In this document: positions 1 to 64,000 of the stretch, piece after piece
How positions within the stretch are numbered: position 1 is the stretch's first letter
Layout: each line of letters opens with the position of its first letter
Assembly: GCA_003344405.1 (NCBI GenBank)
Contig: NOWV01000105.1
Location: 186,001 to 250,000 of the forward strand
From: Trichoplax sp. H2
Lineage: Eukaryota
DNA length: 64,000 bases
Direction of reading: 5' to 3'
The notes under the pieces: model-generated
The model's database searches: none
Told to the model about the DNA's origin: nothing
Seen by the model: the letters and a program-made list of their open reading frames with translations, nothing else
Position numbers and translations under genes: made by a program

Positions 1-1685
1 GCCTTAATAAAATGAAAATAACAATTTATTTATTTACTAAAAGGATTTTACGTGGTAAATATAACATAATGCTTATGACCGTAATTGTGATTTTAGATAT
101 CTGAAATTTCATTTTGGATTCATAACACGGTGTAGTGAACAGATGTAAAGTTAAATGAAAGTTATATAAACGAAAAAATTCAACAAATATTCATGTTCAT
201 GGCTGATATTTAGTCGTATCGCATAAACTACTCGCAAAATTAGAGTACGATATTTTGGTAAAACCTTGTCAGTTCGCGGTATCAATTTAAGAACTCCTCA
301 GTTTTTAATATCTACCAGTGAGTTTTATATCTAAAACTTTGACAAGAAGAATCTTTAATTTCGTTTCATACGTCGGTGCTTATTTATGGGTATAAATTCT
401 TGTTGAGAATCCTTAACATCTTAAGTGATCTTGCTTTTTGTATTTGATTTTTAGCATTTGCATGGTTAAAAATAATTTCTGCTAAACTAGATATTTATGC
501 AATGAAAGTGCGAGTCTTGAGCCACGTCAATGTAAAGATATTAGCATTCGGAAAGCTAACCATTAAATACAGAATTGTTTAATTAAGGTAGTATAGAAAC
601 AATAAAACTTAAAGTATTCATTCCCGATATCGCTTCGACTATAGCACATTAGCAATTAAGCCCTTGTCTATATATAGTAAATGTGAAAATACTGTAGAAA
701 TACGCTTGCCTTAGGGTAGGTTACCGTAGATATTGATTCGTTATTATATTTGTTTAGTTGACTATACGATCACTGTAATAGCCAGTAAAGCTACTGTACA
801 CTTGATTTACTTTTAGGTTATAAACCAAAGGAAATACGTCAGGATACTAAAACAGTATAAGCAACTACGCTTACTTTGGTTTGAAAATTAGAATTCTATT
901 CTTATATTCTGCTTCATGAAGTCATCGATGAGAAATTAAAATCCGAAAACTAATTCACTTCATAAAATCCATTAAATAGGATAACATCGAAAACGAATCT
1001 TTTTCATCTAGCTATGATTCTAAAGCCTAAATATTTGTACAATATAAGCAAGAGAAAACTTTTACGCCTACTTTCTAAAATTTTAGCGATGAAAGTATTA
1101 TCTTAAACTGGAACTCTTATTACAGGAGAAGCTGCGTAGATTTAAGTGACATCAAATACAGATTTTTCAGTAATGATTTTTAAAGTTTATTCTATCAGTG
1201 GCTAGCGAGTGATCTTACTGTCAGCAAAGTTATTTATTTTGATAATATGGGATATAATATTGTAAAATATTTAAACTGAAATGCTGACCTACTTTGATGA
1301 TGATATTTGCAGTCAATTTAAATTTATAAAAGTTTACGATATCTATTTCTAGGAAAATCTTACATAATTTTAACGAAAAAGATTTCTAAACAGGAACAGT
1401 CTCGCGGTAAGGCGAACATGTTATGTATTATGCTAAGCTTGAGAAATATCGCTTTTTATGAGAGAAGTTAGTAAGAAATGAATAAAATGAGCATTATTAA
1501 AATTATTTTAAAATATACGCTTATCTTAAATCATTTATTTCCTAATGCTTACTGTATTGGAAGTTATTAATTTATAAATTTGTTTACGATAACTGCGGAT
1601 TATAGCTATAAGTGAGTCAATAAATTTAAAAGTTCGTAAATATTGCAACTACATGGCAGGAGAATTTTAACAGAACTAGGTAAGA

Positions 1686-2771
1686 TCAAACGTTAGTACT
1701 ACGAGAAAACTCATGTAATGTTATTTCTTGAGGATTTCGACATTTGAAACGTAAAATTGATTTAAATGCAGCATTGAAAGGAGGATTGTAGTAATAGCAG
1801 ATAAATATATTAGCTATGCTATGAAAACAAGTTAAATAGTTAGTAAAAATTCGTACGATCAAAATTTTTGATCTGATATGGCAATCGTACTGTTTATACC
1901 TAGCTAGTATATACTTAATTATATTGGTATCGACTAGAAAGACGTAAATCCAATATGGTAACCACACTACTAGGTATGCAAAGAATATAATAACGGACAT
2001 TTTGCGTAATTTTTTTTTCACAAGGTCAATATTTCCATTGCTTCGATGACGCCGTAGGCCATCTGATACATTGCCGTATTTATTGCTTATTACTTGTATT
2101 AAGTCCATTTTTAAATTGTGGATGATTTGAACATTAAGGATAGCTACAGCAATAATAGGTAAAGCATAAGAAATAGAGAATAAGATTAAATCGTAAATGG
2201 CTTGTCTGGCATCTTCTGTCCAGATTGGATTAAGTAAACAGTACGATGAAGTAGCGTAAGTCTTGATATTTAATAAGATGGCATAAGGAATCATGTAGGC
2301 AAAACCTACTGCCCAAATTAAAGCAATAACGTAAATTGCATGCTTAACTTTAAGCTGAGCATGGAGTGGTTTACAAAAGGCTTGAAAGCGAGCATAACAC
2401 ATTGATATTATAGTAAATGCCGATATAATAACGGTAGCAATATAAGCTGAATAAGAAATTTTACATAAAAATTCTCCGAAAGGCCAAGCACCATGATAGA
2501 ATAAATCGGAAATAAATTGTAGTAATCTAGAAAACAGGAACATGATTGTAACAATGCTATAGTTAACCATCATAACATTAGTAAATGTCCATAGTCTTCG
2601 CGTTCGAACAACTATATATCCGATAGCTAAATTGCCCGCAGTTGATGTTATGAAAGTGGATAGAAGTACTATCAATTTCAGTATTTTAACTATACTCCTT
2701 ATCGACTCAAAATTTCCATGGTCGATACAAGTCACATTACCTAGAGTAGAATTATTATTACCAACGAACAT
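1686..2771 (-). CDS. Intronless class A (rhodopsin-like) GPCR, peptide-receptor-like, 361 aa
   Basis: Seven hydrophobic segments; N-terminal N-glycosylation sequons (NNS/NST, NVT); TM1 GN; ECL1 WPFGEFLCK; TM3 end CYARF (DRY position) followed by AFCKP; TM4 W (ALIWAVG); TM5 YALP; TM6 VWLPYW; TM7 HSIANIFICYY; helix 8 FNAAF. Confidence 0.93.
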   Translation of the reverse strand: MFVGNNNSTLGNVTCIDHGNFESIRSIVKILKLIVLLSTFITSTAGNLAIGYIVVRTRRLWTFTNVMMVNYSIVTIMFLFSRLLQFISDLFYHGAWPFGEFLCKISYSAYIATVIISAFTIISMCYARFQAFCKPLHAQLKVKHAIYVIALIWAVGFAYMIPYAILLNIKTYATSSYCLLNPIWTEDARQAIYDLILFSISYALPIIAVAILNVQIIHNLKMDLIQVISNKYGNVSDGLRRHRSNGNIDLVKKKLRKMSVIIFFAYLVVWLPYWIYVFLVDTNIIKYILARYKQYDCHIRSKILIVRIFTNYLTCFHSIANIFICYYYNPPFNAAFKSILRFKCRNPQEITLHEFSRSTNV

Positions 2772-3572
2772 ATTTTTAGTGATGGCGTAAATAGGATCAA
2801 TTATTGTTTATTCAGTCTTTCAGCGTAGTTTATCTCCTAATAGTATTATTTACCACATGTTGTAGCCATAAAGCAGTTATTTTATGACGAGACTTTTGTA
2901 ATATGTTGTAGTGCTGTAGTTTAATAAAATGATCAGTTCTGACTGTTTTAACTCTTATATAGCGTTCACACAAAAGCTGTTGTCCAATACTCCGATGCTA
3001 AACCAAAATGTGTCAATTCGTAAAACATATAATCATAATGGAATTCTACACAAGAAGACAATAGTGTTTAGAATGCGTACTATACAGATCATTTGCATAG
3101 AAACGTACATTTAAATATTTCATATTCGGGATAAATACTACTATAGTTAATTATTTATCTGTTATTGATAGCTAGCTATTTGATGGCAAAGAATACTACC
3201 TACCTACTGTTACTTGGATATACACTTGATGATTTCGAATCCGCCTATTAAATAATTAATAAATTACTCTGCTTATTTATCTATCGTGGATGTTTTACTA
3301 GCGTAATCGAAATAAATAGAGCTGGATGATCCTTTTGTTAGTGTTCTTTACTGTAGAGAAAATAAGATTTACAGTTATCGGAAGTAAGTAATGAAATATT
3401 GTTTATAACTATTTTTCTGGATAATTCTATAAAGCCATCTGAAAAATTTCAAAATGAGTATATTGAATGGAATAGTATCGATAAGTATTAGTTTATTGTA
3501 GTTAATAAGAGATATTGTTTGCTGGAAAATGTAACATTTTTGGGCATACAATGTAGCCTTGTTGTATATAAC

Positions 3573-3594
3573 ATATATATATATATATATATAT
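3573..3594. repeat. (AT)n microsatellite
   Basis: About 11 consecutive AT units. Confidence 0.9.
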
Positions 3595-6500
3595 TGTAAT
3601 AATGTCAATACGCCTACGTAGGTTTATTTAATGAAGCGGTGTTTTCATTCTCGTAATTACAGTAGGCGATGTTTTGCCTCGGTTTACTTTCTATGTTCTG
3701 TAGACAACTGTGTTCAAAATTGTTCTGTAATTCTTAAAATGACACTATACTCATCTTTGTTCATAATGTTCGATGCCTGGGTCAGAATTAACATTTTTCT
3801 ATCGTACCATTCTATCACTATTGAGACTATAGCTAAAAGCTTTAGGACAAAAAGAAGCCTAAATTCTTTTCTGTAATACATCTATATAGAAATTCTACAT
3901 ATTTTTTGACTATAACTCATAAGTCCCTAACAGAAGCACTCTAATATTTAATCTAGTTCCATTTCATTGCAATATAAGTCGAATAACATGTCTTATGCTA
4001 TGAATCACGCTATTAAATAATGGGTGCCAATTCTGTATTTATGTAACTTTACTTTTATACCTAGTAGTATCAATGTAAAGTTAATAGAGCATATTTTGTG
4101 CATGTCTTTAAAGCTAATATAAATTCATATATTTTCAGTCAATTTTAATGATAAATAATCTAGCTTGGTCAATATTTATCATGCTAATGATAGGGCAATA
4201 GCTTAAGTTAATACTCGCATACATGATTTCATTAATAATTTCACGTATGTCAAATGTGATATTATTTACACTAATTGATTTTGTTCATACTATGATACGT
4301 GCATCGCATTAGGTTCCGATTAATTATCATAGATAATTGTTCCCTTTCATCTAATATAATATATAAAAATAGATTATGTACACAATGTCCAACACGTCGT
4401 ATTCTAATTAGCTCAATTAATCTGGCTCAGTTAGACCAGTAAGTTTAGAAAGGTGCGGTATATAATTTATGTTCTTCTAAAGGTATTCTTTATCGCTAAC
4501 ATTTATGGCGTGATATAATTACTGCAGGAAATAGTCGACAGTAAATTATAGCAATGATCTTACATATGTAATTCAACAGAAAAATGAAAGATTTGTACTA
4601 TTAATTAAAAGTAACAAACGGATGGAATTGCTAATTGCAATCGAGATATATAAAAGACTTGGACATAACACAATAAATTTCTCGTTGAAATTCATGATAC
4701 ATGTTATATTATATTATTAAGCTAAAAAAATTTTCTGAAAGTAGATCAAGGATTTTACTCCTGTAGGAGAATAGTGTAATTAATTGATGCTAAAGTGTTC
4801 GTATTTCTGGTAGAGAAATCTTCAGATGAAAAAACTGACGAGCGATCAAAATAGGATATTTTACAATATTGAACTGTCTTGATTCTTTAAAAATAAAAAT
4901 TGGAATATTTAATTTAGTTTCCCATTTAAAGTATCATCGGAGTATTTTAATATAGTAGATAGATATCTAGGATATCTTAAACATAAATGCTTGTGCAAAT
5001 ACAATAAAGAATACTATACATCACAAAATATCAGCGAGAAGGATAGGAGACAGACCGAATAAGTGATTCACGTAGATTTTACAATTTATTATTATGATAA
5101 TATCAGTATTTACATTAATCTATGACTGGTGTAAAAACACAATCACGTATCGGTATGAGTGCCTATTGAGGAATCAGATACTTAGTGAACTTGATTCTTT
5201 ACTATACACAAGTATGAATAATAATTTTTGGATTGATATGAAATAAACGGATATTAGGATTCCAATTCATTATAGAATAAACACTACTAGTGCGGATTCG
5301 TGTGTGTATATCTATGGAAGTATAGTTTTTACTCCATGTGAATATAATTTCCTATTCGTTCATATTACTCTCTTGAATGTTAGATTTTAATTTTTAAATC
5401 GTAAAGCTTTTTAAAATCAATTTAAGTAACTAGAGCCAGTATCAGACACTTATTTGACTTGAAATACGCATAATTTGACAGGCTCAGTAAATTGATCGTT
5501 AAGTTGACTCAACTATATAAGTGAGGTAGTTCTATATAGTTTAGGTTAAGAAGGAAAATAGTTCTTAAGTTCTAGCAAGCTGTAACACTTGTCATGATGG
5601 GATAATTACAGTAGCTTATTTTAAGAACTAGTGCATTTTTTGAAAAAAAAATTCTTTATAAAGATGGTGCCTTTCAATAAACAACGAAATAATATTCTCT
5701 CAAATGGTTCAACTCTAGTGTTTGTGAACAATAAGCTTTAAGAATTTCATGATCATTTTCATAAAATGACTGGGAAGTTGATCTAGTGATTTGTAAATAA
5801 CCTGAACAAATTATAAGCACTTTAGGAAAACAATGAATGTATTTCAACCATAAAGCATTTAATGTGCTATTATGCTTGATGTTATAATACATCTATTTAT
5901 TCACAATCTTTTCTGATAAATTAGATGATATTTTTATCTATATTTTATACAGTAGAAAATTGGTTTGTAGCTTAAATTATAATCCAGCAAGGTTGACGGA
6001 TGCTTTGCGCCGCTTCGATCATAATTCAAAACTTCAGTTATTGTTACGACAATTATAACACTTAAAACACTTATTACATAAATAGAGAGGAAATATTTAA
6101 GACGTACTAAGGCGACACCTTAAATTGTAATTATTATGCTAGTATTAGTAAAAGTAGATAAATTTGATCATGTAGTATGTAAGACATTGGTTAAATGAAA
6201 TGTACAATAATCTATGACAACGTATGCAACTTTTTCTCATAGTAAACTCCTATGATTCAGATTTCCAAATGTAGCTATTAGTTATGCCGTCGCTAATATT
6301 AAATTGCAGAAATGGAGAAAATTACTGAAAAATCACGAAAAATAATTAAAATATAAAAAATTGATGGATCAGCGAAGAAAACCTGCGTTGAATACTGTAT
6401 CAGATTTATTTAAGCCCTTGAAATTTCTATGGCACCATAGCTAATATTTGTAATTGGACTACATATCTATGAGTATTTTTGAATGGTCTCGTCGAAATTA

Positions 6501-9500
6501 GGGGAATTACGTAACTTTAGGTACTGATAAAGTAAACAAGGAGGGAAGAGTTTCCATAGTCTATTTTAAGATTTCTGAGAATTATTTAAATCAAAAAATG
6601 AATCTTGATTGAAATACTATTTGCTTGAAAGTTAAAATAAATTTTATACAATGATAGCTAAATTATAGATTTGCTACCGTATCTAATGAAATATTAATGG
6701 CACTAAGTGATGCTGTGAAATTGTTTCGATATTAATATTATTTTCGGTTTTACTAATGGTTTTAGCGATGTACAGGATCAATGAAAATATTTTTACACAA
6801 TGAATGGTTGTTGAATAGATACATATGTGGTAGCTGCATTACCTGCAAGATTGCATCCTTCATGTATATCGAAGATTGACATCAACTGTGAATAGCAATT
6901 GAAAGCAATTTTATCTAACTCACAAAGAGTAAAAAATTCGATAGATCTAGAATCCAGGTACGATATACAACCGTTTTACTGCGGTACAAACTGAGCCGTT
7001 TTATAAAGTTCATCTTTATCTTTTTAGATTATACGTTATTAATTAATTATACCCAAGACTTGTGAAATAATGAAGATAAAATAATAAAACATCTGTATTA
7101 ATTAAAAAGATTGAGATACAAGAAGAGAAATGGATAAGATGGACATGATATAAGAAATATAAGGTATTACAGTAAGTTTTGAATTTATATGCAAATAGAT
7201 GTCAATTAAATGATTGCAAGAGCTACAATTGAATTGCAAGTCTGCAATGTGCCTTACTTAAATTATACTTAGAATACTGCTTGCACTTGTAATCCTCTTG
7301 GTAGCACCATTGCCTTCTTATCTTCATTTATATACCTCAAACAGAAGCTTTACTGAGTCCTTAAGTTACTGACTACCTACTGTAGCTCAGAATAAATTAC
7401 AGATATACATAAAGCGCTTCCTGCTAATTTATTGTTTCAATTCAATCATTGTTTTTTAATCAACTATCTTGTCTCCTCTCTTCCCTTGATGGACGTTTCG
7501 TGTTCACATTATTGTTTTCATTGATGAAATTGAATTAAATGAGGATTAATTTTAATGGATGCAGTTTACTAATAGTGTTGATAGAGTAAGCCTGCTTGTT
7601 TGATGGATCTATATTGGCTACAAGGGGGTAATTCTTACGTAATCACACTTTCGTTCAAAAATTATAGCACTATTCCCAATCCAGGAATATTTTACTTCAA
7701 GACGAATCTATTAAACAATAGCAAAAGCTGATATTGCAATACAATCTGTACTTATGAATTTATGAAGGATCATGAGGATTCAGATATCATTTCATAATGT
7801 CTGATATACTAAGTGATTGCTTAAAGTTTTTTCCTAAGCAATTAGTGGGGGAATTTCAAAGGTAATCTGATCATAAATTGAAGGGCTTAATTTTATGACA
7901 TTTTATCGTTAAGAGGCACTAAATTTGTCGTGTCATTTTCATCGGATACATTGTCAATATACATTGCATAATTATTCCCATTTTGGAAACTGACAGACTT
8001 ATAAGTCTATTTGAATGCTACTGATTACAATATTAGATAATATTTAAGATTTAATCTGATATCTTTTAAAGCCCCTCCGATTAATGTAAGCAAATTAAAA
8101 AGAGCCTAGCAATATCGTAGAGTTAATGAAATACGATTGATTTTAACTATATCGATATTGCAATATTCTTGGCAATGCTATACCTATTAAAAAAGTTCAA
8201 TCATTGTATATCTAGCTAAACTTCCTCCTTACAATTCATAACCATTTTTTGGTTTTTGATAGGCCAAAATATATTCCTAAATATAGTGTCTGCGACTCAT
8301 TATGAATAATCGTGTAATTATCCTATGGTGCACCGTGAGTAGACTATAAAAGGAGTTGATGGCCAATGCTACGTAAAAATTGGAATTAAGGAAGGGTAAT
8401 CGTGTCTACTCGAGTGCTTTAGATAGAGTCGTAAAGCTAGTTTTAAATTTTGATTAATGCAGAATTTCAAACATTTATTAGACTATTTTTAATGTACATC
8501 CTATATTTAAGATGTTCGCGGATATGTTTTTTCTGATATGAACAGGATGCATTACATTCTCCTTTATAAGAAAGAACTACTAACTATAGAGTATCATCAA
8601 TATACCGTGACAAAATTCTCGTAATTGGAATCATTTCTAGACGTTGGGAATACTGTAAATGTTTAAATAAAAAAAATCAATTAAGTACTCCAAACGATTA
8701 CTACAATAGTAGTGTATGAACTTAACTTTACTAGCAAACAGAATACAGAAATCTTGATTAATTACTCAATATTGGCAATGAAATCTGAATATTTTTCTTT
8801 GAAGTAAGTATTTCTATAGTAATTCTTAGAAAATGCCTCCTTTAAAATAACAGTCAATGTGTTGCCAATTATTGCTTATAGAAGAAACTATGTTTTTTTC
8901 TTTGACGCCTTAGCTATGTATTCATAGTTGATGGCTATACGGTATACTCAACTTCCATCAACTGTTTACAGAACTTAGGAGAATTATTGTTAAACTCATC
9001 TCAAGGATTAATATTGCTCTTGAATGTGGTTCCTTTTTCTATCTCTGATTTGAAACTTTAAAATAGAATAAAAATGCTACACAGGCATAGAAATTATGTA
9101 GGGAATACTTTCTAATTGTCCTCTTTTACGATGACAATCACTCACTTAAAATTTGTGGTTACTAACATTGAGTAAATCTCTAGCGAGACACAATTAGACC
9201 AACACTGTGTTTAACCTTCATTCGATTTTAGTCAGTCAACTCATCAGGGTTGCAGTTAGTAGTTGCCAGTTACCGGCAATCATAAGTAATTATTATTGCT
9301 TGACAAGTCTGAGCACCATCTTGTGCGCTATTTGATTAGTTACGTTCAGTAGAGAGATCCATCATGATTTATATTCTCAGTTAGACCGTAATGTCAAATA
9401 ATATTCAACATCGTTTTGGATCATTACTTTGTCTCAAATAAAGGGTAGCCTAGGACTAACAGATATCGGTCAGGTATTGATCATTTGTGTAGAAGTAGTC

Positions 9501-11807
9501 CAATTAGTATATTAGTCAGAGTACCTCGAGAATTTGCCGCATGTGTGGATGAAATAGTTCTCACACAAGATGTTAAAAATACTGAACGGTAATAATCATA
9601 AATTTTTATAGCTATTTCGGACGGTCTTGGACGCCCATAGTATGGCTAATCTCAACGCTCTCCCACTTTTAAATTACCGGCGTTTACAATCTTGAAGTTG
9701 GATTATACCATGGGGTGTCTGCGCAATCTATGGTCAGCCTTTCCTAACACTTTGAAGTCCTAACCAGAAAGGTTCTTGTCTATAGTCCAAACATAGCGAT
9801 TCTGTCTTATACTGTAGACACTGCACTAATCTTAGCACTGTCGGAAAGGTCAGGACACAGCATACAAGCAGTAGTACAGATTTTCTTGTTTATAGTTAGT
9901 AACTCCTGGTATAAGTCTGCATGTAGAGAGTGAATATCTAGTACCAGTAAATCGTTATTCTTACTAGCTATCGTACAACGATTTTTATTTAGCATGCCAT
10001 AGTGTTCTACTTCGTAATGCTACCTTACTTCTTGTTACTACTTTTACTAGCTAAATTCTCGACAGCATATGTATTGTATATTATCGTAGTACTTCATAAA
10101 TGCAGGCTTTCAGTAGTTGAAGGACTTTCATTTCTTGATAGCAGTTCGCCTATTTCAAATACTTCTAAAAATTGATTGCAAGGAATCATTCAGTGATGAA
10201 ACATTGAATTTGACTATTTCATCTGACGTTGTCGTTACATTAGTGTTCCAAATTGAAATTTGTAAAGACGAAAAAGTAGAACAGTACCAATCTACTGTCA
10301 AGTTTTGTCCTCCCAGAAATTTACCTACGGTACGATTCTAAATACTGACAGTCTCCCATCGTTAGAGGAACACTAAACATCAATAGTCTCATATTAGACA
10401 AATGAATCCAAACTTGATTAAAGAGTCAATCAATTATATTGTAGAAAACCAATATAAGCATTAATCATTCGTACTTAGATAACATTATAAAAGTATGCAG
10501 TTATCGCTTAAAAGTATGTCTTTCGTCATAAATTAATTAATATTAACACATTCCTAGATAAGTTATCTATGGAAACTATGTTACGGCAGCGATGCAAAAG
10601 TTTTTCCTTAGCAGTTAGACACACTCATTTATGATGTGCAGTATGTTTATTCCAAGATCAGGATACAGGAATGATTTAGGGAACCCAAGTTGAATTTTGT
10701 CAGTATCGTGAAGTACGCCGACAGCAATGTTATAGAGAGTGCAATTCAGAAACAACAGAGACTAAAATAGCGCAATATGGTAATGTTGATACTTTGCAAT
10801 GTTAATATTGATGGTCTAATACAAATCAGTACTGAAAATCTGTTGAAGCCATGGATATTGTGTCTTCTACACTGTACAGTATGGCGAATTTAGGAGAGAG
10901 ACTAGCTATTCAAACAATCTGGATGCTACTTTTGTCCTAGTTTCCCCTGTCAACATCATCCAATTTGCCGTCCATCTTCATCCGTACGTCCAATTTGTGC
11001 TAAGTTCTGTTTCAAAACAGAACCTTCTGTTTCATTCTGCTTAGCCCACTCAAATCTATCGTTGCTAATATTCGATATCTATTGATTTTTCCATGTTCTT
11101 ACTAACTCTAAAAAGATTAAATATCCAGTCTTTGGGAATTATTACTGTGTCATGATGCAACAATTGGATAATAATCGCCTAAAAAATGACATACGAATCT
11201 TTTATTACCATGATAGAAAGATTACCATAATTTGTTTATGATACCCCCTGGTGGTAGACTAATTTTAAATTTCACAGTTGGAGATATTTCATGTACTATA
11301 TGTTTTCTCTACTATTGTGATCCGTTGATGATGAAAAATCTCTCCAACGGAATCATTTGTATAACCTATTCTATTTGTCAAGGATATCGACAATGGCTTC
11401 TATTATACTATCATCATTTAAACATATCATTCAAATTATTCTGTCAATATGAGACCATGGCCGTTCATTGTAGCTTTAAATTACGTCATGTTATTCTATT
11501 CCTACCGATAGTTGTTATAAAAAGCAAGAAAAAATTGTTAGAGGTTTAGTTAAGTGTAAGCAACCGTGCTGTTAACAAGGTTGTCGTAGATCGAAAATTT
11601 GGCTCATATTCAAGAGTTGGTGTAGTTTTATGCGACCATTGTGGCATATCTTGTTAGAATAAGATCAGTTGTACTTTTGAAAATAACGCTTTTTAACCGG
11701 AATGTAATCATTTTTCATAGACTATTCCATTTCATAACATTGGAACGATATAAATCTCTGCATTGACAACTTTTTACAACTGAGATCGAATTTAAAAAGT
11801 GTCGACG

Positions 11808-14800
11808 ATGACTATGAATAGAGATACCAACTACATGAAAACAATTTTGATGATCAATCTATTAGTTTTTTCAACAGTGGAAGGCAAAACAGTTACCCAA
11901 ACTGTGTCAGAATTTTCCTGTCCAACCAATTGTCGCTGTTACAAGAGGCAAATTTTCTGCAAAACCATTGCAGATGTTTCTCTTAAATCAATTGGAAACG
12001 ATGTTCAAACACTGTAAGTTAGAATAATATTCCTAATTTGACTTCAATAAAATATCGTTTATTATGTATGGATGGATTGATTTTCACCCAATTTATTATT
12101 TTGCTATTGGTCTACATCACGGTATCTGTAGTTTACGGAAATCAATCGGTCACCGATTTGATTTGGTGTTAAACATTTTTTGTTGTACCTAAAATTTCCT
12201 ATAGTACCGTACAAGTGCTGTACAATTGCAGCTATCTAATTTAATAGAAATACGTCGGAAAATTTTCGTGAAAGAAATTGTTTCAGCAATGCGATGACTG
12301 TTATTAAAGTCACCATTACTACTAGGATATATCTTATTTCAAATGTATCTAGATGCCTAGAATACATGCGTAATTCAGTTCTAGAACAATCACAAGATAG
12401 CTTATTAGAGTGTAGGAAATCGTTAAGTGATATGTGAAAGTGTCAGATTGACAGTGTATGTGCGAGATTTGTAGATTAAGCGGAATGACAAGATTGCGTT
12501 AAGCACCTATCTACGTTCAATAATAATATTATAATTAAAGTAAATATTGTAGCTTTGATTAGGATAGTCTATTAAGGCAGTTAGACACCAAGGGTTATAC
12601 AAGTAATTTGATGCTAGATTAATAAGAAATTATGGATCTAAATAGTGGCTTAGTCTTGTTCCTAGTTGAACAAGTAGTTTCGAAATTGTCGTATTTGATC
12701 ATTCTGATTTTAGATACTTTATCACACTGGTCTACGTTGATCTTTTTCGTGTCTCAGATGTTTCCACTCAAGTTCTATGGCGGCAAAGTTTATTGACTTA
12801 AATGCTTATAGTAAACATTTTTATCAGACCGTTGAGTTGAGCTGGTATTATGCTCTTAAAAGTAAAAAGAAATTATTCGTTGTTTACTATGGTGAGGGAA
12901 TGTAGAAATGAGTCATCAGAGAACATTTTATCCCCAATTTTAGATAAAGTAACTAGCAAGAAGGATAATAGGGAAGTATAGTTTACAGGATTTCATATTT
13001 TTAAAATAATTCAGTTTACAAAAGTTCCTACGTCATTGGAAAATACTTTAAGTTAAACGTAAAAGATGATATACCCTTCAAGTTGAATAAACAAAACATA
13101 TCGCAAAAGAACGTCATGAAATAGACTTTTTAGCGGTACTATAAACCTTCGAGTTGCTATCTCGGCTTATAAATTATCTTAATTGCAACTTATTATGTAC
13201 AATAAATGCTATAAGAAATATAATCTTTTCAATAACTTGACTCGTGTCTTTACTAATACCATTGATCATTTATTGAAGTGCTATCCGACAAGAAATTTTA
13301 TGCACCAACGAAAAAGTGATAGCATTGCTAAAGCAGGCTGCAAAGGTTTCCACTAAATTAGCTATCGAATGCCGTGATTCCAAAACTTCAGTTGGTAAAA
13401 TGTTGATACTACATGTCAATAAATATGAACACCGCAACATGAATAGTCAAGGTAGAATACATTCATGTTCATTCTTTATGAATCATTTAAAATTATGAAT
13501 TTGTTCCATCGATTAATTGGTACTATAAATACACGCTCAACTAAACTACTGCTAATATGTAAATATGGTTTACTTGAATTTCATCTGCATTAATTTAAAA
13601 TGTTGTGCAGATCGACTACACAGCTAGGTGATGATTGCTGCTTCATAGCCGCTGTATTTTACTTCTGTAGTAGTAATTGATGCTTATTATAGCGATAATG
13701 AATTAATTTAAATCTAGCTCTCGTATAATTTGAATTTTATAGTCCACATTTGCCTAGTACAGTCTATTTCTAATTATTGTTTTGAGTGAAAATCATTCAT
13801 TCCCTAATTCGCTATTGTCATGCATTAATTTGGCTTTAATATTTTAAAGTAAAACACTCTATCAGATGAACTTGGATTTACTTGTTTACGGTATTTGATA
13901 TTCCGCAGACTTTGCCCAGATAAATTCAAGGATTAAAAGGTCGCTTCATGATAAGTCAGGTAAGCAAAAAATTATCATTTTGCAATAACCTTAGCTACTT
14001 TGCAAAATTTATTAATGGATGCCGCAGAGTAAGTAAAATCATGGGCTACTAGATGGCACACCTAATAGTCCATGGTAAAACTATCAGCAAACTCAATTAA
14101 TTACAATAATTGCAAGCTAATACACGTTGCGACAGTAAAATGCTGCTTACTGTGTCTAAATAATGATTTAACTCAGATTCCATTGCTGCTATAATCCTTG
14201 TATAAAATCAATATTATCTTGGCGATGTTATCAACTTTTTGATAATCTATCTATTGATCATCTTTGTTGCGATATATCTTGTAAAGTTATAAAACTGTAG
14301 CTTCGGTTAATTCATTAGATTCGCGTCCGAATGCAAAGCCATTGCCCAAAGCTGATCGAAATTATAGCTCAAATAAAGCTCAACATTCAAGTCCTAAGAC
14401 ATTGGGAGATAATAGTAATAGTAGCTATTCTTCCAATATTCTATTTATCATCATTTTCTCAATATTCTCTGTCCTCTTAATTGGTATATTGACTTACTGT
14501 CGTTGGAAGATAAAAAGAGATTGTGTGGATAGTGGCCAAGAGGCTAATCCTTCATTGACAAGATCGAATGTAAATACCTGCACTTTCAGGCGTCAAGATC
14601 ATGTTCCACCTCCCAGTTATGAAGCTACTAGTAAGTCTATACTGATTTTAAGTCCGCAATTACGCACAACAGAGGACAGTTGTTTATGTTATGTTCAATT
14701 TATTTGCATCTTTATGTCTGAGTAGACTTTACTTCTGTGATTTGTAATTAGAGCTTAATGCTATTTCTCTTTCTACTTGAGTTTATGCAGAGAAAGTTAA

Positions 14801-15394
14801 TTTCATTTTCTCATAACATAAACAGGAAATTTATCTACTGGAGCTGCCGTAGATTGTGAACAAATTGACGGTTAGTTCCCTGATTTGTATAGTATACTCT
14901 AAGATAAGTTATTTTTTCATCATTAATTTGGGATTGAGGCCTTTCAATAACGAGATAATGATCAATTTCAAGTATTTAAAATGAGAAATTTCTAAAATTT
15001 CATTTCTAGAACTTGCTATCGAGGCTGAACCTCCTGGCTATTCGAGTAAATATGACATTACTTTTATAGCCTTAGTAAAATTAAAGAAGCAATTGTAATT
15101 AGTTAATGATATTGCTTTTTGTTTGAAATATCAGCTTCTGTTACTGGACGTGCTAACTCACCGTTGGGCGGAATAGAGTCCCAACAGCAATCGATTGATC
15201 GGGCTTGTATGATAAGAGAAAACTCAGCTCATCATATTATAGTAAATAGAGTGCAGGGTAAGAAATATTATTCTTTTTTATTCGTTTTTTTGGTGATAAC
15301 TTGGGAATTAGTAAAATTGTAGTATTAACCATTTTCATCTTTTTGTATTTGACCAGAATGTGAAATTTTGCCGGATTATGATTCTCTGAATTGA
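11808..15394 (+). CDS. Type I membrane protein: signal peptide, LRRNT cap, LRRCT-like segment, Ser-rich stalk, TM helix, cytoplasmic tail with PY motifs (may be partly pseudogenised)
   Basis: Exons read by eye: 11808-12013 (MKTILMINLLVFSTVEG signal; CPTNCRCYKRQIFC LRRNT), possibly 13279-13451, then 13909-13959, 14320-14630 (TM NILFIIIFSIFSVLLIGILTYC then RWKIKR; PPPSY), 14826-14870, 15010-15045 (PPGY), 15135-15257, 15357-15394 (LPDY, TGA). From 13909 onward all junctions are phase-1 GT-AG and give one open frame. The link across 12014-13908 is uncertain. Confidence 0.65.
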
Positions 15395-18300
15395 TAGCAT
15401 TTAAGAAGTTGTAGTTCGGACTGATTCATGAAATTTGTGTTTCGATAAATGAACATTTGAGTTCGAGTATTATACTAACAGACTTGAATCATACACTACT
15501 ATATAATAATAATGTATAAAAAATTTATGTGCTTGCGGCACTGATTTTATTTCGTTTATGCAAACTGACAATTACGTATGGAAATTAATAATGGAAAATT
15601 TCTCATTAAAGTAGCTGAAATAATGTTAATTAATATCTATGTAGTCTGTTACTGACAATTGTACACTATTGATGAAGGAGCTTTTACATACTACATTAAC
15701 TATCTGTTATTATAGCCTTGAAATCGAATCAATTTTTAATCTGGATTCTTAATCCATAGCCCCAAATTGTTCTATGCAGACACTTAAAGGTGAAACTAAC
15801 TCTTAAGAGTTAGACCTAAATTCTTGAAATATTCAGATGAGCTGTATAAATTTCTAAGATTTCATTGGAAATGGAATAAAATATACGGTGTAATACCGAT
15901 ATAGTAAGTCAAATGAGATACGTGAAATTAAGACGTGTATTATAAGTGTAATATTAGTAGCATAAAAACTTATTTACTAATACTAGTCAACTTCTGCTAC
16001 ACTATAGCATAATTTTACATTTGCATGATCTATATTGTCTTATATAAATTCATTAAATTACTTAGTGGAATTCTATTCACACCCTATTTTAATTGTATAT
16101 AAGAAATGGCATAACATAGAAATAAATTTCTCTAATTCCTATTTCGCATTTATAATTAATTCTCTCCTGTTGCGCTTCAAGCAATATAAAATAAATTCTA
16201 ATCATCTTTCTAGTAAGTTACAATAGTTCTACTAGGTACACAGTAAGCAATTATTCTTTATCTTTTATCTTTACGATAGCTATTCGAATAGTGAACGTCA
16301 TTTACCTATGCTGTTGCCTAATACGACTTTTACTGATCCGTAGCATAATAAAATATTGCTTTTATCCTATTAATCTGGTATATTTCTTGCTTTGATAATG
16401 AGCTCTCAATATTCCATAACATTACGTAGTCGAATCATTAATTTATTGATATCATGATGCTGTATACTGCTAATACATCTTCTTTGTTTAACCTAAATAA
16501 TTAAAAACATGGAAATATTGCACAGAGGTGATTTAGCTTTAGGCAGAATTTTATAAGTAGTACATTTGTTGTTTTACGGCTGTATTTGCTTTTATGGACT
16601 ACTTCAAATCGAAATTTATGACTCGGAAATTAAGATTACTACAAGAAAAAAGTAAGAGTATTCTATTGGATTTATCCTTCCCAATATCTACCTGCAATAC
16701 GACTCTTAACACTGACAATGTCCTTATTACACAATTATCAAAGCAGCCACTGTTTACAAAATCTAAATTTTATACCGCCTACTGTAATAATTTTACCATT
16801 CCTTAGCAATTTTACGAATTACAGTTTAGGGACAGAGTTTATTTTTGCAAAAGAATTTTATTACTTTACATTAGTAATGACGCATTAACGTAACTGGATA
16901 AATAATGTTGATACGAAACGACTAAATTAAGGTAATCGTAACTTAAATTATTGTACTAAAGATATGCTGAGATTAGGATAATGACTAAGTAAGCAGTTTT
17001 TAGAGGTATCAATTGTTGAATAAGGTAGTTTTTAATTGCATCATTGATATTTTTGATAGCACCTGTTTATAGCCAACTCGATATGATGATAGTAGCTGAT
17101 GTCAAATACTGTCATTAACGATTGATAAGATGTACGTCCGTCAACCGCGTGAAATATTATTTTTAAAATCGTCTCTTAGAGTAAGATTTATTAATATAAT
17201 GTCTCCAGAATACAACAAAAAGCATAATCTCTTGTAAAATATTGAAATTGTGCCTATATAATGGGAAGTATTGCTTTGTATGGAAAATTTTTAGTCGTAG
17301 TGGCGTTTTGAAAAGGTGAGGAATAGATTCTTTCATAATGACTTTAGAATCAAGATCTTATAATATGGGAATGGTAAAGTTATAATATCGAACTATTGAA
17401 GCAAAAACTACAGAAATTTCTTTATATACGAGTAGTCTGTAGCTCCGACAGTATTTTATAGAAATACATGATATTGAGCAAGCTAGATTCATTCCGGTAG
17501 AGAGGTATTCTAAACATTATTGATGATGTAGCCAACAAAATTGTAGATATTGGATACTGTGAATCATGTACGCAAGGTATTTATTTACTTGATCAATTGC
17601 CATGAGAGAATAGTTTAAATTGCAACCCAACTTCATCATCTATAATCACTGCAATAGTATATTACAGCAGCTACTTTCTTATACGACTATATCCCTAAAC
17701 GAAGTATGCTACAAATAAAAGCGTAAACAATATCAAACCATAATCCTTTTACTCACCCGAAGCGGTCTAAATCGCATTCAAATACATCTACTTTTAATAC
17801 TAATTAGTAAACTTATCTAAGAGTACTGAATCACAAAATCCTTGATCAGTGAAATAATGCCTTAAAAGTATTTGTACTGCGGCTTTTTAACCTCAATCGA
17901 TTGTTATTTGTTAATCAATAATTAATTTTTAAATAATCATATACCAGAAATTTGATTGTTTCATTATTTAAAATTCATAGCTTCAGAATTTTTGTACTAT
18001 AGTGCAAAAATTTTATCAGGAACATAAACCACTGGATGGCGCTTTTGAATATCTGCTGGCTGTAATGGAATTAATATTGCGATACAATAGTAGAGGTAGA
18101 AATGAATAAAGATACATAAAGACTAAAAATCATAGTTATTTTAACCTCTATTAAATTCTTGAAAGCATGTTCTTACACACTGTATTATTATTTGCAGGTA
18201 GAGTTAATATACATATTTTTTAGATAGGCTGCCATATACTAAGGCATAATAACATGACGGCCAAATCTATGCGCGCAATAATAATTGCAGTGCATTATAG

Positions 18301-21300
18301 TGAAACTTTACCCGAAATATTGTACTTATAGTTTTGTCCATAAATTCTATTAGGGTAGAATAACTACGAGATAGCTTTACTTTTCTTCTGATTGCATGCC
18401 AATTACTCAAAATGTAGGCATTATAATTGCACAGTAACACATTTTATAACGCGCCTAACATACATATCATTACGTAGTATGTATCATCTTTAGTCAGAAT
18501 TGATTAATCAACGTTTTGATCACTGCATTACATTTCTTATGAAATGACTTGATTGGTGTTTTAGGCATAATGAATGCACACACCTTCAAAGGAAGGTTTA
18601 AATCAATACCAAATCTAGAATGTAGGTTGTTGTTAGTCTCACAGCATTCATGCTCAATGTAAGTATGTTATTATGATAGGGTTCTTTAAAGTACGAGTAC
18701 TAAATTATACCTTAATTTGTTAGGCTAGCATTAAAAGATAATCTTTTATAAAAATCTAGCTTCAATTTGATTAAATTTGCAAATAGTTAGCTAAACTTAG
18801 TAAAACACTAATCCTATCTCACGGCAATTATGACTGATACATATATAGTCAGTACTTCAGAGAGTTATTAAACTGCTATGTAAGACACGTTTGGTGGTCT
18901 GCTCTGATAGAAAGTTTGTGTGTTTGTGCTTGAGTACATATGTGCACATTAACGTTTTCTTTATCACTGTTACAATTAATTTTAAGTAATTGAGCTAATT
19001 TGTCTGTTTACATAAAGTGTTACTACTACTTTTTATTTGTTTCATAGTTTTCGGCAAGATTTATACTATCAAAGTACAGGCACGCTTGTTAAAGTTCCTC
19101 CTCAGTTTTAACCGTAAAACGTAGACTTGGTCTGATTTAATCGTTCTGCCTTTAAGCAGTTATGCAACGTCAAAATTTTGCATTAGTAGTAGTGATTCAG
19201 TAAATCCACTTAGATGACCCTTTCTAAGTAACTGTTTTCGATATTTTTTGAACTTCTTAGATATAGAAAAATTCATCCACCTGAAGAGTATTCAGTTCAA
19301 GCACTATGCCTAGTACTGTAAATATCATCTAGTTAAGTCAATGGTTATGTATGACATGAAGTTATACAATTCTCTAACTATCTTAACCATTATAATTGTC
19401 GGATTATGCCAGTGCGAAGGGATCTATCAGGCTTTGAAAGTCAGCAAAGTTGTGAGGGCTCCGACCACTAGCAAATATACGGGAATACTATAATCAGCTC
19501 AGAGTAAAGAATAATGAAAAATGATAGACAGGATTGCAATCAACGCCTAATTGTTATACTATAAAGAATAGGATAGGCTGTATACTGAGCATATCGCTAT
19601 GATCAGGAATGAACATAACCATGGCAATGTACGAAAGAAAGGCTATTGATACTCTTTTTTTGACTGCTCTCATAAACTGCGATACTACCTATTTTAACGA
19701 CTATTTTTGTCTATATATAACATGCATTTAATCAAAGCTAGAGCATCCAACACTACTATGCTACCTATCGTGAGTAATCAAACAGGATATCCATTCCTTC
19801 CTTAATCAATGTCTAGCCAGCTTGAAGGACTATAGCAGACCAGGAGATAACGATCGTTACAACTTTTGCAACATTTCTGCTGAAGTTGAGTTAAAAGTGC
19901 AGCTGGTCAATTTTCTTAGAAAAGGATTTTCTCTCTAATAGGATAATCTTTCCGGATCATAAACTGAGAGTGAACTTGTTGCACTATTTCGATTAAGTCT
20001 TTATCTAGTGATTGTGATCTTCACTTCGATATTACTACTACAGTATTTTGTTAGTCTTAACTCACTCCAATACGCACGGTACCAATTTTACGGGCTCAAT
20101 CTTAAACGTTTTCTTTATGTATACTTGTAGTGATGCACTTATATTTGATTATACGGATAGCTATATTTGATATAGTTAGGTTGCATTGAATAGATATTGT
20201 CGTGAAGCTAATATTAAATGATTACTAACTACTATACTAGAAATTGTTGATGACTAATAGTAGCCAGTTGACTAATTATGGTACAAGATTTATGTAGCTA
20301 GAAACACTATAGTTGTTAAGATGCCCTTCGGAGAAAGGGCCTAGGCGTTAATAGAAGAGTAGTGACATCTTAAGTAGAATGATTTAGATGGTAGAAACTA
20401 ATGATGCACTATTAGAGAAAATTATTTTGTTTGATGACTCATGTCTGATTGTAGATTAATCAAGTGGTCATAAATGGATTTAACGAAATGTTTATAAGAA
20501 CTGCAGAGATGAGCTCACAGAGGAGAAGTGACTTCACTTCGCTTTGAGCTCGGAATACTTTAGATTTCAGACTAGATTCTTCTACTAATTAATTATTGCT
20601 CTACTATTCCTAAAACCTTTTAATAAAAGCCTTATAGAAAATACCATTTAACTAACATAGTAACTATGAGACGCATTTATTTCATTGCTGTAGCTCTGCA
20701 ACGCCTAATTCCTTACATTTCAGTCCGGTAGTATCCTGTCTTTCACCGTATTCCATCTATTTAAGATGTTTACAAGCGCAAAACTTAATAGTACTAAGTT
20801 AATAACTCAGAAAATTTGTGCAATAGTGTTACGATGCGTAAGCTCGTCCTAATTATTGAGTAATATTAAATATTGTTTGTATAGGAGTTTCTGACGAGAC
20901 TATAAAAGGCTGGTGCCTGAAGATCCTTTTTAGTTAGTTAGTCGGTTGGATGGTCAATTAGTTTTTCAATTGATATTTAATTGTAAAGACTATAATCTTG
21001 GGTGCCGAGATTTCTTCAGTATTAAATGATAGTAAATCTCTGACTTTCTCGTCTACACTATCTGTGACGCTATAATTATACCATAGTATTCGGTCGTTGA
21101 AACTGAATTATTTGGTGATATAGCTAATCTCGCCTCTTTAAGTTAGTAAGTGGTGGTCTCCGCAAGGATTGGCGTGTGTAGACTACTTTGTCACTAGTGG
21201 TCTGTGACAAATGGTAATACTACTTTTGAATGATTAGATAAAGCTTGTCTGAAATGAAATTCTCTCATTTAAAAATTTATTTCTCATCTCCAAACGAGAA

Positions 21301-21969
21301 AGTTTTTGCTAAATATTAATAGTAAAAGTAATGATTTAAAACTGTAATCTTTGAGTAAAATATTACAGCTACCGGATGAGATGTTTGACGGTTTTCGTAC
21401 GTCTACCTATATTTCCAATTGGAACGCTATATCAGTACGCCTTATAGTTCTACTAACTAAAGTCGATTTCAAGGATCTGACTAACAATGAAATTCTGTTT
21501 TAACTACTGTATGTGCAAGATTCTAGTAGTCCATGGTGTAAATGTACTTAATGGTTAATGCGCTTACGCTACTTTTATTTACAAACTAAATATTTATGTG
21601 CAAGTATCAGAGGCTGTGTATTCGAATAGTTTTATGTTATAACGGTACGTTTGCGCAAGTGTTTTTATTATTAATTAATTAATATGCAAAATCATCAACA
21701 AACATTCAGACGGACGCAAGGAAATTTGAAGAGTAAAGTATTAGCAAGCTGCAGTGTATCAAAGTTTCAAGAGCTTATCCCTTCATCTCGTCTTATTTAG
21801 TTGCTGTTTATCTATTAATTGAAGGAAGCTAACGAGAACCAAATGATATATCATTTTGCGATTGAATAATTTCTGCCGTAAATGGTTACCCTGCTACTGT
21901 TGATCACAATATTATACATCACTTTGCAAGCTAGAATTTATTCAAGAAAAGTTACGATTCAATCAACTG

Positions 21970-24900
21970 ATGGCGTTTAGGCTAGAAATGAGTATAATGA
22001 CATGGTTTTCCATCGCTATTGCAATAATTACTGCATATATAATTAAGCAAATGGTATTCAAATTATTATCACCGTTAAACAAAGTGAGTCCTGTAAGATA
22101 CGTTAAAAATGTTATGTTCTAATGGTGCCTATTTTAGATCTAGTCTTACCACCGCTAATTACGTTATAACTATTGGTACAGCAATATTGCTAGTAATCCA
22201 ACTATGTAACTGATTCTGAATCGTCAACAAACAATTTAAGTTAGAGGCATTAAATCGCTATTTGCCTGTAGTACGCGGTTTAGGTTAACTTTTACTTTTC
22301 ATCATTTGTGTTGTTGATGAATAGTAAATAATATTTTAAATGAAATCAGAATCTAGCTTAGAAATTAATAACAGTTAAATTTATTTTCTCTACGGTAATA
22401 ATTAAAATGTCCGAGAGTTACTGCTCATTGCTAATATCTGATCCTACCTCAGTAAGTTGTAATTATGGTTATGATTGTATGCACGATAAGTTATAACAAC
22501 GGTAATTAAAGGCAGCAGCATCATATCTTACAATACAGAGTGGGTGATTTAAAGAAAATCACCATTCAAAGTATCATTTTGCTGCTTCTATTTAGATTCC
22601 TGGCCCTTCAACTTGGTCGCCTTTGGGGCATTTACCTATAATTGTCAAGGAGGCAGTTGGTGACCCTTTTATACAGTTCGTATTATCATAACCAAATATC
22701 CATCAAATCAATATTTCCAGAATTATTCAATATTCGTCTGAAAGTTTCATGCGCTTAATCTAAGTCATTATCTTAAACAATTTATCATAGCAAAAAACTT
22801 TGAAACTTATAAACGAATTAGCAATTGTGAAGTAAATTGCTTCAGATTTATTGACTAGTAGTCATTATAAAGGTACTTAAGCCTTGATATATGAAATCTA
22901 TTCTATTAAAAACGTTTGACTATTTTTACATTTCGCTACTTTAAAGATATTGATCGAGACTTTTACCCAATGCAACAAATACTGTAATTTCCTTACTTTT
23001 TATTCAGATGGTTTGAACAATATGGAGGTATGATTCGTTATAGCTTTCCAGTCTATGATCAACAGATTGCAGTGATTGATCCAGAATGTATTAAACACAT
23101 TCTCTTCACGCAATGCACTAAATACCATAAACCTCTACTTACAAAAAAGTAAGTTATAAGATTGACTATTACGAAAGCCATTTAGTAAAATGGATTGAAT
23201 TTGTCGTATTAATACTGGTAGTGTAATTCTGCTGTAAGACTTTAATATTTGGTCTTGATTGATCTTTTTTCCAAATTGAACGAAGAATCTCTATAGATGT
23301 TCTTGGTGAAGGACTAGTTTTACTAGAAGGTCAGAAACATGCTAAAGCTCGCAAAATTATAAATCCAGCCTTTAACTACGGTAAAATTAAAGGTAACTAA
23401 CTGTCGTTATGCCAAATGCTACATAGCTGAATACTCTTTAAGTGGTTTCTTATTTGATAGCTTATTTGAAAGCAATTTGGTGCTTTTACGTCACTTATTG
23501 CAAAATAGATATTATGTAGCATAATTCTTTTCTTTCAATTCCAAGAGCGATAAACTAGTGCATATAAAACTATACTCCAGCATCCGTCTAATTTCTTAAT
23601 CTTATTTATACATCCTGACTCGATGGAAGGCCATTTAATTTGTCATGTTATTGCTATATCGCATATTAGCGCTATTACCTGTTTTTCAAAATTTTGGCCA
23701 ATCTCTGGTAAATTACTGGCAAAATGAAATTGACGAACGCGGTAGTCAGAGCGCTATATTAGATGTACAGAAAGACTTAATTCGAACCACACTTGATATT
23801 ATATGCAAGTGCGCTTTTGATTATGACTGTCATGCTTTAACCGACGCGAATAATCAAGTTACTCATGCTTTTACAAAGGTTTTAGGAGGACTTTCTTTAA
23901 GGTAAGCAATATGTATACATAAGTTTGTAATACATTACTCAGCAGAACTACAATTATTTAGGCCGGTAACGTTTTCTAGAACTGAGTCGGTCTCATAGTT
24001 GATGGCCTACCTGCTTAATTATTTTATTAATGGCGACATTTAAACTTTTTCAGCTGGACATTCTTCATTCCGGGTTTAAAATATTTGCCCACATCGGGAA
24101 ACTTAGAAGTAAAGCGTGCTTTATCAATAACGCATAATATAGTAAGGAAAGTTATTGACGACAAATTGAAGAAGGGGATTACAGGTTCCAAAGGAATTTA
24201 CATTTAATTGAATAAAAAATTGCTAAATTATTTTATATTATTATTAAAATGGGATGTTTTTAATTAATTAAAGAGATTACTAGTAAAGTCAAACTCAAAT
24301 TATAGTTAAACACGATCTAATTATTATAGGAGAAAATTGTTTGCTAGATATTTTATTATCACAACAAGATGGAGAAAATAATGTTACCTTTACGAGCAAA
24401 GAATTACAAGATCATATTATGACATTTATGTCTGCTGGTCATGAGGTTAAGACAATTGTATAATAAAAAAATGGCTATTATTAATCGTAACAGAATTACT
24501 AAGCAAATTAACGTAAGTTGCATTTCTTTAATATCTGATCGGTGATAAATACATTCTATCAAGACTACAAGTGTAGCGTTGGCTTGGACGTTGTATGCAT
24601 TAGCTAATAACCCTGCAGTTCAAGTTAAAGCGCGACAGGAAATTTTCAAGGTTGTACAGACAGGCGATAACATCAGATGGGATACTTTTGATAAACTACC
24701 ATATCTTGATAATGTTATCAAAGAGTCACTTAGGTAAAGAATCAATTATTTATAAAATTTTGAATATGTTTTCTAAAATACTCATACTAAAGCAAGAAGT
24801 ATAACTATGAAATAAATTCTATACATGATTATAATTATTACTTATACTAGTCTGACATTCCTTTGGCTTGCTACTTGATCTGTAGACTATATCCGCCAGT

Positions 24901-25549
24901 GCCATTGATTTTTCGACAAGCGATAGCTGACGATAAGATAGGAGAATATTTCATTCCCAAAGGATCTATAATTACAATTATACCACCTTATAGGTACGGT
25001 AACTTTAACGTGGATACTATAACTAGTATTATAAATTGTTTTAGAAAGTAATGTCGATGTTGCAGCTACGCTCCTAACTTATACGTTCATAAATGTTCGA
25101 ATTTTCTATATTGTGCAATAATAATGAGATTAAAAAATAAGCGTAAAGATAGAAGTAGCCTTAACGCATACGAATAAATTGATATCTCGGTGAAAATATT
25201 ACAGTGCTTCAAGTTAATGTAATAGCAAGTTTGAAAATTTGAAACTGTTTATATTCAAACTATTTTTAGGTTTCCTAGTTATTTTCAAGAACCCTTAAAG
25301 TTTGATCCAGATAGATGGGATAACTCAGCAAAGAATACTAGTCCCTACGCTTATTTGCCATTTCTTAGAGGACCACGAACTTGTATTGGTTCGAAATTTG
25401 CTACAACCGAAATGAAATGCTTGCTGTCTCTACTATTAAATAATTTCTTGTTCAAACCTTATCCAAATCAAGCGGTTGAAAGAAAATACCAGTTTACAAT
25501 GAAACCAGATCCTGCTTTGAAACTTATCGTCTCACCGGTGTTGCTATGA
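21970..25549 (+). CDS. Cytochrome P450 paralog A, intact, 10 exons, about 492 aa
   Basis: Exons 21970-22083, 22596-22675, 23008-23148, 23286-23392, 23670-23901, 24054-24184, 24330-24445, 24564-24733, 24886-24993, 25270-25549 total 1479 nt in frame. N-terminal anchor, IPGP hinge, I-helix AGHETT, K-helix KESLR, FDPDRW, heme motif FLRGPRTCIG. Confidence 0.93.
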
Positions 25550-25614
25550 TAATTATCGAATAATATTTCATTTTAAATGTAATTTTAATTGAGTGCTATT
25601 TAGCACGTTTCTTA

Positions 25615-25747
25615 AAATTTGAATTGAAATATTTAGGCGATGAAATTTGCGGTATATATGTTAACGGCAATTTGCGAAATCAGGCATTTTGCAAAATGCC
25701 TGAAATTTGAATTGAAATATTTAGGCGATGAAATTTGCGGTATATAT
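25615..25747. repeat. 45-bp identical direct repeat (25615-25659, 25703-25747) with a 24-bp perfect palindrome (25680-25703) at the junction
   Basis: aaatttgaattgaaatatttaggcgatgaaatttgcggtatatat occurs twice; tcaggcattttgcaaaatgcctga is its own reverse complement. Confidence 0.9.
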
Positions 25748-26548
25748 ACGCGTCTATATATATAATTTATGACCGGCATTCACATCAAGGTGTTCATTTT
25801 CTAAGATAAGATTGAATATTCTAATTGGTGATCGATGCTAATTTATATTACTGGTGATTAGTTTAATTTTCTTCGTCTAAAAATACACATTAAAGAATAC
25901 AGTAGAGATAGAAAAGATATTGCCTGTTTCAAAAATATATTTTTTACTAGACTCTTGGAAATTTATTCATTTTAGGGTACAATTGATAAATAACGCCTTG
26001 TGAACTAGGCTATTTTGCGTTTAATAAGATTTGTAATAGCAAAGTACCGCAATATGTATCCTATAAATTAAGCTACTATCCTCCATTTTCTATTACATAG
26101 TGCGATAAATATCAGATTCAGTGAGTATTAAAGTCTAAAATCTACTCGCAATACATTCTGTACTGCATCTCGTCCAGTAACGTACATACTGTATCATTTC
26201 ACTGCCAGTTTTAACTGACAAATTGAAAAATAGCTTGAGAATCTATTGCTTCAATTCAGCGTAAACAGGCACATAAAATTATTCATTAGCACTCATTAAT
26301 CAGCCATTGCAGATACCTGAGTATCAAACATTGTAAAGGTTGCAATCTCCAATCTGGTACTACTTTTTACACTGTTACTCGGTGTTTTAAAAAATGTTTA
26401 ATTTGGATAACAGTGTTATGAGTAGTTATAGATACTGTACCAAATAATTATCTAACTTAGTGTATGAGCCAACCTATTTGGCTTTAAGCTAAGGAGTAAA
26501 GTAGTCTTGAGTAGTGAAAACTTCAGATCTAAAGTAAGTTTGTTCTTG

Positions 26549-27661
26549 TCATTGACTTGCCAATTTTTGAACTAATTCATCTACATGTATCTTATCGTCG
26601 ACACTTGCTGCTCGATTAAGTATGACTTGCAATACACCAGGGATGGGTATTCTGTTATTGCTGTCGATGATATCAAACGTATTATCAATCATAGCTGATA
26701 ATCCACGAGAAGATTTGTCGCAATATAGATCATCTAGGGATCGATCATAGATGAATAGTAAAGTGTAAAAGTCCGTCAAGGCATCTGGTTTATTGTCCAA
26801 TTCACAATATCGTTTTGGATCTTTAAAGATTTCCTTATATTCATGAACTTGTGGACTAAGCTGCAAGTATGCAGTGTACGGTATATCAAAGCAAGACAGG
26901 CCTAAGTTGTCGCATAAATTCGTTACAGAAGTATGGACCGATAAATCAAGGCATTCTTTAGGCGTCGGAATTAATGATTTAGTTTTACCTGTAGCATAGT
27001 TGAATAACGAAACATGCGTATTCGGTTTAAGGCAACTGTGTGATAAAACTGCGATACCATCGCTTGATAGTAAATCAGAACAGATTTTATCTAGAAGTTC
27101 TTTAAAGCGAGCCTGATCATGATGCGATGATATAAAATAATAACCACAATGCAATAGATATACTAACTTAAAGTCTTTTATACGACGATCTCCAGCTTGT
27201 GAGCCAAGAAGTAATCTCGTAATATTACATTTCATAACATCCGCATGCAAGACACGATAGTTATTTAACGGAATTATTTTAGCTTGCATGGCCTTGTACA
27301 AATTATCTCCAGCTATTCCATTGGTAGAATTCAGTTTTTCGCAATCCTGTTTATGATCAATACTGTCGTTGTCAGTCAATCCAGTATAATCAGGGTTATT
27401 ATCGACAGCGATTAAATCGATACCGGATTGAAATTGGATATTTCGTAGATATTTTACAATTCTATCCCCAGCTCCACAGCAAATGTCAGCTACACGAATA
27501 GGATCGTCCTGATCACAATTTACTAATCCTTTCTCTTTTAAACCGTTGATTAAGGCTTGATGTAATAGGGCTTCTGTTTGTGGTTGATTACTTGCATTTA
27601 TAAAAGCGCTAAACGCTTTGCTGTATTCGAATACATGCGTTTTTATTGTTGTCTTTTCCAT
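26549..27661 (-). CDS. Intronless class I SAM-dependent methyltransferase, histamine N-methyltransferase-like, 370 aa
   Basis: Motif I IRVADICCGAGD; acidic post-I AVDNN; N-terminal YSKAFSAFINASNQ resembles the HNMT 'YxxsFxxFlxxS' helix; FKLVYLLHCGYYF followed by LLSSDGIAVL resembles the HNMT beta4/beta5 region. The family call is from recalled motifs only. Confidence 0.75.
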   Translation of the reverse strand: MEKTTIKTHVFEYSKAFSAFINASNQPQTEALLHQALINGLKEKGLVNCDQDDPIRVADICCGAGDRIVKYLRNIQFQSGIDLIAVDNNPDYTGLTDNDSIDHKQDCEKLNSTNGIAGDNLYKAMQAKIIPLNNYRVLHADVMKCNITRLLLGSQAGDRRIKDFKLVYLLHCGYYFISSHHDQARFKELLDKICSDLLSSDGIAVLSHSCLKPNTHVSLFNYATGKTKSLIPTPKECLDLSVHTSVTNLCDNLGLSCFDIPYTAYLQLSPQVHEYKEIFKDPKRYCELDNKPDALTDFYTLLFIYDRSLDDLYCDKSSRGLSAMIDNTFDIIDSNNRIPIPGVLQVILNRAASVDDKIHVDELVQKLASQ

Positions 27662-28840
27662 CCAGTATAAGGTACTTTCTTCTCCAGAACTTTTACTCTT
27701 TGTCAGTCAGATGTGGGAAAATTCGAAAACTGGCGTATTCTATTGGATAGACTACTCAATTCAAATTAAATGAATAATATTATTTTACACAGCATTGCTC
27801 TCTACCAGTAGTGACGAATCTCACGATTGTGGTAGTGGCGTTGGGTTGATACCTCGCGGAATACCGTAATCCAAGCAGACTCGCTCGCTTAACAGCACAG
27901 TACTGTAGACAATACTGAACGCGAATAACTTCGATGGCAAGATAGCGTGGAAAGTTGCAATTTGTTACCACTCCGATTCAAAATCGATACTTTGGGCTTG
28001 ATTTAGCCTCAACAGTACACAGCTATTCGAAAATTGAAAGTTGCAATTTGTTACCACTCCGATTCAAAATCGATACTTTGGGCTTGATTTAGCCTCAACA
28101 GTACACAGCTTATTTTCCTTAGTGCCACCCAAGTTCATCGCGATGTACTGTATACTACTGAGTCTAGATCGTAACGGTTCGATCCGAACCGAACCGAACC
28201 TTCTCAGGTCTAGACTACTGACCACGGCAAATACTGTACAGTAAGTATACTGTACTGTACCAGTGTGCAGTTCTGGATTTGGGTCTGGATCACACAACGG
28301 AAAGAGAGTGCGTAGTTACTCGCAGACGGGAACGTGCTTCCGCTGTAGAAAATGTCTTGCTGCCATCCACTTAGGCTAAGTCTATGTTCATATTGCTATA
28401 CGGTATGGGGCCAGAAAGTGAATGAATACCTTTATTGTACTGTACTAATCGATGGTTTGTTGTTTGCTTGCAGAATGAAAATAAAATAAAGTCTTATTTG
28501 CACTAACAGTACTCATTGCAGATGCAATATTGGAGTTGCCCACTATACACGCTTGCTACCCAATCGTATTCTTAGCGATCAGGCATGAGTAATTACTATA
28601 CTGTAGAATTGGCAACTTGAACGAGGGCTATTGCGCACGCTCTTTCCTTCCGTTCCCGATTTGACTCCATGCTTACTTCGACAAGCTTTCCCATGGACAG
28701 TACTCAGTACTGTAAAGTACCGTACTGTACTGTAAACTGTACACTGTACAAGCGGTCCATGCGATTGCGTCACTCCTTGGCTTGACTTTGAAAATATTGG
28801 CAATGGCAAAACAACGCTGGAATTCAATCATTTTGATGTT
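27662..28840. promoter_or_regulatory. Putative divergent promoter region between the methyltransferase and P450 paralog B
   Basis: Head-to-head start codons at 27661 (-) and 28841 (+); visibly more GC/CpG-rich than flanks; dense TACTGTA/CAGTAC motifs. Confidence 0.45.
27950..28110. repeat. 75-bp identical direct repeat (27950-28024, 28036-28110)
   Basis: gaaagttgcaatttgttaccactccgattcaaaatcgatactttgggcttgatttagcctcaacagtacacagct occurs twice with an 11-bp spacer. Confidence 0.92.
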
Positions 28841-31800
28841 ATGATGGCGTTTCCTCAAGAGATATTAACGTGGATTTCCATTGCCATTGCTATTGGCATT
28901 GCTTACGTTGTTAAGCAGATTATTTCCAATTTATAATCACCTTTAAACAAAGTAAGTAGCCTACTGTATTTTGAATGATGAGCAGATACAATTGCTTTGC
29001 AATAGTACCTCCGTGGTGAAACAATCGTGATGGATTCAACATTGACGTATAGTGACCACATTCGAGATATATTGCAGGCTATAGGATCATGATGGATGTC
29101 TATCGACATGATCAATAGCTAACCTTATATATGATTCAATCCTTATTAAGCTTGCTATGGTATTCTAGAATATTGGGAATGTTGTATTGCTTTAGTAAAC
29201 TGTTCTCTTCTTGTATACGTGCGAAATTGCTACACCATAAAAGGATTGCAATGTCCTTCATAAGTGCTGTGGATCGTCTTGAAGAATTAGCCTTCTTTGA
29301 CCATACTTTCCATATCATTTATCGTAGATTCCTGGTCCACCAACATGGTCACCTTTGGGACATTTACCTACAGTGATGAACGAGCCGCCAGGCGATCCAT
29401 ATATACAGTTCGTAAATAGGCAATAATTGATAGTGTAGAAGTTTCATGCTTGTAGATGAAGTCTATACTGCCTGTTGAACGTGATGGTACAGTACATACT
29501 GTACATGAAAAATCGAATGAATTGATCAAGATCGACGTATAATGAATAAATATGTGTATTATGTAGCTGTTACTGACGTTTTTTTCCATTTTACTTGCTT
29601 TACAAGCTATATCAAAGCTATTACACCTTTGATTAGTGAAAGTCAACACACTTGAATACGTCCATAAAATTAAAATAAACGTATATATTACCTGAGCTAA
29701 AACGTTCTTAAATTGTATTAGATGGAACCAACAATACGGAGGCATCATTCGTTATAGTTTTCCTATGTATAGCCAACGAATCGCGATAATCGATCCCGAG
29801 TATACCAAACATATTCTTGTTACGCATTGTAGTAAATACCGAAAGCCTACCCAGACCAGAAGGTTAGTTCAAAGAAACGGGCTTGTTACGCTCGTTATAC
29901 AAAATGACACAGCGTAGAAACTAAGATTTGATTCTAAGGCTTCGAATGATTTCGTTCTAGTTTATTAATCGGTATCATTGGCGATGGACTCATTTTACTA
30001 GAAGGCCAAGAACATGCCAGAGCTCGTAAGATTATTAATCCGACGTTTAAATATAGTAAAATTAAAGGTAAGAGGTCGCCCAGTATTGTATAATAATTGT
30101 TTGTCATGTATAGTTATATATTATTATTTTACGTAGTGGTTACTTCGACAGTAGCTTGTAAATTGATTTTTTTTTTTTTTATGCAATGTGTGCTTATAAT
30201 AATACTTTCACTCACAACACAACACACGTACATGATACGTGAACTTTACTAGGTATATTTAGGGCTTCGGCCTGGGCTGTGCTATATCAAATGGAAATTC
30301 TCATACAATAAATAAAAAAATATTAATTATTATATACTTGTTCCAGTAAATACTCATCTAATTGAACTAATAACTATAATTACTTCTTTTTACAATACTC
30401 AACTGATCAATAGCAAAAAGTGAAAATGTAGCGAAATATCACAAGCAAGGGTTCCACTAGTATAGATAAATGCATAATTGGGAAGGATCACTAGGGTCCT
30501 TTCCACTCACTGAGAAATCCTTACGCTTTAATCTTCTTTTAAATTACTCAATGACTATATATAGTATTAGATCAAATATCATATGAAGCATTCTACCACA
30601 CCCTATCTTATATATAGTTACTAACTCATTTCCTATAAAGATCAAACGATTGAAATTATCTTGTTTGTCATACTACTATAGAATTGGTTCCCACTTTTCA
30701 AAGCTTTGCCGAAGTTTTAGTAAATTATTGGCAAAATGAAATTGACGAGCATGGTGGTTCCAAGGCTACATTAGATGTTCACAAAGATTTATCTCGAATC
30801 ACGCTAGATGCAATATGTAAATCTGCATTCGACTATGACTGCAATGCTTTAACAGACAAAAATAATGAGGTATCAGTTGCTTTTGCCAAGGTCCTCGGAG
30901 GCCTTACTTTAAAGTAAGTTTTAGATAGGTATATACTACAAAGTTAGTTCATAATATCGGATGTTGCTAGGGCAAGGAATTTACTCAGTTTGTCAGTACT
31001 GAGAGATATTAGTGTATGGCGTGCCTTTCATACCTTATAGTGCATTTCGCTCTAATTTTTTCCTATTTATTATTTTTAATTAACCTTTATAGCTGGACAT
31101 ACTTTATACCAGGTTTTAAATATTTACCTACTCCTAGTAACATTGAAGGAAAGCGTGCCTTGTCTATTTGTCATGGTACTGTCAGGAAAGTAATTGACGA
31201 AAAGTTAAAAAAAGAAAATATCGGTAAAGGGACAACTTTATTATCTTAATTATATAGTTATACGTTACGTTAAAGCGTTGAAGATGAAAGAGATGTAAAG
31301 TGAAAAATAATTGCCAATTATAAGTGAAAAAATGGGTTGAATATTACCGTAGGTGAAGAAAAGTGCTTGTTGGATATTTTATTATCGCTTAGAGATGAAG
31401 ACAATAATGCTGGCTTTACGCGTAATGAATTACAAGATCACGTTATGACATTTATGTCTGCTGGTCACGAAGTTAGTACAAATAAGTGTCATAAGATGAC
31501 TGTTACTTCATAATTTATATCATATCAATTGCATTGGTGTACTGTAAATTATGAAGGCAGAACTAACTAATATCCTTCAACGCATTAAGCTGTGATCAAT
31601 TCATTACATTGTTTAGACTATCAGTGTAGCATTGGCTTGGACATTATATGCTTTGGCTACTAACCCTGCAGTGCAAGAGAAAGTTCGCCAAGAAATTTGT
31701 AAGGTTATACAACCAGGTGACAACATAACTTGGGATACGTTTGATGACTTGCCTTACCTTGACAACGTTATAAAAGAGTCACTTAGGTAATTAATATATA

Positions 31801-32552
31801 AGACTACAAATTTACATATTGCATGATCTATAAATACCTAAAAATTAATAATATGTATACGTAATATGTTGGAAAGGAGATTTATATTCTGAGACTATGG
31901 CTTTAAATCTTTATTATCATCTGTGTTTGATCCATAGGTTATATCCACCAGTACCAATGACTTTTCGACAGGCAATAGCTGACGATAAGATAGGAGAATA
32001 TTTTATCCCGAAAGGAACTATGATTGCAATTATACCACCTTATAGGTAACTTAAAGATATCTTCGACAGGGCATTATGACATAGTTATTGATTTAGCCTA
32101 TAAAAGTTTCATAAATCATTTATTCTTTTATCGCTTTTCTGACTTTTATGTTTTAAAATAAGTCTACATTGAAGAATTAAATAACTTTACAAATTGACGT
32201 TGTAAATATTATTTCAAGTGGATTTAGCAGTTTTAAACAGATCAATATTTATTTTCATTTATGATATAGGAATCCAAAGTATTATGATGAACCCTTACAG
32301 TTTGAACCAGACAGATGGAACAATTCAGCTAAGAATGCCAGTCCTTATGTATATTTACCGTTTCTTAGGGGGCCTCGAATTTGCATTGGCTCAAAATTTG
32401 CAACAACGGAAATAAAGTGCATCCTGTCTTCACTATTAAAGAATTTCTCTTTTCAACCTTATCCAGACCAACCAGTTGAAAGGAAGTTACAAGTTACGAT
32501 GAGGCCTCATCCATCCTTGAAACTTATTGTTTCATCGTTGTTACCTTCATAA
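28841..32552 (+). pseudogene. Cytochrome P450 paralog B, complete 10-exon structure with one in-frame TAA (28934-28936) in exon 1
   Basis: Exons 28841-28951, 29328-29407, 29722-29862, 29961-30067, 30682-30913, 31093-31223, 31353-31471, 31617-31786, 31938-32045, 32270-32552. Motifs AGHETIS, KESLR, FEPDRW, FLRGPRICIG. Codon 32 is TAA where paralog A has TTA. Confidence 0.8.
30249..30277 (-). mobile_element. Possible Helitron-type 3' terminus within P450-B intron 4
   Basis: Minus strand reads cccaggccgaagccctaaatatacCTAG|T: a short GC hairpin about 10 nt before CTAG-T. This intron (614 nt) is over twice the length of the homologous introns in paralogs A and C. Confidence 0.3.
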
Positions 32553-34449
32553 TGATAAAATCTCTGCTTAATTGTACCATAATAACTAGCGACAAATCCA
32601 GAAATTTAAATTTTAGCTCGAATTGTTTACGTATAATATATGTACAGTATATTGAAAGTGCATTCAAATTTTCATACAATTTTATTTAAAGTTCGTGCTT
32701 ATTGCAGCTATGAACTTCGGCTAATGTAAATCGTTGGCTAACAATACGTAATTCAATCTATGTGGATTTCTGGTTAACTATAGAATATTAGATAACTCTT
32801 TGGTGTTGCCTGTTTTATATGATATTTATAATCCATTGGTTTTACATTTAAAAATCGAATAAAAACAACATAAAACTTCATATGAACTCAGTTAGCGTGA
32901 TAATTGATGGGTAATGATCGAACAATATCATGCTTCTTAGTTCCCGTGGTTCATACGGGGAAAAAGTATGTCTGAATTAACTGTTGCTATCTTCTCCTAA
33001 ATCAAAAGGAGGCACGAGGGTATTGTACTTATTTAGTAAATTACACTAGCATTATAGCAATTAGTCGATCTGTATAGCCGTTCTTTCCTGCAGTAAATTG
33101 TAATGTACTTGAGCTATAGAATGAGAAAGTAGACCAAAAAACTACGATCATTTAGCTACAAAACTACAGCAATTAAGAAGAGACACTTGATTTCTAAATT
33201 AATTGTAATACCGAATTCCTTAACATAAAGAATATATAGAAATAGCCCACAAAAGTTATTTATTTATTAACTAGTATTCATTGCTTGGCGTGTGCAGCAT
33301 AAGTAGCAAGATATAAAATAGGGGCAAGAAATGATCGGCGATGGGTTGCAAAGAATTATAAAATGCAATGCCAAATGCTATTATTCCACCTACTGCTTAG
33401 TAGCACAAGTACTATAATTGTTGAGGTAACTGTTATCACATAGCTATCTTCCTGCTAGCAACCTCTATGTATATCATTTACAGTAAAATTTTCGTATAAA
33501 TAAAGTTTTAATTCAATAAATTTAGCTTTGGTAGAAACTACGCACGCATTTAAATGTTTCTCGTTTAACTGTCCTTACTTGTAAAACAATTTTTGAAAGT
33601 CATTCAAATTGCAGCATGTGTTCAATAATTTGTATTAGTAATTGCTTCTATTAACGATTCTATACTTGAAGATGGACTTATGATCGGTTGACTTATCACT
33701 TCGTAACTGGGCGATCTGAATAATTTCATATATGAGAAATTTACGTTTTTTGATTGTGATACAAATTATACTGTTAGCACTTTCGGTTAGATCTTAACGT
33801 AATTACATTTAAATATGCAATATACATGTAATTATTGATGAAACAGGAAAAAATATACGAATTACCGTTTAAATAGGGAGTTGTATTTAGAAGTCAGAAT
33901 ACTATTGTATCCCTTTTGTATACAATAAAAGTTATATTTTATGAGCTATAGTCCCTAGATCACTCAGTAACTTGGCGTGTAAGGCGGATATAAACTTTAA
34001 TGAGGACAAGTTACTATAATGCAAGCGTAATTTATCTAAATAAGCTAGTGGAACAAGGTACGGAAATTATAATGATAGTAATTTTGGCTTGTGTTTATAC
34101 TGTAGTAGGTGAAAATCCGATAGTTGCAATTAATACTGTAAAGCAGCATTACTAGAATTATTTACCGTCGGATATCAGTACGCGTAGTAGATGTCTTAGT
34201 AAAAGTATTTTATTTATCTATAAACAAGAATAGACAGCTAATGAGTTCTCAGTAATTAAAATTTTTAAAAGGAAATAATTGATACAAGCAAAAGATTTAA
34301 TATTAAATGTTATTTTAAATGAGGTATAGAGTAGAATATGTTTTTGGTCGAAAGCATTAACAGCTTATGGATACACATTCACTAAAACTTTAATTTCCGA
34401 ATTCGTTAAATAGGTTTTAAGTAAACGAATAGAAAATAAATAGTTATCA

Positions 34450-37400
34450 TCAAGGTGACACTGGTGAAACGATAAGTTTCAAAGGCGGATATGGCCGCAT
34501 TGTAATATGCAACTTTCTCTCAATCTGTTGGTTAGGATAAGGTTGGAAAGAAAAATTACTTAATAATAACGATAAGATACACTTCATTTCCGTTAGTGCA
34601 AATTTAGAGCCGATGCAAATTCGCGGCCCTCTAAGAAATGGCATGTATGCGTATGGACTGGTATTCTTGGCTGAGTTATCCCATCTATCCGGATTAAACT
34701 TTAAAGGTTCTTCAAAGTACTTTGAACTCCTAAATATAATATTCATGGTAGCAAAGAAATTTTTTAGTAACAGCCATGCTTTCAACATGTAGACAATTAT
34801 AGTTTTGACATTTACCATCATTCAATTTGTAATATGCACGAAGATATTTATTTCAATATAAGCTTCGAATACAATGATAAAATAAAATTACATGAAGTTC
34901 TTTCACGTGCAAGAATAACTTGCTTTAAGCTCGCTTTACTCTTGCTACGCTTGAGTTACCTATGAGGAGCTAAAATTGCAATTGTAGTTCCTTTGGGGAT
35001 AAAATATTTTCCTAACTTATCATCTGCTGTCGCTTCTCGAAAGGTCAGTGGCGCAGGTGGATATAGTCTAAAAATCAAATATAGATAGTTACTTAGAGAG
35101 TAAAAAGTACATAGAAGAAATAAGGAATTACTCAAAAGACTTTATTGTCAAAATATTAGCAATCAAAGACCGCTCAATAAACAATTTGTAGATATTGTTA
35201 TAGCAGATTAATAACCTAAGGGACTCTTTAATAACGTTCTCAAGGAACGGTAATTCGTCGAAAGTACTCCATGTTATATTATCACTTGGTTGTATAACCT
35301 TACAAATTTCTTTACGCACTTTCTCTTGAAGTTCAGGGTTGCTAGCCAATGCATATAATGTCCAAGTTAATGCCACACTTGTAGTCTAGAACAGATATCA
35401 TATTTATTATATTATAAAACTTTAAGGAACTCTCGTTAAGTAAAAGACTCCATAGCTCATTTTTTCAATTTAATAACGGCAGTATAATTGTATACTTCAT
35501 AAATTGTAATCTTACGTTAAGCGACAGTCCTAACCTCATGACCAGCAGCCATAAAAGTCATAATTTGATCCTGTAATTCTTTACCAGTAAAGCTAGGATT
35601 ATTTTCTTCATCTTTTAGCGAGAGTAAAATATCTAGCAAGCATTTTTCTTCATCTACAACAATATTTAACCATTTTTTAATAGTATTTATCTAAAATTAT
35701 TAAACAATCATTATAATACTAACGTTTTAATATAATATTCAATTTCAGATTAAAATAATAAAATAGTTTGCATACCAATAGGCCCCTTCTCTAATTTTTG
35801 GTTAATTACTTTCTTGACAGTACTATGACAAATAGATAAAGCACGACTTCTTTCTCTATTGCTAGATGTAGGTAAATATTTAAAGCCTGGTACCAAATAT
35901 GTCCAACTAAAGAGTTTAAAATTAAAAATTGCTAGGTATTTAATGAACTTATTACTAAAATATGTGTAATACACGATACGTAAGGTAAATACAAATGCAA
36001 ATACATTACGAGACCAACATTTTAGCAGACAATTTCTTCTTCAATTATTATTATGATATAATTTTCCAAGATACGCTTATCAAATACTTACTTTAAAGTA
36101 AGGCCTCCAATAATCTTCCTGAAGGCAACCGATACCTGATTGTTCTCATTTGTTAATGAATTACAATCGTAATCAAATGCACATTTGCATATGATATCTA
36201 GGGTGATTCGAGCAAAGTCTTGATGTACATTCAACGTAGCTTTTTGGTCACCGCGCTCGTCGATTTCATTTTGCCAGTAATTTACCAAGAGTTGGGCAAA
36301 ATTTTGAAATACTGGTGCCATCTCTGGTGTAACAAACAGAAAATTAGCCGATGCGATCTATTACAGGTAAGGAGATATTACACATGAGATAAGATGTAGA
36401 ATAGTATATTTCTATACGTTACTCAAATCTAATGTAATATGCAGCTACTGTCCAATTTAAGATTTTGAAATGAATAATATATTTTAGACATCTTTAACTC
36501 GCAATGACTAAGAGATAGCATCGAGTTGGTTTGCTGTTAAGTATCTACCCTAAAATAGATATTTTACCTTTAATTTTATTATATTTAAATGTTGGATTAA
36601 TGATTTTCCGAACTTTAGCATGCTTTTGCCCTTCAAGCAAAAGCAATCCTTCACCAATAAGATCTCCTAAGAAACTGAAATGAAATCCTGAGAGTTATCA
36701 CTATACTATCATGCTATTTTAATTTTGTATGATAATTTCTAAGCTGAATAAAAGACAAGATGCCGACAACAAGCATACAAAGTTATAACTTACGCCTTGG
36801 TGCGTAAAGGTTTACGATATTTAGTACACTGCGTCACCAGGACATGCTTGATATACTCTGGATCAGTAATGGCGACCCGTTGGGAATAAATCGGAAAGCA
36901 GTAACGAACGATGCCCCCGTGTTGTTCGCTCCATCTACAAGTAAGATAAAAGAGAAAAGCTAATTTCAGCAAGTATTTAGTACTAGAGAGAAACGAAGCA
37001 ACTACTTATTCTCATTCACAAATTTACGAAATTAGCATAAGACTCTTTGGATGTAGCTTGTATAGTAGACTAAACATTAACTTTACAATCATCTATGATT
37101 TTATAGAAGGATTGATAAATATATTTCTTGACAAAGGGAAATTGATGATGATATTCATAGGATATTATCTCAAGTAAGTAGAATAGATGTTGAGGTCACG
37201 TAAAAATACGATGTACACAAACTTGTATCTTGTTTTATATTTAGAAACTGTTGAATACTAACTGTAAATAAGGATCGCCAGGTGGTTCTTTCATAATAAT
37301 GAGTAAATGCCCCAATGGCGACCATGTTGGTAGTCCAGGAATCTAAAACGATGATTTACGAGTTTATCATATCAACAAACGAGGTAAACGACTATCAATT

Positions 37401-37801
37401 TTTGACACCATCTATCGTAGATTATTTCATTCAAGCCGACTCTAGACTCTTACAAGCAAGATCAACATTGTCCATGTTATGTTATACTTACTGCAAACAT
37501 GCACAGAATCAAATGGCAAGGCGAGCAACGTTAGCGATTAATAAAGTTAGTCATAAGGTATCCAGATCGTGCGATCTCGATGTAAACTATTTGCTACAAA
37601 AGTAACACCATGGCAATTTCAAACATAACCATGCATCCTTGTCATACTGTATTATCGTCAGGTTAAATCGTTTTTTAACATCCACCTTACCTTATTTAAC
37701 GGTGAGACTAGCTTGGAAATGAACTGCTTGATTAAATAAGCAATAGTAATGCCTACGATGATAGAAAGCCACGTCAAGATATCAAGGAGAAAAGAAGCCA
37801 T
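34450..37801 (-). CDS. Cytochrome P450 paralog C, intact, 10 exons, about 492 aa
   Basis: Exons (minus) 37801-37691, 37342-37263, 36934-36794, 36674-36568, 36323-36092, 35906-35776, 35653-35535, 35385-35216, 35067-34960, 34729-34450 total 1479 nt. Same intron positions and phases as paralog A. Motifs AAGHETT, KESLR, FNPDRW, FLRGPRICIG. Confidence 0.93.
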
Positions 37802-37844
37802 TTCATTACTCGTACAACAAAGAAACAGGATTTTGTCGTATTTA

Positions 37845-38090
37845 GGATAAACTACCTGATTTAAGGATGAAAAAGGTCTACTTAAAGTAGCATAAATTGC
37901 TTGATCATTGGATACAAAAGGTGTATTTAGCGGGAAAGCTGCCTAATTATATGTATTGATGCTAACAGTATACTGTATTCGATGTAAACTGCCTGATTTT
38001 AAGAAGCAAATGGTAGATTGAGTATAAACTGTTTGATTTGGGGATGTTTATTTAGTGTAAACTGCCTTATTTTAGGATACAAATGGTAAT
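37845..38090. repeat. Degenerate tandem array, about 6 copies of TAAACTGCCTGATTTTAGGAT..AAATGGT
   Basis: Copies start near 37848, 37893, 37935, 37985, 38025 and 38058. Confidence 0.6.
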
Positions 38091-38345
38091 AGTGACCCTC
38101 CCCCTAGTACCAAGCGAATTTTCATCGTCGTTTCTATTCGATTTGTATGAAAAAATTGGACTGACTGCGTAGTATAATTTGCTGTATGTTGCAGTTTACC
38201 GTATTTGATAGTATATCATACTGCACTTAAAGTCCTCTAAAAAACTGAATGGGATTCATATTGACATCGGAGATTCTGCTAGATCATTATTCTGGAATCT
38301 TTGACCATAGACATGGGGCACTATATCTAAATTAGCTTGATTGAG

Positions 38346-41300
38346 ATAGCATCGTCTCTGCTCAATATATTGACCAGGCTTTCCGTCATCATCGCTCTTG
38401 TTATTGCCTATATAGCCAAGTAATTGATCTTCATGATATGGTCGCCATTAAATAAGGTAAAGCTGCATGCATTGGTCAGACTTGCAAATTACGATTTGGC
38501 TTATGCTCTATGAATTGGAGCATAACTGGTTAACAGAAACTAGAGATTGAATGGAAGGATCATTAGAGCAATTCGTCAGTATCTAACACTGTTTTCCAAC
38601 TTGAGGAAATTTTCCCTGTTCTTGTACTTTCTCACTTGGTGCTACTGATTGCATATTGGAAACATATTTACCTACGTCCCTTGGAAAAAGTATCACGAAT
38701 AGTTATCATGATGACGAAATTGTTGTCTAGTTTGTGAGCAGTGTACAATAAATCTACAGCCAACAAGTTTAATTTTCAATTGTTGACTTTCTTCGCTATG
38801 AAATAGAATTAAAGCTTACAACAGTTTTATTTAACCATACGTGCAGTATAATTGCTTATAACATAAATAGTACAAGTAGACCATTTCATCATACCAGCCA
38901 TCATCTGCAACGACTTTATTCAGCACAGCAGATTCGTCTACATTATGTAGTGTAGGCTTTGAATTATTATAAGACTTCCATTCTACATCACTATTGTAGT
39001 TAACTGAAAATCTAAAATCATTCTATCATCGTTTATAATTTGAGGTTTTTTAACAAGTTGTAACACCTACATGATAGAAACTGGAATAGAATTCAAAGGA
39101 TGAAAGATATTTTCTAATAGTAATAATTCATCACCATCTCAAATGACTCAATGGTGCCGGAGACCTTTCAGTTTTCTCTTAATAAATCATAATCTATGCT
39201 CGTAACAGGATAAATAACATTTCATATTAAAATGAGATGCTACTTCAGCCAGCTGTAAGCCTTCTTGATAGAATAGAAATGTGCTTGGAAGGCTGTAGCA
39301 TAATCCAGGATCTACCGTTGCAATATAAGCTAACTTTGCACCCTAGGATCAGCATCTCGACTCATATTCCGTAAAATTGTTTACTATCGTCTCAATGGAA
39401 TACAGCTTGAACTTGCCACAAACTTATACAATCCTTGCTATTGGTTGTCGCGTTAGGAAACTCTAGTACCTACATGATTACTTTATATCTTTTTATAATG
39501 CAAGCAATTTATCGTTAAGTTGTAATCGGACTTTACACACCCTGATCTCATCATTATCGTCAAAGACTTGTATCTGTAACAATGCGTACTATAACTATCT
39601 TATCCGCTGACAGCCTGAGTAATTATCAGTAACTACCCTGCTAATAAAAGTCCTTGCTTCATCCTCAATCTGTCTCTACAATCTATGTGAATTAAGACAT
39701 AATATCAAGGTATCAAACATTGTTATACAACAATTGCAATTTATCGCTGCTTGTGGTAATGTATCTTAAATCAGAAATAATCAAATTCGATAGCTTAAAA
39801 TGTTTTGCTTATCACATAAATTACTTCTTCAACTAAGAACAAGACTAAATAACTCTTGGAGAAGAGATCTCGTGCTTCTATACACTATAATGATTCAACT
39901 ACATCTAGATCGGTAATCTCTAATTTATCTTTATCAAGTTATTCTCATAGTCTCTGATGTCCAACTACCTACTGTAAATAGGACATTCCTAATCCAAGGT
40001 ACAATATTTACTATAACTATTTAGCACGGATATGTATCAATCTTACGTATTTACATATCACCTAGCAATTTCATATAATCTGTCAAGGTATTTCAAGGAC
40101 TGCAATACATTGCTTTAACGAACTGTAAACTTGTATGATAGATTACGAATGTCCTTAATTAAAGGTTGTAGCTTACAACTTCTTGTATTAACAGAGGCTA
40201 AATCGTAGCATTACAAACTCTCGTAAATGATGGTATTGTTAATGTTTTCCCTTTATTAATGCACTTTTGGTTAACATGATTGTGTTATTATTATTATCCC
40301 ATTAGGTACCTAGTCCTTCAACATAGTGGCCTTTCGGGGCATTTACCTATTCTTTTCAGAGAACTACCAGGCGATCCCTTCATCATGTTCGTATTTACTG
40401 TACGTATTTGTATACATCAACGTCAAACATTTTGTATTTCTGTAATATCATATATTACCTACTTTAGACTATGCAATACACTGGAGCTATATCGAAGCAT
40501 AATAACAATTCGTCAAAGTTCATAAAATGATAGTCTTCATTGATCATTTTAACATGTTATAGCTGTTATTAAAATCAAAATTTAGTTGATGGATGAATTC
40601 TATCATGGGAACATTGTATTAGCCGATTTTTATTTTCTCAAAGTATTGAACAAAATCCTCTTGCCTAAGTCCAGATTTTCTAATTTCAGATGGAGTCAAC
40701 AATACGGAGGAATCATCCGTTTATGTTTCCTTTTCTATAGCCAACAAATCGCTGTAACTGACCCAGAATATATTAAGCATGTCTTAGTTACACGTATTGA
40801 TAATTACCGTAAGCCTACACTGATGAAAAGGTAATTAAAAAGTATGGATACTGATAAAATTTCGTGTTATTTTCAAGATAAAAAATTGGCAAATTTTTGA
40901 TGCTGGGATTTAACACCGAATTTGCTTTCATACTAGCTTCGTAGTAAATATTCTTGGCGAAGGACTTATCTTAATAGACGGTGAAAAGCATACTTCTGCT
41001 CGTAAAGTTATAAATCCAGCATTTAAATATAATAAAATTAAAGGTAAAAAGAGGTGGTCTTAAAGCTATCTAGTTAATGGTAAAAAATTTTCTAATAAGT
41101 ATCGCTTTGATACTTTCTCAGTAGTTATCTAAGATCTTATACCTTTAAAGCTCTCATATAATTTCAAAGCTGCAGTATCACTAAATAAAATATGTAAATA
41201 TTAGACTTGAACATTTTGCAAATAAATATGTCATACAATTATGTAATTTCAGTTTCGTGACTGGGAAAAGATCTTGAACTGTATTCTTTCTGTTCGATGC

Positions 41301-41533
41301 TAGAGTTGGTACCCATTTTTCAAAATATTGCTCAAGATTTGATAAATTGCTGGCAGAATATAATTAACGAACATGGCGGTCAGAGAGCTACTTTGGATGT
41401 TCATAACGTTTTATCGCGAACGACGCTAGATATTATATGCAAAATGTCCGTTTGATTATCACTGTAATTTATTAACAGATGAGACGAATGAGTTTGCAGT
41501 TGCATTTGTAAAGATTTCAGGTGGTTTTATGTA
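38346..41533 (+). pseudogene. Cytochrome P450 paralog D, truncated pseudogene (exons 1-5 only)
   Basis: Exon 1 38346-38456 (ATA at the start position; TAA at 38421); exon 2 40306-40386 (TAG at 40324 plus a 1-nt insertion); exon 3 40690-40830; exon 4 40937-41043; exon 5 41304 to about 41533 (frameshift at the A-run 41441-41444). No exons 6-10 seen downstream. Confidence 0.88.
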
Positions 41534-44500
41534 ATAATATCTTCTTTAAGTAGCGTAAAGTATTTTAAGGTAGACGATGATAGAAGGTATAAAGGATTTT
41601 ATTGAGATACAAGTTACAGGCTAACAATGATATGGTTGTTATAGATAAGGTATTTGAGATAGCAGGAATGTAGGAACTGACTAACGAGTTAGCGTACAAG
41701 GGTATTTATAGGTTTTAGATGGGATTGAGATAATGTCTTTATATGTATAGCATGTCGTCTATATGTAGTCATGATGTCGTACATTATGAATGTAATATAA
41801 TACAGTACTTAAACGGTATATGATAAATATTCGTATATTAGGATATTACTATACTAGGCATCTTCTATATAAGATCATAATGTTACAGTTTTACTGTGGG
41901 GTAAGTTTAGGATACGTGTCTTCTAGAAATTTAGATCGCATTAATGTCTTATCGAGATTCTAATCTTTTAAAATATGATATGATACGATTTTACATATTC
42001 ATAAAGTTTTTGCAATGACGTATATTTGAGTTACCGCTCATATCTTCCCAACACTTTACTACTACAGTATAGAAAAAGACGGATGCTGTCTAAAATTAAA
42101 TGGAAGGTATTCGATTCTGTATCGACAAAGGGTTAAAAATAGTGATAAGCCATAACTCTACTTACGCCTGAATGCGGTAGCGCAAGCGAAAAGAGCAATA
42201 ACAACCAAGATCTTCATGATAGCTTGAAAAATGCAAATAAAAAATGAAAATTAGTACCGTATCAATATACGTGCATCTTTAAAATTAATTATAAATAATC
42301 GAGTTAGCACAAGTAGTGCGGCTACAAAAAATCGTTATACAGATTCAAAGGTTATCATGAGAAATTCTAAGCGTATATTAACTACTACAAATGGCCAGAT
42401 AGGTATTTGGTCATCGTCGTATTCGTCTAGATCTTATAGTATGATAAGGATCAGAGATAATATGAACGGGAAAAAGTTCACGGTACAAACCACCGCGAAT
42501 GAACTAAATTTCATGAACTGTTATGACTAATACATGATAGCAGCTGCCGAAAGGTATTTGAGGTTGTCTGATACTTGAATAAAAGAAAAGTTCTATAGTC
42601 GTTTAACGTAGGAGCAAAGGCGATTAAATTCTAATGAGATAGTTAAGGGAAACTAAATCCTGGAAACTATAGTAATTTAGAGATTTGTTTTACGTTATCT
42701 TTTCTACGAAGCTGGTTTGTGATAGAAAAAAATCTATTAAATTTATTACTTCTAGATAAGAAAATAATATCATAATTGCTAATGATCCTTACCAGATGAA
42801 TAGTTATCAGTCCTAACCAAGAAGTGATAAAAGTCAGCAGGCGATAAGCACCAATATTTATAGCTTTTGGAACAATGAAGGAATGACTCGTCAATTAACT
42901 TAGATGGGATAGATTTCATAAACCAATATTGATCAATGATTTGTTTATTTGTTATTTATTTCCGTTCTATGCCAGCAAACCAACTAAGCAATACGAAGTA
43001 CGCTTTAATTTCCATCGATTTTAAAAGAGTTATTTATCTATGCAAATGTGCGCAAAGGTCGTATGCCATAAGTAGTAATTGTTTATTGGTTAAGCGAATT
43101 TTACATTGTTAGCGGAATCTAATGGCGAAATAAATTATATTGTTAATCAATCCCGACAACGCTTAAATCTACATTATGAACACGCACCATAATTTTCGTA
43201 CGTTAGAAAAATATCAGAGTATAGTAAACAATTTCTACCGTAGTTAGTGGGAGTAGAAAAAAGGTGTCGGAAATAACCTCATCTAAATTGTGCCAAGTTA
43301 GTTTTGCAATAAGGAAATTAGTTATTAAATAGATGAGATGATATGAAAAGCAGGCTTGAAGTAGTAAATCAGACCGTAAGATAAATAGTATAAGTTCAAA
43401 AGCTCACACAGTCTAGGAAGGTTAGATTAAAATTTTTTCCTGTGGGGAAATTAGGAATTAAATTGAAAGAATGATAGAAAAACAAATAAATATCATTTCC
43501 GCGTATAGATAAGTTAATATCTATTCTGAATATATTGCATAGATAACGAATTGTATGAAAGCAAAATATAAGGTAATGACTAGGAGTAATTTAAAAATAC
43601 GTTTAAAAAAGTGCTATTGATTAAGGAAATGTATAAAAGAAGATTTCCAACTCAAGAATCGGAACCGTTGAACGATAAAAAGTTTGATTTATAAGCGTTG
43701 CTTAATCTCAAAATGAATTTAAAGATATCTGATATTCAAATCATCAACTAGTCAAGACTATGTCCTCTAATTTATTATGTGGCCGCCCATGCCTTTATGA
43801 AAGGAAGTGTAAATAAGGTAAAAGATTATGATTCCGGATATAAATTAAGTAAACACATTAACGGATATTGAATAATATCAAGTCAATCAGAAGAAAGACT
43901 AATGATAAAACTTATTACCATCGGACTTAAGATGATATAAATATTAACATAATCATTAATCATCATGAAGAGCTATCTAGGACTAAAATTATACTAAGTA
44001 TCATTTCTGAATTATAGGCTACAATTTGCTATTCATGAAGTGCACATGAATTGTAAATAGTATGCTTAAGGTTAGGCAACGTTTTTTTACATAATTTTTA
44101 AATTAAAATAATAATTATCGATGCGACTGTATGATAAGGTATATTACGTTATTGTGGTAAATAAAACATGCGATTTATATGATTTACTATTAATGCAACG
44201 TACAGTAATTTTGTAGCTAAATCACTTTAACCATCTGATTCCATCACAGCGATAAAGATTACCAAGTGAAGCTGATAAGTACTTCCATATTTCTTCTTAT
44301 TACTGACTTTATAGTAATATCGTCCAGATATCTAATTAATAATATGAATTCCGGGCAATCATGAAAAATTTCTATATCTATCTTATGATATAATGCACTG
44401 GTCTACTAAGTTGATTGGCGTTGTACGACCTATTCTAATTCAAATCATGAACTTGCATAATTATTTCCGATAACTTTCTGGCAGGAAAGTTCGTAGAAAA

Positions 44501-47500
44501 AAATGCAACCATCATCATAATTGAATAAGAATATATAATATTGACAATACGATTAAGGCTTGCATTTAAATCAACTTTAAAACGAGATACAATCAAGTTC
44601 AGTATCGATAAACTTTTATCATGATAATTTAGTCAAATCTTCAAACTTTGGACCTTACAATGCTAGCATTCATCGAAAGTAAAGTTCACTTGCAATCATT
44701 TCAAACGTCATATGGACCTTTACTTACTTTATTAATTACCCTACCGAGAGAAAGGAGCACGTGATTTAGGTGTTTTAATAATCTGTAATTCTAAAATGTC
44801 AAATCAGCAAATAACCTTCATTAATTTCTTTTATATGCTAATGGAAACGTATCCGATGGCCTGCTTTCCTGCTAACACTCTCTGAAAATATTTGACATAC
44901 TGCATTCCAAAAATGTTTATGTTACGTTTTCTAAACGAATTACTTTGTACCTTAAATTTATTTTGACCATTTATTTGCGTTACTAACCAATTCACTTTAT
45001 TTATTTTGTAAATTAACCCTACACATCAGATTTTATTTAACAAATGTATCAAACGAGTGTATATGTGTATAATGTAGTATTCTTTATATATTTATTTTTA
45101 CATAACATATGTATCTCGTTAATTTAATGCTATATTGGATTACAGACTAACGACTGACGATTTGCAACTGTAATTAATATAGTCCCGGTATATAATAAAG
45201 AATTATAATTAATGAATAATTAAAGTAGTGTATTTAGGACCATTTAAGCTAGAATAAAGGTTCATAATGTATTTAAAATTTTGAAAATTTCTATCGTATA
45301 AGCACTAGTATAAGATAATACTTGTATTCGTTGATACTAAAATACTTTCTGAATTTATAATGGACTTAAACCTTAAATTTGTTTCTAAGTATTATCACAT
45401 ATCTACAGTATTAAGTGCCCTTTAAAGACAAATTCAGTGCAATAATCAGTTCTTAACCCTGCTTCATGATAATTATCTTCTAGAATTGTTTACTAACTTT
45501 TGTAGCGAATTAAATCCATCCTTTTTGATATCATTCGCGTGCTATTATATTGTTATGCTTGAAATCATAAAGCTCGTTCATTAAGTAATGAGTAATTCCT
45601 TAACTTATTACATTACCTATAAATGCAATTATAGCCTATCATAATCGACCTTGGAAATTTATTCACATTTGACATATTGCGTTATGGGGTTGCTACTGTT
45701 TCGAGTTCTCCTAACAATCTGTAACTACAAGCCGTACTCCTTTATACTGATAAAGGTTAGCAAGGTAACTGCAAAAGTATATTACCCAAATTTAAGGTTT
45801 GTAACTTGTGCGAACAGAGGTTACTTTATACATACTTTTAGACTTATCTGCAGAACCTTGTTTACAAGCAGATAGGGTCTTGCTTAAATAAAAGCTAAAG
45901 ACAATGCGTATGGCTCTATGTAAGAACAAGCCAGAAGTTTTCTATCGGACTTATTATTTGTTCTTCAAATCATTGCTACTATTGAAGATTTAAGTAAACA
46001 AAGATTTTATTATCCACTTATTTATTAGCAACCTTAACTACGAAAATGATGATCATCTCTAGGCAATTGCGGTACTTATTCTGCAGAACCAATTATGATA
46101 TGAAGAGTGCTGGAATCCAATTGTATTCATAAGAATTTATTCTAAAAGATTCATCAGAAGAAGCAGATATTATCACTTCTGTATCTGAATCAGATAATAG
46201 TTCTAATCAGTTTATTATTGCCACAACTGTATTTTCTGTATAGTGCAGTACACGAAGGTCAATTCAAATTTTTCAGTAACTAGGTAGAATAAGATAAATA
46301 AAAGTGACTCTGTCAACAATGCAATGTATGCAATTTCTAAATTAGATTTAATTTTAGAGTTAAACATTACACTAATGAACTTTACATACCGATTATGAGA
46401 CAATTTGATTATAGTAAATAAGCTTATGTCCTCGGGACAAAAGCATTTGCACGAGTACAACCCCGATCTTCGATACATGATGAATTAACGAGAAAATTTG
46501 TCTTGACGATCTACTAATGGACTATTCTATTGTTTTTATGAAAGTGAAGGGTGGAAGCAATAAAATCAATCCGTTCTATAAATAAACCTAACAATCTTAG
46601 TTAATGTTATATTCTAAGAAAATAGTCTCCTAGCAGGCATTAGTTTAATTCTACGACCTGGTAGATAATTATACAAGAACCGCTCTCTTTTAATAAGGTG
46701 ATAAAAAGGGGTAACTAATTCGGATTGACTTTGTTGATATCGTAAAATGACAAAAGATTCATTGGTGTGGGTGGTTATGCTAATCTTATTTATATTTGAC
46801 CACGTTCACAGGGTAAACATCCATGCTTAAATTAAACATTATACTAGGATTATCTTATTTAATTGTAGTATTAGCATTTGTATGATTGATAATGTACACA
46901 GGATCAGCATTCATCAAAATGTTATTTTACAAAGATTTAACGAATTTCGAAATCTGTGGCCTTTCAAGCGCAATTTTTAATCCCTTTTTATTTCATTCCT
47001 GCACCGTTTAAGTGTTCTAGGAAGTAAAGCATAAACTGCATTTTGCTCTGCGGCTGCAAATTAACTGCTAGCGTGTAATAGTTTCTTCAAAGTTCTAACT
47101 GTACGAGTAGGTTAACATAATTCTAGGTAAATAATTCATATATATCGAGACTACTTTGAAGTAATTCTCGAGTACTGTAGTATTAGACAGGTTAGACTCG
47201 AGATCCTCGTGTACAGTTCGTAAGGGCTTCATTCAGATTATTAGACGCTTGCAGAGAAAATTGGACTGAAGCTAGCTAATTAAATAATTTCATCATTCAG
47301 TGAAGCATGGATAAATCTTTAGTATTGTATCGTGAGTTATTATAGTTTGTATCGCTGTTTCATGAATTTACGACGGCTCCAAGATCAAGCAACAATTTAA
47401 TCCTGTTTTTCGTTAAATTATGTATAAATATAGTAATATATTTATATACACACTTAAGGCCTCCGTTCTGGATCAACCACTAAACTATTGTCCTTAACTC

Positions 47501-48461
47501 TTATTTCACTTCTAGCATTTGATTTGACTATTACTTATAAGTTGTATGTATACATTGATTCTCAGCATAGTTAAGGTATACTTGTTAGAGTATCAAAGTA
47601 AGCGTCCATAAATCTGGTAAGATCTTCCAGTACCGTATCCTTTAACTCCAATTACAAGGAGGATAGAACATATTATAGAATCGGGTAATATGACGCGAAA
47701 AGTTGAACGTAAACCTTATGCTACATAATTATTCTTTAGCTGCATTCCCTAAAAGCTTTTCAATCCTTGCCGTGAGTTTTTAGTCTCATATACAAAATTA
47801 GATACGATAGCATTATTTCATAATTCCTATACTCCAAATGCCCCTTATTCCGTGGAATTCAGCCAAAATGGCACTGCCTAAAGTTGAAAGATAAAATACA
47901 TACAAAATCTTTGTTCTTATATGAATTAATGATGGATCTAGCAAAAAACGGATTGTTAGCCATGCATCATCAGAACTAGTAGATTAATCGAATTTAAAGG
48001 CTTATAATCCATGAAAACAAGATAGCTTCAAAGGGCATTTTAATTAGTCTACAGATCCTGGTGCACATTCCAATAGGTTCTTGCCTAATTTACCGGCATT
48101 AGACACCTGTAAAGTACATTAGTCTACAACATCTCAATTATATAATTCTAAAAGCAATTTTTGATAGAAGCACATGTTGTTTACGCAAGTAAGTTTGCTT
48201 TTTAAGTTAACTAGCTATTTTTGCATCATCTGACATTAAATAAGAAGCACACTGGTCATAAAAATCCCCTTTTTACTTGCAACAAGGCGATCAATGACGA
48301 GGAATTCTTTTCGTTATGGAGTTGGTAAGATATTACTTTTCATGCCTATTTTATTTCTAGTGTTGTAACTAGTTTGAAGTAAATTAGCCATCATTGCATC
48401 ACTCATTGTGCAAAACAGGATCTACTGAACATCCGTTTGAGTATATTGATTAACTACATAG

Positions 48462-48551
48462 CTAATAATAGGAAGCACATTCTGATAAATGACTAAAATT
48501 CATTTGCTTTTCACTTGCCCTAACTTGATCAGCTATGGTACTGATTTTCAT
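48462..48551 (-). pseudogene. Fragment of a Death-domain exon 3' end (MKISTIADQV...)
   Basis: 48523-48551 matches 50972-51000 at 25 of 29 nt and encodes MKISTIADQV versus MKINAIADQV. Confidence 0.5.
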
Positions 48552-50958
48552 TCACTTTTCAACCTACGGCCATGTTGGCTACATAGTTGGATCAATCTTT
48601 AAGTCTGCGCGTGAAAAAAAGTAGTTATGTGAAATATAGTACTGTTACGGCTCTACGTTGCCTAAATAATAGTTTAAGAAAGATTATTGGTGACAGTGTT
48701 TCTGCATTATAGTATAATAATTTAGGGTTGTTATTACTAAATTGCACTATGATAGGGACACTTTGAAACAAGGCGGAGATTAAGGGATAACACCGATTTA
48801 TTTATTATATTTTATCTATCAAGCCAATCACAGTAATCAGTGAGTCTTGCAAACAAGTATAACATTATACTGGTTGACACAATCCATCCACCACCACTAA
48901 ACTAATTTAGATTTATTTACGAGCTATGACATTAAAATCTTAAATTACGTTACCGTTCATCATTAAATCTACCGAATGAAAGAAAATACTCTATGAAGAA
49001 GAATACTAAATATTAATGTTCATTATAATAGTATACTAGTTGAGAGCCTTTTGGAATGGTAGTTCTTAGGAGTTATAGTAGCAGTACTATATTCTGACTA
49101 GATCTTTCGACAGATTAGGGGAGTAATTTGTAGAGGTAACTCAAAGTAAGTTCTTTACATTAGACTAGTGAACTTGTCAGGAAGTAGTCTGTGACAGCCA
49201 CATACTTACATTTATCAGCTATTGTAACCACTAAATTAACCTTCAACTTACCTTATATAGGATTACTTCAGTAGCTTATAACTCGGTAGGTTACGTCGAT
49301 AATATTATTAAACGGAGATATGTTTTATAAAGGTAGGTAGGAAAGTTTGGAATTCAATCAACTGTCTTTATAGAACATTTATAGCATAATGTCAAATCAT
49401 TTTCAACATCAAGTGGACATCATCGATTAACGCTGAATTGGAAGCACATCATGCAGTCCATGGACTCAAGTTCTCCTTCTTTTATCACTTGCTTTTAATT
49501 TATTAATACAATAGATTAGATAGACTGTAACGATGTAATGATGATGCCAATGAGATTTTACTTAAAAGTCGATTTCATTCGCAGCACTACTAGACGCATG
49601 CAATGAAAAATGAAATTGTCTATTGCCAGATTAAGCTAAATAATCAAGGCAATAACAGATGTTCATCATACACATTAGCAAATCTCTTAGTATTAACCAA
49701 CTTAAATACCATAGTACAACTGACATTAAAGCTATTTCTGCATGCTTATCATTGCAAGCTAAATCTTTGCAGTGAAAAGACTCATAAGATCAAAATTACT
49801 TAAAGTACAATATCTGCGATTCGTTAACTGTGCCATAAATGCAGCCTCATAGGACCACCTGCTAGAATAATTTCATAGTTATCAAGTTTTCGTTTTCTAT
49901 AGCAAGATCGTAAGCTGCTCGATATGAAATTCACAATACCGAGGTATAATTTAAGATTCCAAATATACTAAAGTTATAAACTTCATTTTTCGTTAAGCTT
50001 TTGCAGTTCCATGATGTTTTAATGACAGATGAGCTTCGTCATTCTACTAATTAATTAGTCTAAAGCTAAATTCGAACAAGGTGGTAAGTTGGCTCCATCA
50101 TTGCTATAGCATTTGCTTCATATCGATATTGACAAGCATTCTTAGTCATGTCTTATGCATGATTTTTTTTTAAGTAGATCATATCAATCAACTTATCCTG
50201 CTTGTAAATATATCATTGTTACAGCCATATTTATATTCCATTATTTATTTATCTACTGATTAAATTCGTCAATTTATCAAAATTATACTTGGCTACTTCG
50301 CAGTATTACACAAAGTTATTTTACTTAATTTACTATACTATGAATTGAATGCATTACCCAATCGTTTCGCAATTAAGGCTACATTAATGTCAGCTCCTGA
50401 TACTCAATAAACGGTATAAACCTGGATAAATTATTTGTTATGCTTCTTATTAGTCACTAATCTACTGTAAAATACTTGATGATATTCAATTACATTCGTC
50501 ATGTTTATTATTGTTTAGTAATTAATGTAACATTGAAATTTTTGTAATATTAAATTACATGATAGAGTAGTCAAGATACCACATCAAAAACTGCTCCGGT
50601 TAAGCTATACAATTTAGAATCAATGCGATAAACTGCGTGAGATAAATTGTAAAAATTATCCAAATTCGACTTAAACACCTGCAACACTGGTTAATTCAAA
50701 ACTACATTCCGCTATAGCGATTAAGTTTAAAACATCGATACTACTTGATTACCTGTGCCTCTTATTCGTTAATGTTAGAGTCATGCAAAGTTTAATTACT
50801 ATATATTAAAATAGTAGACGATTCCTTCGTCAATAGCTAGTTCTGAGCTCTTATATTGTAGAATAGCAACATGTCTCCATGAAAAACTGTAGGAAAAAGG
50901 TGTATAATCAATTATACTGGGATAACTCATAGCCATTACAAGCTTCTCTTCCATTCGG

Positions 50959-51216
50959 CTATTTTTCTTCGACTTGGTCAGCTATAGCATTGATTTTCAT
51001 CTTACGTAAAGCTGCAACTACTACGGAAATATCAGCATCTTGCCCGACGTTATTTTTCCACAATATCAGAACTTTGTACACTTTATTGTAACGGTTATGT
51101 TCTCTACTTGAAATATCTTCAATTTCTACTTGTGGCGAATGAAACGAGATTCACAAACGAAATAAATTGTCTATATTGAGTCGGTTTGCTATTATATCGA
51201 AGCACCTTATATCCAT
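50959..51216 (-). pseudogene. Death-domain exon with one in-frame TGA (absent from the ORF track)
   Basis: MDIRCFDIIANRLNIDNLFRL*ISFHSPQVEIEDISSREHNRYNKVYKVLILWKNNVGQDADISVVVAALRKMKINAIADQVEEK*, with TGA at 51151-51153. Death-fold pattern L..W......A.I..v..AL.......A. Confidence 0.75.
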
Positions 51217-51596
51217 TCTTGTATTAAAATAAAATTGAAAACATGAACTAGTCTTCAAGTCGTCAAGGTTGCATCTGATCTAGCACGCACGTTTAGCAAT
51301 AATATTGGGAAATTTTTTTCGTAACTACTGCAATTTTAAAACCTATGATATGTTATAAAATATAAACTACTACAAATACTGCTTCTTAGGATTTTTAATC
51401 GTCACTTTTGCGTTGAATCAATTTGAGCATTATGAATTCCTATAGAAAGTCTGCTAGATAATCAATCTTAGAACTAATTAAAATCTGAATTAACTCATAA
51501 AAAATTGCCTATTATGAACGTATTTTATGGGTAGTTAGCTAACCTTATAAAGCTTATTAAATAAACAATCCTAAAATAAATTATGGTCGTAAATTT

Positions 51597-51768
51597 AATT
51601 CATAAATAATTCTTTAGTCAGTAAATTAGTTTACTAGTAGCTAGAATATTCTAAATACGGATCCTCAAATTCGTTGATGATATCATTAGCTAACAAAACT
51701 GTACGCGATCATATCATCAGTGACAAAAATAACTGAAAGCGCTACTTCAATTCAAGAGGTAAGGTATT
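51597..51768. repeat. Diverged duplicate of 55518-55689 (linker block upstream of each Death exon), offset 3921 bp
   Basis: Colinear shared strings aattcataaat, ttactagtagctagaatattcta, gatatcatta, aaaactgta.gcgatcatatcatcagtg, gaggtaaggtatt. Confidence 0.85.
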
Positions 51769-53225
51769 TAAGTCTAGTTGAGTGCCTCATTACAATTTGC
51801 TAACTTTTGCCTTAATTTCACTCATAACGTGTTACAATTTTAAAGTATACTGTATTCATATTATCTACTCTTATAAAATTTAATTTATATCATCAGTATA
51901 ACTATAAGTCCGGGTATCAAAAAAATACTCAAAGCTTATCCCATAATCTCTCTAGTTAACGTTATGATTAAGGCCCCGAAATAGTTTCATGGCTAATGAA
52001 CAGCAGTCATCATTATGATTCTTTTCTAAACAGATTTGAAACTTTATATCGACTGTAAGCTATACTGTAGTTCCATTTAACAGCACTATAACAATGAATG
52101 CAAAGTCTTACTCATTTAATTTTCATTTTATGGCGGAGCCTAGTTACGTAATAGTGTCCTGAAGTTTTTAATTACCATGTAACGCCTTGACATATAACAA
52201 TTTAAATTTTTGTGCATGCCGCTTTGGTTAACTTAAATGAGATTGCTAGTGAGCGTACTTAAAACATGAATTCAGATTAAGTTTGTGATCTAATTAGGAG
52301 CTGTGATGGAGGGTTCGATATCTCAGAGGATTGAGATTTAGTCGCCATTTACAATTATTACAACAAAGGGTTTATAAAAGTTATGCTTTATTGTAGGTAA
52401 GTAATGTGAAGTATAGTGAGGTAATTACGGTAGATCAGCGTGCAAGCTGTCGTGAGTAACGAGTAGAAGTATTAGACTGTGAGAGACTAACTAGAAGACT
52501 AACTGAGAGACTAATGAACTATGAGGTAGGAATCGCCGGTATTTATAGTTTTAAAGATAGAGCACATTTAAGAGTAGAATATAGTTACAGTATATTCTAA
52601 ATACACTACTTCTAAAGACTTCTTGAACGAACTAACAGGATAATCTAAAGTTGCATGCTTTTATACTTTCCGTAGCATTCGCAGCTACAATCCGCATGGC
52701 AACCTTTACCTTATTTTACACATAGTTAAATTATTCTTAGTAAGACTATTCTACTGTGGACCATCATTAATCCAATATGGATACGACTACAGTACTTACG
52801 TAGACATTATTCACACCAGCCAAAGTACAATGAATTAACCATATCCTAATATATGATTTACAGTTCTATTTTTACCTATAGCCATATTAGTAACTCAACA
52901 GCTTACTGTATATAGTCATCTGTACTCTAGCATAGAGTCTCTACCACTACAGTCTATAGTTACAGCTACCAAATATCTCTTAGGATAAATATCTACCGTA
53001 CATTATACTACACATGGCTAACAGTCTACAATCACAATACTAAGTTACATTACAAGAGGCTATGGTTGCAGATTGAAAACATGATTACAGATCTGTACTG
53101 ATTATTAAATATTAAGTGAGCAAAAGAAATGCGCGATTAATAAAAGTGTAGTAACAGTCTAATCCGATACGTATATAATAAATTAAATGATTTCGATGAT
53201 AAAATGTTACCGCACAACGTATTTT

Positions 53226-53879
53226 CTAATCAAATTTGAAAGCTGGATTTAGTCTTGACTGCTACTTTTGCAATTACTGCTGTTATTTTGCTGCCACTAA
53301 TTGAACAAGTGGATAAGATTCAACACATAATTTTATTTTACCTGTAGTGTAATAGGAAAGTATATTCGAGCTATTAATCATAAGTAGTAAAAGCAGTGAC
53401 AAGTTGTTACAAGTCTAGCCAATAAATTCATGACTTATAGTAACCTGGAGAGACATGATGCATTCTTAATTTACGTTCAGGTTGACAATGCTTAGGCCGA
53501 AGCCAAGTTATTACTTTTATTGAGCCAAGATAGAAGCACAACAAACGCTCTATTAATAAAAGTGCTATACTAATCTAATTCAATACCTGTATAATAGAGT
53601 ACGCGTAGGTATTTCGATAAAACTACCGTATAGCGTATCCTAATCAAATTTGAAAGCAGGTTTTAGCCTTGTCTGCTAACGTTGCTAATGAGCCAACAAG
53701 TGGGTAATAATACAAGCAATATTATTGCCAACAAATAATACTATTGTTCCTTTAGCTTAAGGGGAAAGTATTTTCAGATTATAAACTATAAGATGTAGAC
53801 GTAATCCCAAGTCATCAGAAGTCCAATGAAAAAAATCAAGGCGTTATGATATCCTGGAGATACATGATGCATTCCTAAT
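53226..53879. repeat. Diverged direct duplication of about 245 bp (53226-53470, 53640-53879)
   Basis: Shared ctaatcaaatttgaaagc, aacaagtgg and cctggaga.acatgatgcattc.taat at about 410-bp offset. Confidence 0.7.
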
Positions 53880-54922
53880 CCAATGTATCCATCGACATCA
53901 AGTAGTTATCTGACACTTTGACGTGCATACGAGTCGTATTGCAAGTTGACTCAATTCAATCAGACAGTGAACTGCAGTAGTATAGAGTATTTCCCGAAGT
54001 CAAGTTTATAATTGGGTAAATATCAAGTTACAACTCAAATGTCAAGTTAAGGTTTAACACCTTGGATTGTAAGAGCTATTATATATTTACTAGCTATGGC
54101 AGCCTAAATCGATAGATCAATGTATACTTCTACACGTTACTGCGCTTACGTTGCTGACACAACTGCATACAAGTACGCTAATGCTAGACTATCCAATATT
54201 CAAGTTAAAAGATACACTTCAAAATTAAACAAATACTACTACAGTAAAGAGTACATCGAAGCACCATGACTTCTATTAATTTGTTATTACGCAGAAATTA
54301 CGGACATAAGGCAAATGAATCATATTTTTAAATTACAATAGCTGTTTCTGCTTCTTAGTTAGCGGCTTTATACAATACTATGCCATTCTTGTTATAAAAA
54401 ATCAAATGAAGTTAAATTTCGAACTATTTATACATCATGTAATACTTCAACATTTCACGTCTAATGGCGATAAAACTGCAACATAGAAAATATAGCCATT
54501 CTAGTTTATTGATTATTGTAAGCAAGCCAACAAGAAATTAAATTAGGACTATCGATCAATTAAAAATTTTTTAATTTTTAGTATTTAATTGACATTTTTA
54601 ATACTATAGTATAACGCTGTGTAAAACTGACAACCATCTATAAAATTAAGAATGTTAATCCAAATTACTATTAGTTTGCTGGGAAGTTTAAAGTCTACTT
54701 GTAAAATTATCGTAAGCTGAAAAGTAAATAAGCTTGTATTGTATTCCCTGTTTTTGAAGGGTTATCTGTTAGGATAGTTAAATTAATTTAGAAGAGTAAT
54801 TTAAGAAGGTAAAGGCATTCTATAATAATTTTGTCTTGGCGCATATTTTATAAGTTCAATTTAAATGTACGATAAATTATAAGCTGTATTGAAGATGGCT
54901 TTGAGGATAGGCTGTTTGCACT

Positions 54923-57900
54923 CTAGAAATTTTGTTCGTTGTTTTCTGACAGAATGATGTCATTCCTACCAATAGTTTGCAAAGCCCGCTGCAATCGGCT
55001 AATGCTAACATTGGGATGTGCCTTTTTGTACCAGTAATTGAGCAATTCCATTGCCTGGTTAAAGACATGGTCGCGATTTTGTTCCATTATAACCTTAACA
55101 CAAATCGTTGGATCTAGGATGGCCGCTAACTGTGGCCAGTCTGTGCCAATAGAGCTTGCAATAGGGTAAAAATACTTCCTAGGATCTACATAGTACAAGT
55201 AGAAACTTTACTATGAAGTACTATACGAGTATGTTGTAACAATTTCAATTGCAAATAAATTACTTGATTTTACATGATATAAAGTACAATATTTACATAA
55301 TGAGCTCTTATGTCGCAATTAGAGTTGAATAATCATCTGGTTCGCTATAATTATTTATGTAATGGTAATAATGGCATTAGCGATAGCACAGGTGGAACTG
55401 TACTTCTATTGTAAGACTAATAGAAATAAATGGCTCTAATTCGAATTTGAATAACTCTGTAAACGAACTACTTACTGGACAAACAATGTACAAATAAATT
55501 AAGATTGAATATTTTTTAATTCATAAATCATTATTTATTATGTCAAGTAGCTTACTAGTAGCTAGAATATTCTAATGACGATCTTAAAAATTCGTCAGTG
55601 ATATCATTATCTAGTAAAACTGTATGCGATCATATCATCAGTGGCAAACGTAGCTTAAAGAATTACATCCATTGACGAGGTAAGGTATTCCTATGTTAGA
55701 ATTTACAAGGAGTAATTGCTCTTAATCATATTTGAATCGATCTACAATTGGATTACTAAATGCAATTGAGAATGATTGATAGATATCAATTCAATAGAGG
55801 TTTACCTTCATCTTTGGTATCTTTCCATCGGTCTAAAGTAGTGGAATAAAAATAGCAATAATCGATTAATAGTTCTATCGTTTAAGTAATCAATGCAGTA
55901 GATTAGTGCCCATAATTTTTGATAATAATCAACTATTGTTTACGCTATTACAAAATCACCTTACATTAAATAGTAAAATAGCTATGATACAGTACATTTA
56001 TGTCTCTTTGCTTGCTCTAGCGTATGACTTTAGTTTATTATATCATAAAAAGTGATAATATAAGAATGAAGCTGCTGTTTATTCTCACATGCTTACCTAT
56101 CAAGAATTTTTCATTATAAATAATCCAATCGTTTAAAGATTGACTGGCAAATTCCATCTTACAATGCTTACATCGAATCCAATTTTGATCTTCTTCCTTG
56201 TATTCTTCAGTTATACTTGTTTGTGTATTACATTCACTACATTTGACGAAATATCGACAATCGGCCCCTTTAAACTTAACCATCCTATCATTGACAGTAG
56301 AGATGAGTTTATTCTTGACAATTTCGTGTGGCCGTTTGACAAATATAGAATTTGTAACTTTATCGATAATCGATTGACTCCTCTCGGGCTCATTTATTTT
56401 CTGATAGCAATATTGTAAACCAATATGAGATTCCTCTTTCTTGACTACAAGATAATGATTGTCATTTGCTAAATAATATTTGGCACATTGATAGTATAAT
56501 TCTACGTCCGTATTATTCCATTCCTTTAAACATGAAGATAACAAGCAATAATAAATTCCATCTGGAAGATATGGAATATCTGTATGCTCGTATCCGATGT
56601 AGAGCCAATCTGATTGATGATATTTTGATAAATCAAATGGCTTAACATCATATCGTAACAAATATGGAACAAAGTATTGACATTCTTCGCCGTTGTCGTT
56701 CTTCTCATTTGTAATTGAACATAGAATATCATAAGCATGCATGAGTGCCAATATAGTTTGCTTACTATTGTCATCTAAATTAAATTTATAAATAGCATGA
56801 TCAATGTATGATCTTGATAATTTTCCTCTTTGGCTTGCTATCTCATAGTCACGTTTTATCTGTGCACCTCCTTGTACAAAATCTTGTAATTGAATAATAG
56901 AACGAAATATATTTAATAACCAATCGACATTAGTTATAATAATTCCGTCGTCGCCTACTTTATCACAGTAGATGACTTCTCCTAAATCGTGTAGATACAT
57001 TAGCATAGCGATTAATTCATCATGGTTTTCATATAATCCGTATTGTTGAGACAAGTTTACTATTTGTTGCATTGTCATAATATTATGCACTTGAGAATGT
57101 CTAATTTGATTGATAATAGAAGATGCGGGTTGATTGTTACTGTTAGTAGGGAGCGATTTATTTAATATTCTAGCCATGATATACCATCGAATAGGTATAG
57201 GATTCGTAATAAATGGCAGCGATTGTACAAATGCCTTAATGATACCATGTAAACGAAGACAACATTGTCGACGCTGCTCTAGTGTCGACGGAGTACTATC
57301 AAGAGGATTGCAATTAAAAATAATACCAGAAGAATAGATATGATTGGCATAAGAAGGCATGCGAGACGTCAATGTAGACACAAATTGATTGAATCGAGTA
57401 CGTCCATTTTCTTCATTGATAATACAATCGCCATGAGAAGCTACTAAAATAATAATAGGTAATGAATGCTGTGAAGGTGGTAAATGCTGTTCATCTTCAC
57501 TTTTAATGTTGACATTGATGGTACTTTGGCTTGTATGGCCAGCTATGATTGATGTAAGCCATTCTTGCATAGCTTGTAAATACGTCGTTTTGAGTAATTG
57601 GTTGTTCCTTGTTGTTACCTTGTCGTTAATGTCTTGATTAATATTAAATACTAAAATATAAATACTATTGACGGAGATAAAGGGATAATGAGTAAGATGA
57701 TAGACGGCATGACCTGCGAAATCCCATATTTTAACATACTGATTGTTTTCGTCTTTGTCTGCATTTTGATTTTCTATTGGATCTATGTCGGTTACTTGCT
57801 GACTGATGTTATCTTGACTATTGATACTTGTTTGGGCTAACTGTTGTATGACTGTCTTGACTTTATCGTCTAGTATTTCAGTCCAATCACAACCCTCTAA

Positions 57901-60320
57901 GTTACGAATATTATAATATTCGGTCTCTACCATAATATCCAAATTCTCAGCCACTTGTGTCGGAGATGGATTGTCTAGTGGTTGCTTGGTAAATATTTTT
58001 CGAACAGAAGTTTTGCCCACATTGCGAGGACCAATGAACATGCCTCGTATTAAATGATTAAAGCAATGACCATGTTTTAATGCTTTGCTATATGCATTGT
58101 AATATTTCTTTTCTTGCAAAGCTGTAGAACAACAAAATACAGAATAGGGTTACGGTTATCCATCGCTCTCTCGTCTACTACTGTATTAAAACTCCAATTA
58201 CCTTTCTCTTGTACGTGTTGATTGTTATGACTGCCGTCAATAGTATTTGCTGGCGCTGTAACGTTGTTGATTTGATTCGGTTGAAACCGTTCAACGGTAC
58301 TTTTGATCCAATTTCTCGCTGTTGATGTCGACGATTTCGGCTTCCGGAGAGTGATATCGATATTCTTTTTGGTCCATTTAACTAGGCGATCATTTCCGCT
58401 TAAGGTTGCGATATACAGTGACTTCTTAAAGTTATCCACAGCCTGATCGTACTTGCCTTGGCGACGATAGACAAGTCCTATGTTGTTATATGACTTCGCA
58501 ACGTGGGGATGATTGTGACCAAGGACTGACAATCGAATTTGCAGTGATTTGTCATACATATCCACAGCCTGATCGTACTTGCCTTGGCTTTTATAGACAT
58601 TGCCTATGTTGTTATATGAGTTGGCAACATCAGGATGATTATGACCAAGGACTGACAATCGAATTTGCAGTGATTTGTCATACATATCCACAGCCTGATC
58701 GTACTTGCCATGGTGACGATAGACAACTCCTATGTCGTTATATGAGTTGGCAACATCAGGATGATTATAATCAAGGACAGCCAATCCAATTTGCAGTGAC
58801 TTGTGATACATATCCACAGCCTGATCGTACTTGCCTTGGCTTTTATAGACATTGCCTATGTTGTTATATGAGTTGGCAACATCAGGATGATTGTGACCAA
58901 GAACTGACAATCGAATTTGCAGAGATTTGTCATAAATATCCACAGCCTGATCGTACTTGCCTTGGTCATCATAGACAAGTCCTATGTTGTTATATGAGTT
59001 GGCAACATCAGGATGATTATGACCAAGGACAGCCAATCCAATTTGCAGTGATTTGTCATACATATCCACAGCCTGATCGTACTTGCCTTGGCTTTTATAG
59101 ACATTGCCTATTTTGTTATATGAGCTGGCAACATCAGGATGATTGTGACCATGGACTGCCAATCCAATTTGCAGTGATTTGTCATACATATCCACAGCCT
59201 GATCGTACTTGCGTTGGCTTTTATAGACATTGCCTATGTTTTTATATGACTTCACAACATCAGGATGATTGTGACCAAGGACTGACAATCCAATTTGTAG
59301 TGACTTGTCATACATATCCACAGCCTGATCGTACTTGCCTTGGTCATGATAAACAAGTCCTATGTTGTAATATGAGTTGGCAACATGGGGATGATTGTGA
59401 CCAAGGACTGCCAATCCAATTTGCAGTGACTTGTGCAACATATCCACAGCCTGATCGTACTTGCCTTGGTGACGATAGATAACTCCTATGTTGTTATATG
59501 AATTGGCAACATCAGGATGATTGTGACCAAGAACTGCCAATCGAATTTGCAGCGACTTGTCATACATATCCACAGCCTGATCGTACTTGCACAAGCGATC
59601 ATAGACAACTCCTATGTTATTGTATGACCACGCAACATCGGGATGATTATGACCTAGGACTGACAATCGAATTTGCAGCGACTTATCATACATATCCATA
59701 GCCTGATCGATCTTGGCTTGGTCATGATAGACAATTCCTATGTTGTTATATGACTTCGCAACATGGGGATGATTGTGACCAAGAACTGACAATCCAATTT
59801 GCAGTGACTTGTTATGCATATCCACAGCCTGTTCGTACTTGCACAAGTCCCAGTAGACGCACCCAATTTGATGATAACTATCGGCAAGACGAGCATCCTT
59901 TTCGTCTAACCATTTTAATTTCATTTCCAACGATTTCTTACCGTCTTCCAGTGCTCCGTTGAAATCCCCTTGGCGTCTCTTAATCTCGCTTTCTCTTTGT
60001 AAACATTGAGCCATGCTCACTTCATCTTGCAGTTTAGTAGCCACAGTTTGTCCCTTATCACTCCATTCAACAGCTTCCTTGAATTGATATTGTAAAGTGT
60101 AAATGTCACAAAGACCAAGATAAATATCACATGCAAGTCGATCAATATCCGCACTAGGATTCGACAACGAAGCAATCGCATCGACAGCTTGTGTATAACA
60201 AGATAGTCCGTCCACCAACTGGAAGGCAGTCTTGCATGAGATGCCCTTTTCGTACAGTGATTGTATACGGGTATGGTGAGGAAGCACACTCGTAGAACAG
60301 ACAGATTCATCATCAGCCAT
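54923..60320 (-). CDS. TPR-repeat ROCO protein: TPR array, Roc GTPase, COR, CxxC..CxxC, Death domain (about 1480 aa)
   Basis: Exon 60320-58202 joins exon 58121-56097 in frame across an 80-nt GT-AG intron (EK|ALQEKKYY). Roc motifs: P-loop GPRNVGKTS, G3 IWDFAG, G4 VASHGD. COR: PIPIRW, LHDLGEVIY, WLLNIF. CSEC..CKHC. Probable phase-1 microexons 56016-55996 and 55832-55806. Terminal exon 55185-54923 is a Death domain (IGTDWPQLAAIL..QAMELLNYW..LQRALQTIGRNDI). Confidence 0.85.
58410..59885 (-). repeat. Intragenic tandem array of 126-bp (42-aa) TPR units, 11 complete plus 1 partial
   Basis: Consensus ANSYNNIGxVYxxQGKYDQAVDMYDKSLQI(G/R)L(A/S)VLGHNHP(D/H)V; unit starts are exactly 126 nt apart, from 59885 to 58499. 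Confidence 0.97.
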
Positions 60321-63267
60321 CTTTTCCTGCACTCAATTCAAAAATATGTTAGTTAAAGGCTTGAACGACAGGTTAGAGACAAATAAGATTCAAATCAAGC
60401 TTCGTTGCAACCATTAATTGCTAATCATCGGATCGATATTATCTCTGCGTATTAATGAGGTTATGTCGGAATAGTTGTACTTGCGTGCCAGTCGTAGTTC
60501 AACAGAACAACATCAATTATTCCATTATACACAATTTTCAAGCATCAATAAATCAACTTCTACAATATTGCCTATCTATTCCGCATGGAAGATTATCCGA
60601 AAATCATTCAATCAATCTCTGTAGATAATTACTGAAGACAACGCTATCGGACAATCGTGTGCTTACGTGTACATTAACAAAATGCACTCCAGCTTACAAA
60701 TAGATTATACTCATAATCATAATAACCATCAAACAACAATCTTTTTATTCTAATAGACAACGGTAAATAAATGCTAGCCACATCAATGATAGTGTAAAAT
60801 AAGAAAGGATGCTTGCAATACAGTTTCGTTGGCGTCGTTTACCTATCTTTAATTTCTATTTTTACTTGAAATACAATGTATAATGATGGATACCTAACGA
60901 AATAGGTTACTTACCAATGGATGTTTTAAAAATCGGCTAATAACAACTTGATGATTTTGCTGTTACGTAGATTTAATCCTACCAATCCGACTGCGCGCTG
61001 CTTATTGCAACAGGAGCTAATGGATAAAAAGAGAACGACAGGTGACATAAAACTCTACTCGGCTAAACAGCTCTATCCAACTGCATATACACTAAATACA
61101 CGCACTGATCAGCACATCTAAATACTACAGTGTATCAGCGATTACAGACTACTAACTCATTGGTTATTTCCTAACTATAAAAACTCCTTGCAAAGTCCTG
61201 CACGAGGAAGGGCACTATTGGTAACCATGAAGCTTGCTTGCTAGAAATCCCAGTTAAACCTGCGGCTATGACACGCTTTTATTCGTAAGTAGTCCCTATG
61301 TGGATGATGCGATAGCCGACGGATAAAGGTAAATAAATAAAATGAAGGTAAGGTAAATAAATAAATTAGGTTTCTTTGCAATGATTTGTGCATAGTCATA
61401 AGACCTTATGAAATTAGAACAGCTCTAATTTGTATTAGTTTATTAAATACGAGTTTAAGATTAACCTACGAGTATCTTCCCTACCGAATTTCTTATGTCT
61501 TGTTAGCTTAGTAAGCCGTCAATCATATTATTTGCTAAAGTTTGATGCCAATGAACTATTGCATGGGTAGATACAAGTTACCAACAAAATATCGTTCTCT
61601 CTAAGTAAGGATAGTTGACATATTATCCTTATCCATTTTCTTCTATTACAGTCTATCAATAAAGCTATCATTTTATCAACAATTTGATTGCAGTCTACCG
61701 TACGCTATTTATTGTCGTGGCTCCGCAGTCTGTGTTCATTGCAATTCAATTTGATAATGAGCTTGTTACTGCCATATAAAACTCTCAAATTATCAACTAT
61801 GAAATTCATCAAGTAATAACTTAAAGGAGCGACTGTTCAGGATAGGTTTCTGATAGTAAACTGCAAGAAAGAATAGCGATGAATATTATATAACATACTG
61901 TAGAGACATAGAGAAATGATAGCAGTCTATTTCAATATACATCATTGACATTATCCGATCCATTGAATCTACTGTAGCTCAACAAAGAATGCCATAAATT
62001 TAATAAAAGATATTGCTTGTAACAAATATTATCATTTTGTATACAACGTTCGTAGTCCGATGATGAATTAATGATAGACATTTGCATGGTCAAATTGTAA
62101 GCCATACTAATAAAGATTGTACAATCGCAATCATGAATTTTTTAGACTAACCAGATACATCAACAACGGATTACAACATTGGATATGCAATAAAACGGAT
62201 CAATCACTTGACTGATCAGCAGTAGCATATTCTACTTTAATTGGCAACAGCCATCCAATACAGGCATTGCTGTACAACAAGGCACTATCCTCTCAGCACT
62301 TACGCTCGCTGCATTCTCGCGCCAAAGAAGCTTCTTAGTCAACAAGTTCAGCTTCGATCCATGCTCACAGAACTCATTCTCAAGGATAGGTAATCATTTC
62401 TACGAGCATATCTCAACAGTTTTCAACAAACAAGAAGTATTTTATGATCGGTATTGTGTATGAACTAACTAGAGTTGATACTCCAACCGTATGTAAAGTT
62501 CGGATCACTCTGACTAGTTTTCGAATACTGACAAAGCTAAGTCCTTACTACCACTCATTCGTTTATTGATAATTACAACGGCTTTTATATGTGCGCCGTC
62601 AACACTTACAGTGTAACGTTGTACAATACATAGTTTATGATATCCATATCTAGAATTAGGTAGACTTGTAAATTGTAAATTAGTCACGATAATTGATTCT
62701 ATAATTATACAGCGTAAGTTAACTATCAATATGGACTGTAGATAATAACGCAGTTATCATCCATCCATCTTAAGCGTAGCATTACAAAATACATATATAG
62801 AAATACTGTAAGACATATCAATCGGAATAGAGTAAAGTAAGATCAAATTAAAATCTCCTGACAGGGTTGGCGTGAGTACTGTTTGGCCTGATTGCAAATT
62901 GCATGCTATCGATACAAGATGTAACCCTTCATACATACTGGAAGTACTGCAATCCATAGCAATTCCATATGATTACTACCTTAATTTTATTCAATAATTA
63001 ACAATCAATGAGTTGTTAATATACACCATTTAAAGAAAATTTTTAGTATACTTTTATAAACTGTTTGACAAATGACAGTAAAAAATCAACGGAATACAGT
63101 AGCGCACGATGAAGATGATATCAAGCGATTCAGCAGATGGCTTAGTTATTGGACTCATCGTCGATGATGATCGCCAATTAAACAGTGGCCAACAGTAATT
63201 TCTGCTATCGGAAGAACAATCTTCATATTAATTCAAGGAGGCTAAAAGATGTAACATAAAAAGAATC

Positions 63268-63370
63268 ATCTACGCTTACTTCTCGTATGCACTAATTTGC
63301 ACTACTTTAACATAAAAAGAAACATCTATGCTTACTTCTCGTATGCACTAATTTGCACTACTTTAACATA
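63268..63370. repeat. 47-bp near-identical direct repeat, period 56
   Basis: atcta(c/t)gcttacttctcgtatgcactaatttgcactactttaacata at 63268-63314 and 63324-63370. Confidence 0.88.
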
Positions 63371-64000
63371 GATGTCGAAGGCACGCTAATGTTGGCTTCA
63401 GACGATAGAGCTAAAATGGACATGGTTAGTACTTTCATCAACTACATGGAGGAGAATTGCCAAGTCTATGCTATACATGCATGCTTACAAATTATTTCTA
63501 GTCAAAATAATATACCAATCTCAGCTCTAAAATGCTGAACAGTGCAAAATGGAACAGAGAATTTGGACAGTCTCCACGCTGTACTATGTAATTTTAAGTA
63601 AACTACTTCTTAAAGCTTCCTAAACTGTTTCTACATGAAGTTGATACCAATGCAATAAGTTCAAAACCAATATTGAGCGGTTAACTGGTAATATCAGGGT
63701 AACTTGCTCAACTCTGGTTAAATCAGGTGATGACATTTTACAGGTGCACTAGCTGTACTACCATCTTGTACCAAGTACTAACTCGTCTAAAATAATCAAG
63801 ACAGGAGCATTCTCGTGGAAGCTGATATGCTATCGAAACTGCGATTTGATGCAGTACACTAATGTATTCTAGCTTATAAACTGTCCGTTTACTGTACAAG
63901 ACTAATCAATTTCTCCATGAGGAGTACTAGAGTAGCTTCTCAAACTTGGGTAGTAACAACAAAGGTTGTACCCACTCCATGAGCAGTAGCGCTCGACGAT

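What the first reader, a model, noticed from the sequence alone, without database searches (positions are those of the whole stretch)
50959..55689. Second linker-plus-Death cassette 3.9 kb downstream: alternative or swapped effector exon
Seen: the block 55518-55689 inside the last intron region of the ROCO gene is duplicated colinearly at 51597-51768. Each copy is followed about 300-400 bp later on the same strand by a Death-domain exon, but the two Death domains share little sequence. The downstream one has a single TGA (51151-51153) and has no Roc-COR of its own. Inference: either alternative terminal exons letting one sensor couple to different adaptors, or a relic of effector-domain swapping where a conserved intronic block serves as a recombination anchor.
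Basis: partly seen in the sequence, partly recalled or inferred. Interest (0 to 1): 0.7.

Follow-up and report, generated by a model that had tools for sequence, protein, structure and literature searches.

The report
Orphan death-domain tail, tail-swapping receptor family
The second death-domain exon is a broken leftover, likely of a deleted neighbouring gene, and not an alternative ending; but near-identical copies of this placozoan signalling gene do end in three different death domains (and one likely in a CARD domain), likely exchanged by recombination inside introns, with untested effects on signalling.

Summary
Observation confirmed. The block 55518-55689 recurs at 51597-51768 (81%), and each copy precedes a Death exon (25% amino-acid identity).

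Alternative terminal exons are not supported. The second exon has a TGA and has lost its in-frame acceptor. The one RNA joint that seemed to reach it fits the intact paralog on contig C250 as a clean GT-AG intron. The cassette is colinear with whole paralog tails (76% over 1.2 kb). In a sister copy (C190) the same spacer runs into the next gene's 5' end. So it is most likely the 3' end of a deleted tandem paralog.

The swap reading is right for the family. Five TPR-Roc-COR genes that are 95-98% identical in DNA carry three Death types (22-48% identical between types), and the same micro-exon is also spliced to a CARD exon. Switch points lie in phase-1 introns around the block. The block is ordinary paralogous intron, not a specially conserved anchor.

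The family was described in 2014 and effector shuffling is known in other receptor families. This scan already reported Death-tail swapping on other DNA of this genome. Added here: the CARD tail, orphan tails, and a used splice donor inside block 1 (one contig).

The parts
58202..60320 (-). TPR exon of the intact TPR-Roc-COR-Death gene (126-nt repeat array 58285-59970)
   Evidence: Pfam TPR_12 x12; repeats; intron 58122-58201 joined in RNA contigs of X9 and X15; deposited model P0001, 1477 aa
56097..58121 (-). Roc-COR exon, ends with a phase-1 donor
   Evidence: Pfam Roc E 1e-10, COR-A E 4.8e-11; the equivalent COR-to-micro-exon intron is spliced in 4 of 4 runs laid on paralog C250
55806..55832 (-). 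27-nt micro-exon, phase 1 on both sides; the last exon shared by bodies that carry Death type 1, Death type 2 or CARD tails
   Evidence: sequence; P0001 and P0002; RNA joints and loose ends
55518..55689 (-). Block copy 1: intronic, non-coding; contains an alternative donor (exon end 55556) used in one RNA contig
   Evidence: the X9 contig of 1314 nt maps 55740-55556 and then 55185-54085 (read together, coordinates matched)
55186..55471 (-). Rest of the last intron, downstream of the switch point at 55471; shared only with sister copy C190
   Evidence: alignment; genome search; weak traces of an older second block copy (E 3e-4 and 2e-3)
54923..55185 (-). Death exon type 1, intact terminal coding exon; 3' UTR reaches at least 54085
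   Evidence: Pfam Death; micro-exon joined to it in X15 (13 loose letters); P0001
51789..54922 (.). Intergenic spacer shared with C190 at 95-97%, interrupted by a high-copy repeat at about 52302-53054
51769..51788 (-). Inferred deletion junction: spacer on one side, paralog intron on the other
   Evidence: C190 matches down to 51789 and then runs into the 5' end of another TPR-Roc gene; C250 matches from 51768 onward
51597..51768 (-). Block copy 2: first surviving part of the orphan tail's intron
   Evidence: 82% to the C250 block and 81% to block 1
50959..51217 (-). Death type 2 pseudo-exon: ancestral acceptor lost (51218-51221), TGA at 51153-51151, early TAG
   Evidence: 62% to the intact C250 exon, 68% to C58:257457
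49214..50958 (-). Downstream flank with patches homologous to the flanks of intact type 2 and type 3 paralogs
   Evidence: 67-76% patches against C250, C448, C945, C345, C190, C506, C156 and C58:256676-256948

Best explanation
The cassette at 50959-51768 is a non-coding Death pseudo-exon with part of its intron, likely left when a deletion removed the front of the next gene in a tandem TPR-Roc-COR-Death array; near-identical genes of this family end in different Death exons (one likely in a CARD), likely because ectopic recombination in their last two introns swaps the tail in frame. Shown: the lesions, the colinearity with intact paralog tails, the discordant body and tail trees, the switch points, phase-1 junctions at each tail examined, and spliced micro-exon joints to three tail types. 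Inferred: unequal crossing-over or conversion between array units as the cause; that the window's own gene is the recombinant (a C250-like body and block, then a type 1 tail from 55471 on); that the block recurs simply because it is paralogous intron. Untested: any signalling function, for example a TPR sensor, a GTPase switch and a death-fold output that recruits different adaptors.
For: Pseudo-exon: micro-exon plus the only available AG gives a stop four codons past the micro-exon, whereas micro-exon plus Death exon 1 is open and equals P0001. Colinearity: orphan vs C250 is 83% in the block, 77% in the rest of the intron, 81% in the exon and 81% in the 3' flank; 76% over 1193 nt. Deletion: C190 shares 52301-51789 at 95% and continues into a TPR-gene 5' end. 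Two other tails lack a Roc-COR body: C345:7765 follows a TPR fragment while the same tail type is part of an intact gene at C58:250850, and C448:1956. Swap: five bodies are 95.0-98.2% identical over 1.2 kb of COR DNA and form one clade (99/99), but their Death exons fall into three groups on both sides of a 100/100 split; the AU test rejects holding them together, p 2.6e-111. Switch points: 55965 (type 3), 55711 (CARD), 55471 (type 2). RNA: micro-exon to type 2 as a canonical intron in 3 of 4 runs, to CARD in 3 of 4 (8, 8 and 26 loose letters), to type 1 in 1 of 4. Two ZU5/UPA-like genes with the same upstream part carry type 1b and type 2 tails (C802, C945).
Against: The assembly has 1128 contigs with gaps inside several of these loci; some near-identical bodies may be alleles or mis-joins, and no long read was available. 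The C190 gene that stands in for the deleted paralog is itself broken and sits across an N gap. The RNA joints are short (27-30 letters a side), so they tie tail to micro-exon, not to a named gene body. The CARD locus is cut by its contig end 9 nt into the micro-exon, so its Roc-COR body is inferred. The orphan region is covered by RNA contigs (X9 depth 84.5, X15), unspliced across the acceptor and of unknown strand, which a silent relic does not predict. No close donor for the type 1 tail was found (next hit 63% amino-acid identity).
Confidence: 0.82

Rival explanations
1. Alternative terminal exons: one Roc-COR transcript chooses Death exon 1 or Death exon 2 in cis.
For: Same strand, 3.9 kb apart. 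X9 has a joint 55806->51217 at depth 39.4, and the orphan exon is covered by RNA contigs.
Against: The same contig (depth 39.4) maps to C250 as a clean CT..AC skip with no letters between, also in X12 and X14. It lacks the two variants (51202, 51205) that X9's own copy of the orphan carries. The orphan's acceptor is out of frame and the TGA is present in X1 and X15. Limits: only 4 of 21 listed runs were laid on the window, contigs drop rare forms, and 5 joints were not shown.
Confidence: 0.04
2. The block is a dedicated, selected recombination anchor or splicing element that sets where tails are exchanged.
For: Two switch points lie within 50 nt of it (55711, 55471). The orphan begins at its 5' edge. 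On C345 and C802 a switch at 55545 leaves two tandem copies of it. It holds a donor used in one contig.
Against: Among whole-tail paralogs it is no more conserved than flanking intron: C506 vs C345a, C190b, C156 and C58:257 gives block 69/64/69/90%, preceding intron 65/64/66/89%, following intron 66/65/67/88%. The type 3 switch is 276 nt upstream of it. C186 and C448 carry Death tails without it. No Rfam match overlaps either copy at E<=5.
Confidence: 0.12
3. No tail moved: old paralogs kept their tails while long gene-conversion tracts homogenised the TPR-Roc-COR bodies and stopped in the last introns. The outcome (same body, different tail) is the same; the direction of transfer differs.
For: Tails of types 2 and 3 are colinear over about 1.3 kb at about 65%. 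The C156 body (70% to the window's COR) carries a type 3 tail that is 78-80% identical to those of C345a and C190b, as expected if the latter received a new body. Upstream spacers are also 92-96% alike among C58, C250 and C345.
Against: It does not by itself explain the CARD graft, the tandem double blocks, the ZU5/UPA-like genes with captured tails, or the orphan tails. It probably acts alongside crossing-over and is not exclusive of the best explanation.
Confidence: 0.3
4. The body-tail combinations are assembly artefacts among near-identical repeats or uncollapsed alleles.
For: Fragmented assembly with N gaps and local duplications at C190 and C34.
Against: Independent RNA runs from three studies join a window-type micro-exon to type 2 and CARD exons, and a fourth study joins it to type 1. 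At least five bodies exist, more than two alleles can explain. The orphan itself is present at 98-99% in contigs of X1, X9 and X15.
Confidence: 0.05

Closest known systems
Trichoplax ROCO expansion (Civiero et al. 2014, PMC4104024; passages seen, figure not seen)
   Same: At least 17 ROCO genes with Roc-COR surrounded by TPR, CARD and death domains. The window's gene is a deposited model named 'Nephrocystin-3 [Trichoplax sp. H2]' (P0001).
   Different: The passages seen do not describe near-identical bodies with exchanged tails, intronic switch points or orphan tails.
Effector-domain shuffling in sponge and other invertebrate NLRs (PMC3879445; passages seen)
   Same: Effector type (death or CARD) does not follow the phylogeny of the nucleotide-binding core; domain shuffling is invoked.
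   Different: There the switch is a NACHT ATPase and the effector is N-terminal, inferred from trees. Here the switch is a Roc-COR GTPase, the effector is the last exon, and the switch points can be mapped because the bodies are 95-98% identical.
Domain grafting in lophotrochozoan RIG-I-like receptors (PMC8998645; passages seen)
   Same: Sibling paralogs gain or change death-fold domains through exon-intron changes.
   Different: A helicase family with N-terminal domains, mostly by exonization or exon gain and loss, not exchange of terminal phase-1 exons.
Brown algal ROCO exon shuffling and alternative splicing (PMC11378527, passages seen; PMC3341825, search listing only)
   Same: A ROCO family in clusters that diversifies through same-phase exons and is proposed to be immune receptors.
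   Different: What shuffles there is the N-terminal LRR sensor (phase 2), with real alternative splicing; here it is the C-terminal death-fold output.

Membership tests
ROCO protein (upstream gene) | Roc GTPase directly followed by COR | tested here: met
   Pfam Roc 42.3 bits and COR-A 43.2 bits, both above cut-off, in one exon
ROCO protein (upstream gene) | GTP binding and hydrolysis, dimerisation | not testable with these tools
   no assay
Alternative terminal exon (orphan exon) | In-frame acceptor and open reading frame | tested here: not met
   acceptor shifted by one base, TGA inside, early TAG
Alternative terminal exon (orphan exon) | Spliced reads from the upstream exon to this exon's own sequence | tested here: not met
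   the only candidate joint fits paralog C250; 4 of 21 runs laid on the window, contigs only
Truncated tandem paralog (pseudogene remnant) | Colinear homology to intact paralogs across intron, exon and 3' flank, with an abrupt 5' edge | tested here: met
Truncated tandem paralog (pseudogene remnant) | Relaxed selection on the coding part | tested here: inconclusive
   long end branch of 0.30; dN/dS 0.89-1.04, but intact pairs gave 0.69, 0.78 and 4.17 on 85 codons
Intron-mediated exon shuffling / effector swapping | Body and effector trees disagree | tested here: met
   (AU p 2.6e-111)
Intron-mediated exon shuffling / effector swapping | Switch points in introns of equal phase | tested here: met
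   55965, 55711 and 55471 are intronic; phase 1 at Death types 1, 1b, 2, 3 and CARD
NLR (NACHT or NB-ARC receptor) | STAND ATPase core | tested here: not met
   no NACHT or NB-ARC hit among the families shown; the core is Roc-COR. Works-like analogy only
Known structured RNA (block) | Rfam match | tested here: not met
   4 hits at E 2.8-4.6 in 50500-56500, none on either block copy

The most novel reading that the evidence does not exclude
Placozoans run a germline mix-and-match receptor system. Homogenised TPR-Roc-COR bodies with variable repeat number exchange phase-1 Death and CARD tail exons with each other and with ZU5/UPA-like adaptors fast enough to differ between isolates. Orphan tails such as this one persist as a reservoir that can be recaptured, and a donor inside the block can switch a gene to a Death-less isoform.
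Probability: 0.2. Interest if true: 0.72.

Novelty: new variant of a known kind. Interest (0 to 1): 0.43.

Why it matters
The orphan exon alone is an ordinary pseudogene remnant. Its value is as a footprint of recent tail exchange. It shows, at base-pair resolution and in a very simple animal whose NLR-type genes lack LRRs (PMC6321704, passages), that the death-fold output of a kinase-less LRRK2/DAPK-type GTPase family is exchanged among almost identical genes. Natural pairs with the same switch and different effectors would allow a clean test of whether Roc-COR activation drives death-fold assembly, and of whether the tail sets the partner.

Tried and rejected
(1) Block as a coding linker or 55-nt exon: frames have stops, a 55-nt phase 1-to-2 exon would end in a stop at each Death acceptor examined, and its splice signals are not kept in C345a, C190b, C156 or C58:250.
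(2) Block as a snoRNA: a C-box-like motif caught my eye (label recalled), but there is no Rfam hit.
(3) X9 joint 55806->51217 as proof of alternative splicing: reassigned to a C250-type paralog.
(4) dN/dS on the 85-codon exon: uninformative.
(5) Search for a close donor of the type 1 tail's intron: only C190 matched the intron; four other hits covered the exon start alone, and local scores against C186, C58:250, C250 and the orphan did not exceed shuffles.
(6) In one search, the block values for orphan vs C58:257 (40%) and C345a (44%) and the row C506 vs C250 are end-gap artefacts of my cuts and were not used; orphan vs C506 (block 62, rest of intron 56, exon 81, flank 59) lies close to the shuffle baseline outside the exon. 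Shuffled introns score 51-56% with this aligner, so values under about 62% mean little.
(7) The C945 upstream ORF had no Pfam hit and no PDB hit; the ZU5/UPA label rests on the Atlas feature search alone (scores up to 0.96, low recognition value).
(8) X1 joints 51421->51871 and 52074->51768 hint at other haplotypes or paralogs rearranged at the block, but they have short sides (28, 40) and were not followed.
(9) Literature searches found no paper on tail exchange among placozoan ROCO genes; subscription papers, figures and supplements were not seen.
Full report
OBSERVATION. The duplication is real: 55518-55689 and 51597-51768 align at 81%, offset 3921, and the match extends to 210 nt at E 6e-44. 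Both downstream exons are Death domains and are 25% identical. The TGA is at 51153-51151. No TPR, Roc or COR remnant lies between the two cassettes or down to 44000.

THE UPSTREAM GENE. It is an intact four-exon gene: TPR exon, Roc-COR exon (donor after 56097), a 27-nt micro-exon (55832-55806) and Death exon 1 (55185-54923). The deposited model P0001 is 100% identical and is named from Trichoplax sp. H2. The last two introns are phase 1. The block lies in the last intron and has stops in all minus-strand frames, so it is not a linker exon.

THE SECOND EXON IS BROKEN. Intact type 2 paralogs (C250, C506, C58:257457, C945, C448) read AG then AAATG at the acceptor. In the window that AG is lost and the only AG lies one base further on, so splicing from the micro-exon stops four codons past it. 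The exon also has the TGA where paralogs encode glycine, and one A fewer near its end. The X1 contig over 50698-51423 has 6 other letters and the X15 contig over 50861-51201 has 3; all are listed, and none falls on the TGA or (for X1) the acceptor. X9's contig has one difference that was not listed, so it cannot be scored.

THE ONE JOINT THAT SEEMED TO FIT. One search (4 of 21 listed runs laid on the window) showed 55806->51217 in X9 at depth 39.4 with one letter between. Laid on paralog C250, a contig of the same depth is a clean canonical intron with nothing between, and X12 and X14 show the same joint (3 of 4 runs, three studies). That contig also lacks the two variants of X9's own orphan allele. 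It therefore reports the intact type 2 paralog, not alternative splicing here.

WHERE THE CASSETTE CAME FROM. The orphan matches C250 evenly through block, intron, exon and 3' flank (83, 77, 81, 81%), and flank patches match other paralogs down to 49214. On the other side, contig C190 carries a 97% copy of the window's gene and spacer; it matches down to 51789 and then continues into the 5' end of another TPR gene, exactly where the window jumps into the block. Contig C58 holds at least two more such genes just beyond the window (COR at 252224 and 259023). The simplest reading, which is an inference, is a deletion of promoter, TPR, Roc-COR and micro-exon from the last unit of a tandem array. 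Similar bodiless tails exist at C345:7765 (after a TPR fragment) and C448:1956. Caveat: the C190 gene is itself broken and crosses an assembly gap.

TAIL SWAPPING IS REAL IN THE FAMILY. A COR query gave 60 matches in the genome (loci held for the first 30). I paired 18 of them with a nearby same-strand Death hit for which I held sequence, and added 5 tails without COR. Five bodies (window, C190a, C345a, C190b, C250) are 95.0-98.2% identical in DNA and form one clade (99/99). Their Death exons are type 1 (window, C190a), type 3 (C345a, C190b) and type 2 (C250), with 22-27% identity between type 1 and the others and 46-48% between types 2 and 3. The AU test on the 18 Death exons rejects a clade of the five (p 2.6e-111); the group was defined from COR, but I had seen the Death tree first. 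Identity to the window ends abruptly at 55965 for type 3, at 55471 for type 2, and at 55711 for a locus at C250:128706 whose next two exons hit the two halves of Pfam CARD in order (E 0.006 and 0.003, each below cut-off alone). RNA contigs join a window-type micro-exon to that CARD exon in X9, X12 and X14 and to Death exon 1 in X15 (the loose letters were located). The CARD locus is cut by its contig end, so its body is inferred. Two ZU5/UPA-like genes (Atlas lead only) share a 50-nt piece of the window's intron and part of the block and then carry different Death tails (C802, C945).

WHAT THE BLOCK IS. A genome search found 7 places at E<=0.01, and a more sensitive scan of held loci found weaker copies at 65-71% in C345a, C190b, C156, C58:257, C58:250, C325 and C945. 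It is paralogous intron. Among whole-tail paralogs it is not more conserved than neighbouring intron. C250 and the orphan stay colinear past the block while the window and C190a diverge at 55471, which suggests that the window's own gene is the recombinant. C345b and C802 have two tandem block copies, and the window's post-switch intron shows weak traces of a second, older copy; this fits out-of-register exchange. So the block is a stretch of homology near which exchanges happen, not a demonstrated anchor. One surprise: an X9 contig of 1314 nt (depth 11.2) reads 55740-55556 and then 55185-54085, so the GT at 55555 inside block 1 is a used donor. If the upstream intron part is retained, a stop follows seven codons after the micro-exon and the product lacks the Death domain. 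This rests on one contig in one run.

MECHANISM. Shown: anatomy, lesions, discordance, switch points, equal phase, spliced joints. Inferred: unequal crossing-over and conversion among tandem units homogenise bodies, exchange last exons in frame, and leave orphan tails. From general knowledge of death-fold signalling (recalled) and by analogy only: TPR sensing, a Roc-COR switch, and homotypic recruitment through the tail. Nothing functional was tested.

WHAT IS KNOWN. The placozoan ROCO expansion with TPR, CARD and death domains is in PMC4104024 and is restated in PMC11378527 (passages seen). Effector shuffling is known for sponge NLRs (PMC3879445, passages) and lophotrochozoan RLRs (PMC8998645, passages). 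PMC6321704 has no whole-word mention of COR in its main text (supplements not read). Six searches returned no paper on tail exchange in placozoan ROCO genes; figures, supplements and subscription papers were not seen. Earlier notes of this scan report the same swapping on other DNA of this genome; I formed my reading before opening them, and they are not independent support.

VERDICT. The cassette is a pseudogene remnant (about 0.85) and alternative terminal exons are unlikely (about 0.04). The tail exchange that it points to is real, and is a new variant of known effector-domain shuffling. Interest 0.43.

Noticed in passing
window 55556/55555: Alternative 5' splice site inside block 1 joined to Death exon 1 in one X9 contig; it would give a Death-less, possibly NMD-sensitive transcript.
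   Followed up: partly
window 50250-51556: RNA contigs of X9 (depth 84.5) and X15 cover the orphan exon unspliced and skip 50737-50860 with non-canonical ends; X1 has no such skip. Strand and nature (antisense transcript, deletion allele) are unexplained.
   Followed up: no
window 52302-53054: Very high-copy repeat (summed contig depth up to 314,000 in X1), replaced by 30 other letters in C190 and in an X1 contig.
   Followed up: no
window 53119-53879: Old tandem duplication of about 410 nt at about 68% identity, also present in C190.
   Followed up: no
window 58285-59970 and paralogs C250, C345, C190: TPR repeat number differs strongly among near-identical bodies; a crude motif count gave 11, 4, 3, 7 and 13 (the last across an N gap).
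   Followed up: partly
window 22500-41500: Four related multi-exon genes, one inverted; translations of the first show motifs typical of cytochrome P450 (ExxR and the FxxGxRxCxG heme motif; labels recalled, no family scan).
   Followed up: partly
L112-L118 (C250, C756, C457, C633, C186, C425, C531): Seven related CARD first exons; six have upstream introns unrelated to the ROCO intron, and the C425 copy is frameshifted and interrupted by an insertion.
   Followed up: partly
L008:8545 loose ends in X9 and X12: A type 2 Death exon is also spliced to a different upstream exon; the closest match among held loci was in L096 (C527).
   Followed up: partly
window 42127-43973 and 49706-50193 vs C506: C506, which ends an intact type 2 gene, shares patchy homology with the window's downstream region in the same order, so it may be an old duplicate of this array end with the gene intact.
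   Followed up: no

What the first reader, a model, noticed from the sequence alone, without database searches (positions are those of the whole stretch)
54923..60320. Three ORF-track fragments form one NLR-like TPR-Roc-COR-Death receptor
Seen: an 80-nt intron (58122-58201) fuses the TPR ORF in frame to the Roc-COR ORF, and phase-1 splicing can carry the frame into a terminal Death-domain exon. Established: Roc-COR is the GTPase/dimerisation module of LRRK2 and DAPK1, and repeat sensor + NTPase switch + death-fold effector is the logic of NLRs and Apaf-1. TPR-bearing ROCO genes have, as I recall, been noted in placozoan gene catalogues but not functionally explained. Inference: a kinase-less innate-immune or cell-death receptor that uses a GTPase switch instead of a NACHT/NB-ARC ATPase, with the sensor at the N-terminus.
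Basis: partly seen in the sequence, partly recalled or inferred. Interest (0 to 1): 0.85.

Follow-up and report, generated by a model that had tools for sequence, protein, structure and literature searches.

The report
Placozoan TPR-Roc-COR-Death GTPase gene
This is a real gene of the simple animal Trichoplax that joins a fast-changing repeat "sensor", an LRRK2-type GTPase switch and a death-domain adaptor; it is already in the databases under a misleading name, and its likely role in cell-death or immune sensing has never been tested.

Summary
The three minus-strand ORFs belong to one gene. It has four coding exons, not three. A 27-nt micro-exon (55806-55832) lies between the COR and Death exons. 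My model translates exactly to GenBank RDD40336.1 of Trichoplax sp. H2 (1477 aa, mis-named "Nephrocystin-3").

Spliced RNA contigs support the 80-nt intron and both junctions of the micro-exon. These contigs come from a related strain or a near paralog.

Pfam, an AlphaFold model and Foldseek confirm the order TPR, Roc, COR, Death, with intact GTPase motifs and no kinase or NACHT. A conserved CxxC..CxxC element follows COR.

The gene belongs to a placozoan expansion catalogued in 2014 (PMC4104024). The design "repeats + AP-GTPase/COR + variable effector" is already in print for bacteria (PMC8195603). This scan also noted bacterial Roco designs on other DNA.

New support for a sensor role:
- TPR arrays diverge far faster than the rest of the protein among near paralogs.
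- The variable sites fall at concave-face positions 2, 9, 12 and 13.
- The terminal Death or CARD-like module is swapped between family members.
- The nearest non-placozoan relatives carry caspase, Bcl-2, DED, TIR or CARD domains.

The function is untested.

The parts
60915..61016 (-). 5' UTR exon (102 nt). It has no ATG and carries an in-frame stop. A further upstream exon starts at about 61157.
   Evidence: Joints 60325/6->60914/5 (X9 2 contigs, X15 1 contig) and 61016->61157 (X9 1 contig). Sequence printed.
58202..60326 (-). Exon 1 of the coding region. The acceptor is at about 60326 and the ATG at 60320-60318. It encodes an N-terminal helical cap, the TPR array and a linker (residues 1-706 plus the first base of codon 707).
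   Evidence: Identical to P0001.
58380..59891 (-). TPR array of twelve 42-residue (126-nt) units of the kinesin-light-chain/TPR_12 type (residues 144-647). The ten central units are 81-95% identical to each other in DNA; the first and last units are more divergent.
58122..58201 (-). Intron 1, 80 nt, GT..AG, phase 1.
   Evidence: Spliced contigs in X9 and X15.
56097..58121 (-). Exon 2, encoding Roc GTPase, COR-A, COR-B and a CxxC..CxxC element.
   Evidence: Pfam. AlphaFold model with pLDDT 83.4 and pTM 0.85. Foldseek ranks 1-34 are all Roco proteins.
57310..58068 (-). Roc GTPase domain (approximate limits). P-loop GPRNVGKT at 58009-58032, then DFAG and SHGD motifs. A disordered insert lies between switch I and DxxG.
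56395..57291 (-). COR-A plus COR-B (approximate limits).
   Evidence: COR-A Pfam hit. 630-730 aligned columns to LRRK1, LRRK2 and CtRoco.
56146..56259 (-). Zinc-ribbon-like CxxC..CxxC element directly after COR-B.
   Evidence: Weak Pfam zinc-ribbon/IBR hits, E 0.03-0.08, below cut-offs. The four Cys are kept in 36, 32, 36 and 31 of 38 aligned relatives. Four short strands in the model.
55833..56096 (-). Intron 2, 264 nt, GT..AG, phase 1.
   Evidence: Joint 55832->56097 in X15, 2 contigs..
55806..55832 (-). 27-nt micro-exon (peptide DRWKDTKDE with the flanking split codons).
   Evidence: The (D/E)RW start is kept in paralogs.
55186..55805 (-). Intron 3, 620 nt, GT..AG, phase 1.
   Evidence: X15 loose ends at 55806 and 55191 match the opposite exon ends..
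54923..55185 (-). Last coding exon: Death domain (Pfam match about 54953-55180) and TAG stop at 54923-54925. The 3' UTR runs at least to about 54749.
   Evidence: Nearest solved relative is the ankyrin-1 death domain, E 7.2e-5. X15 contig covers 54749-55191.

Best explanation
The locus is one intact gene of Trichoplax sp. H2 with four coding exons. Its introns are shown spliced in RNA of a related strain or a near paralog. It encodes a 1477-residue kinase-less ROCO protein in this order: helical cap, twelve 42-residue TPR units, linker, Roc GTPase, COR-A/COR-B, a Cys4 zinc-ribbon-like element, a 9-residue micro-exon linker and a C-terminal Death domain.

It is one copy of a young, still expanding placozoan family.

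Most likely mechanism (inferred): the concave groove of the TPR array binds a peptide-like ligand. This is coupled to the nucleotide state and to the COR-mediated dimer or oligomer state of the Roc-COR switch, as known for Roco proteins. The resulting clustering of the Death domain recruits death-fold partners (adaptors, caspases) to start cell-death or inflammatory signalling. On this reading it is a GTPase-switched counterpart of an NLR or Apaf-1, and is architecturally DAPK1 without its kinase.

Shown here: gene structure, domains, fold, intact G motifs, the pattern of TPR diversification, end-module swapping and the domain company kept by relatives.

Inferred: ligand binding, GTP control, oligomerisation, downstream partners and biological role.
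For: Gene model: it equals P0001/RDD40336.1 exactly. Splice joints appear in spliced contigs of X9 and X15.

Domains: Pfam TPR_12, Roc, COR-A and Death all score above their cut-offs. The model has pLDDT 83.4. Foldseek ranks 1-34 are all LRRK1, LRRK2, C. tepidum Roco or M. barkeri Roco2, best E 2.6e-17.

G motifs in 38 aligned relatives: the P-loop Gly, Gly, Lys and Thr/Ser positions carry G 26, G 26, K 27 and T/S 28 of the 31 rows not gapped there; D of DxxG 32/38 and its G 30/38; H and D of [ST]HxD 31/38 each.

Sensor-like TPR: against the three nearest paralogs, the cap is 93-94% identical, Roc 90-91% and COR 92-96%, but the TPR array only 64-74%. A motif count gives 12, 15, 8 and 5 units in the four proteins. 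In 31 distinct units the four most variable columns map to TPR positions 9, 2, 12 and 13, and positions 6 and 5 are in the top eight (register). These are the concave ligand-binding positions (PMC1261162). Fungal NLR TPRs show the same pattern (PMC4986451).

Effector modularity: P0002 is 91% identical through the Cys4 element and micro-exon, but its Death domain is only 26% identical. Among stored family members the end module is Death type 1 in 9, Death type 2 in 4 and CARD-like in 7. The CARD call is just under Pfam's cut-off, 22.6 and 21.9 bits against 23.9.

Company kept: 7 of the non-placozoan hits were scanned. They are Bcl-2+Roc+COR+caspase, ANK+Roc+COR+Death, Roc-COR-kinase-ZU5, Neuralized-Roc-COR-Death-TIR, DED-Macro-Roc-COR-Death, Ras-Roc-COR-CARD_2, and a double-Roc protein.
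Against: No functional datum exists for any member of the family.

The RNA contigs differ from the window by about 1.4-3.7%. One of them carries about 166 extra nt at 57773/4, which near paralogs also have. Expression of this exact copy is therefore not proven.

High repeat identity and differing unit counts could reflect recent duplication, unequal crossing-over or assembly and gene-model errors in repeats, without any selection.

My pN/pS contrast (2.16 against 0.27) is circular, because the columns were chosen for being variable.

The Death domain's nearest solved relative is the ankyrin death domain. FADD, MyD88 and PIDD match only at E 0.07-0.17.

Kinesin-light-chain-type TPRs also serve ordinary cargo binding.

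The Roc and COR-A Pfam scores are modest (about 42-43 bits). By sequence, only the Roc segment around the DxxG motif (query residues 89-167) matches solved Roco proteins.
Confidence: 0.6

Rival explanations
1. It is an ordinary, non-immune signalling scaffold. The kinesin-light-chain-type TPR array binds cargo or cytoskeletal partners, and the Roc-COR GTPase regulates trafficking or the cytoskeleton, as LRRK proteins do. The Death domain would be a structural interaction module, as in ankyrins.
For: The TPR units are of the KLC/NPHP3 type (TPR_12, TPR_NPHP3). The Death domain is closest to the ankyrin-1 death domain, E 7.2e-5. The Roc-COR fold is closest to LRRK1 and LRRK2.
Against: Lineage-specific expansion with fast TPR turnover and swapped Death or CARD-like ends is not what housekeeping scaffolds show. 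The nearest outside relatives carry caspase, Bcl-2, DED, TIR and CARD domains.
Confidence: 0.2
2. It works as a self/non-self (allorecognition) or endosymbiont-monitoring receptor rather than a pathogen sensor, analogous to the fungal HET-type NLRs whose repeats evolve in the same way.
For: High internal repeat conservation, differing unit numbers and variable concave-face sites form the pattern described for fungal NLR TPR, ANK and WD repeats, some of which control incompatibility (PMC4986451). That placozoans harbour intracellular bacteria is recalled, not checked here.
Against: No population data are available. The comparison here is between paralogs, not alleles. Nothing links the gene to fusion or to symbionts.
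Confidence: 0.12
3. This particular copy is a redundant, decaying duplicate whose open frame is only recently inherited. The spliced RNA seen would come from sister copies.
For: At least three copies with 84-94% identity to the Roc-COR exon exist in the same genome. The window copy lacks about 56 residues of the Roc insert that they carry. All laid contigs near the junctions differ from the window.
Against: The frame stays open across 1477 codons and four exons, with canonical splice sites. All G motifs and all four Cys are intact. The missing segment lies in a loop that the model predicts as disordered, pLDDT <50 at residues 104-122.
Confidence: 0.06

Closest known systems
Trichoplax ROCO gene family as catalogued by Civiero et al. 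2014 (PMC4104024), and the deposited protein RDD40336.1 'Nephrocystin-3'
   Same: The window gene is this deposited protein (100% identity). The review lists at least 17 ROCO genes in T. adhaerens, with ROC-COR flanked by TPR, LRR, CARD, death and AAA domains.
   Different: I saw only the text and the figure legend, not the figure. The review gives no gene structure, no repeat analysis and no immune reading. The database name comes from the TPR part only.
DAPK1 (death-associated protein kinase 1)
   Same: The order is repeats, then Roc-COR, then a C-terminal Death domain. It is a ROCO protein linked to cell death (architecture recalled; PMC8195603 calls AP-GTPase proteins homologs of DAP kinase).
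   Different: There is no kinase or calmodulin-regulated part. TPR units replace ankyrin repeats. A Cys4 element sits after COR. No solved DAPK1 Roc-COR was available for comparison.
Invertebrate death-fold ROCO proteins (e.g. P0062 Glandiceps ANK-Roc-COR-Death; P0072 DED-Macro-Roc-COR-Death; P0061 Owenia Bcl-2-Roc-COR-caspase; Aplysia ROCO-TIR/MyD88-like, PMC9334734)
   Same: They are the nearest non-placozoan relatives of this Roc-COR (E 1.8e-25 to about 1e-19). They are fused to apoptosis or immunity modules. The Cys pairs after COR are kept in the aligned relatives.
   Different: They carry other sensor or partner domains, with no TPR array in the 7 scanned. Identity is only about 23-30%.
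Bacterial AP-GTPase (Roc)-COR conflict systems (Kaur et al. 2021, PMC8195603; 2020, PMC7159879)
   Same: N-terminal fast-evolving repeats, then a Roc-COR switch, then a variable C-terminal effector or adaptor (passages). The polarity is the same as here.
   Different: The bacterial proteins mostly use LRRs and enzymatic effectors (TIR, caspase, GT4 and others). They are predicted, not tested. Here the end module is a metazoan Death domain.
NLR / Apaf-1 (STAND) receptors, including placozoan NB-ARC-TPR/WD40 proteins (Kamm et al. 2019, PMC6321704) and fungal NLRs with internally conserved TPRs (PMC4986451)
   Same: They share the three-part logic of repeats, NTPase switch and death-fold domain. 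TPR units with high internal identity and variable concave-face sites occur in both.
   Different: There is no NACHT or NB-ARC. The switch is a Ras-like GTPase with COR. The domain order is reversed, with repeats N-terminal and the death fold C-terminal.
Brown-algal LRR-ROCO candidate immune receptors; red-algal TPR-ROCO-TIR (Teng et al. 2024, PMC11378527)
   Same: ROCO proteins proposed as immune receptors, with modular exons and exon shuffling. TPR-ROCO-TIR is noted in Chondrus.
   Different: In the algae each LRR has its own exon. Here the whole TPR array lies in one exon, and only the terminal death-fold module is a separate, swappable exon.

Membership tests
ROCO (Roc-COR) proteins | Ras-like Roc GTPase domain with P-loop, DxxG and a G4-type motif | tested here: met
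   Pfam Roc 42.3 bits against cut-off 27. LRRK2 Roc E 7.4e-5. GPRNVGKT, DFAG and SHGD are present and conserved in relatives.
ROCO (Roc-COR) proteins | COR domain directly C-terminal of Roc (COR-A plus COR-B) | tested here: met
   COR-A 43.2 bits against cut-off 35.3. The model aligns over 630-730 columns to LRRK1, LRRK2 and CtRoco Roc-COR, and ranks 1-34 are all Roco proteins. No Pfam COR-B hit was obtained for the window protein itself.
ROCO (Roc-COR) proteins | GTP binding and hydrolysis, and COR-mediated dimerisation | not testable with these tools
   This needs biochemistry. Two copies of the 693-residue unit exceed the size limit of the complex predictor.
NLR / STAND receptors | Central NACHT or NB-ARC STAND ATPase | tested here: not met
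   No NACHT or NB-ARC family at E<=0.1 in any of the three ORFs. The 1477 residues are accounted for by other domains.
NLR / STAND receptors | Repeat sensor plus death-fold signalling domain in the same chain | tested here: met
   TPR_12 array and Death domain.
DAPK1-type ROCO | N-terminal Ser/Thr kinase and ankyrin repeats | tested here: not met
   No Pkinase or Ank hit.
DAPK1-type ROCO | Roc-COR followed by a C-terminal Death domain | tested here: met
AP-GTPase conflict-system design (Kaur et al. 2021) | Rapidly evolving N-terminal repeats, a conserved GTPase-COR core and a variable C-terminal module | tested here: met
   TPR array 64-74% identical against Roc and COR 90-96% among near paralogs, with differing unit counts. 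End modules are Death type 1, Death type 2 or CARD-like. The comparison is between paralogs, not alleles.
Nephrocystin-3 (the deposited name) | NPHP3-type TPR domain | tested here: met
   TPR_NPHP3 365.6 bits against cut-off 100. This covers the TPR part only. That NPHP3 has no Roc-COR or Death is recalled, not tested, so I treat the name as a best-hit artefact.

The most novel reading that the evidence does not exclude
The placozoan TPR-Roc-COR-Death/CARD genes are the animal's own, rapidly diversifying repertoire of intracellular non-self receptors. This would be a second receptor class, switched by a GTPase, working beside the NB-ARC/NACHT proteins. Their TPR grooves would be diversified by repeat shuffling, as in fungal NLRs, and their death-fold output exons would be exchanged between copies. 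The Cys4 element after COR would be a conserved, undescribed part of the switch, shared with other invertebrate death-fold ROCOs and possibly with bacterial ones.
Probability: 0.3. Interest if true: 0.65.

Novelty: already known. Interest (0 to 1): 0.38.

Why it matters
Placozoans lack LRR-bearing NLRs, RIG-I-like receptors and cGAS-STING (PMC6321704, passages). How they sense intracellular trouble is therefore open.

That survey screened only for NACHT and NB-ARC and contains no occurrence of 'Roc' or 'GTPase'. The ROCO family is thus missing from the published placozoan immune inventory.

If these proteins are GTPase-switched death-fold receptors, three things follow:
- They would show that animals, like bacteria, use Roc-COR as an alternative to STAND ATPases in cell-death and immune switches.
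- They would give a simple kinase-free system for studying how Roc-COR couples repeats to an output, which is relevant to LRRK2 and DAPK1.
- The database name 'Nephrocystin-3' would mislead automated annotation.

Tried and rejected
Whole-genome paralog count: no genome is held for this window. Family size therefore rests on protein databases and on the literature figure of at least 17.

First homolog search: it failed on a frame slip and was repeated in frame.

Runs X1 and X4: they cover all 30 bins including introns and show no joints, so I treat them as DNA-like and draw no RNA conclusion from them. Depths were not used to rank anything.

CHAT domain: a UniRef name gives it for the T. adhaerens relative P0160. 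My Pfam scan at E<=0.1 did not find it, so I do not use it.

Internal extra Death domain in P0009-P0011: I saw it by eye. Only P0009 gave a weak phmmer hit, E 4e-3, so it is left as a note.

pN/pS on hypervariable columns: kept only as a consistency check, because the columns were picked by variability.

Earlier notes of this scan: none for this genome.

PMC11747439 held nothing relevant.

No complex prediction was run. The Roc-COR dimer exceeds the size limit, and a Death-domain self-complex would not have moved my odds.


Full report
OBSERVATION

The minus strand of 54923-60332 holds three long stop-to-stop frames of 751, 703 and 94 codons. The window is 29-41% G+C.

Pfam assigns the domains as follows:
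- The first frame is a TPR_12 array (E 1.2e-212, 12 stretches).
- The second carries Roc (42.3 bits, cut-off 27) and COR-A (43.2 bits, cut-off 35.3).
- The third carries a Death domain (40.2 bits, cut-off 22.6).
- No kinase, NACHT or NB-ARC family appears at E<=0.1.

GENE MODEL

I laid the contigs of four public runs on 53500-62000. Runs X1 and X4 cover every bin, introns included, and show no joints. I treat them as DNA-like. Runs X9 (guessed RNA) and X15 (RNA on record) come from two different studies and show spliced contigs:
- 58121->58202: X9 1 contig, X15 1 contig.
- 55832->56097: X15 2 contigs.
- 60325/6->60914/5: X9 2 contigs, X15 1 contig.
- 61016->61157: X9 1 contig.

The X15 loose ends at 55806 and at 55191 match the start of the Death exon and the end of a short exon, respectively. 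It is then joined to a 27-nt micro-exon (55806-55832), and only after that to 55185.

The direct joint 56097/55185 was seen in 0 of the 4 runs. It would still be in frame and give 1468 aa.

The four-exon model (60320-58202, 58121-56097, 55832-55806, 55185-54923) is 4434 nt including the stop codon (4431 nt of coding sequence). It translates letter for letter into P0001, which is GenBank RDD40336.1, 'Nephrocystin-3' of Trichoplax sp. H2, 1477 aa.

The 102-nt upstream exon has no ATG and carries an in-frame stop, so the ATG at 60320 is the start.

CAVEAT ON THE RNA

The spliced contigs differ from the window by about 1.4-3.7% (table 8). One of them, X15 record 13, carries about 166 extra letters at 57773/4. 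A loose end at that place in run X9 reads as the segment that the sister copy P0016 has there (P0163 and P0002 carry close variants of it) and that the window copy lacks.

All four runs read G at 55168, which gives His as in P0163 instead of Tyr.

The RNA therefore comes from another strain or from a near-identical paralog. It proves that these introns are used in this gene lineage. It does not strictly prove this for the window's own copy.

PROTEIN ANATOMY

An AlphaFold model of the 693-residue exon-2 product scored mean pLDDT 83.4 and pTM 0.85. The alignment held the query plus 37 relatives. I picked these from the 150 listed hits for being Roc-COR-sized (585-917 aa).

In Foldseek against the PDB, 63 matches had E<=0.001. 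Ranks 1-34 are all Roco proteins: LRRK1 8e05 (E 2.6e-17), LRRK2, C. tepidum Roco and M. barkeri Roco2. They align over 630-730 columns, which covers Roc, COR-A and COR-B. Small GTPases follow lower down.

By sequence alone, only the Roc segment around the DxxG motif (query residues 89-167) matches solved Roco proteins, with LRRK2 at E 7.4e-5.

The G motifs are intact and conserved. In the 38-row alignment:
- The P-loop Gly, Gly, Lys and Thr/Ser positions carry G 26, G 26, K 27 and T/S 28 of the 31 rows not gapped there.
- Asp of DxxG is kept in 32 of 38 rows and its Gly in 30 of 38.
- His and Asp of [ST]HxD are each kept in 31 of 38 rows.

A loop between switch I and DxxG is predicted disordered (residues 104-122, pLDDT <50). 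This is where the copies differ in length.

Directly after COR-B lies a CxxC..CxxC element. Its four Cys are kept in 36, 32, 36 and 31 of 38 rows. The model shows four short strands there. Pfam gives only sub-threshold zinc-ribbon and IBR hits, E 0.03-0.08. I did not search the literature specifically for this element. Kaur et al. 2021 has no occurrence of 'zinc ribbon'.

The Death domain's nearest solved relative is the ankyrin-1 death domain (E 7.2e-5). MyD88, FADD and PIDD follow at E 0.07-0.17.

THE FAMILY

An exhaustive HMMER search with exon 2 found 808 cluster representatives at E<=1e-3, 195 at E<=1e-10 and 50 at E<=1e-30. I looked up 20 of them:
- The 16 with E<=1e-37 were Trichoplax sp. 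H2 or T. adhaerens (12) or unnamed ENA records (4).
- The 4 weaker ones (E 1.8e-25 to 3.2e-17) came from an annelid, a hemichordate, a brittle star and amphioxus.

Among long proteins, 12 of the 14 hits were placozoan TPR-Roc-COR proteins, most with Death.

The H2 genome itself holds very close copies on other contigs. By identity to the exon-2 product these are P0163 (RDD38977.1; its cluster representative P0015 is 94%), P0016 (92%, partial) and P0002 (84%).

SIGNS OF A SENSOR

The twelve TPR units are 42 residues (126 nt) each. The ten central units are 81-95% identical to each other in DNA.

Region-by-region identity of the window protein against P0163, P0016 and P0002 is as follows:
- N-terminal cap: 93-94%.
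- Roc: 90-91%.
- COR: 92-96%.
- TPR array: only 74%, 67% and 64%.

A motif count gives 12, 15, 8 and 5 units in the window protein, P0163, P0016 and P0002.

I pooled 31 distinct units from these four proteins. The four most variable columns (entropy 2.0-2.4 bits) are unit positions 11, 4, 14 and 15. In the register of the Pfam TPR_1 match, these are TPR positions 9, 2, 12 and 13. Positions 6 and 5 are also in the top eight.

Magliery and Regan report positions 2, 5, 9, 12, 13, 33 and 34 as the most variable in TPRs. They lie on the concave face, and positions 2, 5, 6, 9, 12 and 13 contact the ligand in HOP (PMC1261162, passages).

Dyrka et al. describe the same combination for fungal NLR TPRs: high internal identity, repeat-number polymorphism and variable concave-face sites (PMC4986451, passages).

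My pN/pS contrast (2.16 at six variable columns, 0.27 elsewhere, with similar pS of 0.19 and 0.21) agrees with this. It is circular, however, because the columns were chosen for variability.

MODULAR OUTPUT

P0002 is 91% identical to the window protein through the Cys4 element and the micro-exon. Its terminal Death domain is only 26% identical. The last exon, bounded by a phase-1 intron, has therefore been exchanged between young copies.

Among stored family members, phmmer finds Death type 1 in 9, Death type 2 in 4 and a CARD-like end in 7. Pfam scores the CARD-like ends at 22.6 and 21.9 bits, just under the cut-off of 23.9.

COMPANY KEPT BY RELATIVES

I scanned seven non-placozoan hits:
- Bcl-2 + Roc + COR + caspase (Owenia).
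- ANK + Roc + COR + Death (Glandiceps).
- Roc-COR-A-COR-B-kinase-ZU5 (Amphiura).
- Neuralized-Roc-COR-Death-TIR_2.
- DED-Macro-Roc-COR-Death.
- Ras-Roc-COR-CARD_2.
- A double-Roc protein.

Precomputed Pfam lists add a coral protein with Roc, NACHT and COR, and a crinoid protein with Death, Roc, TIR_2, COR and Neuralized.

This clade of Roc-COR is thus habitually wired to apoptosis and immunity modules.

WHAT IS ALREADY KNOWN

- Civiero et al. 2014 state that at least 17 ROCO genes exist in T. adhaerens, with ROC-COR flanked by CARD and death domains, TPR and LRR repeats and AAA domains (PMC4104024, passages and legends; the figure itself was not seen).
- Teng et al. 2024 repeat this. They call brown-algal LRR-ROCOs candidate immune receptors and note TPR-ROCO-TIR in a red alga (PMC11378527).
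- Kaur et al. 2020 and 2021 list AP-GTPases beside STAND NTPases as apoptotic switches coupled to LRR, WD or TPR repeats. They describe bacterial AP-GTPase-COR proteins with fast-evolving N-terminal repeats and at least 24 alternative C-terminal effector or adaptor domains (PMC8195603 and PMC7159879, passages).
- An Aplysia survey notes ROCO domains in TIR and MyD88-like proteins (PMC9334734).
- The placozoan immunity survey screened only for NACHT and NB-ARC (42 genes) and has no occurrence of 'Roc' or 'GTPase' (PMC6321704, passages; supplements not seen).

My searches were 100 papers with at least 2 of the 3 terms, 20 listed; 35 papers, 15 listed; 66 papers, 15 listed. None of the listed papers treats the placozoan TPR-Roc-COR-Death genes as immune receptors or analyses their repeats. 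Unlisted papers and subscription journals were not checked.

Two earlier notes of this scan describe bacterial Roco proteins of the same design. One of them has a zinc ribbon after Roc-COR. I did not check these notes.

VERDICT

It is neither new in concept nor tested. By membership the protein is a ROCO, not an NLR (no STAND ATPase) and not a DAPK1 orthologue (no kinase, no ankyrin repeats). By design it works like the AP-GTPase conflict-system layout and like a kinase-free DAPK1.

I rate the gene and its architecture as already known. The added value lies in four points:
- The corrected splice model with its evidence.
- The Cys4 element.
- The fungal-NLR-like pattern of TPR diversification.
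- The exchanged death-fold exon.

I put 0.6 on the sensor/cell-death switch reading.

Noticed in passing
window 58430-59482 (+): A 350-codon open frame runs antisense to the TPR array, and many 41-codon frames lie in the third frame. This looks like a by-product of the 126-nt periodic repeat rather than a gene.
   Followed up: no
window 57773/57774: Relative to the sister copies P0016, P0163 and P0002, and to contigs in all four runs, the window copy lacks about 166 nt (about 56 residues) in the disordered Roc insert.
   Followed up: partly
window 55186-55593: A contig in run X9 (depth 9.9) joins 55297 to 55185 (skipping 111 nt, GT..AG on the minus strand) and runs on through intron 3 to 55593. 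In the Death frame, the upstream part is closed by a stop at about 55319-55321 and has no ATG. It is probably a minor or unproductive splice form.
   Followed up: partly
window 60326-61300: Two introns in the 5' UTR (588 nt and 140 nt) are supported by spliced contigs. A further joint, 60487->60915, has non-canonical ends and appears in X9 only.
   Followed up: partly
P0163 (RDD38977.1), residues about 540-590: The sister copy has the array-end and linker segment duplicated in the middle of its TPR array, followed by more units. This is either unequal recombination or an assembly or gene-model artefact.
   Followed up: no
P0061 (Owenia fusiformis, CAH1786849.1): This single protein carries Bcl-2 family, Roc, COR-A and caspase (Peptidase_C14, E 2.1e-60) domains. 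It is a striking all-in-one apoptosis fusion, if the gene model is right.
   Followed up: no
window 1686-2807 (-): A 373-codon intronless frame looks by eye like a rhodopsin-type seven-helix receptor. It was not scanned.
   Followed up: no
window 26549-27706 (-) and 34450-34821 (-): The first is a 385-codon frame with a glycine-rich motif that looks like a SAM-dependent methyltransferase. The second is a 123-codon frame with a cytochrome-P450-like Cys-ligand motif. Both were judged by eye only.
   Followed up: no
P0015 (RDD35795.1, partial): This partial model repeats the segment around the Cys4 element twice in tandem. It sits on a 2.2-kb contig and is probably an assembly or model artefact.
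   Followed up: no

Follow-up and report, generated by a model that had tools for sequence, protein, structure and literature searches.

The stretch of DNA analyzed here, the 'window', comprises 64,000 nt of Trichoplax sp. H2 (NOWV01000105.1, 186,001–250,000), and all coordinates are positions within it unless another locus is named. On its minus strand lies a four-exon gene for a protein of 1477 aa, without internal stops. Our model of this gene is identical to the deposited protein RDD40336.1 (Trichoplax sp. H2), whose database name, 'Nephrocystin-3', is a label driven by its TPRs. The gene and its parts are these:

58202..60320, minus strand: exon 1, with the start codon, a 145-aa helical N-terminus, 12 TPR units and a polar linker (open reading frame, donor at 58201, RNA joint, model match)
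58410..59885, minus strand: twelve 42-aa (126-nt) TPR-like units in a single exon, variable at helix-A positions 2, 5, 6, 9, 12 and 13 (TRF, Pfam, AlphaFold)
58500..58625, minus strand: unit 11 of this array, its clearest mosaic, with a unit-9 head (first 10 informative sites) and a unit-10 tail (last 7)
58122..58201, minus strand: intron 1, 80 nt, GT-AG (splice signals and RNA joint)
56097..58121, minus strand: exon 2, Roc GTPase and COR (Pfam Roc E 1e-10, COR-A E 4.8e-11; motifs)
55806..55832, minus strand: exon 3, a 27-nt micro-exon (joint 55832/56097 in RNA run X19; match to RDD40336.1)
54923..55185, minus strand: exon 4, the C-terminal death domain and stop (Pfam Death E 3.8e-10; model match)

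RNA evidence was taken from four of the 24 listed runs (X2, X3, X13 and X19). Run X19 has joints at 58121/58202 and 55832/56097, with CT..AC ends, that correspond to introns 1 and 2, and its loose ends, at 55806 and 55191, are compatible with intron 3; an allele or close paralogue of the window gene may be the source of the X19 contigs. Over 54921–57906 all four show full-depth differences from the window at several sites (~1–2%), and they therefore represent other alleles or paralogues rather than the exact window haplotype. Contigs from all four carry extra sequence at 57773–57774, where the related loci L001–L004 have an in-frame stretch of ~165 nt (55 aa) that the window Roc lacks. One joint in run X3 skips 1156 nt of the array; this is not a multiple of 126, may stem from a paralogue, and was set aside. 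Among the pieces listed for run X2, a 159-nt contig covers unit 2 with one difference.

Pfam places COR directly after Roc in exon 2, which is how ROCO proteins are recognized, and the Roc motifs are intact: the P-loop GxxxxGKT at residue 737, and a DxxG-type G3 at residue 839. No NACHT or NB-ARC ATPase turns up in this exon, where Pfam finds only Roc and COR-A. The domains run TPR-Roc-COR-Death, and not, as in NLRs, from an N-terminal effector to C-terminal repeats. With no STAND domain and with its domains in the reverse order, the protein belongs with the ROCO proteins rather than the NLRs. The original prediction dealt with the array. That array is real, but its setting in a Roc-COR-Death gene, and the young subfamily to which this gene belongs, went unmentioned.

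Elsewhere in the window lie the last exons of three cytochrome P450 genes, similar to one another and alternating in strand (25235–25549, 32265–32552 and 34450–34821, the first confirmed by Pfam), an intronless rhodopsin-family GPCR on the minus strand (1686–2807; Pfam 7tm_1), and an intronless 385-aa ORF, also on the minus strand (26549–27706), that has no Pfam match. A DICCGAG stretch in this last ORF resembles what we take to be a SAM-binding methyltransferase motif.

The first unit of the array begins at 59885, and the units follow one another with a period of 126 nt (TRF: 11.2 copies, 86% matches, no indels); unit 12 holds the repeat pattern until about codon 30, at 58410. All 12 units are distinct, the frame is open throughout, and the window is free of N. 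Pfam recognizes TPR_10 in 12 stretches and TPR_12 with an E value of 1e-212, and Pfam, AlphaFold and alignment concur in a 42-residue helix-pair unit in the TPR consensus register. AlphaFold renders the array as a regular helix-pair solenoid (mean pLDDT 84.8, pTM 0.63), for which Foldseek returned generic TPR solenoids. The units had been called near-identical in DNA. They are similar, but this was an overstatement: units 2–11 average 86.8% DNA identity (81–95%) and 80% pairwise protein identity. Mean identity to the majority residue is 87.1%, and by this measure, rather than by T-REKS, the array lies above the fungal-HIC threshold, which asks for 85% identity or more across 100 aa or more.

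The residues previously listed for the variable positions proved exact. Position 2 reads DKWNNKSNNNNK across the units and position 9 reads CIVVLNNLNVNL; the di-residues at 12–13 are, from unit 1 to unit 12, WD, HD, DR, RH, HD, KS, KS, DD, KS, RH, KS and RR. The helix-A modules also recur in the non-adjacent units named: NVYKS in 6, 7, 9 and 11; YRH in 4 and 10; and VYHD in 2 and 5. The assertion that variation concentrates at positions 2, 5–6, 9 and 12–13 stands in part. These six positions of the 42 are enriched, holding 169 of the 373 pairwise amino-acid differences among units 2–11 (permutation p=2e-5, with the choice of positions partly post hoc for this array), but 5 and 6 vary by singletons only, and 15, 31 and 33 vary more.

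The register of the units was fixed by alignment to consensus TPRs in their usual numbering; the unit numbering used here matches the canonical register, as the description of these six positions as ligand contacts had supposed. Positions 2, 5, 6, 9, 12 and 13 of TPRs are the concave-face ligand contacts according to Magliery and Regan (PMC1261162), and variability of this groove is a general trait of TPRs (PMC1261162). Unit positions 2–13 fall on helix A; the groove assignment comes from the literature register, and the helix-A placement from the DSSP string of the AlphaFold model rather than from model coordinates.

The window gene has many relatives. A Roc query finds at least 91 matches in the genome (G000), and an N-terminal DNA query matches six of 16 places, the window included, at 95% or more. 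The young copies—the window, L001, L002, L003, L004 and L021—have N-termini that are 94–98% identical (pS 0.055). The Roc-COR of the window is 96–97.5% identical to those of the four copies compared with it, with pS 0.04–0.07 and pN/pS 0.46–0.71. The published allelic SNP rate for Trichoplax is ~1% (PMC6057997), and because their divergence lies above this, the six copies are likely paralogues. Their unit numbers differ widely, from 12 in the window to 8 in L001, 5 in L002, 7 in L003, 10+6 in L004 and 8 in L021, though their flanks differ by a pS of just 0.04–0.07; the L003 copy is frameshifted.

L004 is peculiar over 1–1090 and 4240–6990. Its 10- and 6-unit arrays lie on either side of a 20-N gap, and two death-exon copies, 98.6% identical, are likewise parted by such a gap; one N-terminus and one Roc exon bound the two arrays and the gap that they flank. 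The 77 nt that follow the two arrays are identical to each other and differ by 7–9 from those of the four other copies compared, and six of the 11 differences between the arrays' last units fall in codons 5, 9, 12 and 13. Either the two arrays are alleles of each other or one of them arose by very recent tandem duplication, and L004 is possibly both haplotypes scaffolded in tandem.

Older Roco loci hold arrays of another sort: 12 arrays in 11 loci, degenerate, with 45–71% internal identity. High unit similarity is therefore a trait of the young clade. One older TPR-Roc-COR-Death paralogue, with six degenerate units, lies just past the window (L015; contig C58 of G000, 250001–260000), where a further COR runs off the contig end; the young copies, too, are often at contig ends. 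At least three death-domain types occur among close paralogues (window and L004; L002; L003), which fits a modular output. The exons concerned (window 54923–55185, L002 762–1080, L003 583–907, L005 7861–8191) differ in death type despite Roc-COR identities of 96–97%. Of nine stretches scanned, only the window and L002 showed the 27-nt micro-exon motif. No close copy from outside H2 was found among proteins of 410–1308 aa (best 120 listed of 8000 candidates scored), nor by protein searches at 685–2181 aa and 30–409 aa, and a metagenome scan for the array pattern gave 39 pattern matches, none of them confirmed.

Recombination among the units was assessed with our own PHI code, four-gamete pairs, triplets and clonal simulations, which stood in for GARD and GENECONV, and it bears out the proposal that the window units have a mosaic history: PHI, the simulations and the four-gamete pairs agree. 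In the window array, some 61% of informative site pairs are incompatible. With all sites included, PHI yields p=1e-4 at k=2 and 3; when each codon contributes a single site, p is 0.013–0.014 (0.24 at k=5), and it is 0.013–0.13 when the groove codons are removed. When clonal evolution was simulated under clustered or gamma rates, the PHI p fell to 0.002 or below in 0/600 runs, and the observed level of incompatibility was reached in 4/600. Among synonymous sites of the array, 15 of 28 pairs show all four gametes, with Rm=7. The NVYKS units 6, 7, 9 and 11 share a silent GGC at codon 8, and their downstream silent markers assort freely; that the silent GGC travels with NVYKS points to descent, not convergence. 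This head with its GGC is present in four units of the window gene and in 0/31 units of other genes. The unit-11 triplet has p=5.7e-4 (Bonferroni 0.41), and no triplet passes Bonferroni, in 720 or in 39270 tests. The longest identical tract in the array is 87 nt, between units 8–9 and 10–11; units 10 and 11 share 68 nt.

For 25 units from outside the window, PHI is significant with the groove codons, and p is 0.42–0.83 without them. Units are about as distant within genes as between them (pS 0.144 vs 0.148), so homogenization within genes is weak, and they are ~2.6 times further apart than the N-termini of the same young copies. It seems likely, because the within- and between-gene distances are alike and both ~2.6 times the N-terminal one, that the pool of units predates the duplications, and that units were then re-dealt and mutated within each gene. 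The nearest neighbour of 26 of the 41 units is in another gene, which shared ancestry can explain, and gene labels cluster weakly on the unit tree (23 changes vs a shuffled mean of 26.8; 6/200 as low).

Three other sources of the pattern were considered. Recent transfer of units between genes gains no support: no identical unit is shared, and the closest pair, 3/126 nt apart, is as divergent as the flanks. Exon shuffling is excluded by the confinement of all 12 units to one open exon. Adenine-directed mutagenesis of the DGR kind came to mind on account of the constancy of third positions in groove codons, but is rejected, as third-position A sites vary least (synonymous mean minor frequency: A 0.024, G 0.101, T 0.045, C 0.038). 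No reverse transcriptase was found in the five of 13 other long window ORFs scanned against Pfam.

Selection was measured with a two-class codon model of our own (groove vs non-groove) in place of PAML, on the internal units: 41 of 56, the first and last unit of seven arrays and one frameshifted unit being left out. For the window array alone, the ML model gives a groove omega of 1.5–2.2 with p 0.07–0.17. All 41 units give a groove omega of 3.1 (2dL 42.9, p 6e-11); an out-of-sample set of 31 units from the other young genes gives 4.4 (p 8e-13). When the tree is derived solely from helix A, the value is 4.5. Sites 2, 9, 12 and 13 are the strongest; 5 is modest, and 6 is weak. A groove dN/dS above 1 is thus supported once the paralogues are added, but is borderline for the window array by itself: concave-face positive selection is a property of the subfamily. 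Helix-B positions 17, 21, 22 and 31 are likewise above 1, as are 21, 22 and 31 in the other genes, and non-groove omega reaches 0.86 there; constraint is therefore loose, and change is not limited to the groove. Nor are the units drawn from a small alphabet of modules, as the original prediction had it: there are 16 di-residues, and 40 distinct six-residue groove signatures among the 41 units. The recognition code suggested along with that alphabet is, in the TALE or PPR sense of one repeat for one ligand, at most conjecture.

Across the young subfamily, the repeats are mosaic and their grooves have changed to excess, and we describe this evolutionary pattern with considerable confidence. What it serves is a further question. 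By analogy with NLRs, our favored reading—to which we would give a probability of roughly 0.6—is that the window protein acts as a diversifying intracellular sensor of non-self, in which Roc would be the GTPase switch and the death domain would signal. Unequal crossover or conversion, in frame and within the single exon, would re-pair helix-A heads with helix-B tails, and would spread new heads, such as NVYKS, by the same means. Since units of 126 nt stay in phase with the codons, exchanges of this sort would leave the frame intact while remodelling the concave face, and selection would then favor new groove residues. Roco proteins switch by changes of nucleotide and dimer state. If the analogy with NLRs and with Roco biochemistry holds, a bound ligand might shift the nucleotide and dimer state of Roc-COR, and the shifted state might cluster death domains and recruit adaptors.

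The driver might instead lie within the animal: young paralogues could be diverging onto different endogenous partners, or the genes could match self against non-self between clones, with microbes playing no part. We think this improbable, though it is the best of the alternatives. The nearest solved natural relatives by sequence are the TPRs of kinesin light chain, which bind host cargo, and the different death-domain types of the close paralogues would suit such roles. Fungal het genes with repeats of this kind, moreover, serve in allorecognition (PMC13449251). Set against endogenous partners, 40 distinct groove signatures in 41 units suggest more turnover than a few fixed partners would need, and birth-and-death with broken copies suits an open-ended set of targets.

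Less probable still is neutral turnover, by which exposed helix-A sites would merely tolerate change in redundant duplicates, and an omega above 1 would be an artefact of short, recombining units. It draws on the non-groove omega of 0.59 (all 41 units) to 0.86 (other genes), on the Roc-COR pN/pS of 0.46–0.71, on the failure of the window array alone to reach significance by ML, and on the general variability of TPR grooves (PMC1261162). Against it, when units were simulated with omega=1 and four freely recombining segments (divergence 0.113, vs 0.136 observed), the maximum omega was 2.23 and the maximum 2dL 17.4, and none of the 123 simulations reached the observed values of 2.9 and 34.3 (from an earlier set of 35 units). 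A count of groove steps that needs no tree agrees with selection: 33 nonsynonymous and five synonymous steps in the 41 units, a rate ratio of 2.1 (p=0.002), with ratios of 2.0 for the window (p 0.026) and 2.6 for the other genes (p 0.0003). Control arrays speak the same way. From 13 stretches that hold long arrays of 42-aa TPRs, we tested the six with internal identity of at least 78%, whose contigs are not among the Roc matches (the ORF check was done for L026 alone). Groove omega in these non-Roco arrays is near 1, at 0.91–1.37, and significant in 0/6, although in some of them an individual site (2, 12 or 31) is conspicuous.

These long arrays make up a second family (L026 3529–7365 on contig C708 of G000, L027–L035, L037 and L038), with 25–32 units, 64–88% internal DNA identity, and recurring helix-A modules such as AVYSN, EAYRH and AVYLD. 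That of L026 is a single 1278-aa ORF with no Roc ORF within 9.9 kb.

Least credible is that the order of the window mosaic is partly an assembly chimera, made where the assembly switched haplotypes or wrongly joined repeats of 87% identity and close paralogues: published Trichoplax assemblies are indeed unphased consensus sequences with ~1% SNPs (PMC6057997), L004 sequence is duplicated across N gaps, and four runs differ from the window at full depth while no listed piece spans the array, but the window has no N, its frame stays open over 12 units, each of them distinct, the longest identical tract inside the array is just 87 nt, and selection and incompatibility are seen in other young genes too.

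The 42-residue TPR-like repeats as a class (Pfam TPR_10; kinesin light chain; PDB 4y6w, 7ai4) share their unit length and fold with the window array. In kinesin light chain, by contrast, the repeats have diverged from one another but are conserved between species. Nearer in behavior are the repeats of fungal NLRs, which evolve under the same regime of selection and recombination (Dyrka et al. 2014, PMC4986451). Fungal HIC NLRs, such as the NB-ARC/TPR protein Pa_2_10340 of Podospora (PMC4986451, PMC13449251), have kinesin-light-chain-like TPRs of high internal identity, as the window array does, and share with the window subfamily concave-face selection, changes in repeat number, and the combination of repeats, NTPase and effector. 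They differ in their switch, which is a STAND ATPase rather than a Roc-COR GTPase, and in domain order: in the window gene the repeats are N-terminal and the effector C-terminal, and the host is an animal. The evidence differs in kind as well. For the fungal genes it includes identical units in different genes and polymorphism between isolates, whereas for the window subfamily it consists of paralogues with 5–12 units in one H2 genome. HIC NLRs occur in animals, too (Ament-Velasquez and Saupe 2026, PMC13449251).

Brown algae offer a second parallel. The Rocos of Ectocarpus have shuffled, positively selected N-terminal repeats, like those of the window subfamily, and are proposed immune receptors (PMC3341825), and the brown-algal NB-ARC family has TPR units of 42 aa, as in the window array (PMC3341825, PMC11378527). 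The algal genes hold one repeat per exon, and the Rocos among them have LRRs (PMC3341825, PMC11378527); the window gene, in contrast, has its 12 TPRs in one exon, with recombination cuts inside units, and a death domain after the TPRs.

Placozoan Rocos with TPR and death domains have been listed before (Civiero et al. 2014, PMC4104024), and the window gene belongs to that same Trichoplax ROCO expansion of Roc-COR proteins with TPR and death domains. The TPR-Roc-COR-Death architecture was thus already known, as was the regime itself, from fungal NLRs and brown-algal Rocos. The accessible text of PMC4104024 gives domain lists and suggests chemotaxis or phagocytosis; repeat similarity, mosaicism and selection are not described in it. 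A search of the literature that took in few subscription papers brought up nothing on selection or mosaicism in the TPR-Roco arrays of placozoans, nor any account of a selected repeat-shuffling regime in an animal Roco; the supplements of PMC6057997 and PMC6321704 could list the genes. According to Kamm et al. 2019, Trichoplax has no LRR-bearing NLR, cGAS-STING or RIG-I, and its TPR/WD40 NLRs are unlikely pathogen sensors (PMC6321704). The word 'Roc' is absent from the main text of this survey of placozoan immunity, as available (PMC6321704).

With a TPR groove that bears the marks of an arms race, this death-domain Roco subfamily is a tangible candidate for the intracellular sensor that Trichoplax seemed to lack, and would extend to an animal Roco the repeat-shuffling regime of fungi and brown algae. 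Tentatively, and with a good deal less assurance than for the window protein, one can go further and imagine a placozoan family of hypervariable receptors built on a Roco GTPase, in which TPR arrays recombine under selection, their lengths differ between haplotypes and possibly between clonal individuals, and death domains are exchanged. If such a family exists, it would parallel, in an animal, the machinery by which fungi diversify their NLRs, with another switch and the opposite order of domains.
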